Shown here: positions 1-64,000 of the stretch, piece after piece
Numbering within the stretch: position 1 is the first letter of the stretch
Layout of the letters: every line of letters begins with the position of its first letter
NCBI GenBank assembly: GCA_938084565.1
Contig: CALKEU010000001.1
Coordinates: 202,131 to 266,130, forward strand
Source: Candidatus Kapaibacterium sp.
GTDB lineage: Bacteria > Bacteroidota > Ignavibacteria > Kapaibacteriales > HRBIN21
Direction: 5' to 3'
Length of the DNA stretch: 64,000 bases
The notes under the pieces: generated by a model
What the model saw: the letters and a program-made list of their open reading frames with translations, nothing else
What the model was told of the DNA's origin: nothing
Databases searched by the model: none
Position numbers and translations under genes: made by a program

Positions 1-83
1 TCAATGACGCAGCAGCTGCCCGGGTCCTCGATGTGGCATGGCAGGGACGGACGGAAGCTGTAGAAGCTGCTCCAACTTCCTGA

Positions 84-629
84 ATGCCAAGTCTTCCCCT
101 GCATGAGCAGACATGGTATGCCGCCGCCAGGGCCTACTACCTACTCCATTCATCTGTAAGCCCCTGTGACCAGGAGGAGGCCCAACGCTGGAGCCAGACT
201 CACCGGAGTCTCTACGACACGTTCATCACCTGCGTTGAAGAGGCTCACCGGCTGGCTTCGGCTGCTCTTCACTACGCCTGGGCGCCATATTCACGCTTCC
301 CGGTTGGAGCAGCACTCCTAGCCACCGACGGCAGTCTCTGGCAGGGCTGCAATGTAGAGTGCAGTAGCTTCGGCTTAACCCTCTGTGCCGAACGTGTTGC
401 CCTCGGACACGCCATCACGCACGGACGACGAGAGTTTGTGTTCTTAGCGCTCGTCACGGACACGGAAACCCCTCTCACCCCTTGTGGGGCGTGCCGTCAG
501 ATACTGTACGATTTCGCCCCCACCCTTCTCATCTCATCCCAAGGGGCTCGGGGGCAACGACGTGCCCTCTGGTGGCTCGACGAACTCCTACCCAGCCCGT
601 TTTCCGGCAAAGAGATCTGGAAACGTTAG
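84..629 (+). CDS. cdd: cytidine deaminase (with ~40-aa N-terminal extension)
   Basis: CDA zinc-binding motifs CAERVALGHAITHG and PCGACRQIL; also the AWAPYSRFPVGAALL core typical of tetrameric cytidine deaminases. Confidence 0.8.
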   Translation: MPSLPLHEQTWYAAARAYYLLHSSVSPCDQEEAQRWSQTHRSLYDTFITCVEEAHRLASAALHYAWAPYSRFPVGAALLATDGSLWQGCNVECSSFGLTLCAERVALGHAITHGRREFVFLALVTDTETPLTPCGACRQILYDFAPTLLISSQGARGQRRALWWLDELLPSPFSGKEIWKR

Positions 630-3600
630 CGCACAAGGCTGAGTGCACGCACCCATCGCCTTCCCCCTCCCTCTACGACGAGCCAGTACATGCCGCTGGG
701 CAGATGCTCGACCACAAGTTCGGTTGTGCCCTCAGCGACGGGCTGCCCGAGAATGGAGTAGAGCACGCTGCGTATCTGCCTCGGCTCAGCAGGCCATACG
801 AGAAGTCGCTGAGGGATCAGTGCTGACGGCAGCCACTGCAGTCTCAGCTCGCTTGCCTCTGGGCTACTATCGGCTATACCAACTGCGAGCCGCAACTGCG
901 CTGCTCGACTTGTGTCTCCCCCACACCGATTCCACACCACACATTGGTACCTTCCCGTGTCAGCCACCGACACCGCCGAGATACAGTACACCGTATCCCG
1001 GGCACCTGCTATAGGCACGCCGTCCTTGAGCCACTGGTACTGGCGCATGAGGCCTCCGGCTGCTGCTACCACAAAGCAGACTCGTTCGCCGGGCCTACCC
1101 TCAATATCCTGAGGCTGTTGTACGATCTGAGGACGCTCTTCGAGGAGGACATGGGTAGTGCGACTTGAGAGCTCCGGCGGGCATAGCCCACGTATGCGCA
1201 CGCTATACGCCCCTGCCTGCGCCAAGCTCGTTATCGCCAAGCGCAAGGTTGGCTGCCGCGCCCCGGGGATTTCGCTCCCTGAGCGGTACCACTGATAGCT
1301 TAGCGAATCCCCCGTAGCGCCGACGCTCAAGACGAGGGTGTCTCCCACACACAGCCTCACTGTATCCGGAGGCTGCTGCGTAATGCTGGGAGGCTGTACG
1401 ATGGTAAAGGCTGAATCGGTCTGGCTCCGTAGCCCTGTGACAGCGTGTACAACACGCAGCCAGTACCGACCGGCCGGCTGCGTCACAGGGATCGACCACG
1501 TGTAACTGGTGCCTGTCGTTGTAGCCAGCAATACCCACTGCTGCCCATCTGTGCTGAGCTCAATCCGGAATGTATCCCCCGCCGCTGTCCCTGACGAGAG
1601 CCATGAAATCGAAACGCTCGAACCTGCGCAGAAACGCTCACCCCCACGCGGGCTGAACATCGTCAGAGTGGCCCGCACGTATTTGAGCAGAAATGCGTCC
1701 GTTGCACCTCCACCGTACCCCGTCTGAAAGCCGCTTCCAGCCATAGCACACAGGCTCGCAGAGTTTGTCTCGCCCGCAATATAGAGATCGCCTCGCGCAT
1801 CAAGGACAGCGCTCAGCGGACGTTCATCGAGCAGTGTGCCGAGAAAGCTGCTGTAGCCCAGCTGTAAGGGCATCAGATCGGGGAAGACGGTGATGAAGAT
1901 GTCCTGCCCCCCTGCCAGCCTCCGACTGTGGGCATCCTGCGTTACGGGGAAGTTGCCCGAGCGAGTCCACCCAATGACGATGGGGGCATTGGAGTATTCC
2001 AACACGATGCGTGGCTCCTCATCGCTAGTCCCCCCCAGGAAGGTGGAGTACATAAGCGCCGCTGTCCCCAGCCCAGAACTTGAAAACCGACATAGGAAAG
2101 CATCCAAGCCACCAGCCAGCTGCTGCTGGTACGGCGGACCAGTAACGGGGAAGTTCGCCGAACGGGTGGCACCAACTACCCAGACCTCCCCGTTGCTGCG
2201 AGCCACAATGCCCGTTGCATAATCTTCCTGATTTCCCCCGAGAAAGGTGCAGTACTGCAGTGTCGCACTCGTGGGACGGAATTTGGCCACGAATGCATCG
2301 CGCGGACCACCGTTGTAGTCCCGGTCGTAGGGGCGGTTGCCGGGATTTGTGAATGTTGGCACGGGGTAGTTGGGGAAGTTAGACGAGGAGGTCTCCCCAC
2401 AGACATAGGTGTAACCGCTTGCGTCGGTATAGACCCCCCATGCTGTCTCGTTATCCGAGCCCCCCAGAAAAGTTGAAAAGCTCAACGATGCCCCTGTATT
2501 GCTCACCCCTGTGACGAACACATCCCAATTCCCGGCATACGTGCGTTGGTATGCCGCAGAAGTCGTCGGATAATTCGACGACTGCGTCCGTCCAACCAAG
2601 ACCACGATCCCATCCGGCCGCACAGAACCCGCCGTAGCAATGTCATCACTGCTGCCCCCGACGTATGTCGACCACCGCAGTACAGCTCCGGTAGACAACA
2701 AACGTGTGACAAACAGATCGGCGCCCCCACGCAACTGCTGTTGATACGCATTCCGGATAGGAAAGTCAGGCGAATTCGTCGTACCCGCTACCAGAATTTC
2801 ACCGTCCGCCTCCAGGCCAACGACGACCGGGAACTCCGATCCGCTGCCCCCGAGATATGTTGCAAAGAGCAAGCGGTGCAGTGTTGGATCGAACTTGAGC
2901 ACGACCGCATCCGTCAGCCCGTTATAGGTTGTATCGTATGCCCCCGGGGTCATACGGAAGGCGAGTTCTTCGGCCTGAACGACCGTCAAAATACTTCCAT
3001 CGGGCAGGCGCTGTAGCGAAGGAGCTCGCTCATCGGCCCCAGAGCCAACACAGGTACCATAGACGACCGGGTCGATGATGAGCGGGTACCGTGAATCGTA
3101 CGTACCGAGAGCAAAGCTCACATAGTAGGTGCCAGACTCAGCTGGTTCGAGCTGGAATTGAACAGGGATGGGGATGGTGTACCCTCCGATCTCTTGGTAA
3201 GCCTGTAGGTTGGCATGGGAGAGCACGAGCCCTCGAGTTCCAAAGAGCCGAAGCTCCGTGCCGTTGGCAGCAAGGGTAGCAGCCGTTGCGCCGACCAACC
3301 GCAGTCGGATATGGTGAGGATTAGCTCCTGGCCGTATGATGAAGTCGTAACGTACCCCTTCCGGCACCACCCGCAAGCGCAGATCGACGCCAGGGTAGAG
3401 CTCGCTGAGCTCCACCACGTGAGCCACAGGTACGGAACTCCGCCACCGCCGAGGCGAGTTGCCTCGGAAGAAGTGCAGCGCTACATCTTCGATACGCTGC
3501 GCCCGGGCCAATGCTGGGGTTGCCCCCTCAGCAATGAGCCAGATGACTTCTCCACGGCGGTGAATGCGCCTGCGCGGCAGTTCATAACGGTCTTGGCAGA

Positions 3601-3799
3601 GAAGCTCGACAGTCTGCTCATAAGCCTCGAAGACGAGGGCCGTCGGGAGGACGCCTACCGTCATCGAAGGCTGAGCCCAAACGTAGAGATAGGGAACGTC
3701 CCACTGTCCGTGATTCTCCACAAATCCTCGGACCCAGGGCAGGGGTAGCGCAAGAGCAGTACTGGCACTCAGGATAAGCACCCACAACACTCGGGTCAT
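626..3799 (-). CDS. T9SS-secreted SBBP beta-propeller-repeat / Ig-like repeat surface protein
   Basis: N-terminal signal peptide MTRVLWVLILSASTALALP. It carries many SBBP-type repeats (DAFV.KF / D.FVT.L ... FSTFLGGS ... NFP). Two or more I-set Ig-like segments follow (SYQWYRSG..., QYQWLKDGVPIAG...GRYQCVVWN). The C-terminus LPSGMYWLVVEGGGRRWVRALSLVR resembles a T9SS Por_Secre_tail CTD. Confidence 0.7.
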   Translation of the reverse strand: MTRVLWVLILSASTALALPLPWVRGFVENHGQWDVPYLYVWAQPSMTVGVLPTALVFEAYEQTVELLCQDRYELPRRRIHRRGEVIWLIAEGATPALARAQRIEDVALHFFRGNSPRRWRSSVPVAHVVELSELYPGVDLRLRVVPEGVRYDFIIRPGANPHHIRLRLVGATAATLAANGTELRLFGTRGLVLSHANLQAYQEIGGYTIPIPVQFQLEPAESGTYYVSFALGTYDSRYPLIIDPVVYGTCVGSGADERAPSLQRLPDGSILTVVQAEELAFRMTPGAYDTTYNGLTDAVVLKFDPTLHRLLFATYLGGSGSEFPVVVGLEADGEILVAGTTNSPDFPIRNAYQQQLRGGADLFVTRLLSTGAVLRWSTYVGGSSDDIATAGSVRPDGIVVLVGRTQSSNYPTTSAAYQRTYAGNWDVFVTGVSNTGASLSFSTFLGGSDNETAWGVYTDASGYTYVCGETSSSNFPNYPVPTFTNPGNRPYDRDYNGGPRDAFVAKFRPTSATLQYCTFLGGNQEDYATGIVARSNGEVWVVGATRSANFPVTGPPYQQQLAGGLDAFLCRFSSSGLGTAALMYSTFLGGTSDEEPRIVLEYSNAPIVIGWTRSGNFPVTQDAHSRRLAGGQDIFITVFPDLMPLQLGYSSFLGTLLDERPLSAVLDARGDLYIAGETNSASLCAMAGSGFQTGYGGGATDAFLLKYVRATLTMFSPRGGERFCAGSSVSISWLSSGTAAGDTFRIELSTDGQQWVLLATTTGTSYTWSIPVTQPAGRYWLRVVHAVTGLRSQTDSAFTIVQPPSITQQPPDTVRLCVGDTLVLSVGATGDSLSYQWYRSGSEIPGARQPTLRLAITSLAQAGAYSVRIRGLCPPELSSRTTHVLLEERPQIVQQPQDIEGRPGERVCFVVAAAGGLMRQYQWLKDGVPIAGARDTVYCISAVSVADTGRYQCVVWNRCGGDTSRAAQLRLAVGIADSSPEASELRLQWLPSALIPQRLLVWPAEPRQIRSVLYSILGQPVAEGTTELVVEHLPSGMYWLVVEGGGRRWVRALSLVR

Positions 3800-3811
3800 G
3801 ACTCTGCTCCA

Positions 3812-4666
3812 CTATTGTGACATGCTGTTAGCGTTCTCCTGCATCCATCGCAGCCCGATACCGAAGCTGCGCGAAGGGTGTGGGAAGGGACGCGACAGGT
3901 CATCGAAGAGCTGCTCCCCGTACACAAAAACTCCTATGGGGACTCGACCCATTGCTAGACCGAACTCTGCCCGATACTCGTGTCGTGCCCGTACAGGCGC
4001 GCCGAAGAGCGCTAGCCGATAACCTAGGCTGCTAAATTTATGCAACTTTTCTACTTGCCACGACGCGCGAGCGCGCACCATCAGTGAACCCCGGAGAGAA
4101 CGCCAGCGGAGCTCATCGGTACCGCGGATTCGGTAGTCCTGGGCAATTACGAAAAAGTGTACACGAGCCTCCACAGCGCTTTCCCACCAAGGGGTCCATC
4201 GATATCGATACTGCGCACCTGCAAAAGGTCCGTGCAAGATAATGACGCGCTTGGTAGGCTGATAGCCCACTGTGGGCTCATCCGTATCGGGAGGATCGGC
4301 ATTGTCAATTTCGTGCTTGCAGAAGTGGAGCAGTCCACCGTAGAGCTTCCACGGTGCGTGATGCCACAGCAGGAGCAGCTGTTCCTCCCAGCGAGCTGCC
4401 CGCGGATTGAAGCCGATGTCATTGAGAGCATTGGCCTGCAAGAGGTGGCTTGCAACGCCGAGGAGCCAGAGGTTGTCGCGCAGCTGCGACAGAGGCAGAG
4501 ATAGAGCCAGGACCAGTGTCCAGGCGCGTTCATCCCCAGCAGACCTGAAACCGCGATGGAACACTGCCGTACGGCTATCGGGGGAGTACTCGTGGTGGAA
4601 TGTCACCAGCTCCTGCGCCGATAGTCCGAGAGCACCGATTCCTACCAGGAGCACTCGGGGTGGCAT
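3812..4666 (-). CDS. hypothetical signal-peptide protein immediately upstream of the T9SS cargo gene and translationally coupled to speA
   Basis: N-terminal MPPRVLLVGIGALGLSAQ looks like a signal peptide. I recognised no family, and a PorP/SprF-like or OM beta-barrel role is speculative. Its start overlaps the speA stop by 1 nt. Confidence 0.4.
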   Translation of the reverse strand: MPPRVLLVGIGALGLSAQELVTFHHEYSPDSRTAVFHRGFRSAGDERAWTLVLALSLPLSQLRDNLWLLGVASHLLQANALNDIGFNPRAARWEEQLLLLWHHAPWKLYGGLLHFCKHEIDNADPPDTDEPTVGYQPTKRVIILHGPFAGAQYRYRWTPWWESAVEARVHFFVIAQDYRIRGTDELRWRSLRGSLMVRARASWQVEKLHKFSSLGYRLALFGAPVRARHEYRAEFGLAMGRVPIGVFVYGEQLFDDLSRPFPHPSRSFGIGLRWMQENANSMSQ

Positions 4667-6621
4667 TACTCCAGATACGTGTAGCCATACAGCCCAGAGC
4701 GATAGATGGCGAGAAATTCCCGCCCCTCCTGCAGCGAAATTCGCCCCTCTTTGACCGCGGAGGTAACCCAGGCCTCCATGGTCCGCACCAGGCGCTTTGG
4801 ATGAAACTGGACATAGCTGAGGACATCGGCAACCGTCTCCCCGTCGATCACGTGCTCGATGCGGTAGCCGTCAGCATCGACGCGGATGTGCACAACATTC
4901 GTATCGCCAAACAGATTGTGCAAATCCCCCAAGATTTCCTGGTAGGCCCCCACGAGAAAGATGCCGAGGTAGTACGGCTCGTTAGGATGGAGCTCGTGGA
5001 CAGGTAGGTACGGCAGGCGCATGCGGGCACAGACAAAAGAGTCCAGATGCCCATCAGAATCGCACGTAATGTCCTGTATGGTTGCAATGCGCGTCGGAGG
5101 TTCTGTGAGCCGGTGGATGGGCATGACGGGAAAGAGCTGGTCAACCGCCCATGCATCGGGCAAGGATTGGAAGAGGGAAAAATTGGCAAAATACTTGTCT
5201 GCCAGCATGTGGGGCAAGTAGCGGAGCTCCTCGGGCGGATGCTTCATCTCCAGGCTCAGCAGATAGACCCGACGAGCAATACTCCAGAAGAGGCGCTCCC
5301 CGAGTGCGCGAGTCCGTAGGTCGATCAGCCCGACATTGAAGAGCTCCAGGAGCTGTTCGCGGTACTGCTGCGCATCGTGCCAAGCCTCCAGCATTGTACG
5401 GGAAGAGAGTGTTTGCAGGAGCTCAGAGAGCTCATGCACGAGCGGATGCTCCGTGTCCTCGGGTACACTTTCCTCTTCGCTCCAGCACGGCAGGTGCGTC
5501 GTCTCCAGGACGTTGACAACAAGTACAGAATGGTGCGCCGTCAGCGCCCGCCCTGCTTCCGTAATGACGTGCGGGTGAGGCAGTCCCCGAGCGGTGGACG
5601 CCTCCGCTAGGGCCGAGATGACGTCATTGGCATATTCCTGGATGGAATAGTTAGCGCTGCTCGGAGCCGAAGAGCGTGTCCCATCGTAATCCACCCCTAA
5701 TCCCCCGCCGACATCGACGTACTCGATCGGATACCCCATCGAACGGAGCTGAACGTAGAACTGCGCAGCTTCCCGGAGCGCGCCCTTAATGCGCCGAATG
5801 TTTGTAATCTGGCTCCCTAGGTGGAAATGAAGGAGACGCAGACTGGAGGCTAGGTTGCGAGCCTGCGCAAATTCAAGCGCTTCCAGCAACTCACTCGAGT
5901 TGAGACCAAACTTGCTGCGATCCCCACCCGACTCCTCCCATCGCCCGCTACCGGAGCTGGCTAGCTTGACCCGGATACCTAAGGCGGGGCAAACGCGCAC
6001 TCGCTCAGCAATGTCAGCAATCAGGTGAAGTTCGCTGAGCTTTTCAACCACCAGCAAGACCCGCTTACCCATCTTCTGCGCCAGCAAGGCCAGTTCGATA
6101 AAGTCGCTGTCCTTGTACCCGTTGCAGATGATGAGCGCTTCCGGATTATCCATGATCCCCAACACGGCATGCAACTCCGGTTTCGAGCCTGCTTCCAAGC
6201 CGACGTTGAATTCCCGCCCGTGGCGCACAACCTCCTCAACGACCGGTCGCTGCTGGTTGACCTTGATGGGGTAGACGTTGTAGTACTGCCCACCGTAGCC
6301 GTACTCTGCCATTGCCTGCTGGAAGCATGTCCACAGCTTCTCGATCCGATCCCCGAGAATATCCAGGAAGCGGACGAGCACCGGTGGAGTGATATCCCGC
6401 AGCAGGAGTTCGTCCATGAGCTCTTTGAGATCGACTTCCACGGCGCGGTCCTTGCGCGGGCGCACAACGACGTTGCCCCGCTCATTGATGCCAAAGTATC
6501 CGGCGCCCCAGCCGGCGATGTTGTAAAGCTCAGCAGCATCTTCAATCTGCCAGGCCCGCCGTGATATCGGCGACGTGCGTCCAAACCAGCCCGTAGCGTC
6601 TACGAACAGAGGCTGCCTCAT
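4666..6621 (-). CDS. speA: biosynthetic arginine decarboxylase
   Basis: Hallmark YPIKVNQ segment and the IEDAAELYNIAGWGAGYFGINERGNVVV N-terminus. The ORF track extends to 6876 using an alternative start. I place the start at the ATG (MRQPLFVD) at 6619-6621, which removes the overlap with malQ. Confidence 0.85.
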   Translation of the reverse strand: MRQPLFVDATGWFGRTSPISRRAWQIEDAAELYNIAGWGAGYFGINERGNVVVRPRKDRAVEVDLKELMDELLLRDITPPVLVRFLDILGDRIEKLWTCFQQAMAEYGYGGQYYNVYPIKVNQQRPVVEEVVRHGREFNVGLEAGSKPELHAVLGIMDNPEALIICNGYKDSDFIELALLAQKMGKRVLLVVEKLSELHLIADIAERVRVCPALGIRVKLASSGSGRWEESGGDRSKFGLNSSELLEALEFAQARNLASSLRLLHFHLGSQITNIRRIKGALREAAQFYVQLRSMGYPIEYVDVGGGLGVDYDGTRSSAPSSANYSIQEYANDVISALAEASTARGLPHPHVITEAGRALTAHHSVLVVNVLETTHLPCWSEEESVPEDTEHPLVHELSELLQTLSSRTMLEAWHDAQQYREQLLELFNVGLIDLRTRALGERLFWSIARRVYLLSLEMKHPPEELRYLPHMLADKYFANFSLFQSLPDAWAVDQLFPVMPIHRLTEPPTRIATIQDITCDSDGHLDSFVCARMRLPYLPVHELHPNEPYYLGIFLVGAYQEILGDLHNLFGDTNVVHIRVDADGYRIEHVIDGETVADVLSYVQFHPKRLVRTMEAWVTSAVKEGRISLQEGREFLAIYRSGLYGYTYLE

Positions 6622-6623
6622 GG

Positions 6624-8123
6624 CTATCCCCGACGACCATAGAGGGCCGACATCTCTGCTACTATATCCCAGTGACGGCGCTGCGGCATACCCAGTGGAA
6701 GGCGCCAGCGCCAATTGCCCTGCTGCGTACCAGGACGATTCAGCTGGGCTTCCTCTCCAAAGCCACATATGTCCTGTACCGGGACCATAACCAACCACGC
6801 AGCAGACTGGAGGGCCAAACGGAGGAGCTCTCGGTGCACTGCCCTCTCGGGCACGCGCCATCCACAGTACCGCCATAGGTCGCGCCGAGCCTGTTCGGAG
6901 CTATGCCGGAACCACCCCCGGACCGGCGGTGTATCGTGCAGACTCGTCCAGGCCACACACTCGGGCCCGAAGGTGTGTGGAGCATGGGGGCTGGAGGCAG
7001 GGTCAGGAAAGGCAAATACCAACACCCGCATGCTCGACAGCCCAAAGTCCCGGCGCAGGAGCTCTACCTCAGCTGTAATGCTTCCCAAATCCTCCGGTAT
7101 GAGGGGCAAGGGCATCCATCGACGCTGCAGCGTACGGAGGAGGTCTCGGCCTGGTGTGCTCCGCCACGTGCCCGTAGCAGCCGTTCGAGCCTCTGCTGGA
7201 ATGGCCCAGCAGGCAACATAGCCCCGAAAGTGGTCTAATCGGAGCCACTGAACGTACTGCAATGCATGCTCGAGGCGGCGTTGCCACCAGCGAAAGTTCT
7301 CAGCCTGGTGCGTTTCCCAGCGATACAAAGGCTGCCCCCACCGCTGCCCATCGGGATTAAAAGCATCTGGCGGTGCCCCCGCAACCTCCTTGAGCTCCCC
7401 ATCGGGCTCGAGGAGGAAATACTCCCGATGCGCCCAGACATCGGCACTATCATGCGCCACAAACAGCGGCAGATCCCCGATGAGCTCCACACCGTGCCTC
7501 CGACACCACGCCGCTAGCTGCCGAAGCTGTCGGAAGAAGAGCAACTGCACCCAGACATGGAAGCGAAGCTGCCGGGCATACCGCCGCCGCACAGCTGCTA
7601 CGGCCTTCGGATGGCGCTCCCGGTAGGGAGCCTCCCACTGATACCACGGTTTTCCTCCACTGAGCTCACGCAACAAGGCAAAGAGAGCCCACTCCTCGAC
7701 CCAATCGCGCTGCTCCTGCCAGAAGCGCTCCAGCTCTGCCTCCAGGACACGCCAGCGCGAGCTCTGCGCAAAACAGCGAAGGAGCAACGCAGAGCGCTCG
7801 CGCAACACAAGCTCGTAATCAATCCATGGTGAGTACCCTCGCAGCGAACTCAGCTCACGACGTTGACACAGCCCCTCTGCATAGAGCAGCTCCGGACTAA
7901 TCCAGAGCGGATTGCCCGCAAAAGCAGAGAGCGCACTGTAAGGCGAATTGTCCAGCGCCACCGCCGTCGGCCCCCACGGCAGGAGATACCAATAGCGAAT
8001 CCCAGCTTGAGCCAATTGCGCAGCGAAGCCATAAGCTGCCGGCCCTAAATCGCCAATAGCCCATCGCGATGGAAGCGACGGAATAGGCAGTGCAACCCCT
8101 ACGCTGCGTGCACGCTCAATCAT
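6624..8123 (-). CDS. malQ: 4-alpha-glucanotransferase (amylomaltase, GH77)
   Basis: N-terminal GDLGPAAYGF...WYLLPWGPT...SPYSALSAFAGNPLWISPELL is the canonical MalQ signature. Confidence 0.8.
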   Translation of the reverse strand: MIERARSVGVALPIPSLPSRWAIGDLGPAAYGFAAQLAQAGIRYWYLLPWGPTAVALDNSPYSALSAFAGNPLWISPELLYAEGLCQRRELSSLRGYSPWIDYELVLRERSALLLRCFAQSSRWRVLEAELERFWQEQRDWVEEWALFALLRELSGGKPWYQWEAPYRERHPKAVAAVRRRYARQLRFHVWVQLLFFRQLRQLAAWCRRHGVELIGDLPLFVAHDSADVWAHREYFLLEPDGELKEVAGAPPDAFNPDGQRWGQPLYRWETHQAENFRWWQRRLEHALQYVQWLRLDHFRGYVACWAIPAEARTAATGTWRSTPGRDLLRTLQRRWMPLPLIPEDLGSITAEVELLRRDFGLSSMRVLVFAFPDPASSPHAPHTFGPECVAWTSLHDTPPVRGWFRHSSEQARRDLWRYCGWRVPERAVHRELLRLALQSAAWLVMVPVQDICGFGEEAQLNRPGTQQGNWRWRLPLGMPQRRHWDIVAEMSALYGRRG

Positions 8124-9309
8124 ACCGGCGGAAAAAGTCGCTCACGCACCCCACCACCGCCTCCTGTTGCTGTGCAGTCAAAGCTGGGTAGATCGGGAGC
8201 GCCAACACTTCCGCTGCAAGACGCTCCGCCACAGGGAAATCCCCTGCCCGATAGCCCAGGAAGCTGAACGCCGGCTGCCGGTGTAGCGGAAGTGGATAGT
8301 ACACCTCCGTCCCAATCCCACGCTCGGTAAGGTACCGCCGTAATTCGTCCCGGCGTCGGACTCGGATGATGTACTGATGGTACACATGCGGCATCGGCAC
8401 GCTGCCGGCGTAGAGCTCGGCCGGGAGGAGTACACGGTTGCGGGCATCAAATTCTTGTCCACCAACTGTCTCAGCCAATCCAGCCTCCTGAAAGAGTGTG
8501 GCATACCGATGAGCCCGGGCCCGGCGCTCAGCATTCCAGCGCTCCAAGTAACGGAGCTTCACTCGCAAGACCGCAGCTTGGAGAGCATCCATCCGAAAAT
8601 TTCCGCCGACGACTTGGTGTACATAGCGCTCCCGCATGCCATGGTTCCGCAGGAGGCGGAGCTGCTGAGCAAGCTCCCCTTCAGTGGACACCACCATCCC
8701 GGCATCTCCCCACGCCCCGAGATTCTTCGTCGGATAGAAGGAGATCGCAGCCGCTCTGCCGAACTGGCCTATACCTCGCCCATCTCGGTACTGTGCCCCG
8801 AAGGCCTGAGCAGCATCCTCTACAAGAGCCACCCCATACTGCCGGCAGAACTCTGCAATGGCCTCCACTTCCGGGGCAATTTGGCCGTAGAGGTGCACCA
8901 CGATGACCGCCCGTGTCCGTTTCGTCCAGCGCCGCTCCAGCTCTTCTGCACGCATCCCAAAGCCAACAGGCTCCACATCAGCAAAAACGGGACGGGCATG
9001 GAGCCGAGCCACAACACCTGCCGAGGCAAAGAAGGTCCAAGTTGGGACAATGACCTCATCCCCGGGGCCGACCCCAAGCGCCATCAAGAGCATCAGCAGG
9101 GCATCTGTCCCACTCGAGACTGCAACAGCAGCCGGAACGCCGAGATAGGCAGCGCATTCGCGCTCGAAATCCTCCACCTCCGCTCCCAGCACAAACTGCT
9201 GCGTCCGCCAGACGCGCTCGAGCGCCTGGAAGAGCTCCTCCTGCAGAACACGGTGCTGAGCCGCTAGGTCCAGAAATGGCACTGAGTTCAGGAGCTCTGC
9301 TCGTTCCAT
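8116..9309 (-). CDS. DegT/DnrJ/EryC1/StrS-family sugar aminotransferase (PLP-dependent)
   Basis: Start MERAELLNSVPFLDLAAQHRVLQEEL and the ...SSGTDALLMLLMALGVGPGDEVIVPTWTFFASAG... core typical of the DegT family; overlaps the upstream gene by 22 nt. Confidence 0.8.
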   Translation of the reverse strand: MERAELLNSVPFLDLAAQHRVLQEELFQALERVWRTQQFVLGAEVEDFERECAAYLGVPAAVAVSSGTDALLMLLMALGVGPGDEVIVPTWTFFASAGVVARLHARPVFADVEPVGFGMRAEELERRWTKRTRAVIVVHLYGQIAPEVEAIAEFCRQYGVALVEDAAQAFGAQYRDGRGIGQFGRAAAISFYPTKNLGAWGDAGMVVSTEGELAQQLRLLRNHGMRERYVHQVVGGNFRMDALQAAVLRVKLRYLERWNAERRARAHRYATLFQEAGLAETVGGQEFDARNRVLLPAELYAGSVPMPHVYHQYIIRVRRRDELRRYLTERGIGTEVYYPLPLHRQPAFSFLGYRAGDFPVAERLAAEVLALPIYPALTAQQQEAVVGCVSDFFRRYD

Positions 9310-11456
9310 GATGGAGCCAGCACTGCTTCAACGTCCACCCACCTACCGGTGCGAAGGGCCTCCTGGAGGGCAAAGGTAGCAGCCGTCACTGCCCGGAGCT
9401 GCTCATAGGGAATCGGAGCCGGAGCCCCCGCCCGCAACGCCTCTACGAAGGCACGCATCTCCTCCCGATGCCCCTTTGTCCCATCGTAGCGGCGTACCGA
9501 CCGACGGCGCCCCACCAGGAACTCCACGCGCCGGAAATCCTCCATCCGTGCAACCCGACCACCGGCAAACACTTCGCAGAACTCCTTGCCCAACCCTAAA
9601 GCACCCTGCGTCAGATACAGCAGTGTGCCCACCGAGCCATCGCGGAATCGGAGTAGCGCACTGATGCACTCTCCCGCCTCCGCCCCCGGTAAGGAAACAG
9701 CTGTGGCCGAAACCGCAACAGGAAGGGAATCCGTCAGGAACACCATACAGTCGATAAAGTGGCATGCCTCACCCACGATGCGCCCACCTTGTCGCGGATC
9801 GAGCAGCCAATGCCCTGCTCCCAGAGGGCCAGCATTGACCCGGTAGAGAATGCTCATCGGGGCCGCAGTCTCCCGGACAAATGCCTTGATATCCTGAAGC
9901 GGACGGCTGAACCGACGGTTGAACCCCACCATGAGCATTCCACCATAGCGAACCAGCGCATGCTCGATGTCACGCAACTGCGCTGGCGTAATGGCAAGCG
10001 GCTTTTCGACAAAGATGGGCTTGCCCGCCTGGAGAGCTCGAACCACATAGTGAGCGTGTGTATCATGCCGCGTGGCACAGAGCACAACATCGACTTCAGG
10101 GGAATCCACAACCGCATCCCCATCGGTGGTAGCCCAGGCAAACCCATAGCGCTCAGCAACACTGCGGGCCGACACCGGCGTTGCGTTGGCTACGCCGACG
10201 AACGCCACCCCGAGCTCCTTCAGCGCAGGCAATAAGTGCGCTTGCGCAAAACTCCCAGCTCCAACTACTCCAAGACGGAGGACCCCCGATGCGTGCTGAG
10301 CTCTGCGCTTGCGCAGCTGTATTGTCTGACTCTCCGGCGCGGCGGTTGGGTACTCCAAGAGAATACCAATAGCACGCTCCCGTCCGCGCACAAGCAGTTC
10401 GTATGCCTCTGGTGCTCGATCGAGGGGAAACCGGTGGGTAGTCAGCGGCTCCGTCCGCACCGATCCTGCTGCCACCAGCTGCAGGAACGCCTCCATGTTC
10501 CGTTGCTCGGTCCACCGGACGTAAGCAATCGGGTAGTCATGCCCCTGCTCCTCGTAGCTTGGATCATAGCGTCCCGGCCCATACCCTGTTGCAATACGCA
10601 ATTCCAGCTCCTTCTCGTAGAAGGGCTGTCGCGGGATATTCATCCCTACAGCCCCTACGACCACAAGTCTGCCTCTCTTGCGCGCCATGCCAATGGCGTA
10701 CTCCAGCGGCTCATTAGAGGGGGTGCCGGCTGTGAGGATGACCGCATCGGCACCGATAGCCTGTGCCCAGGCCTGGAGTTCAGCAACCGCTTCCCACGTA
10801 TTGGGCACAACAAGTTCGCAGCCAAGCTGCTGTGCTAACGCAAATGTAGCTGGATCCCTGTCCATACCCGCCACCCGACACCCAGCCGCCCGTAGCAGCT
10901 GAACGGTCAATAACCCCAACAAACCTAACCCGATGACGACCACACGTTCCCCAATCCGCACATCCGCTTGGCGGACCCCGTTGAGCGCTATGGCCCCAAG
11001 CGTTGTATAGGCTGCCGCCTCCAGCGAAACCCCCTCTGGCACCCGAACAACGAGTCGACGCGGGACAGTGACGTACTCAGCGTGGACAGCATAGCCTGCC
11101 CCTGCGCAAGCAACCCGATCGCCTGGGGAAAACTCCGGCACACGGGATTCGACCACAACACCAGCTACGCTATAGCCCAGCGCCCGGTATGCTGCCAGTC
11201 GCGCCCGCACCTTCTCTACCGTGGCCGAAAGCCCTTCGCGCTGAATACTCTGCCAGACAAGTCGCACTAAATCTGGCCGCTCCAGAGCCTTCCGCACCAG
11301 CGATGCCCGCGCCGTTGCAACGCTCGTCCGCTCTGTCCCAGCACTGATGAGTGAAAAGGCCGTACGAACCTTCACCCCTTCGGGCAGACACTCGGGCGCG
11401 GGAACCTCTACGACGGCAATGTCACCCGTGCGCTGGTGTTGAACGACTTGGAGCAT
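9288..11456 (-). CDS. bi-domain oxidoreductase (Zn-ADH-like N-terminal domain fused to a Gfo/Idh/MocA NAD-binding domain)
   Basis: N-terminal MDR/ADH-like region (GDRVACAGAGYAVHAEYVTVP, VVVIGLGLLG). C-terminal Gfo/Idh/MocA Rossmann region (LRLGVVGAGSFAQAHLLPAL...GKPIFVEKPLAI). It is paired with the DegT aminotransferase, as in amino-sugar loci. Confidence 0.7.
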   Translation of the reverse strand: MLQVVQHQRTGDIAVVEVPAPECLPEGVKVRTAFSLISAGTERTSVATARASLVRKALERPDLVRLVWQSIQREGLSATVEKVRARLAAYRALGYSVAGVVVESRVPEFSPGDRVACAGAGYAVHAEYVTVPRRLVVRVPEGVSLEAAAYTTLGAIALNGVRQADVRIGERVVVIGLGLLGLLTVQLLRAAGCRVAGMDRDPATFALAQQLGCELVVPNTWEAVAELQAWAQAIGADAVILTAGTPSNEPLEYAIGMARKRGRLVVVGAVGMNIPRQPFYEKELELRIATGYGPGRYDPSYEEQGHDYPIAYVRWTEQRNMEAFLQLVAAGSVRTEPLTTHRFPLDRAPEAYELLVRGRERAIGILLEYPTAAPESQTIQLRKRRAQHASGVLRLGVVGAGSFAQAHLLPALKELGVAFVGVANATPVSARSVAERYGFAWATTDGDAVVDSPEVDVVLCATRHDTHAHYVVRALQAGKPIFVEKPLAITPAQLRDIEHALVRYGGMLMVGFNRRFSRPLQDIKAFVRETAAPMSILYRVNAGPLGAGHWLLDPRQGGRIVGEACHFIDCMVFLTDSLPVAVSATAVSLPGAEAGECISALLRFRDGSVGTLLYLTQGALGLGKEFCEVFAGGRVARMEDFRRVEFLVGRRRSVRRYDGTKGHREEMRAFVEALRAGAPAPIPYEQLRAVTAATFALQEALRTGRWVDVEAVLAPSWNEQSS

Positions 11457-11467
11457 ACCGCGCCAGT

Positions 11468-11860
11468 TCAGGAACTATAGCGCAGCTTCTGCCGAATGCG
11501 CTTCTCGGACATCTGCCGAATGAAGTAAATCCGTGCCCGACGCACACGGCCTCGCCGCAATACGCGGATGCTCTCCACCACCGGAGAGAAGAGCGGAAAG
11601 ATGCGCTCTACTCCAACTCCATGCGAAATCTTCCGCACACATACCGTTGTGCTCGGCCCTTGTCCCCGCCGATACACCACGATGCCCTGAAAGCGCTGGC
11701 TACGCTCCTTATCACCTTCGACCACTCGGAAAGAGACCTCCACGAAGTCCCCAGGCCCGAAGTCCTCGATCTGTGCGCTTTCTCCAGCGCTGCTACGACG
11801 CAGCTCCTCCCCTTCGGCTTTGAGCATTTCCTCTACCACTGCCAGCTTTGGCGACGCCAT
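11468..11860 (-). CDS. rplS: 50S ribosomal protein L19
   Basis: [32 protein letters not shown] matches the L19 core. Confidence 0.9.
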
Positions 11861-11898
11861 TGCCCGGCTCCTTAGCTGAGCTTACCTCAGAAAGCGTG

Positions 11899-11906
11899 CA
11901 AAATTA
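11899..11906 (-). promoter_or_regulatory. Bacteroidetes-type -7 promoter element TAATTTTG upstream of rplS
   Basis: Minus-strand TAATTTTG (plus caaaatta) about 39 nt upstream of the rplS ATG. The same GTAATTTTGCA block recurs before three other genes and a tRNA in this window. Confidence 0.45.
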
Positions 11907-11927
11907 CGCATTTGCCTCAGCGCAGCT

Positions 11928-13145
11928 TCACCGATAGAGTAGATAACGCTGCCGCTTCATGCGGAACTCCCGTACCCCCCATTGCCCCCTCTGGGAGAGC
12001 CCCTCTCCGTGGCAGAGCGCCTGAGCAAAAGCACTGCCGCCCACAACTTTCTGCACCATATCCCACGCCTTCGGACTCAGGCGCTGGCATAGCTCGGGAT
12101 CGTAGCGCATAAGCGCTGCTGCAACAAGGGTAAAGGCTTCAAACAACCGCCCATCGTGGCGCGGCTCTGGCACGAAAAAGATCCCACGGCACTCCCGACG
12201 AGCATGCGGCCCACTCGACGGCACAAAACGCGTGGCTCCAACCCGTACCCCTAATTGGCGCAGCGTGTCTCGCAGCTGTTCCACCAGAGATTCAGCGGGC
12301 AGCTGCGGAGCACCGAGAAGTTGAAAGGGAGTCGGACCCCCAACACCGATGTTCCACAGCCCCATTTCACCAAAGATGCCCGTGATAATGGCGGCTCGGG
12401 CAGCTGTCGGAGTCGGTATGTTCGGCGAGGGAGGAAACCAGGGGAGTCCAGTCTCTTCCCATACCATCGTGCGACGCCACCCACGGAGAGGGACCACTGT
12501 GAGAGAACAGCGGCGGCCATCCTGACGGAGAGAGGGTAACCATCCCTCCTCATTGGCCATGAGGGCTAGCTCCCCAAGCGTGCATCCGTGCCGATATGGG
12601 ATTGGTAGCATCCCAACAAATGATCGCCACCCCGTGTCTACCACTGCCCCTTCCACGACCGTACCCCCTAGTGGGTTCGGGCGATCCAAAACATAGACGG
12701 GAACGCCCCGTTCGGCACAGGCAGCCATGACAGCCACAAGCGTACTCACGTACGTGTACGGCCGGATGCCGATATCCTGTAGCTCCACAACGACGGCATC
12801 CACCCCTTGGAAGAGCTCTTCTGTGGGATATCGACGTGGGCCGTACAGCGACAAAACTGGTATCCCGGCAATAGAATCATCCGGAACCGGCGTGCCTGCA
12901 GGTAGCGCCGCCCAAAAGCCATGCTCTGGCGCCCAAATAGCCACAATGCGGAAGTGTTCTCTGAGCAGCTCCACACTGAGACGCCCGTCCGGCAGGCGTG
13001 CTGCAGCATGGGTTACGATGGCCAGGCGCCTGCCCCTGAGGGAGTCACGGTAGAGCTCCACGAACCGCTCCACCCCGAGCTGCACGTCTGCGCCATAGCT
13101 GAGCCCCCCAACGACAGGTCCCAGGAATATCGCCCACCACATCAT
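11928..13145 (-). CDS. DUF1343 family protein (NamZ-like exo-beta-N-acetylmuramidase candidate)
   Basis: Signal peptide, then VVELQDIGIRPYTYVSTL and RPNPLGG segments resembling the DUF1343 family. Confidence 0.55.
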   Translation of the reverse strand: MMWWAIFLGPVVGGLSYGADVQLGVERFVELYRDSLRGRRLAIVTHAAARLPDGRLSVELLREHFRIVAIWAPEHGFWAALPAGTPVPDDSIAGIPVLSLYGPRRYPTEELFQGVDAVVVELQDIGIRPYTYVSTLVAVMAACAERGVPVYVLDRPNPLGGTVVEGAVVDTGWRSFVGMLPIPYRHGCTLGELALMANEEGWLPSLRQDGRRCSLTVVPLRGWRRTMVWEETGLPWFPPSPNIPTPTAARAAIITGIFGEMGLWNIGVGGPTPFQLLGAPQLPAESLVEQLRDTLRQLGVRVGATRFVPSSGPHARRECRGIFFVPEPRHDGRLFEAFTLVAAALMRYDPELCQRLSPKAWDMVQKVVGGSAFAQALCHGEGLSQRGQWGVREFRMKRQRYLLYR

Positions 13146-14017
13146 TGGGCCCGAGGATGGAAAGTGCGATGGACCTCCTGCAAGTAGAGCCGATCCACAT
13201 GCACATAGATTTGCGTGGTTGAAATGTTCGCATGCCCAAGCATCTCCTGCACTGCTCGCAGATCTGCTCCACCTTCGAGCAAATGCGTAGCGAAGCTATG
13301 GCGGAGTGTATGCGGATGGATAGCTCGCTGAATCCTGGCTCGCTGAGCCGCCCATTGGATGAGCTTCCATATGGCCATGCGCGAGAGGCGCCCACCGCGA
13401 ACGTTCAGAAAGAGAATATCTGTCGGACGCCGCTGCAGCAGCGGACGCGCTTGGGAACGGTACCGTTCCACCCACTCCAGTGCTACCTTCCCAATGGGGA
13501 CCAAACGCTCCCGCCCTCCTTTCCCCCGCACGCGCACAAGCTCTTCGGTCGTCAAAAGATCGCTAAGCCGAAGGTTGCAGAGTTCGGAAACCCGTAACCC
13601 ACAGCTGTACAGCATCTCCAGTATTGCCCGGTCGCGCAGTCCTCGCGGTGTGCTCTCATCCGGCTGCTGGAGAAGGCGTTCCACCTCAGCTATGCTCAGC
13701 ACCTCCGGCAGCGGACGCCGACGGCGCGGCAGCACGAGGAGCTCGGTCGGATCGCTCTCCAGTTGCTCTTCAAAGGCCAAAAAGCGGTAGAAAGCCCGGA
13801 GGGCCGCTACATACTGAGCTCGGGAAGCCACACTTAACCCTCGCTCGGCGAGCTCTTCGAGGAACTCTTCAACCTGCCGCATTGTGGCTTTGGCAGGATG
13901 GGATATCCCGCACCGATGCAGGAATTCCCGAAAGCAGTGGAGGTGATGTGTGTAAGCTTGTACGGTGTTCTCGGCCAACCCATGCTCGAAACGTAAGTGG
14001 TTAGCAAACTCCCGCAT
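13142..14017 (-). CDS. xerD: tyrosine site-specific recombinase XerC/XerD family
   Basis: Catalytic region RHSFATHLLEGGADLRAVQEMLGHANISTTQIYVHV. The ORF track starts at 14071 and overlaps the upstream gene by 44 nt. A start at MREFANHLRFEHGLAENT (14017) fits the Xer N-terminus and removes the overlap. Confidence 0.75.
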   Translation of the reverse strand: MREFANHLRFEHGLAENTVQAYTHHLHCFREFLHRCGISHPAKATMRQVEEFLEELAERGLSVASRAQYVAALRAFYRFLAFEEQLESDPTELLVLPRRRRPLPEVLSIAEVERLLQQPDESTPRGLRDRAILEMLYSCGLRVSELCNLRLSDLLTTEELVRVRGKGGRERLVPIGKVALEWVERYRSQARPLLQRRPTDILFLNVRGGRLSRMAIWKLIQWAAQRARIQRAIHPHTLRHSFATHLLEGGADLRAVQEMLGHANISTTQIYVHVDRLYLQEVHRTFHPRAQ

Positions 14018-14027
14018 CCATTGCGGC

Positions 14028-16232
14028 TCATCCTGATGCCTCTGCGCCAGCCGAGATCGGGCCATAGGCAACTCGCCGATGTTGAATTCCTACCATACCT
14101 TCCAGCAGTGCTTCACGGACGCGGGACAGCTCACGGAAGGTGAGAGGACACTCCTCCAGCTGCCCGTCCAGAATGCGTTCCCGCACTACCTCATCCAACG
14201 CAGCTGCCAAACGCTCGGGTTCATCGGCTGGGATCACATGAGTCAGTGCCTCGGCCGCATCGGCTAGCATGAGGATGGCTGCTTCCTTTGTCTGTGGCTT
14301 TGGCCCCGGATAGCGGAAATCCTGCTCCTGGGGCAGCGCTTCCTGACGAGCCCGCGCCTGCTCAAGAGCTTTCTGCCAAAAGACCCGAATGAGCATCGTG
14401 CCGTGGTGCTGTGGGATGAAATCGATTATCTGCTGCGGCAGCCCATAAGCCCGTGCCAGTTCGATACCCTCGCTGACATGCTCCCGGATGATGGCAGCGC
14501 TCTTCTTGGGAGGGAGCCGATCATGCTTGTTATCGAGCCCAATCTGGTTCTCGGCGAAATACTCCGGCTTTGTCAGCTTCCCGATATCGTGAAAGTACGC
14601 ACCGACACGGACCAAAAGGGTTCGAGCCCCGATGGCTCGGGCAGCGTGTTCGGCCAGGCGCGCAACCGTGAGGGAGTGCTGATACGTACCAGGCGCCTTG
14701 CGCTGGAGCTCCTCCAGAAGCGGATGCTCGAGCGAACTATACTCGAGCAGGCGCATATCGGTGACGATGTTGAAGACGCGCTCCAGGAAGAGCAAGATAC
14801 CGAACGTGCATGCAGGCGACAGCGCTGCATTGAGACCCACAAAGCCGCACTGCAGGGCAACTTCTTCAACGCTATGCCCATGGGCAACCCCAAAGACCAG
14901 AACAGCCGTTCCCATCCCCAGCAATGTGAAGAAAAACGAACGGAACAGCTGTCGGCTGCTCTCAAGGTCGCGCACCGTGTACGCAGCCAACATCCCTCCG
15001 AGCATGAGCGCCAAAGCCGTCGGATAGTCGCCCTGCCGCACTCCTGCTACGAGCAGAGCTGCCGTAACCGTTGTATAGAAGGCGGTCCGGGAATCCAAGA
15101 GAATTGCCACCACCATCGAGAAAACGGGGAGCACAATCAGATACTGCAGCGGCAACCGTGACGCAACAGCCTGGGAAGCCCAGGCCAGCGCTGCTATGCT
15201 GACCAGCCCCAGCGCAAGCCCAGCCAGTTGGAGATTATCACGAAAGATGCGCGGGCGCAAAAACCCAAGGTAGACGAAGAGCACCGAGCAGACGAGCGCG
15301 GCATGTCCGAAGCTTCCCATCAGAGTGGAGAAAGACACTCGTGCCTCTCGGTGCAGCAAACCAACGTTGACGTACGAGCGCAGCTTTGCACGGGTTGTAT
15401 CCGTCAGCGGCTCTCCTGGGGCAACGATGAGCTCGCCTGCGCGAACAATGCCCCATGTCCGTGGGACCGCCTGACGAGCGGTCCGGCGGAGCATCTCCGT
15501 CAGCTCTGCTTCGTAGAAGAGAGTAGGGCGTATCAGCCGCCGGGCAAGTTCAAACGCTATTGGCTGCTGCTCCGGCGCAATCTGCTGCCGGATGAGCGTG
15601 GCCAGCATCAGAAGCGCTTCCGCTGAATCCATCACCGCCTCCAGAGGCAGTACCGTCTCTACAACCGGGCTCGGACGAAGAGCAATCCGACTGCTCGAAA
15701 GCCCATTCTTGGGGACATTGAGAATATCGCCTCGGCGTACGAGCTCGCTGAGCACCGTTTCGAGCCCCTGTCGCAGGCGCTTGAGCTCTTCCGTACGCCA
15801 TACCGGCGGGACCTCTGTCCACATCTCTGCTATCTCAGGCGACAGCGGCAGCATCCCCTGCTCCAGGCTATCGAGGAGGCTGGAGAGTCGCTGCTCGAGC
15901 TCCTGCCTCTGATACGGCCTCCGGGAAAAAATCGGGAGAATGCCTTCAGCCGCTTGCTGTTGTTCCCGCTCGTATACCTCCGCTGGCTTCTGCACAACGA
16001 ACGTGTACTCTGCCACAATCGGAGGCCCCTGCCAGCGCTCGCCTGGAGCTGCCTTCAGCAGCCTCTGTTGTTGTGGGAGTAACCCCTCCACCCACCCCGG
16101 GAAGAAGAGTCCACAGAGGAGCACCGTACCGCCGAGAATTACCACCTTGAGCGATGCAGAGTACCGAATGCCCTCCGCTTCAGCGCTAGAGCGCAGACGT
16201 TGCTGCAGCCGCTCAAATAGCGTCGGACTCAT
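14028..16232 (-). CDS. 7TM receptor with intracellular HD phosphohydrolase (7TMR-HD, PgpH-like)
   Basis: N-terminal extracellular region, then multiple TM helices, then a C-terminal HD domain (YFHDIGKLTKPEYF). Confidence 0.75.
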   Translation of the reverse strand: MSPTLFERLQQRLRSSAEAEGIRYSASLKVVILGGTVLLCGLFFPGWVEGLLPQQQRLLKAAPGERWQGPPIVAEYTFVVQKPAEVYEREQQQAAEGILPIFSRRPYQRQELEQRLSSLLDSLEQGMLPLSPEIAEMWTEVPPVWRTEELKRLRQGLETVLSELVRRGDILNVPKNGLSSSRIALRPSPVVETVLPLEAVMDSAEALLMLATLIRQQIAPEQQPIAFELARRLIRPTLFYEAELTEMLRRTARQAVPRTWGIVRAGELIVAPGEPLTDTTRAKLRSYVNVGLLHREARVSFSTLMGSFGHAALVCSVLFVYLGFLRPRIFRDNLQLAGLALGLVSIAALAWASQAVASRLPLQYLIVLPVFSMVVAILLDSRTAFYTTVTAALLVAGVRQGDYPTALALMLGGMLAAYTVRDLESSRQLFRSFFFTLLGMGTAVLVFGVAHGHSVEEVALQCGFVGLNAALSPACTFGILLFLERVFNIVTDMRLLEYSSLEHPLLEELQRKAPGTYQHSLTVARLAEHAARAIGARTLLVRVGAYFHDIGKLTKPEYFAENQIGLDNKHDRLPPKKSAAIIREHVSEGIELARAYGLPQQIIDFIPQHHGTMLIRVFWQKALEQARARQEALPQEQDFRYPGPKPQTKEAAILMLADAAEALTHVIPADEPERLAAALDEVVRERILDGQLEECPLTFRELSRVREALLEGMVGIQHRRVAYGPISAGAEASG

Positions 16233-17571
16233 GCCTCTCTCCTGGCTCTACTTCTAGGACGCAGCCTCCTCCGCCTTCGTGCACGGCCTCATACAGCGCC
16301 TCCCACAACGTCCGCACCAGAGGGCCATAGGAGGCTTCCGGAACAAAGCAGCGTACGTACTCCCCTCCAGCAAATCGCACAGACACTCCCTTCTCGAGCA
16401 GACGTGCACACAACCGCACAAATTCGCCTCTGTGCGATGGTGCGGCAGAGAGCAGTGTTACCATACCCCCTTCCTCTACCGGCTCCAGAGCTGGGATATC
16501 GGAATTGGTCAGCATCCAGACGTACTCCCCGTCCTCCCACCGGGCAAAGACCGTACTACCATCGACCGGCTGCAGGCGTAACTCAGGAGGTATCACCGCC
16601 GATGGGGCCTTCCGCAACCAGACCTTTTCCCGACCCACAATGAGCGGGGGCAGCTGTCCCGGAACACTCGAGATATCGGTCGCCCCTGCTGTTGGAGCAA
16701 AGGCCGAACGGATACGGAGCCGCACCCCCCATCGCTCCGCTACCTCCAGCATCCGGGGGTAGAGTAAACGCAGCCCTGCTCGCCCAATATGGGCAGCCTG
16801 TCCGTACGACAGCTGCGGTACTAGCGCCGCATGAGGGACAATTGCAGGATCACACACCCGAATGCCGGCAACATCGGTCCAGAGATGGACTTCCGGGGCT
16901 CCCACCAGCGCGGCCAGGAGTACAGCCGTCAGCGAGGAACTCTCCTGCCCCATGGTCGTGATATCCCCCCGCACAGACCGAGCAACAAAGCCCTGAGTGA
17001 GCACAATGCTGCCAGCACGAAGCAGGGGGCAGAGACGTTCTTCAACCCTCCGGGCTGTTTCCTCAATGAGCGGCTGTGCCATACCATGGCGCGTGTCTGT
17101 GCAGAGCACTTCAGTGGCTTCGATTACCGTGATCGGGAAACCCCACCGGCGCAGGAAAGCCACTACCAATGCCAGAGCCCAGCTCTCCCCAAAGGAGCGC
17201 ACAAGATCGAGCGTCCGTGGGGTCAATTCCCCTGTAATAGCGATCCCGTGCACGTACTCCTCCAATTGACACGCAGTGTGCGAAAGTAATTTGCCTATGG
17301 CTTGCTGCCCGTCCGTATCTAAAAGCTGCGCTGCATATTCCCGGTGGTACGCGACAACACGGGCAACAGCTTCGAGCGCCCCCTCCAGCTGCCCCGCCTG
17401 CGCCATGCGGGCAATCGACTCAAGCTGGCGTGTCACATGTCCCAGAGCCGACACGACTACTACCAACGGAGCCGCCGCAGTGTACTCCCGAAGGCGCTCA
17501 GCCAGAGCCGTAAAACCCTTCGGCGTACGCAGTACAGCTCCCCCACATTTGAGTACCAGCGGCGCTGCCAT
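16213..17571 (-). CDS. aspartokinase-like amino-acid-kinase family protein with a degenerate nucleotide-binding motif
   Basis: AAK fold signatures (PLVLKCGGAVL, VVVVSALGHVTRQL) and ACT-like C-terminal segments. The canonical GRGGSD loop is replaced by TMGQESSSLTA. The ORF-track start at 17598 is a TTG inside the promoter motif, so I use the ATG at 17569-17571. Confidence 0.55.
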   Translation of the reverse strand: MAAPLVLKCGGAVLRTPKGFTALAERLREYTAAAPLVVVVSALGHVTRQLESIARMAQAGQLEGALEAVARVVAYHREYAAQLLDTDGQQAIGKLLSHTACQLEEYVHGIAITGELTPRTLDLVRSFGESWALALVVAFLRRWGFPITVIEATEVLCTDTRHGMAQPLIEETARRVEERLCPLLRAGSIVLTQGFVARSVRGDITTMGQESSSLTAVLLAALVGAPEVHLWTDVAGIRVCDPAIVPHAALVPQLSYGQAAHIGRAGLRLLYPRMLEVAERWGVRLRIRSAFAPTAGATDISSVPGQLPPLIVGREKVWLRKAPSAVIPPELRLQPVDGSTVFARWEDGEYVWMLTNSDIPALEPVEEGGMVTLLSAAPSHRGEFVRLCARLLEKGVSVRFAGGEYVRCFVPEASYGPLVRTLWEALYEAVHEGGGGCVLEVEPGERHESDAI

Positions 17572-17596
17572 AGAACTCTCCCGCAGGGTCGCAAAC

Positions 17597-17604
17597 AAAA
17601 TTAG
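17597..17604 (-). promoter_or_regulatory. Bacteroidetes-type -7 promoter element TAATTTTG for the aspartokinase-like gene
   Basis: Minus-strand CGCTAATTTTGTTTGC about 26 nt upstream of the ATG at 17571, in the 68-nt divergent intergenic region. Confidence 0.4.
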
Positions 17605-17665
17605 CGCCCCATCCCCGTTGCACCTTCCCGGCTAAACCAAGCCGTGCCTTGAGGGCTCTAAGCGC

Positions 17666-18073
17666 ATGAAGTCAATGTCGCACCGCTTGCAGAGGGCTGT
17701 AGCTATGTCAGTCATCCGTGGAGCTGCTGTGGCCGCATTGGCCTTCGCTGTATGCTTACCGCTCCGTGCACAAGAGTCCACCCATACCCCTGCCCCTCCG
17801 GAGCAGCGCTGGGAGCGCTGGCTGAACCATCTGCAGAAACATCTGGAGCTCACATCTCAACAGCGTGACCGTATCCGCACTCTCCTTCGCGAACGCTGGG
17901 AACAGCAACAGCGTGAACGTCGGCTCTTCCGTGAGCGCCTTCAGGAAATCCTCTCCCCTGAGCAGTGGCAGAAGTGGCAGCAGTTACGCCAGGAACGCCG
18001 TAAGCGCTGGCAGCAGTACTGGAAAGAACGGGGACCCCGCAGCGAGCGTGAAACCCCATATTACGAGAAGTAG
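17666..18073 (+). CDS. Spy/CpxP-family periplasmic LTXXQ-motif protein
   Basis: Signal peptide (AVAALAFAVCLPLRAQ), an LTSQQRDRI (LTXXQ) motif, and a highly charged helical repeat region (RERWEQQQRERRL...). Confidence 0.6.
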   Translation: MKSMSHRLQRAVAMSVIRGAAVAALAFAVCLPLRAQESTHTPAPPEQRWERWLNHLQKHLELTSQQRDRIRTLLRERWEQQQRERRLFRERLQEILSPEQWQKWQQLRQERRKRWQQYWKERGPRSERETPYYEK

Positions 18074-18113
18074 GGATACTCGGCAGCTACTTTCGGAGGG
18101 GTCCGCTACGCAC

Positions 18114-20186
18114 TCAGCGCTGCGGAGAAGGCTGAAATTCACTCTCCTCAAGCGGCGGATTTAGCTGGTAGGCGTTCTCCATCTGCAGTGAGCCCCACGG
18201 CGTCTGGACGGTTATCCGCTTTGGGAAGCGGAGCCCTTTAAGCTCGAGGTAGTCACCGTAAAGCTCCGTTATAGCCTGATCGCCCTGCGCTGTCGGTTCA
18301 GTTTTCTCCGCCCGCTCGAGCAGGTAGCTGGTTGCATTGAAATAGTAGAGGTGCTCGCCCCCGTATGGTGGCTCAGCCTTCAGCACGATGTGATCACCTC
18401 TTTTTCCGAGCACCGTGCAGCGAAAGCCCCGGTCAAGCAGGAATGCAACGTAGAACGGATGTGCCTGCAGGAGAACCTTCTCCCGCTCACGGTCGGAGAC
18501 GTCATGGGGTACTCCGTTGAGCTCTACTCGAACAGAGCGCCCGTCCGACCATGTCTGCTGCTGGAAGAAGGGGGTTTTCAACAGTTCCACGCTCCTATCC
18601 GGTGCTTTCCACTTGCGGACTAGCTCCCCTTCTACCGAGAGATCGCGCACACGCAGACCCACCTTTGCCTGCACCAATAGCGCCTGGAGTTTCCCCAGGG
18701 CCTCTGCCCCCCCAACAGCGGCAACATAGCGTTGCAGGAGCTCTGCAGCGCTGAGGTCGACTGGCTGGTACGCCGAGGCCGGTTGCAATTCCGCCGTATA
18801 CTCGTACACCTTTCCTAACGCCTGCAGGCGCGGAAGAACCTCCGGAGCTCCAACCACGACTGTGCGGAGGGCGACCGGTTGTAAATACCGCTCGGCCACC
18901 TCCCGAATCTGCCAGGGAATGATGCTCAGAAGACGCTCTGGGTAATGCTGGAGCCGCTCCTTCGGCATCCCATACAGTTCAGCCCGTTGAAGGAGCGTCG
19001 CAATAAACTCCGGACGCTCAAACGAACGAAGATACGCCCCAACCATGGCTTGCTTAATGCGCTCAAGCTCCTCCTGGCTTGGAGCCTCTTGCATGAGGCG
19101 CTCGACTTCCCGCTGTATAACAAGCAGCGCCGAATCTGTGACCGCCGTACGTACATCTGCCCCGAGAGCAATGCGGTTGATATATCGAGCCTCCGTCTGG
19201 AAGGCAAAAGGAGCATATGTATAGGCGTACGTCTCGCGGAGGCTCCGGAAGAGGCGCCCCCCGAATGCAGAGCCCAAAAGTTCTGAAAGCACCTCGATGA
19301 CTTCATGATCGGGGTGAGTATAGGGGACCGTCACTGCGCTGACTACCAGCGACGACTGGACAGAGCCCGGACGAGCGATAAAGTAGATTCCGTTAGGCAT
19401 CGGCTGCGGTGGGGGGAACGGAGCAAGAGAGACTTCCCTTCGCTTCCATCCTCCGAAGGCACGCCGTAAGAGGGGCAACAACTCCCGTTCGGTAATATCG
19501 CCCACGACGGCCAATGTGGCGTTCTGCGGCCGATAGAAGCGATCATAGAATTCTCGTAGATCCCGCACGCGGATCTTCGCAACGCTCTCCTCGGTCCGCC
19601 GCCGAGCATATGGATGGTTAGGCCCATAGACTACCCTCCGAGCTAGCGCCTGCGCTAGAGAGGCCGGACGCGCGCGCTCCTGCTGAATCTCTGCAATAAC
19701 CTGAGGGCGGAGCTTCTCCAGCTCTCCCTCCGGAAAGGTCGGGCGGAGCACCACATCAGCGAAAATCTCCAACACGAAGGGCAGATGTTTCTTCAACGTC
19801 GTAGCAACGACAGCAGAGAAATCCCCAGCGGAAGAGGCCTCGAGCGTAGCACCCACGCTATCGATGGCAGCAGCAATTTGTTGGGCTGTGCGCTTACCGG
19901 CCCCTTTCGTCAACATCATCGCCGTCATGGCGGCCGTGCCGGGAATGTCATCCTGCGCATCCCCAGCATTGATTTGGAGCCGGAGGGTCACGGTCGGCTG
20001 CTCATGGTCCTCGATGAGGAAGATCTTCAAACCGTTGGGCAGCTCCGTCTCCGTATAGGCTGGGAAGCGGAATGCCTTGACTGGAAGCGGCTCTGGGGGT
20101 TTCGTCCAATCGATCCCCTGCGCTGTACCCACCAGAGAAGCTGCGAGAGCAAGTACACCGTAACTACCGTATTTCCTCATCGCCAT
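18114..20186 (-). CDS. M16-family peptidase, non-catalytic subunit, with ~230-aa C-terminal extension
   Basis: Insulinase fold signatures but no HxxEH (has LRLQINAGD instead). The C-terminal region from QPVDLSAAELLQRY... to the end is not part of the M16 fold. Confidence 0.7.
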   Translation of the reverse strand: MAMRKYGSYGVLALAASLVGTAQGIDWTKPPEPLPVKAFRFPAYTETELPNGLKIFLIEDHEQPTVTLRLQINAGDAQDDIPGTAAMTAMMLTKGAGKRTAQQIAAAIDSVGATLEASSAGDFSAVVATTLKKHLPFVLEIFADVVLRPTFPEGELEKLRPQVIAEIQQERARPASLAQALARRVVYGPNHPYARRRTEESVAKIRVRDLREFYDRFYRPQNATLAVVGDITERELLPLLRRAFGGWKRREVSLAPFPPPQPMPNGIYFIARPGSVQSSLVVSAVTVPYTHPDHEVIEVLSELLGSAFGGRLFRSLRETYAYTYAPFAFQTEARYINRIALGADVRTAVTDSALLVIQREVERLMQEAPSQEELERIKQAMVGAYLRSFERPEFIATLLQRAELYGMPKERLQHYPERLLSIIPWQIREVAERYLQPVALRTVVVGAPEVLPRLQALGKVYEYTAELQPASAYQPVDLSAAELLQRYVAAVGGAEALGKLQALLVQAKVGLRVRDLSVEGELVRKWKAPDRSVELLKTPFFQQQTWSDGRSVRVELNGVPHDVSDREREKVLLQAHPFYVAFLLDRGFRCTVLGKRGDHIVLKAEPPYGGEHLYYFNATSYLLERAEKTEPTAQGDQAITELYGDYLELKGLRFPKRITVQTPWGSLQMENAYQLNPPLEESEFQPSPQR

Positions 20187-20204
20187 CCCTCCTGCAACCA
20201 GAAC

Positions 20205-21533
20205 TCACTGCTGGGAGCGCGCCGGCAAGTACGTGAGCACAACGCGGTCTTCGGTAAAGTACTTCTGGGCCACGCGCTGCAAATCCTGCCGCGTCAGGCG
20301 TAGATAGTGCCCGAGCTCCGTATTGATGAGATTGGCATCCCCGAAGGTTGCCCAATACGAGGCCAATGACAGGGCCTTCTCGAGAGCGCCTTTTTTGTTC
20401 ATCACAAATCGCGCCTCACGTATGTTGCGCGCCTTTTGAAACTCTGCCTCTGTCACTCCTTCGCGCTTGATGCGCTCGAGCACGGCCAGCATTTCTCGCT
20501 CTACCTCACCGAGAGGTTTGCCCGGGGCCGCAATACCCAGAGCCAAAATGGCCCCCGCGTGGCGCAGGTCATAGAGGAATGCCGATGCCTGCACAGCCAG
20601 TTGTGTCTCATCGACCAAACGGCGATACAGTCGCGAGCTCTCCCCACGAGCAACAATATCCAGGAGCATTTCGAGAGCATAGGCATCGGGATCTCCCGCC
20701 TTTGGTCCCCGCCACCCGATGAAGACGGCCGGATGGGGAGCTTTGGGATCCAGAACCGTATCCCGCTGCTGGCCCGACAGCGGAGAGAGCTGGAACTCCA
20801 CAGGCCGGACTGCAGGACCCGGCGGATACTGCCCAAAGTACATCTCCACAAGCTGCTTCACTTGATCTGGCTCTACGTCTCCCACGATGGCAAGGACGGC
20901 ATTGTTGGGATGGTAGTAGGTGTTGTAGAAGCCCAGAAACTCCTCGAGACGAGCACTATCGATGTGTTGAGCCGCCCCAATAGGAGTCCACCCATAGGGC
21001 GAACCCGCAAAGAGACGAGCAAACATTCGTTCCAGCCAGCCCCCGTATGGGGAATTGTCATAGCGCATCTTCCGCTCTTCTTTCACCACCCCACGCTGAG
21101 TCTCGACCCCGACGCTATCGATCCGCAGCCGTCGCATGCGCTCGGCCTCAATCCAGAGCGCAAGTGGCAACTGGTGTGCCGGCAGCTGGAAGTGATAAAC
21201 GGTAGCATCAAAGCTTGTAAAGGCGTTGAGCGTTCCACCAGCCTGTTGGATGTACTTGTCGATGGAAGCCCGGGGAATGTGCTCTGTCCCCTCAAACATC
21301 AAATGCTCGAAGAAGTGCGCAAAACCCGTGCGTCCCGGCTCCTCGTTGCTCGATCCGACCTTGTAGTGCAACACCGTTGCAACAACAGGGGCAGAGGTAT
21401 CACGCTGTACGATGACATGGAGCCCATTGGCCAACGTAAATTCCGTGAAGCGAATGGGATAGAAACTCGTCTGTGCCCAGACTACACCCGCGGCAACGCT
21501 GGCTAGAACTGCCCAGACTACCCTCCGTCCCAT
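20205..21533 (-). CDS. M16-family zinc peptidase, catalytic subunit
   Basis: Inverted zincin motif HFFEHLMFEGTEH (HxxEH...E); signal peptide. Confidence 0.8.
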   Translation of the reverse strand: MGRRVVWAVLASVAAGVVWAQTSFYPIRFTEFTLANGLHVIVQRDTSAPVVATVLHYKVGSSNEEPGRTGFAHFFEHLMFEGTEHIPRASIDKYIQQAGGTLNAFTSFDATVYHFQLPAHQLPLALWIEAERMRRLRIDSVGVETQRGVVKEERKMRYDNSPYGGWLERMFARLFAGSPYGWTPIGAAQHIDSARLEEFLGFYNTYYHPNNAVLAIVGDVEPDQVKQLVEMYFGQYPPGPAVRPVEFQLSPLSGQQRDTVLDPKAPHPAVFIGWRGPKAGDPDAYALEMLLDIVARGESSRLYRRLVDETQLAVQASAFLYDLRHAGAILALGIAAPGKPLGEVEREMLAVLERIKREGVTEAEFQKARNIREARFVMNKKGALEKALSLASYWATFGDANLINTELGHYLRLTRQDLQRVAQKYFTEDRVVLTYLPARSQQ

Positions 21534-21575
21534 CGATCCCTCTCACGCCTTAGACACAGGAGCAGACGAACAAAA

Positions 21576-23231
21576 CTATCGACTTTTTGCCGAGAAACGG
21601 CGTAGCAAGCCCACAGCAGCCAGGAGCAGGCAACTTACTGCTGTCAAAGCCTGTGGTAGGGCATCCCCGATGCTTTGGTAGAGGCTTCCGCTGTGCCCGA
21701 GGGGCAGAACAACCGGAAGCGCTGCGGAAATGTACTGCGGTAGTTGCGCCAGAACCTCCCCCGTGGGCAGCACAGCAGCCGTAATACCACTATTGGCACA
21801 TCGCAGAACGGGACGCCGGAGCTCGAGAGCTCGAACACGGGCCAGCGCAAAATGCTGTGCCGGTCCTGGAGTATGATCGAACCAGGCGTCGTTGCTGATG
21901 ACCACGAGCACATCGCATCCCTGCTGAGCATACCTCCGAGCAAAGTCGGAAAAGATTGACTCGATGCAGATGGCAATACCCAAAGAGACGGTGTCCTGCC
22001 GGCGTGGGAGCCGGAGGAGCTGCTGCTCAGCTCCCTTCGCCCAGGCAGAAATTCCCACCCCCCATTCGAACCACCGCGTCAGCGTACCGAAGAACTCCGC
22101 ATAGGGAAAGCGTTCAGCGAATGGAGTCAGCCGAATCTTCCGATGCACTCCGGCGAGCTCTCCCGAAGCTGCCAGCAGAAAGGCAGCATTATAGGCCTCA
22201 TAAAACTGCGTCGAATCCCACGGCAGAGTTCGGCTCAGCCGTGGTGCAGCATCCGCCTGATACAGGCGTAGCTCAGCAAAGCCACTCAGCAATGCAACAC
22301 CGTGGTTGCGTACCCACGCCTGTAGCCCCTCCCACAGCCAGCGGTACTCTGGAAGTGTCACCGGTACCGGTATGGCCGTTTCGTTCCAGATGACTACATC
22401 GGCAGCAAAGAAAGCCAATACGCTATCCGATAGCCGCTGCTGGATCCCGATCTGCTCGAGCCCATCGCGCTCCCATTTCGCCCATGGGTTCAGTGCAGGC
22501 TGTACCAACACCGCCCGCAACACACGCTCTGCCGGAACAGCCCGTAGCTGCTCCAGCCGTATACTCCCGTAAATCAGTGGAAACCCAACTGCGGCAAGGT
22601 GAAGACCCACCCACTGCAGGATCTCCCGCCTCCGTATCCACCGCCACAACGAGGGCGATGGAGCATGCACCCATGCGCGGAGAAGCTCAAAGAGGGCAAC
22701 ATTGGCCCACAGCACAAGGAAGCTTGCTCCCCAGATGCCTGCAAGGTCGACAACTTGGATCCAGCGGATGTTCTCCGCCTGCGTGTAGCCCACCGTCAGC
22801 CATGGGTAGCCTATCTCCCCCAAGCTGTGGAGCCACTCAAAGGCCCCCCAAAATACCGGAAAGACCCTTATCCCCCAGTGCCGACCTCTGTACTGCCCCA
22901 CCCACCATGCCCCTACCAAGGGCAGAAGGAAGAAGAGGGGATGCCCAAGCCATAGAGCAAGACCAGCAATAAGCAGGTAGGGATCCGCCTCTGATTGCCA
23001 GCTGCTGACCCACCAATTGGCTACGCCATGGTAGCAGAAGCCGAAGATATAGCCGACTTGCACAACGTGCGAGAACTCGAGTGGCTGTGCTAATACCCAC
23101 AGCAGAGGCACCAATGCCCCAAATGCCAGACTACCCAGTGGAGATGGGGGGAAGGAAGCCCCAAGCAGTATCCCAGAGCAAGCCGCTGCAGCCAGGAGCC
23201 TCCACCCTACACGTATCGTTCCCCCAGCCAT
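21576..23231 (-). CDS. lnt: apolipoprotein N-acyltransferase
   Basis: Multi-TM N-terminus plus a C-terminal CN-hydrolase domain (CIESIFSDFARRY...VVISNDAWF...RCANSGITAAV). Confidence 0.8.
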   Translation of the reverse strand: MAGGTIRVGWRLLAAAACSGILLGASFPPSPLGSLAFGALVPLLWVLAQPLEFSHVVQVGYIFGFCYHGVANWWVSSWQSEADPYLLIAGLALWLGHPLFFLLPLVGAWWVGQYRGRHWGIRVFPVFWGAFEWLHSLGEIGYPWLTVGYTQAENIRWIQVVDLAGIWGASFLVLWANVALFELLRAWVHAPSPSLWRWIRRREILQWVGLHLAAVGFPLIYGSIRLEQLRAVPAERVLRAVLVQPALNPWAKWERDGLEQIGIQQRLSDSVLAFFAADVVIWNETAIPVPVTLPEYRWLWEGLQAWVRNHGVALLSGFAELRLYQADAAPRLSRTLPWDSTQFYEAYNAAFLLAASGELAGVHRKIRLTPFAERFPYAEFFGTLTRWFEWGVGISAWAKGAEQQLLRLPRRQDTVSLGIAICIESIFSDFARRYAQQGCDVLVVISNDAWFDHTPGPAQHFALARVRALELRRPVLRCANSGITAAVLPTGEVLAQLPQYISAALPVVLPLGHSGSLYQSIGDALPQALTAVSCLLLAAVGLLRRFSAKSR

Positions 23232-23316
23232 CCCCTAAGGGAGTATCCATACACACCCCTGCTCTGAACCACACCCGGCCTCTTCGAACACTGCTGAGAC
23301 TCCCACACCGCCGACG

Positions 23317-24753
23317 TCAGCGAGGCTCCAGCGCCTCTCCACCCCCCCAGAGACGAGCACAAGCATGCGCATACTGCAAGAGGCGGACATCCGCTCCGTA
23401 TGGAGCCTGGAGTTGCATCCCCAACGGAAGCCCTTCTGAACTGACACCCGCTGGCACATTGATGGCTGGGATACCAGCCAGATTCGCCGAAACGGTGAAG
23501 AAGTCAGCCAGGTACATAGCAACCGGGTCCTCCAGACGCTCGCCTAACCGGAAGGGAGGAACAGGCGAGGTTGGGAGCAAGAGCACGTGCGCTGTAGTAA
23601 AGATTTGCGCATAGGCTTCGGCAATTAGCCGGCGCGCCTTCAGAGCCTTGCGATAGTATGCATCGTAGTAGCCCGCCGAGAGCACATATGTGCCTATCAT
23701 AATGCGGCGTTTGACCTCCGCACCAAAACCGCTCGTGCGCGTTGCCGCAATGACATCCTCCCCTTCCTCAACCGGAGCTCGAAAGCCGTAGCGAATACCG
23801 TCATAGCGCGCCAGATTCGAGGAGGCTTCCGCGGTAGCAATCACATAGTAAGTTGGCACCCAGACGTGGCTAAAGGGAAGCTCCACCGGTTTGATATGAG
23901 CTCCAGCTGCCCGCAGGGCTGCCACGCAGCGATCGTAAGCGGCGCGGACATCAGGATGGCACTCCTCCAGGAGCGCCTGCGGCATTGTACCAACGTGGAG
24001 CTCTGCCACGGAGAAATCTTCCGCAAGGGGGGTTCGGGTTGGCGGCTCTGGAAGAGTCGTGGCATCATATGGATCGTGCCCCGAGATGACATCCAGCACC
24101 CCAGCAACGTCCTCCACCGTATGGGCAAAGATCCCAATCTGGTCCAGCGAAGAGGCGAAGGCAACCAAGCCATAGCGGGAAATCCGACCGTAGCTCGGCT
24201 TGAAGCCGACAACACCACAGAAAGCCGCAGGCTGCCGCACCGATCCGCCGGTGTCGGATCCCAAAGCCACATGGCAGAGTTGAGCCGCCACAGCCACAGC
24301 CGATCCTCCCGAAGAGCCCCCGGGGACATAGGCAGGATTGTGCGGATTCCGTACAGCCCCAAACGCTGAATGTTCATTGGACGAGCCCATGGCAAACTCG
24401 TCCATATTGGTTTTGCCAATCAGAATCGCTCCCGCCTGCTTCAAGCGGGCTACAGCCGTTGCATCGTAGACCGGTATGAAGTTCTCCAGCATCCGGGAGG
24501 CGCACGTCGTTCGGATCCCCCGAGTGGAGATGTTATCCTTGACAGCTACAACGCACCCCTCCAGTGGACGAGCTTGACCAGCATCGAAGCGGGCATCGCT
24601 CTCCTCAGCGGCCTGGAGAGCCAGCTCAGGGACAACGGTAATGAAGGCATTCAAGGCTGAGTGCTCGGCAATGCGGTGCAGGAACTCTTCGACCACCTGC
24701 CGACAGCGCACCTCTCCCCTGAGGCGCCGTTGGCGGAACTCCGCATAGGTCAT
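23317..24753 (-). CDS. gatA: Glu-tRNA(Gln)/Asp-tRNA(Asn) amidotransferase subunit A
   Basis: Amidase signature AVKDNIST..GKTNMDEFAMGSS...GGSSGGSAVAVAA...GSDTGGSVRQPAAFCG. Confidence 0.85.
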   Translation of the reverse strand: MTYAEFRQRRLRGEVRCRQVVEEFLHRIAEHSALNAFITVVPELALQAAEESDARFDAGQARPLEGCVVAVKDNISTRGIRTTCASRMLENFIPVYDATAVARLKQAGAILIGKTNMDEFAMGSSNEHSAFGAVRNPHNPAYVPGGSSGGSAVAVAAQLCHVALGSDTGGSVRQPAAFCGVVGFKPSYGRISRYGLVAFASSLDQIGIFAHTVEDVAGVLDVISGHDPYDATTLPEPPTRTPLAEDFSVAELHVGTMPQALLEECHPDVRAAYDRCVAALRAAGAHIKPVELPFSHVWVPTYYVIATAEASSNLARYDGIRYGFRAPVEEGEDVIAATRTSGFGAEVKRRIMIGTYVLSAGYYDAYYRKALKARRLIAEAYAQIFTTAHVLLLPTSPVPPFRLGERLEDPVAMYLADFFTVSANLAGIPAINVPAGVSSEGLPLGMQLQAPYGADVRLLQYAHACARLWGGGEALEPR

Positions 24754-24995
24754 TGTCCTTCCCGAGCCGCCGGTGGAACACGTTCGCTCGGCCTCCGCCG
24801 CTCGACCGATGTGGGCGCTTCTGCCAACTCAGAGGAGAGCTCCCGCAGCTGCTGCCGCAATTCCTCCTGTGCCCGCTGCAACTGCCGCCATCCCTTGCCC
24901 AGCGTCCGAGATAGTTCGGGCAGATGCTTTGGCCCAAACAGCAGCAGGATTGCCAGCACAATCAGCAGCAGCTCCCCACCGCCGACATCAAACAT
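24750..24995 (-). CDS. tatA: twin-arginine translocase TatA/E-family protein
   Basis: MFDVGGGELLLIVLAILLLFGPKHLPELSRTLGKG is the TatA TM plus hinge (FG) plus amphipathic helix. Confidence 0.7.
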   Translation of the reverse strand: MFDVGGGELLLIVLAILLLFGPKHLPELSRTLGKGWRQLQRAQEELRQQLRELSSELAEAPTSVERRRPSERVPPAAREGQ

Positions 24996-25001
24996 GGCTC
25001 C

Positions 25002-25220
25002 CTACCCCGAGTTCCCCGACCGCTGACCCGATGGAGACTGCTCCGCTCCACCTCGAGGAAGCTCAGTCCGAGCAGCCTCGTCATCCACCGACGCTGCCCG
25101 CTTGAACTCCCGAATCCCCGCGCCCAATCCCCGCATCAACTCCGGAATTTTCCGCCCGCCAAATAAGAGCAGCAACACCAGCGCAATCAGGAGGAGCTCC
25201 GTCGGTCCGATCCCGAACAT
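25002..25220 (-). CDS. second TatA/TatB-like protein
   Basis: [41 protein letters not shown]; I place the start at this Met, while the ORF track extends upstream to 25331. Confidence 0.65.
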
Positions 25221-25236
25221 AGTTCCCTCTCCCCGT

Positions 25237-25956
25237 TTAAAGCACTGCTGAAGTCGCCACTGCCATGGTGCAGTGACGTTGGAGCGACTCAAATACGGTA
25301 AGTCCATCGGTGCCCCCGAGGAGAGTCTCACATGCTCGCTCCGGGTGCGGCATCATTCCAAGCACATTCCCCTCGGGGCTGAGTACACCTGCGATATTGG
25401 CCACCGAGCCGTTGGGGTTCGCATCCTCGGTAAGCTGCCCGGCAGCATCGCAGTAGCGGAAGAGGATCTGGCCCCGCCGCTCTAACTCCCGCAGCACCGA
25501 CGGTTCGGCATAATAATTCCCTTCTCCGTGGGCGACGGGAAGGCGCAGCACTGCCCCTGGCTGTAGCAAATTGGTAAAAGGCGTATCGGAGCGCTCTACC
25601 CGGACGAACACCGACCGGCAGACAAAGCGCAGCTGCCGATTTCGCAAAAATGCCCCCGGGAGGAGCCCCGCCTCACAGAGGATCTGGAAGCCATTGCAGA
25701 TCCCTAAAACCAGCCCACCTGCCCGGGCGAACCGAGCTACCGCGCCCATAATGGGTGCAAAGCGGGCAATAGCACCGCTGCGAAGGTAGTCCCCGTACGA
25801 GAACCCGCCCGGCAGTACCACGCAGTCAATATCGCCCGGAATGCTCTCCTCCTTGTGCCAGAGAAACTCAGCCTCCTCGCCCAGGCCTGCCCGCACAGCC
25901 CAGTAGACATCCCAATCACAATTTGAGCCCGGAAACACTACGATGCCAAACTTCAT
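25237..25956 (-). CDS. purQ: phosphoribosylformylglycinamidine synthase subunit PurQ (glutaminase)
   Basis: [16 protein letters not shown]...GICNGFQIL class-I GATase triad region. Confidence 0.85.
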
Positions 25957-25959
25957 CGC

Positions 25960-26235
25960 TCACGGCACCTCCTTGGCTACCGCTGGGGTCACTGCCAGAA
26001 TCTGGTAATCTTCGATGACAGGGTTAGCCAGCAGACGCTGGCAGGCCTGTTCAGCGTGCCTGTGAGCCTCCTCGGCCGAGGCAGCCCGAATTTCCATCTC
26101 CACGTACTTGCCGATACGCACATTCTCGATAGCCCTAAACCCCAGGGCGTGGAGCGCCTGCTCAACAGTCGTTCCTTGAACATCGGCAATCGAACGCCGG
26201 AGCGTCACGACAGCAGCAACTCGGAAACGGTCCAT
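25960..26235 (-). CDS. purS: phosphoribosylformylglycinamidine synthase subunit PurS
   Basis: ~90-aa protein with the PurS-like ferredoxin-like repeat, located directly upstream of purQ. Confidence 0.8.
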   Translation of the reverse strand: MDRFRVAAVVTLRRSIADVQGTTVEQALHALGFRAIENVRIGKYVEMEIRAASAEEAHRHAEQACQRLLANPVIEDYQILAVTPAVAKEVP

Positions 26236-26244
26236 TATCGGCCC

Positions 26245-26988
26245 CTACCCGGCAAGACTTTCAGCATCTTCCTCCTCCACCCGACGCCGGCGCCAGCGCC
26301 GCAAGCCCTCCCATCCCAGACTCCCCACGATGTAGACCATCAGCAGCGGGAAGAGAGCCCAGCCACCTGTCAGCACAGCCGCAAGGACACCGAGAGTAAA
26401 GACGAGTGTTTGCACCGGATGTTGGCGGATGAAGCGCCTCGTATAGCGCGGCACATTCAGGAAAGCAACCCGACTGAGCATCAGCCCTGCCACCGAGAGC
26501 ACAAGTCCCGTCAGCACCACTGTGTCCCACGGCGCCGCTATCCCTCGGGGATGGAAGAAGACTACATAGGAACCCAACGTCAGCGCCGCCGCCGGAATCG
26601 GTAAGCCGACAAAGCTCAGCTTATCGGCCAAGCTTGTCAACTGCACATTAAACCGAGCTAGGCGCAGTGCTCCTGCCAACGCCGGCACCGCCGCTAGCAA
26701 CATCCCCACTCCACCGAGACTATGGAAATGGGCAACCCAGAGGAGATATGCCGGCGCCACCCCGAAGGAGACAACATCGCTGAGCGAATCTAGCTCCACG
26801 CCAAATTCGGAAGCAACCCCTATGGCGCGCGAGAGTATGCCGTCGAGCATATCGAAGAGGGCCGCTAAGACGATGAAGGCAAAGCCTTCCACCAGCTGCT
26901 GCTGAGCAATAAGCACAATGGCGTGAAAGCCGGCGAAGAGATTGGCCAACGTGAACAAATGAGGGACCAGCTGGCGAAAGAGCCGCAT
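26245..26988 (-). CDS. pssA: CDP-diacylglycerol--serine O-phosphatidyltransferase (CDP-alcohol phosphatidyltransferase family)
   Basis: FDMLDGILSRAIGVASEFGVELDSLSD matches the D(x)2DG(x)2AR...G(x)3D(x)3D motif; multi-TM. Confidence 0.75.
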   Translation of the reverse strand: MRLFRQLVPHLFTLANLFAGFHAIVLIAQQQLVEGFAFIVLAALFDMLDGILSRAIGVASEFGVELDSLSDVVSFGVAPAYLLWVAHFHSLGGVGMLLAAVPALAGALRLARFNVQLTSLADKLSFVGLPIPAAALTLGSYVVFFHPRGIAAPWDTVVLTGLVLSVAGLMLSRVAFLNVPRYTRRFIRQHPVQTLVFTLGVLAAVLTGGWALFPLLMVYIVGSLGWEGLRRWRRRRVEEEDAESLAG

Positions 26989-26994
26989 ACTGCA

Positions 26995-27744
26995 CTACCG
27001 CCCCTCGTGTAGCTGTCCAGCATTGGTCTCTTGTGGCTGCAAGTAGCCGATGATGGTCTGCCCGGCGCGGACCCGCATCTGCTCTTGCACACACAAGCGA
27101 GTCTGTTCAGCAGGGACGAGAATGTCTATGCGAGAACCGAATTTCATCATTCCAAAGCGATCGCCCGCCCGTACTGCCTGCCCTTCACGGAGCGTACACA
27201 CAATCCGCCGAGCTAAAATGCCGGTGATTTGCTTGAAGAGGAGCCGCCCGTGGGGACTCTCTATCCCGATGAGCATCTGCTCATTCTGCCGCGAAGCCTC
27301 CGGTCGGAATGCTGCATAGAAGCGGCCCGGTACGTAGCGACACAGACGGACCGTACCGGAAATCGGTACTCGGTTGACATGCACATCGAGCACGGACAGA
27401 AAAATGCTCACCTGGATTGCTTCGCCTGCCAGAAACTCCGGCTCTACGACACGGCGAATTTCCACAATGCGTCCGTCCGCTGGTGCCAGAATAACTCCGG
27501 GCTGCTCACCCTCGGCCGGGATCGTTCGCTCTGGATCTCGGAAGAACCAGAGCGTAGTGCCCACCACCGCCATAGCCCCGACACCGAGCCCCCAACCAAC
27601 ACCACCTCCGAGGGCCACCCCTACTGAAGCCATCAGGAGTGCTACCCCCATCAGTACTACTGCGTTGTCTCGCCCGTATGGCGTTATAACCGGCATGCAG
27701 AAGCCACCCACAGCAGTTGTAATGGCCTGCAAAATTACTGCCAC
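26995..27744 (-). CDS. psd: phosphatidylserine decarboxylase (archaeal-type Psd proenzyme)
   Basis: FFRDPER near the N-terminus and a C-terminal FGMMKFGSRIDILVP processing region. The track start is a GTG that overlaps a TAATTTTG promoter-like motif, so the true start may be the ATG (MPVITPYG) ~48 nt downstream. Confidence 0.7.
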   Translation of the reverse strand: MAVILQAITTAVGGFCMPVITPYGRDNAVVLMGVALLMASVGVALGGGVGWGLGVGAMAVVGTTLWFFRDPERTIPAEGEQPGVILAPADGRIVEIRRVVEPEFLAGEAIQVSIFLSVLDVHVNRVPISGTVRLCRYVPGRFYAAFRPEASRQNEQMLIGIESPHGRLLFKQITGILARRIVCTLREGQAVRAGDRFGMMKFGSRIDILVPAEQTRLCVQEQMRVRAGQTIIGYLQPQETNAGQLHEGR

Positions 27745-27764
27745 CCCAGGGCAGCAGAGTTAGT

Positions 27765-27772
27765 TAAGTTTG
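27765..27772 (+). promoter_or_regulatory. candidate -7 promoter element TAAGTTTG for dnaN
   Basis: Plus-strand TTAGTTAAGTTTGCATCC about 45 nt upstream of the dnaN ATG, in the 75-nt psd/dnaN divergent region. Confidence 0.35.
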
Positions 27773-27817
27773 CATCCTGCCGTAGGGGTTCTGTCGTTGC
27801 ACCTGAGAGCTATTGCC

Positions 27818-28933
27818 ATGGCATCACAACTCCATGTGTACTGTTCCGTTGCTACACTTCGTGAGGCTCTCTCCCTCCTGCATCCGGTCATCCCCAGCCG
27901 TACCACAACCCCTGCGCTCGAGTGTATTCATATATCGACGCAGTCCGACTCCCTGGAGCTGACGGCTGCAAATGCCGAAATTCGTCTCCGTATCTGCTGT
28001 CCGGCTCGTATTGTGACGGAAGGCTCCGCTCTCGTCCCAGCTAAACTCCTCTGGGACATTGTCCGCCGATTGGATGAGGATGAAGACGTTGCGCTCCTCT
28101 GGCAGGGAACCACCGCTATCCTGGAGACCGCCTATGGGCGATTCCAAATAGCAGGCCTCTCTCCCGAGGAATTCCCGACCGTTTCGGAGCTTCCCGAGCC
28201 CTCTCTCGAGCTTCCTGCTGAGGTCGTCAACAACGTCCTCCATCACGTACGCTTTGCCGCCTCTGAGGAACCTCTCCGCCCTGCCCTGACGGGCATCCTC
28301 TGGGAATTTCGGCCTGAAGCGGTCATTGTCGTTGGGACCGACGGCTACCGCCTGAGCCGCTTCCGCTTCCCAATACCGCTGGACTACCACGGCAGCGTGC
28401 TCATCCCTGCCGACACTCTCGATCTACTCCGCCGGATCACTGACCCGATACGCATCGGGTGGAATACGACACACGTCGTCATTGCCGATAGCCATTTCAC
28501 GCTCTGGAGCCGACTGATCGGCGAGAAATTCCCCGACTACGAGCGGGTTATCCCCACCGAGAGCACCCGGCGCTGTGTGATAAATCGAGAGCGTCTGCTC
28601 AAAGCTCTCGAACGCGTGTCTCTCTTTGCTCCGACCTCTGCTCGCATCGTCCGTCTCCACCTACAGAGCGACACTCTTCAGCTCCAAGCCGAGGATGAGG
28701 CACGCGGCGACCGCGCCCACGAAGCCGTTCCCTGCCAGTACTCTGGGGAGCCCTTGCTGATTGGTTTCAATGCCACATTCTTAACCGAAGCCGTGAAAGC
28801 TGCCCAGAAGGACTCGCTCCTGTTGGAGTTTACCGAGCCTACCCGCCCGGTCGTCATTCGGTGGGCGGACTCGGAAGAGCTGCCGGTGCTGGAATCCCCC
28901 TTGGTGATAGTGGTTATGCCGGTCCGGCTGTAG
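27818..28933 (+). CDS. dnaN: DNA polymerase III beta sliding clamp
   Basis: Three-domain beta-clamp-sized protein (372 aa from MASQLHVY); it sits directly upstream of recF, the conserved dnaN-recF arrangement. Confidence 0.8.
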   Translation: MASQLHVYCSVATLREALSLLHPVIPSRTTTPALECIHISTQSDSLELTAANAEIRLRICCPARIVTEGSALVPAKLLWDIVRRLDEDEDVALLWQGTTAILETAYGRFQIAGLSPEEFPTVSELPEPSLELPAEVVNNVLHHVRFAASEEPLRPALTGILWEFRPEAVIVVGTDGYRLSRFRFPIPLDYHGSVLIPADTLDLLRRITDPIRIGWNTTHVVIADSHFTLWSRLIGEKFPDYERVIPTESTRRCVINRERLLKALERVSLFAPTSARIVRLHLQSDTLQLQAEDEARGDRAHEAVPCQYSGEPLLIGFNATFLTEAVKAAQKDSLLLEFTEPTRPVVIRWADSEELPVLESPLVIVVMPVRL

Positions 28934-28941
28934 CCCTCTGC

Positions 28942-30066
28942 ATGCTCCTTGAGCGGGTGCAGGTCCGGAACGTTCGGCTCTATACGTCCGCAGTCCTACC
29001 GTGCAAACCGGGACTGAACCTGCTGTGGGGACCCAATGGCTCGGGCAAGACCACACTCCTGGAGGCTATTTGCGTAGGAGCCTGGGGCAAAGCCTTCGAC
29101 ACTCCCGATGCCCTCCTGGTACAGCGCGGAGCTCCTCAGTATTGGATTCGGCTGGAGGCCTGCTCCGATGTTGGGGTCCCGTACTGGGTGGAAGTCGAGT
29201 ACAGCCTCGACCACGGTAAGCGGATCCGCTCCTCCCACCGCAGCAGTCTGACGCCTAAGGAACTCATTGGCATACTGCCGGTGGTCTTCCTCGGGCCTGC
29301 GCTGCGAGCTATCACCACCGGCCCTCCACATGAACGACGCCGCTTTCTGGACGTTGTCCTTAGCCAATGCAGTCGCCCCTACCTTGAGACACTTCTCGAA
29401 CACCGGCGGACGCTCCGTCAGCGGAATGCCCTCCTGCAGCACTACCAGGCAGAAGCCCACTTCCTCCCCCAGTGGCAGAGCTGGACTGAGCTGTTCATCG
29501 AGCTCAGTGCGCAGCTTATCTGGCGCCGCTGGCAGTTCATCCGAGAATTTGAACCCCTCATCCAAGAACACTACCGGCGCATTGCCCCTACGGAAAGCCT
29601 CCAGGTCCGCTACGTGCCCGACAGCGTTCCCCCAGAATGCGCTGACCAAGGGCCCGGAGCGATCTCCTCCTGCCTCTCCCGACGCGCTGCAGAACTGGAA
29701 GCTGAAGAGCTGCGCCGCGGAACGACCCTCTTTGGGCCCCAAAAGGACGATGTTCTCTTCCTCCTCAACGGTATGCTGGCCCGGGAGACGGCCTCCCAAG
29801 GGCAACACAAATCGCTCCTCCTCAGCCTCAAACTGGCAGAGCTGCTCTACCTCCGACACCACCATGGCGAAACCCCCATCATGCTTCTCGACGACGTCTT
29901 TGGAGAGCTCGATGAGATACGCGCCCATGCCGCTCTGAGCCTCCTGCAGGCCTACGGCGTTCAAACCTTCATCACCGCCACCGACCCTCTGCATCTGCCT
30001 GCACAACTACACCAGAAGGCCCACTGCATCCGCATAGAAGCCGGCAGCTTGCTGCAAAGCTCTTGA
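28942..30066 (+). CDS. recF: DNA replication and repair protein RecF
   Basis: Walker A LNLLWGPNGSGKTTLLEAI; ABC/SMC-like C-terminus (PIMLLDDVFGELD). I place the start at the ATG MLLERVQVRNVRLY, 9 nt after the dnaN stop. Confidence 0.85.
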   Translation: MLLERVQVRNVRLYTSAVLPCKPGLNLLWGPNGSGKTTLLEAICVGAWGKAFDTPDALLVQRGAPQYWIRLEACSDVGVPYWVEVEYSLDHGKRIRSSHRSSLTPKELIGILPVVFLGPALRAITTGPPHERRRFLDVVLSQCSRPYLETLLEHRRTLRQRNALLQHYQAEAHFLPQWQSWTELFIELSAQLIWRRWQFIREFEPLIQEHYRRIAPTESLQVRYVPDSVPPECADQGPGAISSCLSRRAAELEAEELRRGTTLFGPQKDDVLFLLNGMLARETASQGQHKSLLLSLKLAELLYLRHHHGETPIMLLDDVFGELDEIRAHAALSLLQAYGVQTFITATDPLHLPAQLHQKAHCIRIEAGSLLQSS

Positions 30067-30067
30067 C

Positions 30068-31042
30068 TCAAAAGCGTACAAGCTGCCGTGCAGCGCGGAG
30101 TACCTGCTCCACCGACGGTAGAACCGCCTGCTCGAGCGGCGGAGCAAAGGGCGTAGGCACATCAGCGGCTGCAATGCGCACCACCGGCGCATCGAGAAAG
30201 GAAAAAGCTTTCTCCGCAATACGGGCGGCAATCTCTGCCCCAAAACCGCACGTCAGATTGGCCTCGTGCACGATCAGCACTCGATTCGTACGGCGAACGG
30301 ACTCCAACAGTGCAGCCTCATCCAAGGGAATCAATGTTCGCACGTCGAGCACCTCTACATCAATGCCCTCGTCGGCAAGCCGCTCAGCGGCTTGCAGTCC
30401 TATGTGCACGGCACTGCCATAGGCAATCACAGTCAGATCGGTTCCGCGGCGCACACACTGTGCGTGCCCCAGTGGAATTGGCTCAGCCTCCTCAGGTAGT
30501 TCCTGGCGTAGTTTGCGGTAGAGCCCTTTGTGCTCGAGGAAGACAACCGGGTTTGGATCTCGAATTGCCGAAATCAGCAGGCCTCGTGCGTCTGCTGGAA
30601 AAGCCGGATAGACCACCTTCAGGCCTGGCGTGTGGGCAAACCATGCCTCGGGATTGCGCGAGTGAAAGGGGCCTGCCCCAACCCCTCCTCCGGCAGGCCC
30701 CCGCACCACGATTGGCACAGGAATGCTCCACCGATAGGCTATCGTAGCAGCAACATTCACCAGCTGGTTGAAGCCATTGGTGACAAAGTCCATGTACTGC
30801 ATCTCCACCACTGGCCGCAGCCCGTTGAGTGCAGCGCCAATGGCTGCCCCAATGATGGCCGCCTCCGAAACGGGCGTGTCCAAAACACGGGCTGGACCGA
30901 ACTCAGCCAGAAAGCCTTTGGTCACTTTGAAAGCTCCCCCGTACACACCGATGTCCTCCCCGAGCAGGAATACCGTCGGGTCGCGGCGCATCTCCTGGCG
31001 CAGAGCGTCCGAAATCGCCTCCAGATAAGTTAGCTGCGGCAT
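30068..31042 (-). CDS. alpha-ketoacid dehydrogenase E1 component beta subunit (PdhB/AcoB-like, transketolase-like fold)
   Basis: LTYLEAISDALRQEMRRDPTVFLLGEDIG...EMQYMDF...; paralogous to the C-terminal half of the fused E1 at 56469-58586; no E1-alpha gene adjacent. Confidence 0.8.
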   Translation of the reverse strand: MPQLTYLEAISDALRQEMRRDPTVFLLGEDIGVYGGAFKVTKGFLAEFGPARVLDTPVSEAAIIGAAIGAALNGLRPVVEMQYMDFVTNGFNQLVNVAATIAYRWSIPVPIVVRGPAGGGVGAGPFHSRNPEAWFAHTPGLKVVYPAFPADARGLLISAIRDPNPVVFLEHKGLYRKLRQELPEEAEPIPLGHAQCVRRGTDLTVIAYGSAVHIGLQAAERLADEGIDVEVLDVRTLIPLDEAALLESVRRTNRVLIVHEANLTCGFGAEIAARIAEKAFSFLDAPVVRIAAADVPTPFAPPLEQAVLPSVEQVLRAARQLVRF

Positions 31043-31051
31043 CAGGCACGG

Positions 31052-31651
31052 TCACCCTCTCTGCTCCTTCTCCGGAAAGGGCGGCAGCGGCAGCGAACCC
31101 GGAATCCCCATCACGGGGAAATCCTTCCGCAGCGGATACAACGGCTGCCCTGTTTCGGGATCGACGAAATCCTCCGGCATGTAGAAGCGACGTAAGTCCG
31201 GATGCCCCTCAAAGATGATGCCGTACATGTCATAGGTCTCCCGTTCGTACCAGTTGGCGCTCTCCCATACCGATACCAGCGAAGGGCACGTCGGATGCTT
31301 TTCCGGCACAGGCACCTTTAAGCGCAGCCGCGCCTTGTAGGGATTGGACCAGAGGAAATAGACTACCTCAAAGCGTTCCTTGGGCCGGTACCAGTGCATT
31401 CGATGTGGGTGGTACCAGTCGATGGCCGTTATATCCACCAGCATATCGAATTGCGTCTGTGGGTTGTCTCGCAGCTCCCGGGCAACATCCAGGAGACTCT
31501 CCCGCGTAATGATGAGCGCCAACTGGCCGCGATGCTCGTACGTTTCCACCTCAGGGCACCACGGCTGTACAATTTCTACCAGAAGCTCCTTGGAAGGTGC
31601 GGGCATACATTTCCCCTGCGCCGTAGGACATACCACCACGCCATTTTCCAT
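31052..31651 (-). CDS. nuoC: NADH-quinone oxidoreductase subunit C (30 kDa)
   Basis: SANWYERETYDMYGIIFEGHPDLRRFYMPEDF is the NuoC signature. The start is uncertain: ATG at 31651 (MENGVV) or 31606 (MPAPSK). Confidence 0.8.
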   Translation of the reverse strand: MENGVVVCPTAQGKCMPAPSKELLVEIVQPWCPEVETYEHRGQLALIITRESLLDVARELRDNPQTQFDMLVDITAIDWYHPHRMHWYRPKERFEVVYFLWSNPYKARLRLKVPVPEKHPTCPSLVSVWESANWYERETYDMYGIIFEGHPDLRRFYMPEDFVDPETGQPLYPLRKDFPVMGIPGSLPLPPFPEKEQRG

Positions 31652-31679
31652 GCTAGCACAATGTCTCGTGCGGCACCCC

Positions 31680-32327
31680 TCAGCCCTCTCCAAGCTGCGG
31701 TGCACTGCCGCCTACTCTCCTGACAGGCTGATAGGTACCGAAGACCCAATCCCACAGAGGTGTGCTGATCCCAAAAGAGGCACGCTCATCGACGTAGTGA
31801 TGCCGCATATGGTGCGCTTTCAGGAAGCGTCCAATACGCCCGCGCATGGGCAGATGGTGCGTGGCGTAGTGGATGGAGTCGTAGATGACATAGCCCAGCA
31901 CGAACCCTGCAAACACCGCCGGTTGGAGGTCGCCAAACACCCACTGGAAGAGCCCATAGAAGAGCACCGCCAACGGGATACTCACCACCGGTGGCATGAC
32001 CAGACGCGTGCTGTCACGCGGATAGGCGTGGTGCACGCCGTGCACGAGGAAGTGCAAGCGCTGTCCCCATGCCGACTTCGGCTCATAGTGGAAGATGGCC
32101 CGATGGATCCAATATTCGGCCAGTGTCCAGAGGAATACCCCCCCGAGGAAGCAAAGAGCAAACGTATACCACGGAAGTGTCCCGAGCGCCCGGTAAGCGA
32201 AGTATCCAACTACGGGCATATACAGCACCAGCGGAGTTACGGGATGGACATGCGTGAGCCGCTCAAGCCACGGGTTGGAAAACAGCGGTACGGTCTCATC
32301 CCGATTGGAGACAACTCGCCCCGACAT
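31680..32327 (-). CDS. fatty-acid hydroxylase / sterol desaturase superfamily membrane protein
   Basis: Three histidine boxes (HRAIFH, HGVHHAY, HHMRHHY) in a 4-TM protein. Confidence 0.7.
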   Translation of the reverse strand: MSGRVVSNRDETVPLFSNPWLERLTHVHPVTPLVLYMPVVGYFAYRALGTLPWYTFALCFLGGVFLWTLAEYWIHRAIFHYEPKSAWGQRLHFLVHGVHHAYPRDSTRLVMPPVVSIPLAVLFYGLFQWVFGDLQPAVFAGFVLGYVIYDSIHYATHHLPMRGRIGRFLKAHHMRHHYVDERASFGISTPLWDWVFGTYQPVRRVGGSAPQLGEG

Positions 32328-32365
32328 CGCTCCTCAGGATACAGTGCAACATGCCCCACACAAAT

Positions 32366-34228
32366 TTACGTGCCCGAAGACTCCGCAGAACTGCACGCCG
32401 TACCCCTCTCGGTTGGCCCGAGGTAGCGTTCCAAGAAGCGCTCCATGGCCTCGTAGAACTCAAAGCGATGTTCCTCATTGCGAAAGCCATGCCCCTCATC
32501 CTCTTTGACGAGGTACTCCACAGGCACGCCGCGACGCCGTAAGGCTTCCACTATTTGGTTAGACTCGTTGATGTTGACCCGCGGATCGCGCGCTCCTTGG
32601 GCTACCAGAAGTGGAGCCCGGATACGATCGGCATGGAACACCGGAGAGACCGCCCGCAGTAGGTCGGCTTCCTGCTCCGGATCCCCTACCATAGCGTAGA
32701 GCATTGGCCGAAGGGGCTCCCAGTACGGCGGTATGGTCTGCATGAATGTCAAGAGGTTCGAAACGCCGACGAAGTCGATGCCACAGGCGTAAAGCTCTGG
32801 GGTGAAGGCAAGACCTGCCAAGACAGCATAGCCTCCGTAGCTCCCGCCGTAGATGGCAATCCGTTTCGGATCGGCAATACCCTGCTCGATGAGCCAGAGA
32901 ACTCCGTCGGTAATGTCGTCCTGCATAGCCCGTCCCCACTGCTTGAAGGAGGCTTCCCAAAAGGCGCGTCCATAGCCGGTCGAGCCCCGAAAGTTCATCT
33001 GAAAGACGGCATACCCACGGTTGGCCAGAAACTGGACTACTGGATTGAAGCCCCACACATCACGTGTCCACGGCCCTCCGTGAGGGTGGACGACAACGGG
33101 TAAGCTGCGCGGCTCTACCCCGACGGGAAGGGTCAGATACCCGTGGATAGTCCAGCCATCGCGTGAGCGATACTGTACAGGGCGCATTGGAGCCATCCAC
33201 TCTTCTCGAAGCCACGGGCTGAGGTCGGCCAGCTTCTGCAGCTGGTCGCTGCCGCTATCGTAGAGCCAATATGCCCCGAGCGAGCGATCGCTATAGGTGC
33301 GCACGACGAAGAGCCGTTCATCCCGGTCGTGGGAGACAATGACGACCTCATAATCTTCGAGCTCCCGCTGGAGGCGTTCGTAGAGCTGTTCCGTACGGGC
33401 ATCCAGGAATGTGTATCCCCGCTTCCACGTCACGTACGTTACATGAGTGACCACCTTGCGCTTACGAGAGTAGCCTGCCCCATCGAGATCCACTTCCGGA
33501 TGCTCAGCAATGAGCTTCTCCGCACCCGTTTGGGGATCCACCAGAACCAGAGCACGCCTGTCCCGTCCGCGATCGGAGAGGGCATAGAGGCACTGATTGT
33601 CGAAGCTGAAGAAGAGTGGCTCCACGTGTGTCCGAAAATCAACCGTCAGTACCGTGCGGAATGGCTCAGTTTCCTCGCCGCGGAAGAGGAGGCTCGTATC
33701 CGTCCCGCGCACAGACACGGCCGCGCGCACACGCCCCTGGTGGTCGGCAATCCAGCTGATAATATCTCCGGGATTTTCCGTGACTAATTCCCGTTCCCCG
33801 CTCGGCAGATGGAGACGGTAGAGATCGAAGAGCTCCGCCTGCCGCTCATTGGTAGCAATGAGAGCCACCGTTGGCTCCAAGGGAAGCGGATCCACAACCT
33901 CTGCCCGACAGCCCTCAGGCGTGATCCAGCGCGGAGGACGCTGCTCGAGCACATCCACGAGCGCTAAGCGGTAGTTCTCATCTCCCCCAACATCACGGCC
34001 ATAGAGGATGAGGGTGTCGCTGACCCAATGGTAGAAGGCTATGTCACGGGTTGTCTCAGCCGTTAGCTGCCGCTCCTCCCCTGTGTAGCGATCGAGCACA
34101 AAGAGATTCATCCGCTGCTCCACGGGGGCTAGCCAGGCCAGATACCGTCCATCGGGAGAGAGTGAGTACGCAGCTCGCTCTGGATTGCGGAAGAAGTCTC
34201 GTAGCGGCAGTCGCGGTACCGTACTCAT
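32366..34228 (-). CDS. S9 family serine peptidase (prolyl oligopeptidase/dipeptidyl-peptidase-like) with N-terminal beta-propeller
   Basis: GGSYGGY nucleophile elbow; C-terminal alpha/beta-hydrolase with D and H (GHGF); N-terminal TolB/propeller-like repeats. Confidence 0.8.
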   Translation of the reverse strand: MSTVPRLPLRDFFRNPERAAYSLSPDGRYLAWLAPVEQRMNLFVLDRYTGEERQLTAETTRDIAFYHWVSDTLILYGRDVGGDENYRLALVDVLEQRPPRWITPEGCRAEVVDPLPLEPTVALIATNERQAELFDLYRLHLPSGERELVTENPGDIISWIADHQGRVRAAVSVRGTDTSLLFRGEETEPFRTVLTVDFRTHVEPLFFSFDNQCLYALSDRGRDRRALVLVDPQTGAEKLIAEHPEVDLDGAGYSRKRKVVTHVTYVTWKRGYTFLDARTEQLYERLQRELEDYEVVIVSHDRDERLFVVRTYSDRSLGAYWLYDSGSDQLQKLADLSPWLREEWMAPMRPVQYRSRDGWTIHGYLTLPVGVEPRSLPVVVHPHGGPWTRDVWGFNPVVQFLANRGYAVFQMNFRGSTGYGRAFWEASFKQWGRAMQDDITDGVLWLIEQGIADPKRIAIYGGSYGGYAVLAGLAFTPELYACGIDFVGVSNLLTFMQTIPPYWEPLRPMLYAMVGDPEQEADLLRAVSPVFHADRIRAPLLVAQGARDPRVNINESNQIVEALRRRGVPVEYLVKEDEGHGFRNEEHRFEFYEAMERFLERYLGPTERGTACSSAESSGT

Positions 34229-34249
34229 GAGCTTCCCTCTGGCATGTCT

Positions 34250-34789
34250 TCACTTCACCGACTTCACACGGGTAGAGTGCTCCTCTACGCTCGAGCTCCC
34301 AAAGGTGGCCTCCAGCCCTTGCAAGAACTTTCGCCGTTCGGCAGCCGATAGATTGACTTCTGGATGCATCCAACGGTAGAGGGGAGGCGGCATCGTACCT
34401 TTGCGATATTCTTCGGCTGCTTCATCGGCATCCTTTTGCGGCCGATGCCACTCGGACACGTTGAAGTGCCGACGCCCTTCCTGAACATCGCGGGCAATGA
34501 GCCATGAAATCGGAGCAACCCAGGCATACCACGGGTATTCCGTCTGATTGCTATGGCAATCCTTGCACACCCGGAAGAAGAACTGGCGCGTCTGCGGGCT
34601 GTCCCATGGCGGTTCCTGCACAACGGGTGGGTTCTGCGTAGGGCGGCCATAGGGAATGAGCTGTATGAGCCCGAAGAGTCCTACCCCAATGAAGAGCGCA
34701 CGTATCCAGCGATTCTGCCGCATTGTTGTCCGAACTATGCGTGCTACCGAGAGCCCAGAGACGAACAAAGCTCCTGTGGAGACGTACAA
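34250..34789 (-). CDS. small haem-binding-domain protein (CxxCH)
   Basis: Single CKDCH motif after an N-terminal TM segment, resembling the Haem_bd family. The start is possibly at MRQNRWIRALF (34723). Confidence 0.5.
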   Translation of the reverse strand: MYVSTGALFVSGLSVARIVRTTMRQNRWIRALFIGVGLFGLIQLIPYGRPTQNPPVVQEPPWDSPQTRQFFFRVCKDCHSNQTEYPWYAWVAPISWLIARDVQEGRRHFNVSEWHRPQKDADEAAEEYRKGTMPPPLYRWMHPEVNLSAAERRKFLQGLEATFGSSSVEEHSTRVKSVK

Positions 34790-34849
34790 CAGGCACGAAA
34801 GGCCCTGCGTCGTTCGTCGCTAAAGCTGTTCGTGTCAGCCTCTCAGGAA

Positions 34850-36217
34850 ATGCCCCGGATTGCGTTTTACACGCTCGGCTGCAAACTCAACTACGCAGAG
34901 AGCTCGCACCTACGGCAGCAGTTCGAGGAGGCAGGCTACAGAGTTGTCGCCTTCGGAGAGCCAGCTGACGTTGTGCTTATCAACACGTGCACAGTCACGG
35001 AAACAGCCGATGCAGAGTGCCGAAAACTTATTCGGCGGGCGGTGCGCCTATGGCCCAACGCTTTCATCGGAGTCACTGGCTGTTACGCACAGCTGAAGCC
35101 CGAAGAGGTGGCCCGCCTGGAAGGGGTTTCAGCCGTCTTCGGGAATCAGGAGAAAGGTTACCTTGTTGAGCTCATTGAACGGCTTCGGCAGCTCGGGGGA
35201 GGCCCACACGTTCTGGTATCCCCCTTCCATACACCTTGCTTCCAGCCAGCTCGCTCTGCGGATGAGGATAGCCGCACCCGGGCATTTCTGAAAATCCAAG
35301 ATGGCTGCAGCTACCGATGTAGCTTCTGCACCATTCCGGCAGCTCGCGGGCCGAGCCGGAGTATGCCCTTTGAGCAGCTCACCGAGCACATTCACGCTCT
35401 GGCGGCAGCCGGTTACCGCGAAGTCGTGCTCACTGGAATCAATCTCGGCACCTACCGGGCCCCCACAGGGGAACGTCTCATCGATGTCCTCCGCCTTCTC
35501 GAGCGTATAGCCCCCCCATTTCGGATCCGTCTCTCCTCTATTGAGCCCAACCTCCTGACCCCAGAGATTATCGAGCTGGTGGCGCGCTCTGAGTACTTCT
35601 GCCCTCATTTCCATATTCCCCTGCAGAGCGGCTCCCCGGAAATCCTGCGCCGCATGCGCCGGCGTTACACCGCCGAACAATACCGGAGGCTTGTACTCAC
35701 CATCAACGAGCGGATCCCCGGGTGTGCCATCGGTGCAGACGTGCTGACCGGCTTCCCTGGCGAAACTGAAGAGCACTTCGAGCAGACATACCGCCTCGTA
35801 GAGGAGCTGCCGATAAGCTATCTACACGTGTTCACGTACTCCGAACGCGAGGGAACGCCAGCTGCTACATTGCCCCATCCAGTGCCACAGCGTGTACGCA
35901 AGGCCCGGACCCATCAACTGAGACTCCTTTCAGACTTGAAACGGCAGCAGTTCTACCGATCTGCCCTGGGTTCTCTGCGCACCGTAATCCCGGAAACCTA
36001 CAATCCGACCACCGGTATGTGGGAGGGGTGGACGGAAAACTACATCCGCGTCCGCTTCGCTGCTCCACCCACGCTTCCGCATGAGCCGCTCGCAATCCGC
36101 CTATGTTGGCTTGAGGCAGATGCCGTCGTAGGCGTTGTAGCAGACAACTCGTACACCCCACTGCCGATTCTCACCGAACCATGCGCTGCACCGCCATCGT
36201 CTTCATCATCTGCATAG
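34850..36217 (+). CDS. mtaB: tRNA methylthiotransferase, MtaB-like (radical SAM, MiaB/RimO family)
   Basis: N-terminal MTTase domain (MPRIAFYTLGCKLNYAE) and the radical-SAM CSYRCSFCTIP motif. The ORF track starts 99 codons upstream, while I use the Met that begins the MTTase domain. Confidence 0.8.
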   Translation: MPRIAFYTLGCKLNYAESSHLRQQFEEAGYRVVAFGEPADVVLINTCTVTETADAECRKLIRRAVRLWPNAFIGVTGCYAQLKPEEVARLEGVSAVFGNQEKGYLVELIERLRQLGGGPHVLVSPFHTPCFQPARSADEDSRTRAFLKIQDGCSYRCSFCTIPAARGPSRSMPFEQLTEHIHALAAAGYREVVLTGINLGTYRAPTGERLIDVLRLLERIAPPFRIRLSSIEPNLLTPEIIELVARSEYFCPHFHIPLQSGSPEILRRMRRRYTAEQYRRLVLTINERIPGCAIGADVLTGFPGETEEHFEQTYRLVEELPISYLHVFTYSEREGTPAATLPHPVPQRVRKARTHQLRLLSDLKRQQFYRSALGSLRTVIPETYNPTTGMWEGWTENYIRVRFAAPPTLPHEPLAIRLCWLEADAVVGVVADNSYTPLPILTEPCAAPPSSSSSA

Positions 36218-36801
36218 GTACCCTGCCTGGCTGTAGCGTACCGATGCGCCCTCTTTCGACTCCACTGCGGCTGTACGACACGTTTACCACGCGCACCCAT
36301 ATACCTGTGTACGTCTACGAATGCTGGGACTCCGTGCACTTTGCCCAAGCACGCTACATTCCGTTCTTCCTCTTCCGCCCCGCCGATCCACGCGCACCAC
36401 TCTACGTTGCCGCATGGCAAGAATTTCTCGGGCGTTTCGCCGGACCGCTCCGCCCAGCCCAGAAGGAACTCCTGCAGAGCATCCTCAACCGCAGTGAACT
36501 CTCTGACTCCATCGCTCAGTGGCGTATCCCTATCTACGAGGGAGAGGTCTCCGACCTTCGTCATACCACACCGGTGCGCAACCTCTACTGGTCCATTGAC
36601 CGCTATGGCGCCGATGTAACCGAACTGGCCGTTCTCTGGCTGCGCTCGTATCCACAACTGGAGCCGTGGCACCCCTCCGGACGCCCTCCTGCCTTTTGGC
36701 ATCAGCTCCAACAGGAAGCCCACACCCTGTACCCAGAGCTCAAACGGCACATCGAACGTGATCTGGAGCGGTATGCCACGCACACTCCTCTTGCTCCTTG
36801 A
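36181..36801 (+). CDS. hypothetical lipoprotein
   Basis: MRCTAIVFIICIGTLPGCS is a lipobox-type signal peptide; no recognised family; overlaps the mtaB 3' end by 37 nt. Confidence 0.5.
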   Translation: MRCTAIVFIICIGTLPGCSVPMRPLSTPLRLYDTFTTRTHIPVYVYECWDSVHFAQARYIPFFLFRPADPRAPLYVAAWQEFLGRFAGPLRPAQKELLQSILNRSELSDSIAQWRIPIYEGEVSDLRHTTPVRNLYWSIDRYGADVTELAVLWLRSYPQLEPWHPSGRPPAFWHQLQQEAHTLYPELKRHIERDLERYATHTPLAP

Positions 36802-37582
36802 GTACGACGGAACGCGCTATGCTGGATGGCAACGGCAACCTAATGCCATCACAATCCAGGCCGTGCTGGAGGAAGCTCTCGGGAAAGTAGCCGGACAGCC
36901 GCTCCATGCTGTTGCCGCTGGACGTACTGACGCCGGTGTTCACGCCCGCGGCCAAGTAGTCCACGTACGCCTACCGTCGCTGTGGCGCATCCCCGCAGAG
37001 CGGATCCCCTATGCCCTCAATAGCTACCTCCCCGAGGACATCCGTATCCGGCGAGCCCAGCTGACCGAACAGCCCATACACGCCCGCTACGACGCCTGCG
37101 CACGCTATTACTCGTATACCCTCTCCCGAGCCCCTTCGGTGTTCTGCCGCCACTTCCGCTGGCATGTTCGCTATCCCTTTGACCCAGAGCTCCTCTGCGC
37201 AGCTGCCCCTGTCTTTCTCGGAACCCACGATTTCACAACTTTCTCCAAGCACAACCCCGCACAACGGCACTCCATCTGCACTGTGACCGAAGCGCGGTGG
37301 GAACGCCTCTGCTCGACATGCTGGCGCTTTCACATCCGCGCTGACCGTTTCCTCTACGGCATGGTACGAGCCCTGGTAGGAGCAATGCTACAGGTAGCTC
37401 GTCGCCGCCTGAGTATAGAAGACCTACGACAAGCTCTGCACCAACGCAACCGTCGCTATGCTAGCCCACTGGCCCCTCCACAGGGGCTTGTTCTCGAACG
37501 GGTCTTCTACCCTGAACATCTCCACGTTCGTCTTTGGGACAGGGAGGATGAACAATGGGCGGATCCGCCGCTGTGCTCGTGA
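36773..37582 (+). CDS. truA: tRNA pseudouridine(38-40) synthase
   Basis: LLLLEYDGTRYAGWQRQ and the catalytic RTDAGVHARGQVVH segments. Confidence 0.85.
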   Translation: MPRTLLLLLEYDGTRYAGWQRQPNAITIQAVLEEALGKVAGQPLHAVAAGRTDAGVHARGQVVHVRLPSLWRIPAERIPYALNSYLPEDIRIRRAQLTEQPIHARYDACARYYSYTLSRAPSVFCRHFRWHVRYPFDPELLCAAAPVFLGTHDFTTFSKHNPAQRHSICTVTEARWERLCSTCWRFHIRADRFLYGMVRALVGAMLQVARRRLSIEDLRQALHQRNRRYASPLAPPQGLVLERVFYPEHLHVRLWDREDEQWADPPLCS

Positions 37583-38367
37583 GCATTGTCGTATCCATCG
37601 TGCTGAGCCTGTTAGGCTGCACCAATCTCAACATCTTCCCGCCGAGCGAGGACGTACGCCTCGGCGCTACGCTAGACAGGGAAATTCGCGCCAACCCACA
37701 GCAGTACCCCATCCTACAACAAGAATCGGCACGGCAGTACGTGCAGAGTATCGTCGATCGCATCCTCAGCTCTCCCGAGATCCGCTACCGCGGCACTTTT
37801 GCCTACCGTGTCACCCTTCTCCACGACGACCGCACTGTCAACGCCTTCTGCACGCCAGGAGGCTACATCTACGTGTACACTGGGCTCCTCAAATTCGTAG
37901 AAAACGAAGCCACCCTAGCCGCCGTGCTCGCCCATGAGATTGCCCATGCAGAGCGGCGTCATGCCACCGAACGCATGACGAAAGCCCTCGGCGCCCAGCT
38001 CCTTATGGACATCGTGCTGGGCAAATATCCCGGTCGCGCAGCAGAGCTGGCAGCTAACCTCTTCACAGGTCTCGCTCTCCTGGCCAACAGTCGGCACGAC
38101 GAAGCAGAGGCAGACGAATACTCATTCCGGTATCTGCGCCATACACCGTGGTATCCCGGAGCACTAGTTTTCTTCTTCGAAAAGCTAGCCCAGCAGCGCC
38201 AAACCCGCCTTCCTGCCGTGGAGCGCCTTCTGTCCACCCATCCGCTCCCCGAAGACCGGGTTGAGGCGATGCGCCGACGTATCCGAGAGGCAGCCCTTCC
38301 AGCTCCTACAGAACAGACCTTGCGTGCAGAGCCTTACAGAGCCTTTCTCCGCTCACTCCCAGGATGA
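37555..38367 (+). CDS. M48-family zinc metallopeptidase (lipoprotein)
   Basis: HEIAHAERRH (HExxH) and a lipobox LLGC in the N-terminus. Confidence 0.7.
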   Translation: MGGSAAVLVSIVVSIVLSLLGCTNLNIFPPSEDVRLGATLDREIRANPQQYPILQQESARQYVQSIVDRILSSPEIRYRGTFAYRVTLLHDDRTVNAFCTPGGYIYVYTGLLKFVENEATLAAVLAHEIAHAERRHATERMTKALGAQLLMDIVLGKYPGRAAELAANLFTGLALLANSRHDEAEADEYSFRYLRHTPWYPGALVFFFEKLAQQRQTRLPAVERLLSTHPLPEDRVEAMRRRIREAALPAPTEQTLRAEPYRAFLRSLPG

Positions 38368-39170
38368 CTACTGCCCAAAAGCTCGCTCAGCGCCAACAGT
38401 TGACCCAGAGCCGACTCTGCATTGGCATTGACCCCGACGAGCGCCTCCTCCCGGCTGTCCTCCGCCGCGATCCTCGGCCGTGGAAACGCTTCCTCCAAGA
38501 ACTGATTCCCGCCACGGCCCCGTACGCATGCGCCTTCAAGCTCAACCTTGTCTTCTACCTCCGGTTGGGGCTTCAGGGATGGCACTTGCTGGAGGACACC
38601 CTTGCACTCATCCCGCCCGACATACTCACCATCCTGGATGGCAAATGGGGGGATGTGCCTCATACGGCAGCCCAGGCTGCCCAGCTCTGTTTTGAGCAGC
38701 TCGGCGTCGATGCAGTCACGCTCAACCCTCTCCTTGGCTCAGATGCTGCCGCTCCCTTCCTCGATTATCCGGATAAACTCGTCTTTGTGCTGGCACGAAC
38801 CTCGAACGCAGGCGCTGCGGAGTTTCTTACCCTGCCTTGCCGGAGAGGCAAACCCTTATACGCACACATCGTTTCCTCAGTTCTCCGCTGGCCGCGGCGC
38901 GCTGAAGTCGGATTCGTTGTCGGGGCCACAGCTCCAGACGATTTCGCCCACATACGGCGCCTGGCCCCCCAAGTATGGCTCCTGGTACCGGGGATCGGCA
39001 CGCAAGGCGGTAACATTGCCACGCTGATGGAGCTGAACTGTGAAGGCCCATTAGTTGTCAACGTTGGTCGGGCTATCCTCTACGCTTCTGACCAAGCCGA
39101 TTTCGCCGCAGCTGCTGCGTGCGCTGCCGCTTCTTTTGCCCAAGCTGTGAGCTTAGCTACCGGAGGATGA
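38364..39170 (+). CDS. pyrF: orotidine 5'-phosphate decarboxylase (type 2)
   Basis: LCIGIDPD...ACAFKLNLVFY...ILDGKWGDVP signatures of long-form OMP decarboxylase. Confidence 0.85.
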   Translation: MTTAQKLAQRQQLTQSRLCIGIDPDERLLPAVLRRDPRPWKRFLQELIPATAPYACAFKLNLVFYLRLGLQGWHLLEDTLALIPPDILTILDGKWGDVPHTAAQAAQLCFEQLGVDAVTLNPLLGSDAAAPFLDYPDKLVFVLARTSNAGAAEFLTLPCRRGKPLYAHIVSSVLRWPRRAEVGFVVGATAPDDFAHIRRLAPQVWLLVPGIGTQGGNIATLMELNCEGPLVVNVGRAILYASDQADFAAAAACAAASFAQAVSLATGG

Positions 39171-39172
39171 CC

Positions 39173-40204
39173 ATGCATCACCTCCCTGAACGCAGACTCC
39201 AGGAAGCCGTTCGCCATCTCCTGGCCGATCCTGCTCGTGTCTGGCAGACCTTCTCTGGGAAGCGACTCCAGATCCTGGCTCCAGGCGAACTCAACGTGCA
39301 TGAGGGGCCGGATCTGCGCAACATGGTGCTCCTACTCGACAGCATGATTTGCGTCGGGGATGGCGAATTCCACCGCACCCCTCAGGAATGGCAGGAGCAC
39401 GGCCACGCCCACGACCCTCGCTACGAGCGCGTCCTTCTCCACATCGTCATGGCCCCTCCCACAACGCTTCCTCCTCCCGGCCCACCAGAGATTCTCGTCG
39501 TACCGGCAGTAGAGATCGAACAAGCCCTACAACACCTTGCCGAAGCCACTGACGCAGAAACTTCCCCAGAAGCACTCCTGTCACTCTATGAGCTGCAATA
39601 CTTTGCTCTCCTCCGCCTCCTGCGCCGCACGAGCGAAGCCCGGCTCTACGTACAGCGCTGGGGCTTCCTGCCCGGCTTTGCGCACATGGTTGCTGACTTT
39701 TTCCAACGCTACCTCCAGAAGCGGCGTCGTCCAGTGCATACGGAGCACACCCTTGCTGAGTTCGTGCGTGCCCTTCCCACCTCCCCTCTCTTTCGTTTCC
39801 TGGAAGCGTTCCATGCCGGCTCAGCCCCCACGCTCACCCTCCAACTGCACGAGCTTGCACGCCAGCGTATTACCACTGAGGGAGCCCATCTCCGCTTGGA
39901 AATCTTGCTCAACTGCCTCCTCCCATACCTCCTCGTTCGTGCCACGCCCGAACAGCGCATAGAGCTACTGTCATGGTACTGGTCAGCCCCTGCTCGCGTG
40001 CGCTACGGGCACCTCCGCCGTGCCTTCCCCACTTTCCCTCAGCGCTATATGTGGCAGCAGCAGGGTATGTTAGAGGCACTCCGCCACCGTGGGAGCGGAC
40101 TTCCCTGCCGTGAACTCCTGGCTACATACAGCTTCGGCGATGTGCTCGAGTTCTACCGGTCTGCTGAAGCGCTTCTGAGCTATACGGCTCCTCCGAGGAA
40201 CTGA
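39173..40204 (+). CDS. DUF2851 family protein
   Basis: ~345-aa protein resembling the Bacteroidetes-restricted DUF2851 family, which is often found next to pyrF. The start is set at the ATG 6 nt after a GGAGGA. Confidence 0.5.
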   Translation: MHHLPERRLQEAVRHLLADPARVWQTFSGKRLQILAPGELNVHEGPDLRNMVLLLDSMICVGDGEFHRTPQEWQEHGHAHDPRYERVLLHIVMAPPTTLPPPGPPEILVVPAVEIEQALQHLAEATDAETSPEALLSLYELQYFALLRLLRRTSEARLYVQRWGFLPGFAHMVADFFQRYLQKRRRPVHTEHTLAEFVRALPTSPLFRFLEAFHAGSAPTLTLQLHELARQRITTEGAHLRLEILLNCLLPYLLVRATPEQRIELLSWYWSAPARVRYGHLRRAFPTFPQRYMWQQQGMLEALRHRGSGLPCRELLATYSFGDVLEFYRSAEALLSYTAPPRN

Positions 40205-41157
40205 CGTAGGAGGTACAGAAATTGCTCCACTTGCCCCCTCTCGACAAAGGGGCTTTGCAACACCACAGGAGAATCCAGCAACCGCAGCGCTTGAACAAAT
40301 CGATGCTGCTGGAGTAATGCCGCCGCCAGCACGTACCGCCGTAATCCCTCCAACTCTGGATCAGGGAAGGGGTCTTTAAGGAGTTCCTCAACACGCTCGC
40401 TGCGATCCAGTTTGAGCGCTGCCTGAGCCAACCGTAACCGAGCCCATAGGCGCTGTTCAGGTTGGAGTTGGTCATTGCCATAACACCGCTCAAGCACTTC
40501 GGATGCCCGCTCGCACTCGCCGAGGGTAAAGAGGGTCATACCTAAGTGGTACAGCAGCCACACATCATCGGGCGAAGTTTCCACCTCGCGCTGGAGAAGC
40601 TCCGCATTACGGCGCGCTTTCTCGTAGAATTGTTCTGCCGAATATCCGTAGTGCCAAATGAGAATTGGTGCGCGCACGATTCGCCATCCACGTCTCTCCA
40701 AGGCCGGGCGAATCTGTTCATGGACGCGCCCCACGTACGCCACACCCTCGGCATATCGAAAGAGCCGGGGATACCAGTGCAACTGCAAGAGCTGCTCCCG
40801 ACTATGGGCGGAGGCCACACTCCGAATTTGGATCTCTATGCCCCCGATTGTGGGATCCTGCAAAAGGTGCGCCTGTTCCTGGAGGGTCTCGGTCTCCAAC
40901 TCCTCATCGCTGTCCAATGCCAGAACCCAGGGTGTACGGATGTAGCGCAGTGCCGTATTCCGGGCAGCAGAGAAATCGCCCGTCCAGGGAGCCGAGTATA
41001 CCTCAGCCCCTAGCTGTAGACAGCGGCTCGGTGTATCATCCTGTGATCCTGTATCGAGGACAACAATCTGCTGTGCAATCGAGTGCACAGAGCGCAGAGT
41101 GCGCTCGATCGTTGCGGCGCTATCCCGCGTAAGAATGAGAACCCCAATGGGGAGCAT
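40180..41157 (-). CDS. family-2 glycosyltransferase fused to C-terminal TPR repeats
   Basis: GT2 N-terminus (LPIGVLILTRDSAATIERTLRSV...LDTGSQDDT...LDSDEELE) followed by TPR-like helical repeats. Confidence 0.7.
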   Translation of the reverse strand: MLPIGVLILTRDSAATIERTLRSVHSIAQQIVVLDTGSQDDTPSRCLQLGAEVYSAPWTGDFSAARNTALRYIRTPWVLALDSDEELETETLQEQAHLLQDPTIGGIEIQIRSVASAHSREQLLQLHWYPRLFRYAEGVAYVGRVHEQIRPALERRGWRIVRAPILIWHYGYSAEQFYEKARRNAELLQREVETSPDDVWLLYHLGMTLFTLGECERASEVLERCYGNDQLQPEQRLWARLRLAQAALKLDRSERVEELLKDPFPDPELEGLRRYVLAAALLQQHRFVQALRLLDSPVVLQSPFVERGQVEQFLYLLRQFLGGAV

Positions 41158-41204
41158 CCGTTCTAGAGCTAGGGCTCAGGAAAAGGGAGTTCTTCCCGTT
41201 TCTG

Positions 41205-41399
41205 CTACTCTTCCGCTGCTGCCCTCCGCTGCCGCCGCTTAGCACGGATCATCTCTAGGCGACGCTCCTCCGACGGCTTCAAATACACCGAATGGCGTCG
41301 ATACTCGCGCAGCACCTTGCTCCGCTCATATTTTTTCTTGAAACGGCGCAGCGCTCGGTCAATCGATTCATTGGGCTGCACAATAATCCCAACTGCCAT
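41205..41399 (-). CDS. rpsU: 30S ribosomal protein S21
   Basis: RALRRFKKKYERSKVLREYRRHSVYLKPSEERR matches S21. Confidence 0.85.
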   Translation of the reverse strand: MAVGIIVQPNESIDRALRRFKKKYERSKVLREYRRHSVYLKPSEERRLEMIRAKRRQRRAAAEE

Positions 41400-41412
41400 G
41401 CTCTGCCACTAC

Positions 41413-41817
41413 TTACTGCAACCGCTCGATGAGCCGTTTTTCTTTGTTTTTCTTGAACAGCACCACAATGGCGTGCAAACCGTTGGAGAGCACTTCCTTG
41501 CTGCGTACAACCCCGTAGTCATCCCAGGCCGGATGGTAGATGACGTCGCCAACTTGATACTCGCCTTCTGGCTGGTAGCGCTTGGAATCTTCCGGGGTCA
41601 GCTGAACGACAGCGCCATCATTCCGCCCATTCCCCTCCAGAAGATCCAGATTGACCAGCTGCACATGATGGCTGACAACACATCGCGCCCACTGGTGACG
41701 CCCATTCGGCGTATCAATGGGAGTCCCGATGAACTCATGTCGGGTCACACGCATTAGGACTGGACAATACAGCATGACGTACTTGCGGACTCGCCGACGG
41801 CGTCGCGCTGTTGCCAT
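41413..41817 (-). CDS. hypothetical 134-aa protein, first gene after its own promoter and upstream of rpsU
   Basis: ORF with a Bacteroidetes -7 motif 34 nt upstream; Arg-rich N-terminus; no family recognised. Confidence 0.45.
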   Translation of the reverse strand: MATARRRRRVRKYVMLYCPVLMRVTRHEFIGTPIDTPNGRHQWARCVVSHHVQLVNLDLLEGNGRNDGAVVQLTPEDSKRYQPEGEYQVGDVIYHPAWDDYGVVRSKEVLSNGLHAIVVLFKKNKEKRLIERLQ

Positions 41818-41851
41818 CCTCGTCCCCCGACAGTTGAACGTGCTGTGATTG

Positions 41852-41859
41852 CAAAATTA
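41852..41859 (-). promoter_or_regulatory. Bacteroidetes-type -7 promoter element TAATTTTG
   Basis: Minus-strand GTAATTTTGCAATCACAGC about 34 nt upstream of the ATG of the 134-aa ORF. Confidence 0.45.
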
Positions 41860-41883
41860 CACTTTTTCCGGCGCCCCATCCCC

Positions 41884-42573
41884 TTAGGGCCGCACCCATA
41901 GGAGAGGCCTCCACCGTCCCTCCTCCCAGATGAACCCTACGTATACCCCAGAGGCTCCCCGCTCAGGCACTACGTCCCCAGCCCAGCAGAGCCGTCCCGT
42001 GAGGTCGTAGAGCACAATACGCCGGGCCAATGGGAGCCCTTCTCGACCTTCGGGGACCGATACTGGCCCAAAGCGGTACCAGACCGTGAGAACAAACTCT
42101 TCGAGGAACTCGTTGGTAATGACCCCCTGCTGTTGCTCTCCAAACGGAATCCGCACGAGCGTCCCGGTAATGCGATCACTCACTACGGCCGAGTCAACGT
42201 GCTCGGGCAAGGGGTGGTTCCACTGGAGCACGATTGTGCGTCCTCGCCCGCGTTGGACTACGAAACGGTATGCCACCGCGAAGGTATCCTGTCTCCGCAA
42301 TGGGCGAAAATCTACGTAGCTCCACTTCCACTCACCCTCAATGGAGTCGTAAAAGCGTAAGGCGGCATGGAAGATGTCCTGGGGCGGGTGGAAAGGTGGG
42401 ATTTCCCGCTCACCGAGTGCGGTATCGATCCCGTCGGTAGCTCGCTCATCTACCCCAACCACAAGTCGGATCCGCTCTCCTAATTCGTTCCCGACAGTAA
42501 AAGGGAGTTCGACGCGAAGCTGCGCCGCCGCAGTGCACACAATGCTAAGACTGATCACCGTATGCCGCCACAT
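41884..42573 (-). CDS. small T9SS-CTD secreted protein, paralogue of an internal module of the 1027-aa neighbour
   Basis: Signal peptide MWRHTVISLSIVCTAAAQ. It shares the motif VGVDERATDGIDTALGE with GLGIRATDGVDTLFGE in the 1027-aa protein. The C-terminus GVYVGFIWEEGRWRPLLWVRP is CTD-like. Confidence 0.55.
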   Translation of the reverse strand: MWRHTVISLSIVCTAAAQLRVELPFTVGNELGERIRLVVGVDERATDGIDTALGEREIPPFHPPQDIFHAALRFYDSIEGEWKWSYVDFRPLRRQDTFAVAYRFVVQRGRGRTIVLQWNHPLPEHVDSAVVSDRITGTLVRIPFGEQQQGVITNEFLEEFVLTVWYRFGPVSVPEGREGLPLARRIVLYDLTGRLCWAGDVVPERGASGVYVGFIWEEGRWRPLLWVRP

Positions 42574-42658
42574 TCCACCCACAGGTTGCCCACGGACAAC
42601 AAAACTGGGTGGTAGCCCTAGCGGACCACCACCCAGCACGTGAAGGCTTCAGCGTGTT

Positions 42659-45600
42659 TTAGCGGACCACTGAAACGGGCACCACAGTTCTTCGCTCGCC
42701 CGCTGCTGCCCGCAACAGATACCGTCCGCTCGACAGAGCTTCTACTGGGAGCAAGAATGTGTGCGAACCAGCGGCGAGCTCACCCTCGTACACTCGCATC
42801 ACCTCTTCACCCATCAGGTTGTAAAGTGTGAGCACAACCGGGGCTGCCTCTGGTACAACGAGTGTGACCGTTGCGCGCTCGAGCACCGGCTGCGGCCTCA
42901 CTTCAACCCGAAATTCAGTGCCTGCAGGAACACTCAGCAGCTGGACTGCCGTTACATTTGGATCTGTGATCTGCACCTGGTTCTGCCCACTGAGCGTTCC
43001 CCACACACGTCCGGAGGCATCAACAACGGTATACTCCGTTGCGCCACTCCCTAGGTGCAGAGTCACGGGGTACTGCACACCCTGGAATCGGATCACCGGC
43101 GAGGCGGCATCCTCCACGTAGGTCCCACTCCCGAAACGGACATCGAAGATTCCCTGTGGAGGCAGCGGTGGCAACTCGAACCGCTCCCGATCGATCGGCT
43201 GCTGACTGAGGTAGAGAATCGCCTCCCTCCCAGCCGCATCGCGCACGGCCACTGGGGCACTCTGCTGCACCACGTACTCCCGGTACTCGTCCCGATAGGC
43301 CGTCGCACGCGGCGTGCCAGGAGCCTCCAGCTTGAGGTAGCCCCTGCCCCGAATCTTGATCCAATACCCTAAGCCGGGGGTCAACTCTGAGACTTCCATG
43401 AAACCACGATCCGGCTCGTATTTGTACACACCCCCGACCCGCTGTGGTAGTGGCTCAGCACCATAGTTCTCGAACTGAATCCGCTCAATGCTTACAGGAA
43501 CCGATAGCCCACCGATAGTATTCCACCCATCGTAGAGCAGCACATTGTCGTTCCGGTCTATCCGAAGCAGACGAACACCCGCAATCTGGCGATCCACGGA
43601 ATCGCTATACTTGACGTAGTAGCCGTAGCCCACCTGGAGGTTTTCCGAGGCCTGATACTGGTTCTGCGAGAACCAGAAGGGGATATTGATAGCCCGCGGA
43701 TAGACCATCCGCCAGTGAGGATTCGCCGGCCGCACTGGCAGCGAGAGCAAGTTCCACCCTTTTCGGATGACAGGATACTGGACGACGAGCGGATACGTGT
43801 ACTCGATGACAAACGAGCGGATCCGGGCATCCGTGATCGTATAGGACATCCGCGTACCCCCTGCCGGGGTTGCCTGCCGCATATCGACACCAAAGATCAA
43901 GCCGTTGAGTGTATCTCGCAAGAAGAGGCGCGCCCCTGCTGGAAAATCTGTCGTATCCCACGTCAGTACCACGGGGTAATTCGGAGCCCCACCGGCATCG
44001 AAGCGGCACAGAAAGACCACGGTTGAATCGGAAAACACATTGCGAATGTCACGCGAAGCATAGATCCCTACCAAGTCCCGCAATCCATACGGCGCAGTAC
44101 CTGGCGGGACATTGGCTACCCCGTCGAGATACCAGCGCGCATAGAAGCTCCCCGCCACTGGCGGATTATCATACACCGTCTCTCCAAAGAGAGTGTCGAC
44201 TCCGTCTGTTGCGCGAATCCCCAACCCAAAGACCAGTGTTGCTGACTGTGGAATTGCAGCCGAGTTGCTCACCGTGATCCGGATTCCCCGGCCCAGGACC
44301 GCTAGATTACGGGGATCATTGTTCGGCTCCACAGGGTTCCGCACGTAGATAAATGTTACCCGCAAGCGCACCGGTGATACCGACGCAGAGAGGCTGCGGA
44401 ATGTAATGTAGCCAACGTAAATACCTGCCGCATCTATGTTCTGGGGCAACTCCTGCGGATCACAGAGAATTCGGAAATTCTGAGGACGTGACGGGGATTG
44501 TGGGTTGTTTTGGATGTCTTGGAGAATGGTCTCACCGAGCGTCCGATCGATGTAATCAATCACTCCCCGGCGTGTGATAGTCGGGATGGGGTTTCGGTCG
44601 CCGGGGCCAGCAGCAAAGGTCTGAAACTTAAGCCACCGTGCGTTAGACTCCACCACGATATCCGTCAATCGCGTACCCTCCACCTCGTTAGTTACCACTA
44701 ATTCCCGCCGTCCGAAGAAGACCCCTCGCGTCCACGAAGCCGAATCCAACACAATGGGATGAATGACTTCCCACTCATCGCCAGAGAGAGAAACTTGTCG
44801 AACAACTGCGTCAACCCCTATCCGTGGTTCAAAGCCCATCTGCGGAACACTCGTGACAAGGACGTAGATCATGCCCGGCATACTCGGATAGAGATTGGCA
44901 ATTGGCAGCAGACCGCGATTGTCAACCCCCTCTAATCCCTCATACGACACATTCCCGGAAGCCCCACCGGTACGATATGTTACAAAGTCCCGATACCGTG
45001 ATCCCACTGAATTAGCTGGGAAGGGTTCCGCAGGAAAAACGCTCAGGTTGAGATCGTTGTACTTCAGCGTGTCGTTGGAGAGTATCAACCGTGCAACCGA
45101 ACCCTCAGGCCCCGTTACCCGGAACCGTAAGTACACAACCGGAACATACTGCCGGTTATCACACTGAATAGTTGGATCCCACGGATCCTGTCCCAGTCCA
45201 GCAGGGCTCGGAGGCAGTGGTTTTGCAGAGCTAGCAACAATGCGGATTCGACGGGGATCGAAGACTGGGGGAACGCTCCCCAGGTTGTGCCATGCAACGA
45301 GTGCTCCTAACATATCCTGAGATGTGATCGCAACATCATCGAAGGCAAACGTGAAATCCTTTGCTAAAACGCTATCACCCGCTGGACTGACCTTTTGGAG
45401 CCCCAGAAACTCCAAGAAGCGCCCATCGTACTTGAGTTTGAATTCGAAACTGTAGATCGGCCACACCTGTCCCCACACAGGGTGGGTTGTAGGAACCCAA
45501 CAGTTTCGGATGTAGACTGGAACCAACAACTCCCGTGGCTGCCGTGGATCTGCTTGTTGAGGTACCACGATAAAGCCCGCAGGATAGACTTGCGCATCGT

Positions 45601-45742
45601 ACCCTGGGCCGCTGCCTGTCAAACTAAGCACCGGCAGTTTCACGTCGACCGTCTGTCCCCACAGCAGGGGGCTTCCGGCGAGGATAATACCTACAGCCAC
45701 TGTCCACAGAGATACCCACTGTCGCATTGCCTCTCTCCTCAC
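42659..45742 (-). CDS. large T9SS-secreted protein with N-terminal cohesin-like module
   Basis: Signal peptide, then a cohesin-like beta-sandwich pattern (LLVPVYIRN...IYSFEFKLKYDGRFLEFLGLQKVSPAGDSV). The C-terminus VLTLYNLMGEEVMRVYEGELAAGSHTFLLPVEALSSGRYLLRAAAGERRTVVPVSVVR is a T9SS CTD. Confidence 0.6.
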   Translation of the reverse strand: MRREAMRQWVSLWTVAVGIILAGSPLLWGQTVDVKLPVLSLTGSGPGYDAQVYPAGFIVVPQQADPRQPRELLVPVYIRNCWVPTTHPVWGQVWPIYSFEFKLKYDGRFLEFLGLQKVSPAGDSVLAKDFTFAFDDVAITSQDMLGALVAWHNLGSVPPVFDPRRIRIVASSAKPLPPSPAGLGQDPWDPTIQCDNRQYVPVVYLRFRVTGPEGSVARLILSNDTLKYNDLNLSVFPAEPFPANSVGSRYRDFVTYRTGGASGNVSYEGLEGVDNRGLLPIANLYPSMPGMIYVLVTSVPQMGFEPRIGVDAVVRQVSLSGDEWEVIHPIVLDSASWTRGVFFGRRELVVTNEVEGTRLTDIVVESNARWLKFQTFAAGPGDRNPIPTITRRGVIDYIDRTLGETILQDIQNNPQSPSRPQNFRILCDPQELPQNIDAAGIYVGYITFRSLSASVSPVRLRVTFIYVRNPVEPNNDPRNLAVLGRGIRITVSNSAAIPQSATLVFGLGIRATDGVDTLFGETVYDNPPVAGSFYARWYLDGVANVPPGTAPYGLRDLVGIYASRDIRNVFSDSTVVFLCRFDAGGAPNYPVVLTWDTTDFPAGARLFLRDTLNGLIFGVDMRQATPAGGTRMSYTITDARIRSFVIEYTYPLVVQYPVIRKGWNLLSLPVRPANPHWRMVYPRAINIPFWFSQNQYQASENLQVGYGYYVKYSDSVDRQIAGVRLLRIDRNDNVLLYDGWNTIGGLSVPVSIERIQFENYGAEPLPQRVGGVYKYEPDRGFMEVSELTPGLGYWIKIRGRGYLKLEAPGTPRATAYRDEYREYVVQQSAPVAVRDAAGREAILYLSQQPIDRERFELPPLPPQGIFDVRFGSGTYVEDAASPVIRFQGVQYPVTLHLGSGATEYTVVDASGRVWGTLSGQNQVQITDPNVTAVQLLSVPAGTEFRVEVRPQPVLERATVTLVVPEAAPVVLTLYNLMGEEVMRVYEGELAAGSHTFLLPVEALSSGRYLLRAAAGERRTVVPVSVVR

Positions 45743-45761
45743 GGAGCAAATTCAACAGACT

Positions 45762-46901
45762 TCATTCCACAATGAAGGCCACGGGGAGCTGTGCTCCCCC
45801 GATTCGTTGCCATCGTCCAACGTATATACCTGTAGGTAGCCCTTGAAGGGACACCTCGAACGGCTTCCCTTCGGCATGTACAGATCGCAGGAGCCTACCT
45901 AGGACATCGTAGAGCTCCAGCCGTTCGCCCGGCTCTAGGTACAACAGGCCAGAAGGATACACCATCACCCTCTGGCAACGCTCGCTGACGGCTGAAGGCT
46001 GCGATGGCGCAGCCATCACTACCAAACTATCTCCTATCCAACGAGTAAGGCAAGCACACGGATCCAGGGGATAAGACAGAAGACGAAGGGTGACCGTATC
46101 CGCCCACTGTATGCGGGCAGACAATTCCACGATAAGCTCGGACCTCTCCCGCTGGGAAGTCCATTTTATGCTCAGTGTGTCGCCACTGCGCTCCCACGTT
46201 TGCAACTCAACACCTTCGCCTACAGCAATATTCTCTACCTGTAGCCACGACGGCAGACCCGTTATGACTGTTGCCACCGAACGGAGTTCCAGAGCTGGAG
46301 GACAGCCCACTTGCACTACCCACAAACACGAGGTATCCGTCCCCACTAGGTTGCACTCCCGCGTCAGACTTTGCGTCCACAGAGTACGGTCAGGCGTGTC
46401 AACGATACGGGCATAGACGATTACAGGCGTTGTATCAACCTGCACCACCCGCCTCCGTTCGAACTCTTCGTTGAATTCCACATACTTCAGTTGAATGACA
46501 GCCGTATCAGGACACTCCCGACGATAATCTCCAAGGAAGGCCACCAACGGCTTCGCCCCAGAGATTCGTCGTGTGAGCGTGAATGCATATGCCCGAATCT
46601 CGCCATACAGCGCACTAAAGGCTCGCTGTTCCATTCCTTCTGCCAACGTACCGCTGACTAGCATCGTATGGAAGGCAAACTTCTCTGGATTGTACTGTAT
46701 GGCAAGATTGAAGCCCATCAAGCTGTCCGTTGGCTGTACTGGACTGATCTCAACGATCAAGATACACTCGCGTCTCCCGCACACATCTACCGTATCCCAG
46801 ACCCGCAGGGCAAGCCGTGCTGTCGTCTGGGCTATGAGCTGCCCCATGCCGCACAGAGCCATCACTATCCATGATGGTAAGCATGCCCTGCAGGACATCA
46901 T
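45762..46901 (-). CDS. T9SS-secreted protein with N-terminal cohesin-like module
   Basis: ALRVWDTVDVCGRRECILIVEISPVQPTDSLMGFNLAIQYNPEKFAF follows the cohesin pattern V.V.....G..V.V.I....V.....G..F.L...YDP..L. The C-terminal CTD is LELYDVLGRLLRSVHAEGKPFEVSLQGLPTGIYVGRW. Confidence 0.6.
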   Translation of the reverse strand: MMSCRACLPSWIVMALCGMGQLIAQTTARLALRVWDTVDVCGRRECILIVEISPVQPTDSLMGFNLAIQYNPEKFAFHTMLVSGTLAEGMEQRAFSALYGEIRAYAFTLTRRISGAKPLVAFLGDYRRECPDTAVIQLKYVEFNEEFERRRVVQVDTTPVIVYARIVDTPDRTLWTQSLTRECNLVGTDTSCLWVVQVGCPPALELRSVATVITGLPSWLQVENIAVGEGVELQTWERSGDTLSIKWTSQRERSELIVELSARIQWADTVTLRLLSYPLDPCACLTRWIGDSLVVMAAPSQPSAVSERCQRVMVYPSGLLYLEPGERLELYDVLGRLLRSVHAEGKPFEVSLQGLPTGIYVGRWQRIGGAQLPVAFIVE

Positions 46902-46907
46902 ACCCCA

Positions 46908-48788
46908 TTAACGCAGCACCACGATTGGTTCGAGCTCTCGGATACCTGTTGGACCTTCAATCCGGCACATATACATGCCCGGGCTGACCCGCTCGCCGAG
47001 CCCGTTCGTCCCATCCCACTCTACCTCGTAGGAACCGCTCGAATACTCCGCATCAGCAAGTGTCCGTACATAGCGGCCCATGGCGTCATAGAGGAGCACC
47101 CGATATCGCCCCGCCTCCGGTACATGGAGTCGGATGGCTGTCCGATCAATAACGGGGTTGGGGGCAACATGGCCTACCGTCGTCGGAGCTGCTGTGACAG
47201 CCAGCGGCACTACGAGCTCAGGCAGCTCTTCGTCATTCAAGCGGACATTGCTTACCCGCAGCTGAGCATCTTCTACGCGCAGCGTCACATACAGTATCGG
47301 CTCCCCCGCCTCACACTCTATCACACCCGCAATCGCCATACGCCCAGCGTCGTAGGCAACCGTCAGCCTGTCTGCAAAGCGCGGTGCAATCTCAACTCCA
47401 CTGATGACCCCATTGAATTGTACTCGAATACCCAGTGCTCCTGCCCAGGCTCCGTTGAGGGCGATGGGGAAGCGATATACTCCAGGAGCACTACTGTGCG
47501 GTTGCGCAATGTGGAGATTCGAGGCAATACCTGCAGCTGCTGCCCCCCGACCGTATGGTGGGAGTACTGTCAAATCCAGCAGCCACGGCAGATACGGCAC
47601 ACGGCCCGCCATGTAGAGCATGATGATGGCTGCATCATACTCCGTAGCCTCGAAAAAGAGAATAGGATCACCTCCAACATAGGGGAGCGAGTTATCCTGT
47701 GGGAGGTCCTGCCAGTAGTAGAGCGATCGTGTCGGTATAGCGCGTCGATGGTAGGCTGTATCAGCTGTATTGTTCCAGTTGCGTGTAGAGTAGTAGTAGC
47801 GCCCGTTGTGGTTGACGTCTCCATGGTATGCCTGGCGCCCTTTGAGGCTATCGAGACGCCGATCTGTTGCTACAGAGCGCAGGATGAGCATTACATCGTT
47901 CACTGTCACAAACCGGTCTTGTCCCATCCCGGTGTGCTTTCCCACTTGGGAGAAGTCTACATCTCCGTCGCCCCACCCTTCCAGGAAGAGCCGAGGGATG
48001 GCATTGAAGCGAATAACTGTATCACTTCCCCCCGAAGGTTGCCATGTGCTACTCAATACCGTAGAGGTAAGTGCCTGATTGACATCGCCAGTGAAGACCA
48101 AGCCATTCAGATAGTCACCAAATCCCCCCTTGATACCAATCGCTGCACCCTGTACCTGAACTGGTCCCCCCGAGGCCGTCAAACCGTAAGCAAACTCAAT
48201 ATCACCCTGGAAATTCCCCGGCCGCGAAGATTCATACAGCCACACTTGGAAACTGGCGATACTGGATGGCAACGACGGGTTGTTAATGTTCAAATCCCTC
48301 CACTCCACCACGAACGCCCGATTCGGGGCTGATCCCACCACTTTGTACGAGATCCGCGAAGGAACGTACCCCGGTTGAGTCGTCCGATAGTAATGGTCAC
48401 CCCAGAAGGGGGCAATGACGTTGAAAGGTTCAGAATTGACGAAGAGCCGCCCCGGAATATTCCCGCCCGTTAACGGAGGAGTCTCCCCGGTACGTAGCAA
48501 CAAGACGAATCCATTGACAGAGATTGCTAGTCTGCTGTACCGATAGCCCTGATACTCGAAGAGGAAAGGGAGTGCCACAATGGCGTAGCCGTCATTGTGA
48601 TCAGGGTTCCCGGTTGCTGGATCTACGAACTGGTCCGCATCCAGCACCGTTGCTCCCGCCAGCAAGGTAAAGGGTTTTCCTCCGACTTTGACAGCAGGCT
48701 GGAACTCGGCATAAACCTGGGATCTTGCGGCAATTGCACCGCTGAGCAGTAACGCCACAACACCCCCGATCAGCGTCAGCATTCTCAT
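46908..48788 (-). CDS. T9SS-secreted protein with dockerin-like Ca-binding loop motifs
   Basis: Signal peptide MRMLTLIGGVVALLLSGAIAARSQ (ATG at 48786-48788 preceded by GAGGAGA). It has two dockerin-like segments, GDGDVDFSQVG...VTVNDVMLILRSVA and GDVNHNGRYYYS...TADTAYHRRAI. The C-terminal CTD is YRVLLYDAMGRYVRTL...GMYMCRIEGPTGIRELEPIVVLR. Confidence 0.6.
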   Translation of the reverse strand: MRMLTLIGGVVALLLSGAIAARSQVYAEFQPAVKVGGKPFTLLAGATVLDADQFVDPATGNPDHNDGYAIVALPFLFEYQGYRYSRLAISVNGFVLLLRTGETPPLTGGNIPGRLFVNSEPFNVIAPFWGDHYYRTTQPGYVPSRISYKVVGSAPNRAFVVEWRDLNINNPSLPSSIASFQVWLYESSRPGNFQGDIEFAYGLTASGGPVQVQGAAIGIKGGFGDYLNGLVFTGDVNQALTSTVLSSTWQPSGGSDTVIRFNAIPRLFLEGWGDGDVDFSQVGKHTGMGQDRFVTVNDVMLILRSVATDRRLDSLKGRQAYHGDVNHNGRYYYSTRNWNNTADTAYHRRAIPTRSLYYWQDLPQDNSLPYVGGDPILFFEATEYDAAIIMLYMAGRVPYLPWLLDLTVLPPYGRGAAAAGIASNLHIAQPHSSAPGVYRFPIALNGAWAGALGIRVQFNGVISGVEIAPRFADRLTVAYDAGRMAIAGVIECEAGEPILYVTLRVEDAQLRVSNVRLNDEELPELVVPLAVTAAPTTVGHVAPNPVIDRTAIRLHVPEAGRYRVLLYDAMGRYVRTLADAEYSSGSYEVEWDGTNGLGERVSPGMYMCRIEGPTGIRELEPIVVLR

Positions 48789-48838
48789 CGTCTCCTCATC
48801 CGCGTGTGAGACCTGTTTGTTCTTGTCACACAAGGAGA

Positions 48839-48872
48839 GGGAGCTTTCCTGCCTGTCAGGCAGGAAGCTCCC
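48839..48872 (-). terminator. intergenic stem-loop (14-bp stem, 5-nt loop) 10 nt downstream of the 2208-aa gene stop; candidate intrinsic terminator/attenuator or RNA-stabilising hairpin
   Basis: GGGAGCTTTCCTGCC-TGTCA-GGCAGGAAGCTCCC forms a near-perfect inverted repeat with one bulged T. On the minus-strand transcript it is followed by CUCUCCUUGUGUG, which is only moderately U-rich. Confidence 0.45.
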
Positions 48873-48881
48873 CCACTCTTA

Positions 48882-51800
48882 TTACCGCACTAGGACCATT
48901 GGCTGGACGAGCACCACGTCGCCAGCAGTGATCCGGTAGTAGTACACACCACTGGGGACTTCTACACCGTTAGCGCTTCTTCCGTTCCACGGTACAATGT
49001 ACTCGTTAGCCGGGTAGAAGCCCTCCAGCAGCGTAGCAACCTGCGTACCGAGAGCATCGTACACTTCGAGCCGTATAGTAGCTGGCTCCGTCAGGCGGAA
49101 GCGAATCTGAGTTGTCTGCTCAAATGGATTAGGAGTATTTCCGAGCAGCTGCACTGGACCAGCCGCAGCAGCCACCGGCTCGGGCACATCGCTAATGAAG
49201 TCATACACGATCACAAAGTTCGTGACGGCGTCGGTGTAAATGACAACCGAAAGCGAGTCGCCATTCCGCTCTAGGGTCACTGTGGGCACCGAACGTCCTT
49301 CACCCGTGCGCATATTGAAGCTAAAGATGTTCCCGTTGGAGGCGCCGTCACGGATATACCACGTCGACCCAGCAGGGTTACGCGCGGCATCGTTCCGGTC
49401 AGGAACATCTTGAGCACTCCACGTGATGCGCACAGGATACGCATCAGAGGCATTGCCGGTGACACTTCCCGCCTGGAAGCGCCCTTTGTAGATCGATTGC
49501 CCTTCAACACCAGCAACCGCCCGCGGAAAGATATTCCGCACCGTTCCATTCGTAGAAGCAATACTCCACCGAGCGTCGAAGACGTCGTTGGGTGGGATCG
49601 GCGGCAGCTCGTACTCGCAGTAGTTGGAATCCAACTTCCCGACGCCACCACGGTTCGGATCATCACCGGTGGTTGCCAGCGGCGCTGTTCCCCATTCGAG
49701 TACCTGGAAGGCCCCGAAGCGATTGCTAATCCGCATTGGGACAATGAAGTCTGTCGGATCGGACACGTTCAGCTTGTAGGAGATCTCGTGTTGTGCTCCC
49801 TGCCGATCCACGACTCGAACGCGGACGGTAACCTTGCCATCGGGCCCTGGGGTGGCATTCAGAGCTGCCGTGCTAATCAAAACCTTGACTGTATCGGAGG
49901 ACTGGGGACCGCTAATTGTAGCCGGGCTAACCTGGAAGCCCGCAGGCTCGACCACCTCGATTGTCAGCTGCTCGAGGGCATCCGGCGGCTCCCGACGCAG
50001 GAGATCACGGTCGATCACCAGAATGCTATCCACATAGGGTTTCCCAAGCTCAACACATCTTACTGCCGGCAGCTGTGCCAGCCGTGGCGGATGGTTTACT
50101 GCCCGCACATTGAGGTCGAGCACCTTCACGTGTGTCAGTCCGTACTCGTCCGTAACCAGAACGGTTACCTTCTCTCGACGCGGCGCATCGTAGACCCCTG
50201 GAGTGCCAAAGAGAAGCCCGCTGACCGGATCGATCTGGAGCCACCGCGGGGTGGTCTTCTTGTCGCGCAGATCCCACGCACCCGCCTCGGGGAAGCATGG
50301 ATCGCGTGGGACAAAATCACGTGGATCGCCGGGATAAATCAGCTCAAATTGATGTGCCTGCCCAAAGTTCGGATCGTACACGACTATGCGACGACTCGAA
50401 TCCAGCAGCGTCGGATTGTAGTCCTGGTCCTCTATGGCATCCGGCAGCGTAGAGGTGAGGATGGTGGGAGCTACGTTGACGAGAACTCGCCGCGTTAGAT
50501 AGTTGACTCCACCATGGCCATCATTCACTACGATGGAGACAACCGTGTCGGTGTTGAGTGCCCCATGGTGTTGCATTGGGGGTGTCAGCAGTTGCCATGC
50601 AGTGGCAGAATCAATCCTCACATTGAGCTGCCCACGGAGGCTGAAGTCGATCGCTAATGGATCGGGCTGCCCACTGTTATCGTAGCGCCGTAGGTACTGG
50701 TTGCTCATCCACACCGGACGTACCTGCGTTGCAGGCTCAACGACTGTATCTGGCGGCACATCCCGCAGACTAATCGAGGCAAAGCCATAGGTTGTGCGCC
50801 CATAGCGGAAGTCCCATCCACGAGCACCAGCGTCAGCATCTTCGAGCTCGTCATCGGTATCGATGTCAACTTTAAAGCGGAGGCTATCAGTCAAGTTCGC
50901 AAGCCAAACACCGTTTCGTTCGCAGGCTACGTTGAAGCCTGTAAACTGCGGCGTACTGTCGATGACGAAGATCCGGAACTGGTACGTCACCGTCGTCGCC
51001 CCCGTGTTACCATAGTCCACGGTATCCTGCTGCAAGAACCGAGCATTGCTGCCGTCGTACGCTTGCGCATTGAAGTACGGCGGATAGAGGTAGATGTACT
51101 TTGCGATGACCTCCTCACTCAGCCCAGCAGCCTTCAGGGAGTCAACGGTTCGGGCGCTGGGCGGGAAGTTGCGGACAGCCACCGTGACGATTTCTCCACC
51201 GGGAACCACAAACGGGTTTGTCGGTCGGCCCTTGAGCACAACGTAGCCTCGCGCTCCATAGTACGGACCAAACGTTGCCGGGAGCGTATCGGCCTGGAGC
51301 CAGTAGGAAAGCCCCGAACCAGGTGCAACACTCCAGAAGTACGCAAGCTGCGGATACCGATCGGGGAACATGACCGACCGCGGGTCATAGAAGAGGTTCG
51401 GGTCTACCGCAGTAATGGTAAAGATGGAATCCCGCCCTGGCCCCGTCGGCTGACGCGGATAGCTTACATCCTCAGTCAGGAAGATCATATTCCGCAACTC
51501 CGGTGGCGTGATATTCTCCAACGCCACCTTGTTCCCCGTGAACACTGGCGGGTCAACTGTTGCTCCTACCTCAAAGATGAGTGCTCCATTGATTGCATCC
51601 GCAACCGTCCCCTGCCACAGAACTGTACGGGAAACAACGGCAACGACATCACCGACTCGTACCGGAAGCGCATTGTACCGTTCGCCGGCAAATACTGTAA
51701 CCTTCTGAGGGCTAATTGCCCCATCGGTGGGGAGAATACGATTGACATACCCAAAGCCGGGGCCCCCCAACTCATTGACAAAGCCCTCATATTTCCGCCC

Positions 51801-54800
51801 TTGCAAAGCCGCTAGATCCTCAATGTCCGGCCGCCTCTGGAGTGCAGCAAGAATTGCTCCCAAGTTCGTCCCAATGTTGGCCAGCCCCTCGATCGTGCGC
51901 CGATCGGTCGGGCGGCGGTTTACAGAATCGGGAACTAGCTCGACACGTGCACGGAAGACCTCGTTCGTTGCTCCTATCTGGCGCAGATTGACCCGGATGT
52001 AGTCACCCGTGCTGGTATTGATGACAAAGAAGACCGTCTCGTTGATCGCTCGCGGGTCATTGTTATTGAGCTCTGCTGACCCTGTGTAATTAGCACGGGC
52101 TTCAAGGAAGAGCGGATAGCCGATCGGATGTTTCGTGCCGCGGAATTCTGTCTGCAGGGCAGCAATGTTCGGGTCAGCCTCTGCATCGAAGGGATTCCGG
52201 GTCCACCGCCGGACGTACTTCCCGAAGGAAGGCAGCGTGGGATCATTATATGTCCGCAGGGTTTTGGGAATACCGACGGCGAAGTCCTCGATTGGCGACA
52301 TCCGCCGGTTGGAGTAGTCCGCCGTCTTGATATCGGTCCCTTTGTCGAAGATATCGTAGATGTGCCCCTGCATCAGCAACCGCTCAGGGATACTCGCTGG
52401 GTCAGGTGTATTCTCATCCCCTGCGTTCAAAACCGGGATCGGGATATAGGTGTAAAGGTGTCGCGACTCAAAGGGGCCCTGATTCTTCCCCGTACCTCCA
52501 CGCACGAAGCCAAGCTGTCGCGTGCCGTCCCCAGCGACAAAGAAGGTCTCCTGCGTACGCCCACTGACAGGCAAAATCGTCACCACGTTGGCTTCGGTCC
52601 GTCCCCAGTAATTGCCCCGGAGCGTATCGATCCCACCCATGCCAACGCCAGTCCCTGCTCGGCCTCCCTTCGTATCGGGATAGTCCGGCAGGCGGATGAG
52701 AAACCGCGCCGCGTTATCGTAGATAGAGTTTGCAGCCCAGTGATAGCTTGCGTACGGCAGCGGTCCCACTACGTCACCATATAGAATTGCCCCCGCCAGG
52801 TCACTCGAGGCGAGATTTGTCCCCTGCACCAATGGCCCTGTAATGGCATTCTGCTGGGCGCCTATGTCAGAGGTCGCCGTGTTGTTCGTAATCAGGCTTC
52901 GCGTAAAGACCAACTGCAGATTGTAATTGTCCGAGTAGATTGCCGCACCGGTATAGGCACGGTTACCCTGAATGCGCACTCGGTTGAAGAAGACAGAATC
53001 TGTCCGCCCTGCACGGCTAATACTCACCTCGTCGAGCACGTAAATAGCTCCACCGAGCCCTGTGCCGTTCTCCCGCAAGGTTGTCCCCGGGTGCTGACGC
53101 CGAATGTCTCCAATCTGCGTCGTCCCCGATCCCATCTGCGCCATGTTCGGGATAGCTTCATTGTCAAAGAAGCGAGTCAGCATCCGCACATCCGCCACCG
53201 GTGCTCCGGGCGTCCACGTAAAGATGTCATCTCGAGAGCTAAACCCAACAGCCACCCCGTTCGGGAGAACAGTGATGTTATCGACATCAGTCAAGAAGAA
53301 CCGATGCGAGGACGTCTGAGGATGCACGATACAGACGGCACCACCGTTGCCATTATAGGCCTTATTAGCCCTGAACTCAACTCCTTTGACGACATTGAGA
53401 TCAGCGTTGAGCGTGTAAACGGCCCCACCACCACGCACCTGCGCCTCGTAGCCTTGCTGAACCTGTCCAACGATGTTATTAGTAAATACCGCTCGCACGA
53501 GCCATATATACCGTTGCTCGACGGGCAAACAATTGGGCGGCGGGCAAGGCAGCTGAGCTGCGATAGCACCACCCGAAAAGCCAGCCTCATTGTTGTCAAA
53601 CTCCACCGGATAGTTCCCTCCGTAGAGGGACAGAGGCCCTACCGTACCACCAGCCCCATAGACGGTGAAGTTCTTCCCCGAGAAGATCGCCCCACCGTGC
53701 TCGACAGCACGGTTATTGCGGAACTTGATGTTGTAGCCATAGTTACGCGTGTCAATGAGGGCATCCGAACCACCGATGACGGGCGACGGTCGCGTATCCA
53801 CACCTGCAGCCGCGACATAGATAGCTCCTCCACGCCCCGCTTGGTTATCCACGAAGTACGTCTCCTGGCGTGCCTCGCCTCCCTGGCGTCCGCGCACCTG
53901 GAGCCGACCGGCATTGGTGCCCACATAAATTGCCCCACCATGGGACAGCGCACCAATCTGGGTCGGATCGGTGAAGAAGGGAACCTCAGCCCTATTGCTG
54001 ACGAAGCGTCCACGGACTGTCACCGAGGTCGCCCCACCAACGTAGAGTGCCCCACCGCGTGCCCCTCCAGTATTCGGGTTGTTTTGGAGATTCCTTGCGC
54101 TGTTGCCGTCGAAGAAGACGTAATCATACACGTTCGGAGCCTCGTAGTCGTTTATCCCCAACCCAATCTCTAGCGGGGTTCGCCCAGCGATGTAGACCGC
54201 TCCACCGTAAGCTTGATTCTTCCAGCTCTGAGGCTCTAGAGGAGCAGGGTTATTGAGGTCATCGACGATCGCCCACACACCTGGGGCAATCTGCCGTAGT
54301 TCAACGCTCGAAAGCAGTACGCGGTTCCCCGTAAAGCTCAAATACCGCACCCGCCCCAACAGCACTGCTAGACGAGCATCATCGTAAGCCTGACGATCGC
54401 TGTTGGTCAACGGTTCTGAAGCAGCACTGTAGACTTGATCGATGGCCTTGACTGCTTGGGATATCGGAACCGCGGTTGCATTGTCCGTTAGGTACGGATT
54501 GATAGGGCCGTAATCCGGCAAGGCTGAAATACCCGGTGTCGGGTAAACTCCCGTTCCGACAGGCGCCTGGAGTAACTGGAGCGCCCCTCCCCGGTATCGC
54601 GCCATGTTATTCCGGAACTCGCACAGCAGGAGCCATGTACGCGAGGAGAAGCTCGTGATGACCCCACCGCTGCCGTTAGTCTGCTGGATGAGCTGTGCAT
54701 TCAGGGCGGCAATAGCACCAGTGTTGGGTTGATAGATCGGGAAACGGTCCACCGTCGTATCCTTCCGGAAGTTCTCGAAGACTACGTTCCGGAAGAAGGC

Positions 54801-55466
54801 CGCCCGTGCTCCCGGCAGGATGATGATGTGCCCCCATTCTCGGGAAAAGTTGTTGACCGGACGCCCTCGGAAGGTAATTACACCCTGCGTCACATTGATG
54901 TTCCCGCCCCCCGCACGCCGCCACGGTGTTTGGTTGATATTCGGGTCAGAACCCGCAAAGGCCAGGCGCGCCGCGGCGTACATAATAGCCTTGCCCGGTG
55001 GCAGGTTCTGCAACCGCGGATCTGATCCGAGGTCCACCAAGAATATCTCTCCATACTTGCTTGGGTCAATCGTCGGATCCCCGACAATGGTACTTACAGC
55101 AGCAGCGCTGAAGTAGTTGAGGTCAGCATAGCCTGTGTAACCACATGGGTTGTTGGGATCCACCGGGTTGCAGCCACCAGGGAATTGGTTATAGGTTGCC
55201 GAGACGTATCCATCGGCGATGATGCGGCCGCCTACGGAGTCTATGAGGCGTCCGTTAGGCAGGAACTCCACAATGGTCCCGGGCTCAATGATGAGCGTCC
55301 CGGCAATCATGTATGTCCCGCTGATGCGGTATAGCGTATCCTTCAGGAAAATCCGGACCTCATTTGGGCCCAGACGCCCACTGACTTCCACAACGGGCAG
55401 CTGCGCACGGCTTACACCTGCAGCCAGGATCCCCACAAGAGCGACAAGGTGCAACCACCGCTTCAT
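48882..55466 (-). CDS. giant (about 2190-aa mature) T9SS-secreted parallel beta-helix protein with Pmp-type (GGAI / FxxN) repeats and cadherin/Ig-like domains
   Basis: Signal peptide MKRWLHLVALVGILAAGVSRAQ (ATG at 55464-55466, 4 nt after GGAGGAA). It has many GGA[IVL]Y/F..N repeats (HGGAIYVGTNAG, RGGAIYVAAAG, EHGGAIFSGKNF, FSGGAIAAQ, GLGGAIYVLDE). The C-terminal CTD is IRLEVYDALGTQVATLLEGFYPANEYIVPWNGRSANGVEVPSGVYYYRITAGDVVLVQPMVLVR. Confidence 0.7.
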   Translation of the reverse strand: MKRWLHLVALVGILAAGVSRAQLPVVEVSGRLGPNEVRIFLKDTLYRISGTYMIAGTLIIEPGTIVEFLPNGRLIDSVGGRIIADGYVSATYNQFPGGCNPVDPNNPCGYTGYADLNYFSAAAVSTIVGDPTIDPSKYGEIFLVDLGSDPRLQNLPPGKAIMYAAARLAFAGSDPNINQTPWRRAGGGNINVTQGVITFRGRPVNNFSREWGHIIILPGARAAFFRNVVFENFRKDTTVDRFPIYQPNTGAIAALNAQLIQQTNGSGGVITSFSSRTWLLLCEFRNNMARYRGGALQLLQAPVGTGVYPTPGISALPDYGPINPYLTDNATAVPISQAVKAIDQVYSAASEPLTNSDRQAYDDARLAVLLGRVRYLSFTGNRVLLSSVELRQIAPGVWAIVDDLNNPAPLEPQSWKNQAYGGAVYIAGRTPLEIGLGINDYEAPNVYDYVFFDGNSARNLQNNPNTGGARGGALYVGGATSVTVRGRFVSNRAEVPFFTDPTQIGALSHGGAIYVGTNAGRLQVRGRQGGEARQETYFVDNQAGRGGAIYVAAAGVDTRPSPVIGGSDALIDTRNYGYNIKFRNNRAVEHGGAIFSGKNFTVYGAGGTVGPLSLYGGNYPVEFDNNEAGFSGGAIAAQLPCPPPNCLPVEQRYIWLVRAVFTNNIVGQVQQGYEAQVRGGGAVYTLNADLNVVKGVEFRANKAYNGNGGAVCIVHPQTSSHRFFLTDVDNITVLPNGVAVGFSSRDDIFTWTPGAPVADVRMLTRFFDNEAIPNMAQMGSGTTQIGDIRRQHPGTTLRENGTGLGGAIYVLDEVSISRAGRTDSVFFNRVRIQGNRAYTGAAIYSDNYNLQLVFTRSLITNNTATSDIGAQQNAITGPLVQGTNLASSDLAGAILYGDVVGPLPYASYHWAANSIYDNAARFLIRLPDYPDTKGGRAGTGVGMGGIDTLRGNYWGRTEANVVTILPVSGRTQETFFVAGDGTRQLGFVRGGTGKNQGPFESRHLYTYIPIPVLNAGDENTPDPASIPERLLMQGHIYDIFDKGTDIKTADYSNRRMSPIEDFAVGIPKTLRTYNDPTLPSFGKYVRRWTRNPFDAEADPNIAALQTEFRGTKHPIGYPLFLEARANYTGSAELNNNDPRAINETVFFVINTSTGDYIRVNLRQIGATNEVFRARVELVPDSVNRRPTDRRTIEGLANIGTNLGAILAALQRRPDIEDLAALQGRKYEGFVNELGGPGFGYVNRILPTDGAISPQKVTVFAGERYNALPVRVGDVVAVVSRTVLWQGTVADAINGALIFEVGATVDPPVFTGNKVALENITPPELRNMIFLTEDVSYPRQPTGPGRDSIFTITAVDPNLFYDPRSVMFPDRYPQLAYFWSVAPGSGLSYWLQADTLPATFGPYYGARGYVVLKGRPTNPFVVPGGEIVTVAVRNFPPSARTVDSLKAAGLSEEVIAKYIYLYPPYFNAQAYDGSNARFLQQDTVDYGNTGATTVTYQFRIFVIDSTPQFTGFNVACERNGVWLANLTDSLRFKVDIDTDDELEDADAGARGWDFRYGRTTYGFASISLRDVPPDTVVEPATQVRPVWMSNQYLRRYDNSGQPDPLAIDFSLRGQLNVRIDSATAWQLLTPPMQHHGALNTDTVVSIVVNDGHGGVNYLTRRVLVNVAPTILTSTLPDAIEDQDYNPTLLDSSRRIVVYDPNFGQAHQFELIYPGDPRDFVPRDPCFPEAGAWDLRDKKTTPRWLQIDPVSGLLFGTPGVYDAPRREKVTVLVTDEYGLTHVKVLDLNVRAVNHPPRLAQLPAVRCVELGKPYVDSILVIDRDLLRREPPDALEQLTIEVVEPAGFQVSPATISGPQSSDTVKVLISTAALNATPGPDGKVTVRVRVVDRQGAQHEISYKLNVSDPTDFIVPMRISNRFGAFQVLEWGTAPLATTGDDPNRGGVGKLDSNYCEYELPPIPPNDVFDARWSIASTNGTVRNIFPRAVAGVEGQSIYKGRFQAGSVTGNASDAYPVRITWSAQDVPDRNDAARNPAGSTWYIRDGASNGNIFSFNMRTGEGRSVPTVTLERNGDSLSVVIYTDAVTNFVIVYDFISDVPEPVAAAAGPVQLLGNTPNPFEQTTQIRFRLTEPATIRLEVYDALGTQVATLLEGFYPANEYIVPWNGRSANGVEVPSGVYYYRITAGDVVLVQPMVLVR

Positions 55467-55537
55467 GATTCCTCCACCACCTAGAGACCACTTGTCAGAA
55501 GAGTGCATGAGTTCACCACAGCTTGGACGAACATATA

Positions 55538-56263
55538 CTATTCAACGGCTGTGCCAAGGCGAGCAAGGCCTGCTTTAGCCTCACCCGCAAAGTCCGAGAA
55601 TTCATTCTCCTGCAGCAGCTGGCGATATAGCTGCACTGCTTTCTGTGTATTCCCCGCCCGTTCGTAGCAATATGCCGCAAAGAAGCGATACCGCTCTGCT
55701 ATCCCGAGCGGAGCGCCAATAGTGGCAGCCCGCTCGTAGAGCTGGGCGGCTTCCGCCAACTTTCCTTCCTCTTCGGTGCACGCTGCCAATCCCGCATAGG
55801 CGCCAACGAGCACAAGAGGAGCCTTCGCTGTGGCTGCGCGTTCGAAGTACGGACGGGCCTTCGCGATCTCTCCCTGAAGCAGATACGCACTCCCAGCATA
55901 GAAGGCTGCTACTCGGCCTGCTTCCGTGCTGCCGTATTCCTGTACAATCTCTACCAGCCCACGGACTGGCTCATCGCGGATGGTCTTGGCTGTATCACCG
56001 TACAGAGCCCGCTCGTAGTCCCCATTATCGTAGTAGGTAACAACCCGTGCCAGCAGCGTGGCAGCTGTCTCGGCACGCTGCTTCTGGAGGATGTTCCAGT
56101 AGAGGACGCCTCCAATGGCCAGAAGGAGCACAACTGCGGCACCGATTACCTCACGTAGATGCGCTTGCAGCCACAGCTGAAACCGTTCGGCAAGCTTGGG
56201 TTGGAGCTCTATGCTGGCTTGCTGTTGCTCTTGCTCTGTTGTACGCACGGCTTCCTGGTCCAT
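55538..56263 (-). CDS. membrane-anchored TPR protein (YfgM-like)
   Basis: Cytoplasmic N-terminus, a single TM (VIGAAVVLLLAIGGVLYW), then periplasmic TPR-like helices. Confidence 0.55.
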   Translation of the reverse strand: MDQEAVRTTEQEQQQASIELQPKLAERFQLWLQAHLREVIGAAVVLLLAIGGVLYWNILQKQRAETAATLLARVVTYYDNGDYERALYGDTAKTIRDEPVRGLVEIVQEYGSTEAGRVAAFYAGSAYLLQGEIAKARPYFERAATAKAPLVLVGAYAGLAACTEEEGKLAEAAQLYERAATIGAPLGIAERYRFFAAYCYERAGNTQKAVQLYRQLLQENEFSDFAGEAKAGLARLGTAVE

Positions 56264-56285
56264 GCCTGCCTATCCCTGACCCTTG

Positions 56286-56359
56286 TGCGCCCGGAGGGGC
56301 TCGAACCCCCAACCTTTGGAACCGGAATCCAACGCTCTATCCAGTTGAGCTACGGGCGC
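56286..56359 (-). tRNA. tRNA-Arg (anticodon CCG)
   Basis: Minus-strand GCGCCCGTAGCTCAACTGGATAGAGCGTTGGATTCCGGTTCCAAAGGTTGGGGGTTCGAGCCCCTCCGGGCGCA folds as a 7-bp acceptor stem, D-arm GCTC/GAGC, anticodon stem TTGGA/TCCAA with loop TTCCGGT, and a T-arm GGGGG-TTCGAGC-CCCCT. CCA is not encoded. Confidence 0.85.
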
Positions 56360-56379
56360 AGCGCGCTCCGGCAGCAGTG

Positions 56380-56387
56380 CAAAATTA
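56380..56387 (-). promoter_or_regulatory. Bacteroidetes-type -7 promoter element TAATTTTG upstream of tRNA-Arg
   Basis: Minus-strand TACGTAATTTTGCACTGC about 20 nt upstream of the mature tRNA 5' end. Confidence 0.45.
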
Positions 56388-56468
56388 CGTACTCTCCCCC
56401 TCCCTTCGGCGGGGACAGCTATCCACATGTGTGAGCTAGCTGTCACAGTGTGAGCCCGAGATGCTACA

Positions 56469-58586
56469 TCAGTAGCGGATGAGCCGTCGGATTGCCTCGG
56501 TAATCTCTGCAGGTTGGAGCATGATGGCCTGCTCGAGGGGTTTCGCAAATCCGATGGGGCAGTCCCGAGAGCCAAGTCGCACAATCGGGGCATCCAGGAA
56601 AGAGAAGCCCTCTTCGGCGATGACTGCAGCAACCTCCCCACCAAAGCCACCCGTGCGCTTATCCTCGTGGGCAACAATGAGGCGGTTGGTTTTGCGCACC
56701 GATTCCAGAACAGTCTGCTTATCCCACGGGGCAAGCGAGCGCAAGTCTACAACCTCAACGGAAATCCCCTCTTGTGCTACCTCTTCCGCGGCCTGCAGGG
56801 CCCAATGGACAGCTACGCCATAGGCCACGACAGTAACATCGTTCCCCTGGCGCCGAACCTTTGCTCGACCGAAGGGGATAATAAATTCATCGGGCGGCTT
56901 GGATGCCGCAGCAGGGCGGTAGTTGTAGAGGAATTTCGACTCCAAAAAGACCGTCACCCCGCGCGAACGGAGTGCATTCCGCAGCAGCCCAATGGCATCA
57001 TCGGCGAAGGCTGGGTAGACGATCCGGATGCCCGGGAGCGTGACGAGTGCCCCCTCGATGCTCTGCGAGTGATAGAGCCCCCCTTGAATGTAGTCACCAC
57101 TCGGAATCCGGATAACGATATTGGGCACATATTGGCCCTTGGTCCGCCAGTACTCGTGGGAACACTCAACGAGCTGATCCATCGCGGGCCAGAAGTAATC
57201 GGCAAATTCAGCCCCCTCTACTACCACCCAGATGTCCTCCCGATAGCGGCAGAAACCATTCGCCGTACCGAGGATGAAGTTCTCAGCTATCGGGGCGTTA
57301 AATACCCGCTCATTCCCAAACTCCTGCACCATACCCTTGGTTACGTTAAAGACGCCCCCTTTCTCCTTCGAGGCCACATCTTGGCCCCACAGAAAGGTAT
57401 GCGGATTGCGGCGGAACTCCTCCTTGAGTGTTACGTTAATGGCCTCCCGGAGCGTCAGCTGGGGTTGTGTGGGATCGCTCTGGTAGCCTTCTTCAGAGCG
57501 ATCTTCCTTATCGGCGAAGGGCTCTGGCAGGAGATAGAGCGACCACGAGTTCGGGTCCGGATCAGGAGCTGCTTCAGCCCGAGCGGCGGCTTCACGAATG
57601 ATACGCTCGTTTTCTGCTTCGAGCGCTCGAATTTCTTCTTCGGTGGCGATTCCGTATACAAGCAGCGTCTGGCGAAAGCGTGGGAGCGGATCTCGTCGCT
57701 TGACCTCTTCCAATTCCTCCGGGCTACGGTAGAGCCGATGGTCATCTGAGTTGGAGTGCGAACCGATGCGATCGCAATCGGCATGCACCATCGCCGGTCC
57801 GGCTCCAGAGAGCACATAGGCCCGTGCTTCCTGCATTGCCCGGTAGGAATCGAAGGGATTGCGCCCGTCACACTTGATGATCTTCAGATGCCGGAAGCCG
57901 ACGAAGTTATCGGCCACATCCGGGTTAGCCGTCTGCTCAGTCACAGGGACAGAAATCCCGTACCGATTGTTCTGGATGACGAAGATGACCGGCAGGCGCT
58001 CTCGCGAAGCCCCGTTGACAGCCTCGTAGAAGAAGCCCTCCGAGCAGGCTGAATCCCCACCGGAGTAAATGGCTATTTCATCCCCGCCATACTTTCTGAT
58101 AGCCCGGGCAACGCCGACGGCATGCTGAGCGTGGTTGCCCGTCGTAGAGGAAACATTCTGAATCCGGAGAGCAGGCTTGGCAAAGTGGTTACTCATGTGG
58201 CGCCCTCCGCTGGCCACGTCAGTATCCTTGCTGAGCCCGTTGAGAATGATCTCCTCCGGTGTAATACCTGCAGCTAAGCACGTGAGCAAATCTCGGTAGT
58301 ACGGAAAGAGGAAATCCTTCCCCGGGCGGAAGGTCACACCAATGGCGAGCTGAATACCATCGTGTCCAGCAAAGGGGGCATGGTATGACCAGCCCTTGCC
58401 GATACGGAGGTAGTACTGAGCCCGCTCGTCCAGCCGGCGCCCCAAGTGGACAAGCTGGTACCACTTCAAGACAGTTTCTCGGTCGAACCCTGTCAGATCA
58501 AAGGGTCCATAGGGATCTGGCTGCCGTGTAGGGTGAGCATCCCGTGCCTGCGACGTCTTCGTTCGGCGAGTACCTGCAGTAGGCAT
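56469..58586 (-). CDS. fused alpha/beta E1 component of a (branched-chain) 2-oxoacid dehydrogenase
   Basis: N-terminal E1-alpha TPP motif (GGDSACSEGFFYEAVNGASRERLPVIFVIQNNRYGIS) plus a C-terminal transketolase-like E1-beta half. The ORF track starts at 58724 and overlaps ilvE by 133 nt, so I place the start at the ATG (MPTAGTRR) at 58584-58586, 5 nt after the ilvE stop. Confidence 0.8.
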   Translation of the reverse strand: MPTAGTRRTKTSQARDAHPTRQPDPYGPFDLTGFDRETVLKWYQLVHLGRRLDERAQYYLRIGKGWSYHAPFAGHDGIQLAIGVTFRPGKDFLFPYYRDLLTCLAAGITPEEIILNGLSKDTDVASGGRHMSNHFAKPALRIQNVSSTTGNHAQHAVGVARAIRKYGGDEIAIYSGGDSACSEGFFYEAVNGASRERLPVIFVIQNNRYGISVPVTEQTANPDVADNFVGFRHLKIIKCDGRNPFDSYRAMQEARAYVLSGAGPAMVHADCDRIGSHSNSDDHRLYRSPEELEEVKRRDPLPRFRQTLLVYGIATEEEIRALEAENERIIREAAARAEAAPDPDPNSWSLYLLPEPFADKEDRSEEGYQSDPTQPQLTLREAINVTLKEEFRRNPHTFLWGQDVASKEKGGVFNVTKGMVQEFGNERVFNAPIAENFILGTANGFCRYREDIWVVVEGAEFADYFWPAMDQLVECSHEYWRTKGQYVPNIVIRIPSGDYIQGGLYHSQSIEGALVTLPGIRIVYPAFADDAIGLLRNALRSRGVTVFLESKFLYNYRPAAASKPPDEFIIPFGRAKVRRQGNDVTVVAYGVAVHWALQAAEEVAQEGISVEVVDLRSLAPWDKQTVLESVRKTNRLIVAHEDKRTGGFGGEVAAVIAEEGFSFLDAPIVRLGSRDCPIGFAKPLEQAIMLQPAEITEAIRRLIRY

Positions 58587-58591
58587 AGTCT

Positions 58592-59581
58592 CTAGGGTGA
58601 GCGGACAATTGTGGGACCTGTCAGAACTTTCTTGCGAGCTCGAGGTGCGCGAACAGCTTGCTGGGTCACAAAGGTCAGCCATCCGTATGGGTCGTCGCCC
58701 TCGCGCACAACGCGGAAGAAGCACTCCTGCATCCGACGCGTAATCGGTCCAGGGACACCGGAACCGATAGGGATACCGTCGACAGAACGCACGGGGATAA
58801 TCTCAGCAGCTGTACCAGTCAGGAAGAGCTCATCAGCAGCATAGAGCATCCCGCGCGGGATATCCGTCTCGACAACTGCAATGCCCTCTTCACGGGCAAA
58901 GGTCATAATGGTCTGCCGCGTCACGCCCGGGAGAATTGACGCCGACAAGGGGGGCGTGTAGAGTACTCCATCCATGACCAGGAAGATGTTTTCTCCGCTC
59001 CCTTCACTGACCATCCCGAAGACATCTAAACTGATGCCTTCGGCATACCCATGACGTGTTGCCTCTATGCGAATAAGCTGGGAGTTGAGATAATTCCCAC
59101 CGGCTTTTGCCATTGCCGGCATAGTGTTGCTAGCGATGCGCTGCCACGAGCTCACCCCGACATCAACCCCGCGCTGGGCCGCCTCCTCTCCTAAGTAGGC
59201 TCCCCACTCCCACGCAGCGACAGCTACCTCGACAGGACAGTTCAACGGATTCACGCCCAAATCCCCATAGCCCCGATAGACAATCGGACGGATATAACAC
59301 GCCCGCAAGCCATTACGAGCAACAACAGCTACGCATACATCGGCCAGCTCCGCAAGGCTATAGGGCAACTCTGTGTGGTACATCCGGACCGAGCGCTCCA
59401 AACGCCGGAGGTGATCATGTAAGCGGAAGATAGCTGTCCCGCGACGCGTGGCATACGCACGGATTCCCTCAAACCAGCTAGAGCCATAGTGGACAACATG
59501 CGAGAGCACATGGATACGTGCGTGCGCCCACCGCACAAAGCGCCCATTCATCCAAATGTACCGAGCAGGCTTCAGGGGCAT
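58592..59581 (-). CDS. ilvE: branched-chain amino acid aminotransferase (class IV PLP enzyme)
   Basis: [33 protein letters not shown]...[13 protein letters not shown]. The start is the ATG at 59579-59581 (the ORF track extends to 59794 and overlaps gatB), with GAGGAGGTG immediately upstream. Confidence 0.8.
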
Positions 59582-59588
59582 CACCTCC

Positions 59589-61061
59589 TCAATGCGTTGT
59601 CGGACTTTCCTCAACCTGGAGGCGCTCTTGGAGTAGCTGCGTGACAAGGCGCGGATTAGCACGCCCCTGCGAACGCTGCAGGACCTGTCCCACCAGGAAC
59701 CCAAGGGCGTTGGTCTTACCGCTGCGATACCTCCCGACGACATCGGGGTGTTCGGCAACGACTTGCTCCACAAGCTGGCGCAGCCAGCCCACATCGGAAA
59801 CCTGGCTCAGTCCACGCTCGGTGATAATGGCACGCGGAGCTTTGCCCGTCTGCACCGCCTCAGCAAACACCTCCTTAGCGATGCGACTACTGATCACCTC
59901 CTCAGCATAGAGCTCCACAACTTCCGCCAGATGTTCTGGCGGGAGGGGTATTCGGAGCTCTTTTGACTGCTGCTCCCCGAGGAGACGCAACACTTCGGTC
60001 ATGATCCAGTTACTCACCAACTTATACCGCTCCGGCGAGGGCTGACGTAGTGCCGCGCAACAGGCCTCGAAATAGTCAGCAACCTCCCGTTCCTCACACA
60101 GCACACCAGCATCATAGGCAGGGAGCCCATACTGAGTTATGAAGCGCTGCTTGCGCTGCAACGGTAGCTCGGGTAAGGCTGCCCGGACTCGCTCAATCCA
60201 TTCATCAGAGACAACCACAGGGACTAAATCAGGTTCGGGAAAGTACCGGTAATCATGGGCCAACTCTTTCGTCCGCATTGGCCGGGTCTCTTGTCGCAGA
60301 GCATCCCAGAGTCGAGTCTCATGCTGTACTTGCCCCCCTGCTTCGAGTATGGAGATATGCCGTTGGATTTCGTACTCCAAGGCCTTCTCTAGGTTGCGGA
60401 AGCTGTTCAAATTCTTGATCTCCGTCTTTGTGCCAAGACGCTGCTCGCCCCGAGGCCGTACGGAGACATTCGCATCGCAACGTAGCGATCCCTCCTCAAG
60501 ATTGCCATCGCAGATACCCAAGTAGCGCACCAACTGCCGAATCTGACGCATGTAGTGGTAGGCCTCCCGAGGTGACCTCAGATCGGGCTCACTGACAATT
60601 TCAATGAGCGGAACCCCGCATCGATTCAGATCAACCAAGGTGTCCACGTCCACATCGTGGATAGATTTCCCCGCATCCTCTTCCATATGGATCCGGGCGA
60701 TACCAACGCGCTTGATGGTGCCATCATCGAGCTCAATGTCGATCCAGCCGCCCGTACAGAGAGGCTCCTCATACTGCGAAATCTGGTAGCCCTTCGGCAG
60801 ATCTGGGTAGAAGTAGTTCTTCCGCGCAAACAGAGAATGTCGCCGAATGGTGCAGTGGGTAGCTAGTCCAATGCGCAGTGTTAACTCGACCACCTGCCGA
60901 TTCAATACCGGCAGGGCTCCAGGATGCCCCAGGCAGACCGGACACGTATGGGTGTTAGGCGGAGCTCCAAATTCGGCCGAACAGGCGCAGAAAGCCTTCG
61001 TCTGCGTCTTTAGCTGAGCGTGAACCTCTAACCCAATGACCGCTTCGTACCGGGGTACCAT
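59589..61061 (-). CDS. gatB: Asp-tRNA(Asn)/Glu-tRNA(Gln) amidotransferase subunit B
   Basis: [54 protein letters not shown] is the canonical GatB N-terminus. Confidence 0.85.
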
Positions 61062-61082
61062 TGCTCTTTCCAGCAAGCTGAG

Positions 61083-61090
61083 CAAACTTA
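61083..61090 (-). promoter_or_regulatory. candidate -7 promoter element TAAGTTTG for gatB
   Basis: Minus-strand TTTTTCGTAAGTTTGCTCAGC about 22 nt upstream of the gatB ATG. Confidence 0.35.
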
Positions 61091-61165
61091 CGAAAAAGCC
61101 CATGGAGCAATGGCGACACTCCCTCTTGCACTCTGCGAGCAGAAGAACTATCGGGCGAACGTCTC

Positions 61166-61173
61166 TACCTTTG
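61166..61173 (+). promoter_or_regulatory. candidate -7 promoter element TACCTTTG for the phosphoesterase gene
   Basis: Plus-strand TACCTTTG 16 nt upstream of the ATG at 61190; divergent from the gatB promoter. Confidence 0.3.
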
Positions 61174-61189
61174 TAAGCTCCCTCTGTCG

Positions 61190-61873
61190 ATGGCTGAGCG
61201 GCGCTTCGTCATTGGAGATATACACGGCTGCATTCGGAGTCTGGAAGCCCTGTTACGCCTTCTGGCCCCCAGGCGTGAGGACGAACTCTTTTTCCTAGGA
61301 GACTACATCGACCGGGGACCTGATAGCAAAGCCGTTCTCGATCTCCTCCGGCAACTGCAGCAGGATGGATATACGGTAATGACCCTGCGTGGCAATCATG
61401 AACAGCTCCTGCTTGAAGCTCATGTGTCAGCCGCTTCGTTCCGTCTCTGGCTTCTCAATGGTGGAGCGGCAACCCTTCGGAGCTTCGGCATCACGTCTCC
61501 ACACCACCTGCCAGCAGAGTACACTAACTTTTTAGCTGCTACCCCTCTTTACATTTCTCTGGACGTTGCTGTCCTCGTCCATGCGGGGCTTAACTTCGAT
61601 CTCCCTGATCCCTTTGCTGACACGGAAGCCATGTTATGGGACCGCAGCTTACGGGTAGATTCGGCCAAGCTTGGCGGGCGTCGTCTCATCGTAGGACATA
61701 CGCCCATGCCTCTCTCCTTCATTCGTCAGAGCCTCTCGCAAGACAAGGTCTTCCTAGACGGCGGGTGCGTGTACGGACGTGCCTCCGGATACGGCTACCT
61801 ATGTGCCCTCGAGCTCTCCAGCTGGGAGCTGATTGTACAAGAACATGTGGACTCGTCTGTCACATGGCTCTAA
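61190..61873 (+). CDS. calcineurin-like metallophosphoesterase (PPP-family Ser/Thr phosphatase / ApaH-like)
   Basis: GDIHGC...GDYIDRGPDS...RGNHE is the PPP-family metal-binding motif set. Confidence 0.7.
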   Translation: MAERRFVIGDIHGCIRSLEALLRLLAPRREDELFFLGDYIDRGPDSKAVLDLLRQLQQDGYTVMTLRGNHEQLLLEAHVSAASFRLWLLNGGAATLRSFGITSPHHLPAEYTNFLAATPLYISLDVAVLVHAGLNFDLPDPFADTEAMLWDRSLRVDSAKLGGRRLIVGHTPMPLSFIRQSLSQDKVFLDGGCVYGRASGYGYLCALELSSWELIVQEHVDSSVTWL

Positions 61874-61882
61874 TCTTAAGCT

Positions 61883-62461
61883 ATGGCTTCAGCAAACATT
61901 TCGTGGCGCCTCTTCATCGGATGCTTCCTCCAGAGCGAGGCTCTCTTGGCTGCATACGAAGACGTTTTCCAGACGTGTGCCCCCCTCTGCCGTGCAAAAT
62001 GGGTAGAACCGCAAAACCTACACTTCACGCTCTTTTTCCTGGGCGACGTACCGCAGAGCCGCGTCCCAGGAATGCTCCAACATTTAGCTCCCCTGTTCCA
62101 CGTTTACCGCTCCCCGCTATTGGTGACTGGCATTGGCGTCTTTCCTCACTGGCATGCACCTCGTGTTCTCTTCTTCCGGCTGGAAAATCCTGACCAGCAA
62201 CTCCAGGTCGTCTATAAACAATTCCGGGAAGTCCTCTCTTCGCTGAAGCTGGCCCCAGAAGAGCAGCACCCCTTCGTCCCCCATCTGACTCTCGCCCGCT
62301 TGAAGGCTCTACCCTCACCAGCTCTTTTTCGGGAGCGCCTTTCACCTTACGCGAACAAGCTCTTTGCTCAGTTCGAAAGTTTCCAACCTGTTCTGGTGCG
62401 GAGTACTCTAACCCGGGATGGGCCAGTCTATTCGGTGCTCTCTGCGGAATCGCCTGGATGA
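61883..62461 (+). CDS. thpR: RNA 2',3'-cyclic phosphodiesterase (2H phosphoesterase, LigT/ThpR)
   Basis: Two H-x-T/S-x motifs (HFTLFFLG and HLTLARL) at the expected spacing for a 2H enzyme. Confidence 0.7.
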   Translation: MASANISWRLFIGCFLQSEALLAAYEDVFQTCAPLCRAKWVEPQNLHFTLFFLGDVPQSRVPGMLQHLAPLFHVYRSPLLVTGIGVFPHWHAPRVLFFRLENPDQQLQVVYKQFREVLSSLKLAPEEQHPFVPHLTLARLKALPSPALFRERLSPYANKLFAQFESFQPVLVRSTLTRDGPVYSVLSAESPG

Positions 62462-63354
62462 GTGCGCCGTAGGAAGCGAAGCAGGGCATCTGTTAGAGGG
62501 GTTGGGGTAAAGTTCCAGACCATCTCAGCACGAGCCCAGCGCAAGCCTGCATAGCGCGGGCGTGCCGCACGGTCGCGATAGAGTTCTACTGCTGGCACAG
62601 GTCGCAAGAGACTCTCGGGGAGTCCGGCAACGCGGAAAGCACTCTGCAGGAATTCATACCGGCTCTGCCAGCTCCACCCTCCAACGTGGAAAATACCTTC
62701 GTGGCGAATTTGGATAGCACGAAGGAGAGCCTTTGCTAAGTCATCGACGAAGATAGGGTTGGTAAACACGTCCTGTGCTACAGCGATTGGTTGGCCTTCC
62801 TGTACCTTTTGCATAGCCCATTGCAGGATATCCCTGCACCACGGAGCTGGGGTTCCGTAAATGAGAGTTGTCCGAATGATCGTAGCCGATGGGACAGTGG
62901 TCTGACAGAGGTTTTCCGCCGCCAGCTTGGTCCTGCCATAGTAGTTAATCGGGTCGGGGCGTTCGTGTTCGGCATAGGGGCCGCTAGTACCGCTGAAGAC
63001 GTAGTCAGAGGAGAGTTGAATCAGATGAGCCCCGAGAATTCGGCAGACAGCCGCTAGGGTGCCAACGAGTTCAACATTGAGCTTCCAGGCTAACTCCCTA
63101 TTCCGTTCACAGAGATCGACATCGGTGAGAGCAGCTGTGTTGACAATCACCTCTGGTTCCCACTCTAGACATACGTTCCGCAGAGGTTGCCGTGCATACC
63201 CCGGAACAATGTAGATGGGATATCCGTGTATCTGCCGTGGCTCTCCTGTGCGGTGCGAAATTACCCGTACCTTCCATAGATCGTTCTGCCGACGCAGTTG
63301 TCGAAGAAAGGCTTCAGCGGTTTTGCTCCGTGCTCCAACGACGAGAATCCGCAT
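62428..63354 (-). CDS. rfbD: dTDP-4-dehydrorhamnose reductase (RmlD substrate-binding family)
   Basis: MRILVVGARSKTAEAFLRQL Rossmann N-terminus; SSDYVFSG...YGRTKLAAE (YxxxK) catalytic region. Confidence 0.75.
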   Translation of the reverse strand: MRILVVGARSKTAEAFLRQLRRQNDLWKVRVISHRTGEPRQIHGYPIYIVPGYARQPLRNVCLEWEPEVIVNTAALTDVDLCERNRELAWKLNVELVGTLAAVCRILGAHLIQLSSDYVFSGTSGPYAEHERPDPINYYGRTKLAAENLCQTTVPSATIIRTTLIYGTPAPWCRDILQWAMQKVQEGQPIAVAQDVFTNPIFVDDLAKALLRAIQIRHEGIFHVGGWSWQSRYEFLQSAFRVAGLPESLLRPVPAVELYRDRAARPRYAGLRWARAEMVWNFTPTPLTDALLRFLRRTHPGDSAESTE

Positions 63355-63426
63355 TTGCCACTATGGGGATTGTAGCACGCTCTTAGCGTAGGACACACTG
63401 GCAGACCCTGAGCTTCCTCCCCAAAT

Positions 63427-63441
63427 GTGACAAACTGTCAC
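63427..63441. other. perfect 6-3-6 palindrome GTGACA-AAC-TGTCAC in the rfbD/mnmG intergenic region
   Basis: Inverted repeat seen directly in the sequence. It is not followed by a T-run, so it is more likely a protein-binding site than a terminator. Confidence 0.3.
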
Positions 63442-63500
63442 CCCTACTTCCTCCCTTGCCTCCTTACTACACCATGTGTTTCACGTGGAACGCCTGCCAT

Positions 63501-64000
63501 TTATTGCAGATACAGGGTCAGGACCGCAATATCCGCCGGGGAGACCCCCGCAATGCGCGCAGCATGCCCAAGTGAACGTGGGCGAATTCTCTGCAACTTC
63601 TCCACAGCTTCTGCCGATAGTCCCCGCACCTTTGCGTAATCGAAGCCCTCGGGGATTGTAATGTCTTCACTCTGCGCTAAGAGCTCTGCTTCTCGCAGCT
63701 GGCGCTGGATGTAGCCCTCATAGCGCAATTCTACCTCTGCTTGCCGAATAACTTCAGGTTCTCGGAGTGCCCACGCATAACGACCGTCATACCACTCAAG
63801 AAGGGCGCGAAGCTCCACCGTAGGGCGCCGCACTAGCTGAGCAAGCGGAACAGATTCCTCTAGAGGGACCTCTCCACAGGCTGCTAAGAAAGAATTGAGC
63901 TCTTCGGGGACGGCCCGTGTCGCTTTCAATTCTGCCAACAACCGGCGGAGTAACTCTTCTCGAGCCAGCATCCGCTCGTACGTTCGAGCATCGATGAGGC
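63501..64000 (-). CDS. mnmG: tRNA uridine 5-carboxymethylaminomethyl modification enzyme MnmG (GidA), C-terminal part; the gene continues beyond the window end
   Basis: C-terminal GLSAEAVEKLQRIRPRSLGHAARIAGVSPADIAVLTLYLQ is the conserved MnmG C-terminus; the N-terminus lies beyond position 64000. Confidence 0.85.
   Translation of the reverse strand, partial: LIDARTYERMLAREELLRRLLAELKATRAVPEELNSFLAACGEVPLEESVPLAQLVRRPTVELRALLEWYDGRYAWALREPEVIRQAEVELRYEGYIQRQLREAELLAQSEDITIPEGFDYAKVRGLSAEAVEKLQRIRPRSLGHAARIAGVSPADIAVLTLYLQ

Follow-up and report, generated by a model that had tools for sequence, protein, structure and literature searches.

The window, the 64-kb stretch of DNA analysed here, encodes an aspartokinase-like protein of 452 residues that is best explained as a re-tooled LysC paralogue, a kinase of altered specificity rather than a housekeeping aspartokinase; we put the probability of this reading at roughly one half. 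The reading draws on the predicted fold, residue pattern, family, distribution and phylogenetic position observed for the protein, and on the missing pathway context of its gene. Given that the protein has lost the arginine and the aspartate that normal aspartate kinase needs, it probably does a different job from that enzyme. It belongs to a lineage-restricted, undescribed subfamily that we term GxESS(N); our search of the literature on aspartokinase-like families in these taxa found no description of it.

Gene, domains and match to aspartokinase models

The coding sequence occupies positions 16213–17571 on the minus strand, with an ATG at 17571, the same start position as in its homologues. 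A protein identical to the 452-residue product is present on several independent public assemblies or contigs. The initial annotation had recognized an amino-acid-kinase protein here, and the Pfam search bears this out: the AA kinase superfamily model PF00696 matches residues 5–289 (9e-29) at 101.3 bits, against a gathering threshold of 24.9. The confidently predicted structure contains the AAK alpha/beta sandwich fold. The catalytic domain, including the aspartokinase-type helical insertion, comprises residues 1–300 (16672–17571, minus strand), and all Pfam and NCBIfam matches are limited to residues ~4–301. The C-terminal region that follows (residues 305–432; 16276–16659, minus strand) evolves fast; within the clade of long-form relatives (P0002–P0010) identity is 53–81% in the kinase domain and 32–64% in the C-terminus. 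ACT-like C-terminal repeats had been proposed; the region looks ACT-like only in the predicted structure, and the window protein has no recognizable ACT sequence signature or HMM match. Domain fusions were sought in longer family members and none was found.

The protein had also been judged not to be a standard lysC product, in agreement with the model scores. Every curated NCBIfam aspartokinase cut-off is missed: TIGR00657 scores 178.8 bits against a cut-off of 208.7 and aligns to the kinase domain only, the model of lysine-sensitive AKIII scores 163.6 against 455, and the equivalog models all fall far short.

Residues lost and retained in the active site

We compared the active site with that of E. 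coli AKIII (LysC), whose residue numbering is used for canonical positions, by profile alignments to 2j0w and 3c1m and by a three-group comparison of the family, canonical aspartokinases and a canonical sister type that exists in the same classes as the family. The loop TTMGQESSSLTA (16924–16959, minus strand) aligns exactly opposite TTLGRGGSDYTA of E. coli LysC with zero shift, and the alignments reveal no displaced Gly-rich loop, confirming the degenerate loop that had been read at this conserved position. In the window protein Q209 corresponds to R198, E210 to G199, S211 to G200, S212 to S201 and S213 to D202. The Gly-Gly of the GRGGSD loop is thus absent, with E210-S211 in its place. The initial annotation took this loss as its reason for calling the protein non-canonical, an argument that does not hold: 115 of 120 Ignavibacteria-type proteins (TTMGRESSD) also have Glu-Ser for Gly-Gly and are canonical by sequence, being positive for ACT_9 and scoring 340 bits with TIGR00657. 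Because sequence-canonical Ignavibacteria aspartokinases carry the RESSD loop, the exchange is neither diagnostic nor defining. Judged by its sequence, the window protein is distinguished instead by the loss of Arg198 and Asp202, together with several invariants of the nucleotide site and the ACT loop.

At the R198 position, all 19 canonical and all ~120 sister sequences compared have arginine, whereas the family is variable and the window protein has Q209. At the D202 position, aspartate is found in all canonical and sister sequences, asparagine in 134 of the 164 family members and S213 in the window protein, in whose own clade the position is unconstrained (S, A or M), a pattern that fits lost and altered catalysis equally well. 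The aspartate of this type is said to have been assigned the role of organizing the catalytic lysines by Marco-Marin and colleagues in 2003. Further canonical residues lost in the window protein are S13, E247, E250, A256 and H260. In E. coli AKIII, R198 binds the alpha-carboxylate of aspartate and Glu119 its alpha-amino group, and A40, T45, F184 and S201 are also aspartate-contact residues (PMC5481828). Apart from R198, these contacts are kept in the window protein, as E129 (=E119), A42 (=A40), T47 (=T45), F195 (=F184) and S212 (=S201).

The phosphate-binding motif K8-C-G10-G11 (17539–17550, minus strand) corresponds to the KFGG of E. coli AKIII (K8–G11). K8, G10 and G11 are present in canonical aspartokinases and in all family sequences that cover these columns (159 of 164, the remaining five being gapped). 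The position of the second catalytic lysine (AKIII K257) is R268 in the window protein, and lysine in 144 and arginine in 13 of the 164 family members. The Ser-Ala, TDV (Asp222 equivalent) and DP motifs are likewise kept across the family. Over more than 150 divergent clusters, the equivalents of Lys8, Gly10-Gly11 and Lys257, TDV and DP are invariant or nearly so, and the canonical residues that are lost give way to family-specific conserved residues, not to random ones. With the Ser-Ala and the Thr45 and Glu119 equivalents conserved as well, the pseudo-kinase label suggested earlier is not established. Since five of the six residues that contact aspartate are kept, as are both catalytic lysines, the window protein may have a residual or re-engineered activity as an aspartokinase.

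The residue at the AKIII N46 position, R48 in the window protein, is arginine or lysine in about three-quarters of the family, and asparagine or aspartate in canonical aspartokinases. A charge swap of R48 for R198 is only partly supported, as 48 and 209 are both non-basic in 29 of 161 members.

The GxESS(N) subfamily and its relatives

We define the GxESS(N) subfamily by the loop TTMGxESS(N/S/A/D)LTA, the motif KFGG(A/S)V, usually an arginine after SA..T, the motif G(L)K(L)(L/I)Y P M, and no ACT HMM match. The window protein has all of these defining features and is the top match in the family-profile search. The family comprises more than 150 clusters at 50% identity, from 188 species genomes, and is found in Kapabacteria, Ignavibacteria and 'Chlorobiota' MAGs only. 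Complete genomes with a family member include CP058732.1, OZ123195.1 and BPHJ01. Short-form members of 375–390 residues occur besides the long forms. The reading frame is intact in all relatives. In a neighbour-joining tree, which is a rough distance estimate and carries no support values, the family falls inside the LysC-type lineage.

Adjoining the family in this tree is an Ignavibacteria-type monofunctional aspartokinase with the loop TTMGRESSD (P0018/P0422), named 'aspartate kinase' by NCBI and closest to the NCBIfam model NF006570 for lysine-sensitive aspartokinase 3. The window protein resembles this group in lineage and overall architecture, and in TTMG, Glu at G199, Ser-Ser, ELTPRT(L/M)D, TQGF and WTDV. 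The group, however, keeps R198, D202, KFGGTS, T-N, EAxEL..FGAKVLHP and a Pfam-detectable ACT_9, and matches TIGR00657 over its full length at 340 bits; the counterparts in the window protein are Q, S, KCGGAV, T-R and AGLRLLYP, ACT models yield no match, and its 178.8 bits come from the kinase domain only. A short Bacteroidota-like monofunctional aspartokinase with the loop TTLGREGSD (P0021/P0022/P0024, 414–420 residues) is intermediate in the neighbour-joining ladder. It shares Glu at G199 and a similar length with the window protein and also has no recorded Pfam ACT match, but it keeps R198 and D202 and passes TIGR00657 (248.6 bits for P0024). E. coli LysC (2J0W/2J0X) and the M. jannaschii aspartokinase (3C1M/2HMF) are only 22–25% identical to the window protein, which by comparison has other residues at R198 and D202, lacks the ACT effector-loop glycine and has no pathway context.

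There are precedents for such departures within the superfamily: the degenerate AAK domain of NAGS, in which catalysis was lost and the domain became regulatory, and the ectoine-linked Ask_Ect, recruited to a side pathway. The NAGS domain has lost the catalytic lysines that the GxESS(N) family keeps, and Ask_Ect has a canonical active site and lies inside its own pathway's gene cluster, neither of which is true of the family.

We interpret the residue pattern to reflect descent of the subfamily from a LysC/AKIII-type aspartokinase of the Ignavibacteria-Kapabacteria radiation. Such a descendant would have retained the predicted aspartokinase fold, the phosphoryl-transfer lysines, the glycine loop, the nucleotide-anchoring TDV and DP motifs and five of the six LysC aspartate-contact residues, and would have lost the arginine clamping the alpha-carboxylate of aspartate and the aspartate organizing the catalytic lysines. 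Its nucleotide pocket appears to have been partly rebuilt with conserved residues of the family's own, and its ACT regulatory module to have decayed. The protein would then bind ATP and a small amino-group-bearing acid and act as a kinase of altered substrate specificity without classical Lys/Thr feedback, leaving the synthesis of lysine, threonine and methionine to a presumed separate canonical aspartokinase in this genome. More tentatively, and with the odds somewhat against it, GxESS(N) may constitute a new LysC-derived enzyme family of the AAK superfamily whose substrate (or sensed ligand) is some amino-group-bearing acid, not free L-aspartate.

Genomic context and competing explanations

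Downstream, the gene overlaps by 20 nt with one for a 7TMR-HD (PgpH-like) membrane phosphohydrolase (14028–16232, minus strand), recognized on identical contigs through gene calls and Pfam, after which come genes for a XerD-like protein (13142–14071) and NamZ (11928–13145), and then rplS. This PgpH-XerD-NamZ order is kept in the long-form relatives examined (L004, L005, L007 and L008; 47–64% identical), is missing from both short-form loci examined (L006 and L009), and is present in 9 of the 87 loci analysed. Only short forms are accompanied by an rpmE/rpsR pair and a small 76-residue ORF. On the other side, a 94-bp intergenic region (17572–17665), in which an Rfam scan at gathering thresholds found no lysine riboswitch or leader, separates the gene from a divergent one for a small Spy/CpxP-like (LTxxQ) protein (17666–18073, plus strand; Metal_resist PF13801, E 6.7e-4, below the cut-off). 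The divergent arrangement had been remarked on and is real, but it is kept only in close relatives: the Spy/CpxP-like ORF lies upstream in L001, L004, L005 and L008 and is missing in L007, where the upstream gene encodes an ABC ATPase, and other loci have different surroundings again. Across the 87 loci there is no family-wide conserved functional neighbour or partner gene, and no asd, dap, thr or hom gene among the conserved neighbour clusters. Within the window, Pfam detected no aspartate-pathway gene, and an HMM combining the family with canonical aspartokinases found no AAK or aspartokinase gene other than this ORF.

In a related Kapabacteria MAG (Ca. Thermonerobacter), three COG0527 genes are listed, among them JGI24185J35167_100003436 and _100004120. 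A search for canonical aspartokinases in Kapabacteria, with a profile made from the canonical matches of the first search, returned mainly Acidobacteriota-type enzymes and one Gemmatimonadota-labelled sequence, and was uninformative; the assemblies of four sister-type genes (JACRMQ01, CAZFXS01, JAGVIE01 and CAZAFL01) have, by WGS prefix, zero overlap with those bearing family members. Two MAGs that carry the names Melioribacter roseus (L067) and Chloroherpeton thalassium (L075) were rejected as links to cultured genomes, their GC contents of 53% and 31.5% misfitting those species. The proteome tables of M. roseus contain two ThrA-type aspartokinases and asd, with no tie to a family member.

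That the protein is the organism's working aspartokinase, sole or of the lysine branch, with an unusual site in which, for example, R48 holds the alpha-carboxylate of aspartate, we consider unlikely. The conservation of E129, T47, A42, F195, S212, K8 and the AKIII K257 position (K/R), the basic residue prevalent at position 48, and descent from a LysC-type lineage are all in its favour. Liu et al. describe I. album as lacking asd and dapABD along with lysC and thrA (PMC3362086), and the 80 loci listed out of 188 matches include no I. album member, a combination that would be compatible with co-loss. This explanation is countered by the members in which neither 48 nor 209 is basic, by the loss of the D202 equivalent (A or M in several clade members) and of canonical nucleotide-site invariants, and by the failure to reach any curated aspartokinase cut-off. 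In none of the loci analysed, moreover, does the gene have asd, dap or thr as a neighbour; the same classes contain a canonical sister type, and three COG0527 genes are listed for one related MAG.

A non-catalytic pseudo-enzyme, that is, an aspartokinase-fold binder of nucleotide and/or amino acid serving as a sensor or regulatory partner, appears quite improbable. Here the NAGS domain provides the analogue, and the unconstrained D202 position, the loss of S13, E247, E250 and H260, the decaying C-terminal domain and the short forms all point in this direction, as does an evolution faster than that of neighbouring enzymes (64% identity against 71–84% for the L010 relative, and 48% against 54–67% for L007). 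Set against this are the near-invariance of the catalytic and nucleotide-anchoring motifs, the family-specific conservation of the replacements and the want of a conserved partner gene across the 87 loci. The same somewhat faster evolution is the only hint, and not a specific one, of a pseudogene in decay or of an artefact of annotation or assembly, to which we assign virtually no weight: intact frames, identical proteins on independent assemblies, conserved synteny, a strongly conserved motif set over hundreds of genomes and the confident structure prediction refute it.

The distinction between a re-tooled paralogue and a working aspartokinase bears on annotation. Kapabacteria and Ignavibacteria are often discussed as amino-acid auxotrophs, and pipelines are split on the family, JGI and Prokka-style annotation calling its members 'aspartate kinase' and NCBI's PGAP calling three of them 'hypothetical protein'. 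Because the names disagree, metabolic reconstructions of these groups may miscount the family as the first reaction on the way to lysine, threonine and methionine. A new substrate, if true, would add one more member to the small set of AAK-fold carboxylate/phosphonate kinases, and the graded series RGGSD, RESSD, KESSN and xESSN would represent a natural experiment in the re-tooling of an aspartokinase active site; a new enzyme family would also imply an unrecognized housekeeping reaction in the Ignavibacteria-Kapabacteria radiation. Were the protein a working aspartokinase instead, Arg198 and Asp202, thought to be essential, would prove dispensable.

Loop alignment and profile scores

The aspartokinase-like gene (window 16213-17571, minus strand) encodes 452 residues with the N-terminus MAAPLVLKCGGAVL; a longer TTG start at 17598 finds no support, as the homologues all start where the ATG lies. 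Residues 5-289 match Pfam AA_kinase (101 bits). All NCBIfam aspartokinase models match within the first ~300 residues only and fall below their cut-offs, including TIGR00657 (178.8 against 208.7) and the lysine-sensitive AKIII model (163.6 against 455), and no curated model covers the protein at its own cut-off.

Motif coordinates in the window were confirmed by translation. A phmmer comparison with PDB sequences and a clade profile agreed in placing TTMGQESSSLTA of this protein opposite TTLGRGGSDYSA of M. jannaschii aspartokinase (AK) and TTLGRGGSDYTA of E. coli AKIII (LysC). In a three-group alignment, with E. coli LysC taken from NC_000913.3, loop residues Q209, E210, S211, S212 and S213 correspond to LysC R198, G199, G200, S201 and D202, while K8, T47, R48, E129, F195 and R268 correspond to K8, T45, N46, E119, F184 and K257. 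The Gly-rich loop is therefore absent, with no shifted copy, as the initial annotation had proposed. That annotation had further suggested from the loss of the loop that the protein is a non-canonical or regulatory (pseudo-kinase) member rather than a housekeeping lysC. This is partly right: scores under all NCBIfam aspartokinase cut-offs set the protein apart from standard enzymes, but the reason given does not, since otherwise canonical sister enzymes share the Gly-Gly to Glu-Ser change.

Extent and origin of the family

The protein is one member of a family, not an isolated case, and we found no description of this family in the literature searched. A word-indexed search returned 15 relatives, none with a Pfam ACT match, from Kapabacteria MAGs, Chlorobiota MAGs and bacterium HR21, and the best 150 representatives (50% identity) from an exhaustive profile search all scored >270 bits, with lengths of 315-526 aa, mostly 370-470. 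The motif TTMGxESS(N/S/A/D)LTA is present in 164 of 180 aligned proteins, and K8, G10, G11, S41, A42, D122, G128, E129, G194, G208, E210, S212, G236, P242 and G266 are invariant in the family. A scan for the pattern TTMGxESS[NSA][LF], in which each GTDB species was represented by a single genome, gave matches in 188 genomes; nearly all of the 80 matches listed carry Kapabacteria, Ignavibacteria, Chlorobiota or Bacteroidota MAG labels, and a few labels are evidently wrong.

Two MAGs named as cultured species were left out, their GC content being wrong for those species. The 'Melioribacter roseus P3M-2' contig (L067, CAMCXP010000110.1) has 53% GC, against 41% in the species genome (PMC3534657), and the 'Chloroherpeton thalassium' contig (L075, DYLM01000047.1) has 31.5%; both labels look wrong. 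So do the 'uncultured Hyphomicrobiales' labels of many loci among L015-L089, and several loci titled Hyphomicrobiales, Patescibacteria or Didemnitutus have gene content typical of Ignavibacteria/Kapabacteria.

First-round matches included intermediates, namely P0018, in which TTMGRESSD is combined with ACT_9, and three proteins that carry TTLGREGSD (P0021, P0022 and P0024). Querying with P0018 returned 120 proteins of ~466 aa with AA_kinase and ACT_9; where NCBI gives a name, it is 'aspartate kinase', from Ignavibacteriae, Ignavibacteriales or Bacteroidota. TTMGRESSD occurs in 115 of these, KFGGTS in nearly all and T-N in all. Against TIGR00657 they score ~340 bits, aligned from end to end, and among equivalogs lysine-sensitive aspartokinase 3 comes nearest. 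A rough distance tree of the kinase domain, without support values, forms a ladder from GRGGSD through GRESSD and GREGSD, G[KRS]ESSD and G[KR]ESSN to GxESSN, with the window's GQESS[S/A/M] clade nested within the most derived part. Together, the P0018-type sequences and this tree mark Gly-Gly to Glu-Ser as a trait of the lineage, present in enzymes that are otherwise canonical, and suggest that the family branched off as a paralogue from the P0018-type, LysC-type lineage.

Active-site changes and possible roles

We compared residues among the family (n=161), the sister group of sequence-canonical Ignavibacteria-type enzymes with the TTMGRESSD loop (n=119) and other canonical AKs (n=20). Lost in the family and conserved in both comparison groups are S13, S122, G186, R198, D202, T228, E247, E250, A256, V258, H260, P266, G286 and the ACT-loop glycine (E. 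coli G393). Such losses could fit a sensor or pseudo-enzyme without catalysis, but several of the lost residues are replaced by others that the family itself conserves (L14, L214, L267, L269, Y271 and M274), a pattern that argues for remodelling rather than decay, and we regard the pseudo-enzyme explanation as unlikely. The R198 position is not fixed (Ile in 46, Lys in 32, Phe in 18, Arg in 16, and others), and at the D202 position 134 of 164 members have Asn and the window's own clade has Ser, Ala or Met. Asp202 reportedly organises the catalytic lysines, a role ascribed to it by Marco-Marin and colleagues in 2003.

In E. coli LysC, aspartate forms salt bridges through its amino group to Glu119 and through its alpha-carboxylate to Arg198, and the substrate is contacted by A40, T45, E119, F184 and S201 (PMC5481828). 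The family retains every listed aspartate contact but Arg198. Arg48 is a candidate for the compensating residue, although neither position 48 nor position 209 is basic in 29 of 161 members. A functional aspartokinase whose active site is atypical would suit the retained contacts better than the altered Arg198 and Asp202 positions, and is possible if rather unlikely. We favour, with a probability of about one half, a lineage-specific LysC-derived paralogue that would bind ATP and an amino-acid-like ligand, would have altered substrate specificity and no classical feedback control, and would not be the housekeeping aspartokinase.

Sister-type, sequence-canonical AKs are common in the same classes as the family; the assemblies of four such genes gave no match to family-bearing assemblies. 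No second AK gene was present in any of 89 loci, and neither another AAK gene nor an aspartate-pathway gene was found among the window ORFs checked. For the Kapabacteria lineage Ca. Thermonerobacter, three distinct COG0527 genes, all transcribed, appear in Table S1 of Thiel et al. 2019 together with asd, dapA, dapB, dapF and lysA. A family member (L062) is present in the Ca. Thermonerobacter MAG MS-B_bin-24, and one of the three COG0527 genes (contig 26) is probably this member. I. album is reported to lack lysC, thrA, asd and dapABD (Liu et al. 2012, PMC3362086).

On three Ignavibacteria-type contigs, an ORF of 41-44 aa lies ~120-140 bp upstream of sequence-canonical TTMGRESSD aspartate kinase genes (L094:754-879, L095:733-867 and L096:728-862). 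It is a candidate leader peptide or attenuator, and Rfam gave no match at these ORFs.

Gene neighbourhood and other features of the window

The gene order in the window is AK-like, 7TMR-HD (PgpH-like), XerD-like, NamZ and rplS, and no riboswitch was found upstream of the AK-like gene. The long-form Kapabacteria clade keeps this order down to 47% identity. Neither of the two short-form (375-390 aa) loci examined has it, nor do most of the 87 loci analysed, among which no neighbour is conserved family-wide. The PgpH-like gene overlaps the AK-like gene by 20 nt (window 16213-16232, the AK-like stop region and PgpH-like start), whereas relatives have a gap of 26-57 nt (L004, L005, L007 and L008), so that any translational coupling would be lineage-specific. 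The adjacent enzymes are better conserved than the AK-like protein (in L010, for instance, 71-84% identity compared with 64%).

Directly downstream of family genes, on the same strand, 21 of 87 loci encode a conserved protein of 74-82 aa (MKPVHDKV..GGCWATVRV..FDIKVAEYE; L050:11145-11375, L056:11149-11367, L065:11133-11348, L009:5812-6039 and 17 other loci). It matches no Pfam family, is absent from the window and accompanies short-form genes in the loci inspected (for example, L009 and L067); it might act together with the short forms or substitute for their lost C-terminal part. Divergently upstream of short-form genes, 14 loci carry a ribosomal protein pair, an L31 that lacks the CxxC zinc motifs and an S18 whose N-terminus is extended (L050:9163-9733, L056, L058, L065 and ~10 other loci), which resembles zinc-independent ribosomal paralogue pairs.

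The sole tRNA gene in the window (56286-56359, minus strand; Rfam RF00005, 65.7 bits) falls within ORF 56270-56734 of the mechanical ORF list, so that this ORF is probably not a gene. A series of large genes with little or no Pfam signal occupies window 41884-55508 (minus strand). Three ORFs (251, 1027 and 379 aa) gave no Pfam match, one of 641 aa has a C-terminal FlgD_ig domain only, and one of 2208 aa combines Chlam_PMP repeats with He_PIG and, at its C-terminus, FlgD_ig; these genes may encode secreted or cell-surface proteins.

Follow-up and report, generated by a model that had tools for sequence, protein, structure and literature searches.

In the window analyzed here, a 64-kb stretch of DNA from Candidatus Kapaibacterium sp., we identified a lineage-conserved cluster of genes for five non-enzymatic surface proteins predicted to be exported through a type IX secretion system (T9SS), and we tentatively read their products as most likely the parts of one constitutive surface assembly. 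The cluster is a real, lineage-wide group of T9SS cargo genes and it is undescribed; literature searches found no description of it. All six consecutive minus-strand ORFs first reported for this block are present in the ORF listing (maximal ORFs 41413-41817, 41884-42639, 42659-45742, 45762-46901, 46908-48833, and 48882-55508). The real unit, however, is five genes, encoding proteins of 2208, 641, 379, 1027, and 229 aa, not six. Gap sizes originally given as 7-67 nt agree with the 6-66 nt found between maximal ORFs, but widen to 34-99 nt when the likely true starts are used. The flanking genes were all found as named in the original prediction, namely a tRNA-Arg(CCG) (56285-56359), a YfgM-like TPR_21 protein of 241 aa (55538..56263, minus strand; Pfam TPR_21 29.9 bits plus other TPR families), and rpsU. 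Domain searches detected no catalytic, transporter, or regulator domains in the block, as had been expected, and no T9SS machinery (PorK/L/M/N, SprA/Sov, PorV, PorU) was recognized among the scanned ORFs of the 64-kb window.

To examine conservation, 80 species-level loci from Kapabacteria and Ignavibacteria were compared, taken from 217 species genomes encoding a relative of the 641-aa protein. The order TPR, 2208, 641, 379, 1027, 229 was observed in essentially all 80 loci where these were long enough, and distant genomes encode orthologues of the TPR protein and of all five cargo proteins in unchanged order. The block is thus conserved in relatives much more strongly than the original prediction could know. 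Downstream of the 229-aa gene, a Pyr_redox_2 or GT2 gene replaces the 134-aa gene and rpsU in other lineages, and this variation by lineage places the conservation boundary directly after the 229-aa gene. On the other side, the YfgM-like TPR gene (36-69% protein identity across the Kapabacteria/Ignavibacteria lineage) lies directly upstream of the 2208 orthologue wherever locus length allows a view; its product is possibly a periplasmic chaperone or partner for the block, or the arrangement is mere conserved synteny. An apparent second block copy in the MAG BPHJ01 was rejected as a duplication; it is 100% identical to the block of another MAG (L021), so the BPHJ01 contig (L030) is likely chimeric.

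Relative to one related genome (L004), the 2208-, 1027-, and 641-aa proteins share 89%, 84%, and 76% identity, and the TPR, 229-, and 379-aa proteins 69%, 67%, and 51%, as compared with 67-82% for neighboring enzymes. The ranking of evolutionary rates was identical in a second genome pair, and the 2208- and 1027-aa proteins evolve more slowly than the neighboring enzymes. Adhesins are normally fast-evolving. For a surface protein of 2,200 residues, a slow rate is unusual and indicates strong internal constraint. The 379 family falls to only 16-24% identity at class-level divergence, with gene order still kept. These data bear on a possible, though less probable, alternative in which the five are independent T9SS-secreted adhesins or surface proteins, neighbors by history or regulation, that form no complex and each work alone, perhaps by sticking to a substrate or to other cells. 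Multi-domain CTD proteins with Ig, FN3, and beta-helix domains are very common as stand-alone T9SS cargo, and the cohesin and dockerin signals described below are under threshold. In addition, the synteny reaches upstream housekeeping genes (an E1 dehydrogenase gene and the TPR gene), and general collinearity could therefore explain part of the block conservation. Independence is, however, difficult to combine with a strict five-gene order maintained over class-level divergence while the downstream neighbors change, with one complete five-gene set in each sufficiently long fetched locus, and with the slow evolution of the two largest proteins.

Signal peptides were judged heuristically, from the best 10-aa hydrophobicity and the presence of Gln afterwards. 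The five cargo families gave median best 10-aa hydrophobicities of 2.8-3.0, with Gln after the hydrophobic region in most orthologues, which agrees with the Bacteroidetes Q-rule as stated in the abstract of PMC5837995. By this heuristic, the signal peptides originally assigned to all six products are retained as signal-peptide-like N-termini in the 2208-, 641-, 379-, 1027-, and 229-aa proteins, but not in the 134-aa product. The C-terminal domain (CTD) exceeded the curated TIGR04183 cut-off of 23 bits in the 2208-aa protein (27.0 bits; residues 2125-2208, nt 48885-49136, minus strand; FlgD_ig 29.9 bits with a cut-off of 27) and in the 1027-aa protein (24.1 bits; residues 950-1027, nt 42662-42895, minus strand). 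The C-terminal sequence quoted in the original prediction is that of the 2208-aa protein. The CTD of the 641-aa protein (residues 554-641, nt 46911-47174, minus strand) lies close to the cut-off (TIGR04183 21.2 bits; FlgD_ig 30.9), whereas that of the 379-aa protein is weak in this genome (16.3 bits) and degenerate, and in the window copy of the 229-aa protein, which has no Pfam match at all, the short C-terminus is degenerate and a CTD was undetected. Among orthologues, PF18962 was found in 52/59 members of the 641 family, 12/20 of the 379 family, 19/21 of the 1027 family, and 14/21 of the 229 family (best E 6e-12 in the last). The CTD first proposed for all five proteins thus stands at the family level, as type A, but in this genome only three of the proteins have it in clear form, those of the 379- and 229-aa proteins being degenerate. 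Many further Por_Secre_tail proteins are encoded in relatives, and Ignavibacteria are known to have T9SS cargo, for instance CAZymes of M. roseus that bear a Por sorting domain (PMC3534657).

The giant cargo protein (48882..55508, minus strand) is 2208 aa by maximal ORF, with a likely start at M15 (position 55466). It consists of a signal peptide, a PMP-repeat beta-helix, a long unannotated core, a He_PIG Ig domain, a domain here called module X (residues ~1920-2110, nt 49179-49751, minus strand), and the type-A CTD. The Pmp repeats noted at the outset are borne out by a Chlam_PMP score of 53.9 bits, where the cut-off is 20.6. An alignment of 21 species contains hundreds of invariant columns, including the charged residues E210, H213, K235, and D236 and an N-Y-W-G motif at 952-955. 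Among proteins built as parallel beta-helices, many degrade polysaccharides as lyases or hydrolases. Such extreme conservation, with many invariant charged residues, resembles the constraint on an enzyme more than that on an adhesin, and the beta-helix could be conceived as a cryptic carbohydrate-active or other enzyme for which the four remaining proteins provide binding and positioning in a surface polymer-processing machine. We regard this as very unlikely, as no catalytic family was matched by the 2208-aa protein in Pfam, NCBIfam, or PDB sequence searches, PMP repeats are typical of adhesins, and no sugar transporter or SusC/D genes were found near the block among the window ORFs scanned. 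When the PDB was queried with the sequences of the 2208-, 1027-, and 134-aa proteins, or with profiles A1, A2, A7, and A8, all matches were CTD/FlgD-like.

The 641-aa cargo protein (46908..48833, minus strand; likely 624-626 aa from M16/M18) has a signal peptide followed by a NIDO-like beta domain (residues 45-280), a Ca-binding-type helical module with dockerin-like motifs (residues 283-435, nt 47529-47987, minus strand), a cohesin-like beta-sandwich (residues 440-545, nt 47199-47516, minus strand), and the CTD, the C-terminal part forming a cohesin+FN3-like pair. The helical module contains two motifs with invariant acidic residues, WGDGDxD...VTVND followed by helix 311-323 and GDVNHNGR...EYDAA followed by helix 398-408, with a short helix (334-338) between them. 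Both putative Ca loops are interrupted, the first by ~15 inserted residues and the second by ~55, among which there is a beta-hairpin. Dockerin_1 matched none of 59 full-length family members and 2 of 13 isolated mid-domains, the latter below threshold (E>=0.4). The two top PDB matches of the mid-domain profile were ScaB dockerins, at weak E values of 0.77-0.87, and hhalign gave only 5-6% against three manually entered dockerin sequences.

In the 379-aa cargo protein (45762..46901, minus strand; 366 aa from M14), the fastest-evolving member, the signal peptide is followed by a module with the cohesin fold, a nine-stranded jelly-roll beta-sandwich (residues ~26-165, nt 46407-46826, minus strand), a second beta-sandwich (residues ~173-298), and the degenerate CTD (residues 310-379). 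The 1027-aa cargo protein (42659..45742, minus strand; 1022 aa from M6) has, after its signal peptide, a possibly cohesin-like module (residues 30-235, nt 45038-45655, minus strand), an unannotated region, module X (residues 488-655, nt 43778-44281, minus strand), a region of GWNxxSLP repeats, a partial module-X motif at ~853, and the CTD. Its N-terminal profile gave cohesin 4dh2_A as the best PDB match (E 0.043, weak), Pfam Cohesin matched 6/15 members of the N-terminal family below threshold (best E 0.032), and hhalign between the N-termini of the 379- and 1027-aa proteins reached just 22%. Of the two cohesin-like N-termini originally described, the 379-aa module is therefore upheld by its fold, whereas the signal in the 1027-aa protein is weak. 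Likewise, of the family models named for the block, Chlam_PMP and TIGR04183 were matched, but Cohesin (PF00963) and Dockerin_1 (PF00404) fell under every curated sequence threshold, and neither matched a window protein even at E<=10.

The cohesin fold of the 379-aa protein recalls classical cellulosomes; in a system of that kind, the 379- and 1027-aa cohesin modules would serve as scaffoldin for dockerin-bearing enzymes encoded elsewhere in the genome. There is a precedent in Cloacimonadota (PMC8542988), and Dockerin_1 proper does occur on T9SS-CTD proteins of the searched set, in related protein space (P0154, 27.7 bits). Yet each protein here has a single cohesin-like module without tandem arrays, enzymes are absent from the block and its neighbors, the Pfam Cohesin threshold is missed, and the genome paper on M. 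roseus reports neither dockerin nor scaffoldin domains for the cellulases of that organism (PMC3534657), all of which makes a cellulosome-like system highly improbable. An unlikely but more far-reaching form of the assembly reading is a T9SS-only, slowly evolving nanostructure of five subunits, carried by all Kapabacteria and Ignavibacteria and locked by a divergent cohesin and split-loop dockerin pair that family models miss. If true, cohesin-dockerin assemblies would have a non-enzymatic, T9SS-anchored counterpart in Gram-negative cells, one serving a core function in the envelope of this lineage.

The 229-aa cargo protein (41884..42573, minus strand; ATG at 42573) comprises a signal peptide, module X (nt 42040-42516), and a short degenerate CTD. 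A 251-aa ORF starting at GTG was rejected as the true gene, being an over-extension that traverses a terminator. The protein had been described as a paralogue of an internal module of the 1027-aa protein, and it is indeed homologous to residues ~488-655 (hhalign 98.7%, E 2.6e-16); the comparison with module X of the 2208-aa protein gave 98.0%. Overall, module-X comparisons gave 98-99% where the 2208-aa protein was involved and 98.7-99.3% where the 1027-aa protein was. Profile-profile comparison was needed here, since BLASTP of the 379- against the 1027-aa protein and of the 229- against the 1027- and 2208-aa proteins returned short motifs only. By hhalign, the middle domain of the 379-aa protein, the C-terminal sandwich of the 641-aa protein, and module X are mutually unrelated. 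A library-wide search showed that module X is a widespread unnamed domain, occurring in 1,276 representative proteins with many architectures, and of ten unrelated proteins with module X that were checked, nine have a CTD, in diverse architectures. A block-specific interaction domain was thereby rejected, and module X, being generic to T9SS cargo, provides no evidence for mutual binding. The domain is now delimited (~1,300 protein clusters, mostly T9SS cargo) and could enter domain databases.

The genes are co-directional, as expected of the single operon originally proposed, yet a pattern scan revealed an intrinsic-terminator-like hairpin between the 1027 stop and the 229 start (42604..42637, minus strand), with a 15-bp GC-rich stem and a tetraloop followed by UUUUGUUGU (MFE -39.9 kcal/mol for an 85-nt stretch, z -2.67). 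Terminator-like hairpins lie behind the 1027 orthologue in 58/69 loci, compared with only 1-3 after the TPR, 379, or 229 genes. This lineage-conserved terminator with its U tract means that the block is not one simple transcription unit. Just 3' of the 2208 stop is a strong intercistronic stem-loop with a weak U tract (48837..48874, minus strand; MFE -44.2 kcal/mol for a 116-nt stretch, z -3.35), a candidate mRNA-stability or attenuation element; the equivalent hairpin in relatives has a median of -23 kcal/mol over 75 loci, with a U tract in 21. A strong hairpin follows the 641 stop as well. Judged from these sequence features, transcription appears to be subdivided by stem-loops after 2208 and 641 and by a terminator after 1027 and before 229. 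A sigma-70 promoter scan was uninformative (10 matches against 8 expected), Bacteroidota-type promoters lying outside the scan.

We know of no S-layer report from cultured Ignavibacteria. The hairpins would be compatible with tuning of subunit stoichiometry in an S-layer-like, T9SS-dependent coat, with the 2208- and 1027-aa proteins as lattice subunits and the small proteins as anchors or caps. The block also looks constitutive, given its housekeeping surroundings, single set per locus, and strong sequence conservation, and adjacent CTD genes have a precedent for a T9SS-dependent S-layer (PMC4175972). We nevertheless consider such a coat quite improbable, because no similarity to TfsA/TfsB or any S-layer protein was found, PDB profile matches were only CTD-like, and a 2,200-residue beta-helix resembles a fiber or adhesin more than a lattice subunit.

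The 134-aa ORF (41413..41817, minus strand), predicted to be secreted and a member of the block, lies outside the unit. Its product begins MATARRRRRVRKYVMLYCPVLMRV, has a best 10-aa hydrophobicity of 1.8 against ~2.8-3.0 in the five cargo families, has no signal peptide, and is 96% identical to its L004 counterpart. The gene occupies the block position in the closest relatives only and is absent there in distant ones; its homologues in other Kapabacteria immediately precede rpsU, and their own upstream neighbors are unrelated. It thus travels with rpsU rather than with the block, as a highly conserved partner gene whose product looks cytoplasmic. The rpsU gene itself (ribosomal protein S21, 64 aa, identified by sequence; 41205..41399, minus strand), located 13 nt downstream, carries PF01165 in its orthologues from L001 and L003-L005; it is a boundary mark outside the unit.

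For the five cargo proteins, we infer the secretion route, the surface attachment, any pairing of cohesin-dockerin type and, because they are co-conserved, the physical assembly. Each protein would cross the inner membrane via Sec, using its signal-peptide-like N-terminus followed by Gln, and fold in the periplasm, where the YfgM-like TPR protein may aid its passage. The type-A CTD would then be recognized for T9SS passage through the outer membrane and, by analogy with characterized T9SS cargo, be removed as the protein becomes fixed to the cell surface. The PMP-repeat beta-helix protein would be the main structural element and the other four accessory subunits, held in part by the cohesin-fold beta-sandwiches (379, 641, and possibly 1027), with help from the invariant Ca-binding-type helical module of the 641-aa protein. 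Should the five make up a single structure, a whole class-level lineage, frequent in hot springs, sediments, and bioreactors, would have a major envelope feature that is so far unstudied, with cohesin-type modules, too divergent for current Pfam models, at work in a non-enzymatic context anchored by the T9SS. The practical value stays modest as long as no cultured relative has been studied.

Like characterized T9SS cargo, the block proteins combine a putative Sec signal peptide with a C-terminal Por_Secre_tail/TIGR04183 domain of ~70-90 aa, and they could plausibly play a structural part, attached to the surface and without enzymatic activity. In Tannerella, adjacent T9SS cargo genes (tfsA-tfsB) build a surface layer (PMC4175972), and adjacency of several cargo genes is shared with the block. 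TfsA/TfsB are, however, two proteins from Bacteroidia without sequence similarity outside the CTD, whereas here five proteins occur in Kapabacteria/Ignavibacteria, two of their five CTDs being degenerate. Published work on Cloacimonadota infers a cohesin scaffoldin anchored by a CTD, together with enzymes that bear dockerins (PMC8542988), the CTD being proposed as the surface anchor in Ca. Stygibacter, as in the block. With these two precedents, the novelty first claimed for a T9SS-coupled cohesin/dockerin assembly was overstated. Known cohesin-dockerin assemblies include cellulosomes and non-cellulosomal modules such as those from GH84 of Clostridium perfringens and from Archaeoglobus fulgidus; the 641-aa protein recalls them in a module where invariant acidic loops precede amphipathic helices. 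The block differs in having no enzymes or tandem cohesin arrays, in missing the Pfam Cohesin and Dockerin_1 thresholds, in the ~15- and ~55-aa insertions inside the two loops of the putative 641 dockerin, and in that all putative partners are encoded side by side and conserved as a set.

The Flavobacterium gliding adhesins (sprC-sprD-sprB, remA) likewise combine a giant repetitive T9SS-secreted surface protein with smaller accessory genes, but no homology to them was detected and no gld/spr genes lie near the block. SprB differs in its CTD, which is type-B where the block CTDs are type-A, and in using a SprF-like partner of its own. Descriptions of cultured Ignavibacteria speak of flagellated or non-motile cells, not gliding ones (in part PMC3534657). 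The chlamydial Pmp proteins and other PMP-repeat beta-helix adhesins share with the N-terminal third of the 2208-aa protein the GGA(I/L/V)/FxxN-type repeats that predict a right-handed beta-helix. They are exported, however, by a type V autotransporter beta-barrel and not by a T9SS CTD, and the 2208-aa protein is much longer, with an unannotated core of ~1,000 residues. While the chlamydial proteins are polymorphic, the 2208-aa protein is slow-evolving.

The six minus-strand ORFs of the original prediction were confirmed at their exact positions and encode proteins, here named by length, of 2208 aa (48882-55508), 641 aa (46908-48833), 379 aa (45762-46901), 1027 aa (42659-45742), 251 aa from a GTG or 229 aa from the ATG at 42573 (41884-42639), and 134 aa (41413-41817). 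A TPR_21/YfgM-like gene (hereafter TPR; 55538-56263), tRNA-Arg(CCG) (56285-56359) and an E1 dehydrogenase gene lie upstream of the block, with rpsU (41205-41399, minus strand) and a GT2-TPR gene downstream. The remainder of the scanned window holds ordinary housekeeping genes; GC content is ~0.55-0.61 across the window, and base composition does not shift at the block. The far end of the window (626-3799, minus strand) encodes another large, possibly extracytoplasmic protein of 1057 aa, which has a DUF7948 domain at the N-terminus and Ig domains at the C-terminus.

Contigs of relatives show the order E1_dh, TPR and genes for proteins of ~2200-2500, ~620-930, ~310-410, ~1020-1070 and ~235-270 aa, which is shared by close relatives and by more remote MAGs of Bacteroidota, Ignavibacteriae and Kapabacteria. 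Orthology of every block member was confirmed by BLASTP, with identities to the distant loci L006-L008 of 44-54% (2208), 31-40% (1027), 35-44% (641), 28-31% (229), 22-23% (379) and 36-46% (TPR). The 379 family comprises just 12 clusters (41-99% identity), found in Kapabacteria/Bacteroidota MAGs; that of 641 is large, with at least 380. In a species-level scan with one genome per species, 217 genomes had a relative of the 641-aa protein; among the best 80 of these, the order TPR, 2208, 641, 379, 1027, 229 was kept in essentially all sufficiently long loci. Labels on these 80 are Kapabacteria, Ignavibacteria or "Chlorobiota", except for some implausible ones, mostly "uncultured Hyphomicrobiales bacterium" TPA MAG records (L027, L031, L033 and others), with one Desulfobulbaceae and one Didemnitutus; such titles on block-bearing records are probably taxonomic mislabels. 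Duplication was rejected for a second block copy in MAG KatS3mg039 (L030, BPHJ01000001.1), which is probably an assembly chimera because its proteins are 100% identical to those of the block in MAG KatS3mg040 (L021, BPHK01000001.1).

The 134-aa gene and rpsU lie 3' of the 229 gene only in the closest relatives, and elsewhere Pyr_redox_2 or GT2 genes follow. In other Kapabacteria, homologues of the 134-aa protein are encoded directly upstream of rpsU with unrelated genes further upstream (L089, 8001-8654; L090, 8001-8649), and the two genes are a conserved pair in this group whatever their upstream neighbours. The 134-aa gene, originally counted as a block member, therefore pairs with rpsU and not with the five cargo genes, and the conserved unit consists of the latter and the upstream TPR gene. 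Its product had also been taken to be secreted, but the Arg-rich N-terminus (MATARRRRRVRKYVMLYCPVLMRV) is without a signal-peptide-like hydrophobic region. This protein is 96% conserved in the close relative L004 and gave no Pfam, NCBIfam or PDB match.

Conserved as a cluster, the five cargo genes of the unit are of the Sec/T9SS type, and, as predicted, no enzymes were detected among their products. An N-terminal hydrophobic region is present in all five families, followed in most orthologues by Gln. The N-termini in the window read SRA/QLP, ARS/QVY, LIA/QTT, LWG/QTV and AAA/QLR, where the slashes are our own reading of the cleavage points. The Gln agrees with the "Q-rule" described for Bacteroidetes substrates of signal peptidase I (PMC5837995). 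Window proteins were searched against Pfam and NCBIfam for domains including the type-A C-terminal sorting domain (TIGR04183, cut-off 23 bits; PF18962). TIGR04183 scored 27.0 bits in 2208, which also carries Chlam_PMP repeats (53.9 bits), He_PIG and FlgD_ig, 24.1 bits in 1027, 21.2 bits in 641, together with FlgD_ig at 30.9 bits, and 16.3 bits in 379; the 229/251-aa protein had no match in either database. In relatives, PF18962 was matched by 52/59 members of the 641 family, 12/20 of 379, 19/21 of 1027 and 14/21 of 229. The sorting domain proposed for all five proteins is accordingly found on each at the family level, and outright in this genome on only two to three of the five.

Sequence constraint on the giant 2208-aa protein is unusual. 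Identity to L004 was 89% for 2208, 84% for 1027, 76% for 641, 69% for TPR, 67% for 229 and 51% for 379, with 67% for the neighbouring OMP decarboxylase, 68% for DUF2851, 71% for GT2 and 82% for the M48 peptidase. The block proteins ranked likewise in a second genome pair (90, 82, 82, 70, 55 and 45%, respectively), and an alignment of 21 orthologues of 2208 contains hundreds of invariant columns. Typical adhesins are fast-evolving; the conservation of 2208 is unlike theirs and indicates that its structure or function is strongly constrained.

The block was further proposed to be a single operon, but a conserved terminator-like hairpin divides 1027 from 229. In the window it lies at 42604-42637 (minus strand), between the 1027 stop and the ATG at 42573, with a 15-bp stem, a tetraloop and then a U tract (UUUUGUUGU); since it precedes this ATG, the 251-aa GTG start was rejected as an over-extension. 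Such a hairpin, differing in sequence, was found 3' of the 1027 orthologue in 58/69 related loci. A strong stem-loop also follows the 2208 stop (48837-48874, minus strand), and strong hairpins 3' of the 2208 and 641 stops in relatives are mostly without U tracts (median about -23 kcal/mol); none were seen 3' of TPR, 379 or 229 in the related loci. With hairpins after 2208, 641 and 1027, transcription of the block is probably subdivided or attenuated rather than that of one simple operon. A possible role of the stem-loops after 2208 and 641 is to regulate the stability of the mRNA or the stoichiometry of the subunits.

As predicted, 229 is a paralogue of an internal module of 1027 (residues ~488-655; hhalign 98.7%, E 2.6e-16), and the relation extends to 2208 (residues ~1920-2110; 98.0%; 1027 against 2208, 99.3%). 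This module X (~150-190 aa; minus-strand copies at 43778-44281, 42040-42516 and 49179-49751) is without a Pfam match and is a candidate new domain family. With a threshold of E<=1e-3, a profile of the three window copies found 1,276 representative proteins (130-2,992 aa, up to six matched stretches each); of ten sampled, nine had Por_Secre_tail and one a bona fide Dockerin_1. Module X is a widespread T9SS-cargo domain and was therefore rejected as a signature of mutual binding within the block. In the C-terminal half of 1027, residues 660-800 (45742 to ~43700, minus strand) contain invariant repeated GWN(L/T)(L/I)(S/G)LP and GYW(I/V)K motifs; this region of the family gave no PDB or Pfam match.

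Cohesin-like and dockerin-like modules had been proposed, but Pfam Cohesin and Dockerin_1 did not match any window protein even at E<=10. One block member has a cohesin fold, and that of a second is cohesin-like. The AF2 model of 379 (pLDDT 74) has three beta-sandwich domains. For the 1027 N-terminal family, the top PDB match of the profile was a cohesin (weak, E 0.043), Pfam Cohesin was the sole recurrent family (weak, 6/15 members, best E 0.032), and alignment to the 379 N-terminal domain gave a weak hhalign value of 22%. The middle module of 641 (residues 283-435) has invariant W-G-D-G-D-x-D, D313, D339-V-x-H-x-G-R and D400 and predicted helices at 311-323, 334-338 and 398-408, and can be read as a dockerin with both Ca loops split by insertions. 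Dockerins were the top two matches of its profile among 177,635 PDB sequences, but at E 0.77-0.87, with EYDAALIxxYxxGRxPxLP aligned against SIDAVLIRDYVLGKINEFP. Pfam Dockerin_1 appeared in 2/13 members, at E>=0.4 only, and hhalign gave 5-6% against three dockerin sequences. We take the module to be helical and of the Ca-binding type, with motifs that make it a candidate rather than an established dockerin. A cohesin-dockerin-type pairing within the block is possible.

We infer that the five proteins are T9SS-exported and surface-attached, and they would build one assembly. Our literature search found no description of the five-gene cluster. Two parts of the surface-assembly idea have precedents: the Tannerella S-layer, which is built by adjacent T9SS cargo genes (PMC4175972), and a CTD-anchored cohesin scaffoldin inferred in Cloacimonadota (PMC8542988).

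Follow-up and report, generated by a model that had tools for sequence, protein, structure and literature searches.

Introduction

Non-cellulosomal cohesin-like modules are widespread. The type I cohesins of cellulosomal scaffoldins and anchoring proteins, such as ScaC Coh3 of A. cellulolyticus (4UYP) and OlpA (3UL4), OlpC (4DH2) and CipA (1OHZ/1ANU) of C. thermocellum, occur in tandem arrays with SLH or sortase anchoring; for the non-cellulosomal cohesins of Archaeoglobus fulgidus (2XDH) and of C. perfringens NanJ, NagJ and NagH (2VO8, 2W1N, 2O4E, 2JH2), which are recognised by sequence models, dockerin or dockerin-like partners have been identified. A scaffoldin-like protein of Cloacimonadota ('Ca. 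Stygibacter') has cohesins in tandem and, at its C-terminus, a conserved domain for surface attachment, for which a T9SS review is cited (PMC8542988). It contains many InterPro-detectable cohesins as well as CBMs, in a genome with dockerin-bearing enzymes (PMC8542988). Type-A cargo of the T9SS, finally, has a C-terminal sorting domain (CTD) of ~70–80 residues (P. gingivalis RgpB, 5HFS/5AG8; Flavobacterium, 8GLK/8GLJ).

In this study we compare with these systems two adjacent genes in a stretch of 64,000 nucleotides (the window) from Candidatus Kapaibacterium sp. (contig CALKEU010000001.1, positions 202,131 to 266,130), encoding proteins of 1027 and 379 aa (Table 1). Whereas cellulosomal type I cohesins form tandem arrays, each of these proteins has a single N-terminal module, 8–20% identical to those cohesins and below Pfam detection, in a Gram-negative Bacteroidota host where a T9SS CTD, not SLH or sortase, would provide the anchor; the 1027-aa module is further distinguished by ~130 extra residues (an N-terminal extension, an inserted helix and long loops). 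In contrast to the A. fulgidus and C. perfringens modules, the present sequences are unannotated ('hypothetical protein'). The Cloacimonadota protein is similar in combining cohesins with a conserved C-terminal surface-attachment domain within the FCB superphylum (PMC8542988), but here two single, highly divergent modules sit on separate proteins, in a five-gene cargo block without recognisable enzymes or dockerins. The CTD, as matched by the profiles of the two families, is shared with characterised T9SS cargo (proteases, glycosidases, SprB-type adhesins), whose passenger domains are unrelated to those described here.

Table 1. Position of the genes and protein regions in the window, listed in block order.
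Feature	Residues	Window position	Strand	Basis or remark
2208-aa Chlam_PMP-repeat (beta-helix adhesin-like) T9SS cargo, block member 1		48882..55508	(-)	Pfam
641-aa T9SS cargo, upstream, block member 2		46908..48833	(-)	FlgD_ig 2.7e-7; weak Por_Secre_tail
Gene, 379-aa putatively secreted protein		45762..46901	(-)	ORF; 12 close homolog clusters
379-aa: putative signal peptide	1-25	46827..46901	(-)	read from sequence
379-aa: predicted cohesin-fold N-terminal domain	24-178	46368..46832	(-)	
379-aa: middle region	179-309	45975..46367	(-)	family alignments
379-aa: T9SS C-terminal sorting domain	~310-379	45765..45974	(-)	family-level matches
Gene, 1027-aa putatively secreted protein		42659..45742	(-)	ORF; 26 homolog clusters
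1027-aa: putative Sec signal peptide, MRREAMRQWVSLWTVAVGIILAGSPLLWGQ	1-30	45653..45742	(-)	read from sequence
1027-aa: predicted cohesin-fold N-terminal region	28-300	44843..45661	(-)	
1027-aa: internal domain, contains RATDGVDTLFGE	489-617	43892..44278	(-)	homologous to 251-aa protein core
1027-aa: T9SS type-A C-terminal sorting domain	950-1027	42662..42895	(-)	TIGR04183
251-aa secreted protein, downstream, block member 5		41884..42639	(-)	domain common with 1027-aa protein

Results and Discussion

Predicted cohesin fold of the N-terminal modules

An earlier note on this DNA had claimed that both proteins are cohesin-like after their signal peptides, and had suggested that a Pfam search and a fold prediction with structure comparison be used to examine the claim. 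The structural part of this proposal is borne out, as the AF2 models of both N-termini superpose on cohesins: a cohesin beta-sandwich (jelly-roll) is predicted with confidence for the 1027-aa region, with core strands that include ELLVPVYIR, YSFEFKLKY and LEFLGLQ besides an inserted helix and long loops, and the same beta-sandwich is predicted with moderate confidence for the 379-aa N-domain (pLDDT 69, with two of the five models near 44), in which the motifs DSL.G.N, GTL.E, CPDT and EFNEEFER are invariant.

The Pfam result is divided. The Cohesin model (PF00963; gathering cutoff 24.1 bits, fold of ~140 residues) does not match either window protein at E<=10, nor any of the 21 members of the 1027-aa family; in the 379-aa family it matches 12 of 82 relatives (best E 2.3e-5), inside the homologous N-domain, and one relative, P0066, scores 11.9 bits against the cutoff. 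At E<=10 neither Pfam nor NCBIfam returned anything for the N-terminal modules of the window proteins, and nothing was found by phmmer with the window proteins against the PDB or by BLASTP of the 379-aa N-terminus against the 1027-aa N-terminus. The N-domain profile of the 379-aa family detected no cohesin in the PDB, and when the 1027-aa N-domain was used for a word-seeded profile search, only two further family fragments emerged. The modules represent two separate unannotated families, too divergent for Pfam, which would be very remote relatives of both cellulosomal and non-cellulosomal cohesins. Identity to the solved cohesins is only 8–20%, and the Ig-like domain of PrgB, CLIPPER and pilin beta-sandwich domains lie only 2–3 Z units below cohesins in the structural matching. 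Even so, we regard as improbable the reading that the modules are generic Ig-like or pilin-like adhesin beta-sandwiches, not homologous to cohesins, whose superposition in AF2 reflects convergence or model bias.

Predicted secretion and remaining domains

As judged by eye, the two proteins and their homologs have a basic n-region, a hydrophobic core and small residues at what resembles a cleavage site; in the 1027-aa protein the position of the putative signal peptide is kept across the family alignment, and in P0001, a public homolog of the 379-aa protein, the annotated start lies 13 codons further downstream. By their CTDs both proteins can be classed from sequence as T9SS type-A cargo, the 379-aa protein at the family level only. 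The CTD of the 1027-aa protein passes NCBIfam TIGR04183 (24.1 bits, cutoff 23) and is below the cutoff of Pfam PF18962 (16.1 bits), which is matched by 17 of the 21 family members with a best E of 2.3e-13. The 379-aa protein itself falls below both cutoffs (TIGR04183, 16.3 versus 23; PF18962, 12.3 versus 27); PF18962 is matched by 57 of the 82 members of its family, whose profile also matches the CTD of a solved T9SS cargo (8glk_D, E 3.2e-7). The ORFs of the window that were scanned include no recognisable T9SS machinery (PorK/L/M/N, SprA, PorU/V).

In the 1027-aa protein the putative signal peptide and the cohesin-fold region are followed by ~650 aa of uncharacterised beta-rich sequence and then by the CTD, which is the only Pfam domain found in a scan of the protein and its family. 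The internal domain shared with the 251-aa protein was detected by BLASTP (E 0.001) and by hhalign (probability 79%, E 1.6e-5, 110 columns). In the 379-aa protein the cohesin-fold domain and the CTD are separated by a fast-evolving middle region with an invariant CxC (Cys282 and Cys284, nearly invariant in the alignments), for which PDB profile searches gave only insignificant matches (2vo8_A, E 0.16; 9n30_A, E 0.14). An exhaustive search yielded at least 235 representatives of this family at 50% identity, nearly all of 350–410 aa and with the domain N-terminal.

A conserved block of cargo genes

Both genes belong to a collinear block of T9SS-type cargo, encoding in order proteins of 2208 (PMP-repeat), 641, 379, 1027 and 251 aa, and this order is kept in genomes whose proteins share only 22–55% identity. 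The 2208-aa protein (Chlam_PMP 7.5e-15, plus He_PIG, FlgD_ig and CHU_C in Pfam) has syntenic orthologs with 42–89% identity, and the orthologs of the 641-aa protein are likewise syntenic. The 251-aa protein has a CTD-like tail (LYDLTGRL...GVYVGF); in 9 other loci an ortholog is found at the equivalent place, and some of its orthologs carry PF18962. A locus scan with alignment A2 recovered four Kapabacteria loci only. A mobile-element or horizontal origin of the cluster was rejected, because GC is uniform throughout the window, housekeeping genes lie on either side, and the cluster maintains its synteny with E1 dehydrogenase, S21 and GT2.

Docking and its possible partners

T9SS cargo loses its CTD after export and becomes attached to the outer membrane through the C-terminus thus created. 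With a putative Sec signal peptide and a T9SS CTD, the two proteins would be exported in this way and, once the CTD is cleaved, fixed to the outer membrane by the new C-terminus; the N-terminal cohesin-fold module would therefore be at the distal tip. By analogy with cohesins, which bind a dockerin module specifically and as a rule in a Ca2+-dependent way, the module may act as a protein–protein docking surface, which would help to assemble the co-encoded cargo into one surface complex, probably adhesive. On balance we favor this view, that both are surface proteins of a hot-spring Kapabacteria-type bacterium (Bacteroidota), each with a signal peptide, a cohesin-fold docking module and a T9SS anchor, that take part in a joint surface complex.

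The docking partner would not be a canonical dockerin. Pfam Dockerin_1 has no match in four of the cluster proteins at E<=10 (the 2208-aa protein was scanned at E<=0.01 only), a regex scan found the canonical 12-residue dockerin Ca-loop in none of the long ORFs of the window, and the parts of the window that were scanned showed neither CBMs nor enzymes with a dockerin. Since no dockerin was found, it is from the fold alone that a docking function is deduced. A candidate within the block is the 641-aa protein, in which a doubled unit of an Asp/Asn loop and an amphipathic helix is nearly invariant (WGDGD.D.S...VT.ND..IL / H.DVNH.GR..Y...EYDAA.I..Y). If both modules bound this double-loop block as a highly derived, insertion-bearing dockerin, the gene block would encode a T9SS-anchored surface machine held by cohesin-type docking, a counterpart of scaffoldin assembly that is Gram-negative and non-cellulosomal; we consider this very unlikely. 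As a dockerin (PF00404), residues 285–432 of the 641-aa protein received zero support in four sequence tests and were rejected: they have no Pfam Dockerin match at E<=10, and they retrieve no dockerin from the PDB either as a single sequence or as a six-ortholog profile. Insertions interrupt both putative Ca-binding loops.

The same absence of dockerins, in four cluster proteins at relaxed thresholds, in the regex scan of the window and in the PDB profile search, is what would be expected if the cohesin fold served here not for protein docking but for binding a ligand (e.g. a glycan or a mineral surface), or as a rigid tip or spacer on adhesins, with no dockerin-like partner. The adhesin-like neighbours (PMP repeats, He_PIG) agree with this explanation, as do the many non-cellulosomal cohesin-like modules that lack a known partner (Peer et al. 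2009, cited via PMC6487960 and PMC8542988). We find it nevertheless rather doubtful: those cohesins among the structural matches whose function has been characterised all bind a protein module, the top structural matches include no CBM or lectin, and the strict co-inheritance of the five cargo genes is better accounted for by a multi-protein assembly.

Significance

Non-cellulosomal cohesin-like modules are already known to be common. The present result extends a known type of module and is an improvement in annotation, neither a new kind of system nor a conceptual surprise. Both families, which public databases label 'hypothetical protein' or merely 'T9SS type A sorting domain-containing protein', gain a fold-level annotation as cohesin-like modules, and the deeply conserved five-gene block of T9SS cargo in Kapabacteria and related Bacteroidota/Chlorobi-group lineages becomes a candidate for a surface assembly of several proteins. 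Should the modules indeed dock proteins, cohesin-type assembly would extend to T9SS-anchored Gram-negative surfaces, for which the Cloacimonadota case, drawn from a metagenome, is so far the only one proposed, and these families would be a source of new orthogonal docking pairs.

Structure models of the N-terminal domains

The earlier note had claimed cohesin-like N-terminal modules on two adjacent T9SS cargo proteins of 1027 and 379 aa. Both of the strings that it quoted were found in the translated ORFs, which are adjacent on the minus strand, so the observation is confirmed; its interpretation is supported at the level of the fold. The AF2 model of residues 28-300 of the 1027-aa protein, obtained from a 19-sequence alignment without templates, has a mean pLDDT of 81 and a pTM of 0.83; in a Foldseek comparison with the PDB, ranks 1-39 are all occupied by cohesins (E 9e-6 to 1.6e-3), with probabilities of 0.99-1.00 and a target-normalised TM of ~0.5. 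The model of residues 24-178 of the 379-aa protein is weaker (pLDDT 69, pTM 0.68, 12 sequences). Overall, these predicted structures support the cohesin interpretation as far as the fold is concerned.

Sequence evidence for a relationship to cohesins

At the sequence level the window proteins fall short of membership in the Cohesin family. Pfam Cohesin has no match in either protein even at E<=10, a weak Por_Secre_tail being the sole signal, and this is formally one of the two outcomes that the earlier note itself had named as counting against its reading. A phmmer search of both proteins against all PDB sequences gave no match, and BLASTP detected no similarity between the two N-termini. In the extended family of the 379-aa protein, Pfam Cohesin is reached by 12 of 82 members (best E 2.3e-5), and since matches persist in N-domain-only fragments (7/45, best E 2.8e-5), they sit within the homologous domain; in the single relative inspected, residues 46-134 align with Cohesin profile positions 16-107 with a score of just 11.9 bits. 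The best match of the 1027-family N-domain profile in the whole PDB is a cohesin, C. thermocellum OlpC (4dh2_A, E 0.019), in an alignment that places dPIkSFefklqYdssalravgvqkvg opposite HGIQSFNLSLYYDSKAIEVLKVEPGS, the motif already singled out by eye. Alignment of the two families by hhalign sets RELLVPVYI...IYSFEFKLKYDGRFLEF opposite RECILIVEI...LMGFNLAIQYNPEKFAF, with a probability of 33%. These links are individually indecisive and together point to the same family in the same register, in agreement with the fold. Convergence on the cohesin fold is a minor alternative. The 'type I' label given to the modules is unsupported.

Genes and T9SS cargo status

Both proteins open with a putative signal peptide, as judged by eye. 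The public call for a near-identical 1027-aa homolog (P0013, 1022 aa) begins at Met6, downstream of 45742; that for a near-identical 379-aa homolog (P0001, 366 aa) begins at Met14, downstream of 46901, so that the signal peptide is truncated. The longer starts give fuller putative signal peptides, in agreement with orthologs.

Features of the window, with coordinates where available
Feature	Position	Strand	Basis or remarks
Probable surface protein, 1057 aa	626-3799	-	DUF7948 + immunoglobulin domains
Five-gene cargo block (2208, 641, 379, 1027, 251 aa)	41884-55508	-	Order kept in compared loci L002, L004-L010
251-aa protein gene	41884-42639	-	
1027-aa protein gene	42659-45742	-	ORF listing, GTG start
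1027-aa residues 489-617	43892-44278	-	Shared with 251-aa protein
379-aa protein gene	45762-46901	-	ORF listing
379-aa middle region, residues 179-309	45975-46367	-	
641-aa protein gene	46908-48833	-	FlgD_ig-type CTD
641-aa central block, residues 285-432	47538-47981	-	
2208-aa protein			Chlam_PMP repeats, He_PIG, CTD; member of co-directional run
Co-directional run: 241-aa TPR protein, 2208, 641, 379, 1027, 251 aa		-	ORFs + domain scans

The assignment of both proteins as T9SS cargo is supported by sorting-domain matches. The type-A sorting domain TIGR04183 (NCBIfam) scores 24.1 bits in the 1027-aa protein, over the cutoff of 23, and PF18962 is present in 17/21 members of its family (best E 2.3e-13). 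For the 379-aa protein (16.3 bits, same cutoff) the assignment comes from the family: PF18962 is found in 57 of 82 members, and the family profile matches solved T9SS cargo C-terminal sorting domains (CTDs), namely 8glk_D (E 3.2e-7), 8glj_D, RemZ and those of gingipains. Two separate, unannotated families each have a cohesin-fold module at the N-terminus and a T9SS sorting domain at the C-terminus. Among the genes of the window, none was recognised as part of the T9SS machinery. GC is uniform (~0.55-0.61), and the region is flanked by ordinary housekeeping genes (E1 dehydrogenase, GatB, aminotransferase, arginine decarboxylase, GH77, Lnt, a MiaB-like radical-SAM enzyme).

Protein families

Close homologs of the 379-aa protein form only 12 clusters, without Pfam annotation. 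Conservation is very strong over the first 155 residues, where ~50 positions are invariant, among them those of DSL.G.NL, GTL.E, CPDT and EFNEEFER. Conservation of Cys41 and Cys130, invariant or nearly so, suggests a disulfide. When the profile of this domain was used in an exhaustive HMMER search, 235 representatives were retrieved at E<=1e-3 (164 at E<=1e-10), nearly all of them 350-410 aa in length and with the domain N-terminal. The middle region carries a CxC (Cys282, Cys284) nearly invariant across the extended family, and may be a second beta-sandwich; its profile search against the PDB gave insignificant matches only (C. perfringens cohesin 2vo8_A, E 0.16; LM2379, E 0.14).

Homologs of the 1027-aa protein fall into 26 clusters (31-100% identity), most with PF18962; conservation extends over the first ~270 residues, where individual lineages have their own loop insertions, and profile search found no distant relatives of this region. 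A further domain of ~110 residues is shared with residues 47-162 of the 251-aa protein (RATDGIDTALGE...; hhalign probability 79%, E 1.6e-5). The 251-aa protein terminates in a tail resembling a T9SS CTD, which escapes Pfam in the window protein but is detected in some orthologs. Where public records name members of either family, they use 'hypothetical protein' or 'T9SS type A sorting domain-containing protein' and in no case cohesin. The nearest homologs in public data come from MAGs labelled Candidatus Kapabacteria or Bacteroidota, and in a scan of species-representative genomes the close 379-aa family was found only in Kapaibacterium-type and hot-spring MAGs; NCBI taxonomy assigns Kapaibacterium to Bacteroidota.

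Conservation of the five-gene block

Gene order is the same in five Kapabacteria loci, wherever the locus spans the block; a sixth, on a short contig (L003), has the 641-aa and 379-aa orthologs only. Four distant genomes, reached via 1027-family members of 31-43% identity, have the five cargo genes in identical order, each neighbour there being verified as an ortholog, with identities to the window proteins of 42-55% (2208 aa), 33-43% (641 aa), 22-33% (379 aa), 32-40% (1027 aa) and 23-32% (251 aa). Both cohesin-fold families are inherited together with the three remaining T9SS-type cargo genes of the block. Glycosyltransferase genes (GT2/GT9) often follow the block. Within Kapabacteria (L001-L006) the 379-aa protein is the fastest evolving, at 41-55% identity versus 83-89% for the 2208-aa protein; in the same genome pairs the 1027-aa protein shows 72-84% and the 379-aa cohesin-fold domain 60-74%, the variable part being the middle region and CTD.

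Possible docking partners and biological implications

The main rival to a docking function is a cohesin fold retained in a ligand-binding or structural role, and the search for a partner bears on it. Pfam Dockerin_1 had no match in four cluster proteins at E<=10, nor in the 2208-aa protein, scanned at E<=0.01 only; a regex scan found no canonical 12-residue dockerin loop in any long ORF of the window, the only match to D[IVL][ND].[DN]G being DVNHNG in the 641-aa protein. In the nearly invariant central block of this protein, a unit of the form 'Asp/Asn-rich loop plus amphipathic helix' occurs twice (first WGDGDVDFSQ...VTVNDVMLILRSVA, then HGDVNHNGRYYYS...EATEYDAAIIMLYMAGR), the same residues staying invariant in distant orthologs of 33-43% identity. 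Visually the block is reminiscent of a dockerin duplication, with insertions that break up both putative loops; for this candidate no dockerin match came from Pfam, or from PDB searches by phmmer and with a profile of six orthologs.

In T9SS cargo the CTD is cleaved and the C-terminus anchored, and because of this the N-terminal cohesin-fold module would be distal to the cell surface. By analogy with known cohesin function, the modules would dock a protein partner, probably from the co-encoded set. Non-cellulosomal cohesin-like modules are known from every domain of life (Peer et al. 2009, cited in PMC6487960 and PMC8542988), and a Cloacimonadota protein joining tandem cohesins to a conserved C-terminal surface-attachment domain has been inferred (PMC8542988). 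Since such modules and such a protein are known, and the literature searched yielded no description of the five-gene block or of cohesins in Kapabacteria/Ignavibacteria, the window modules are new, very divergent members of a module class that is already known, and the type of architecture is known as well.
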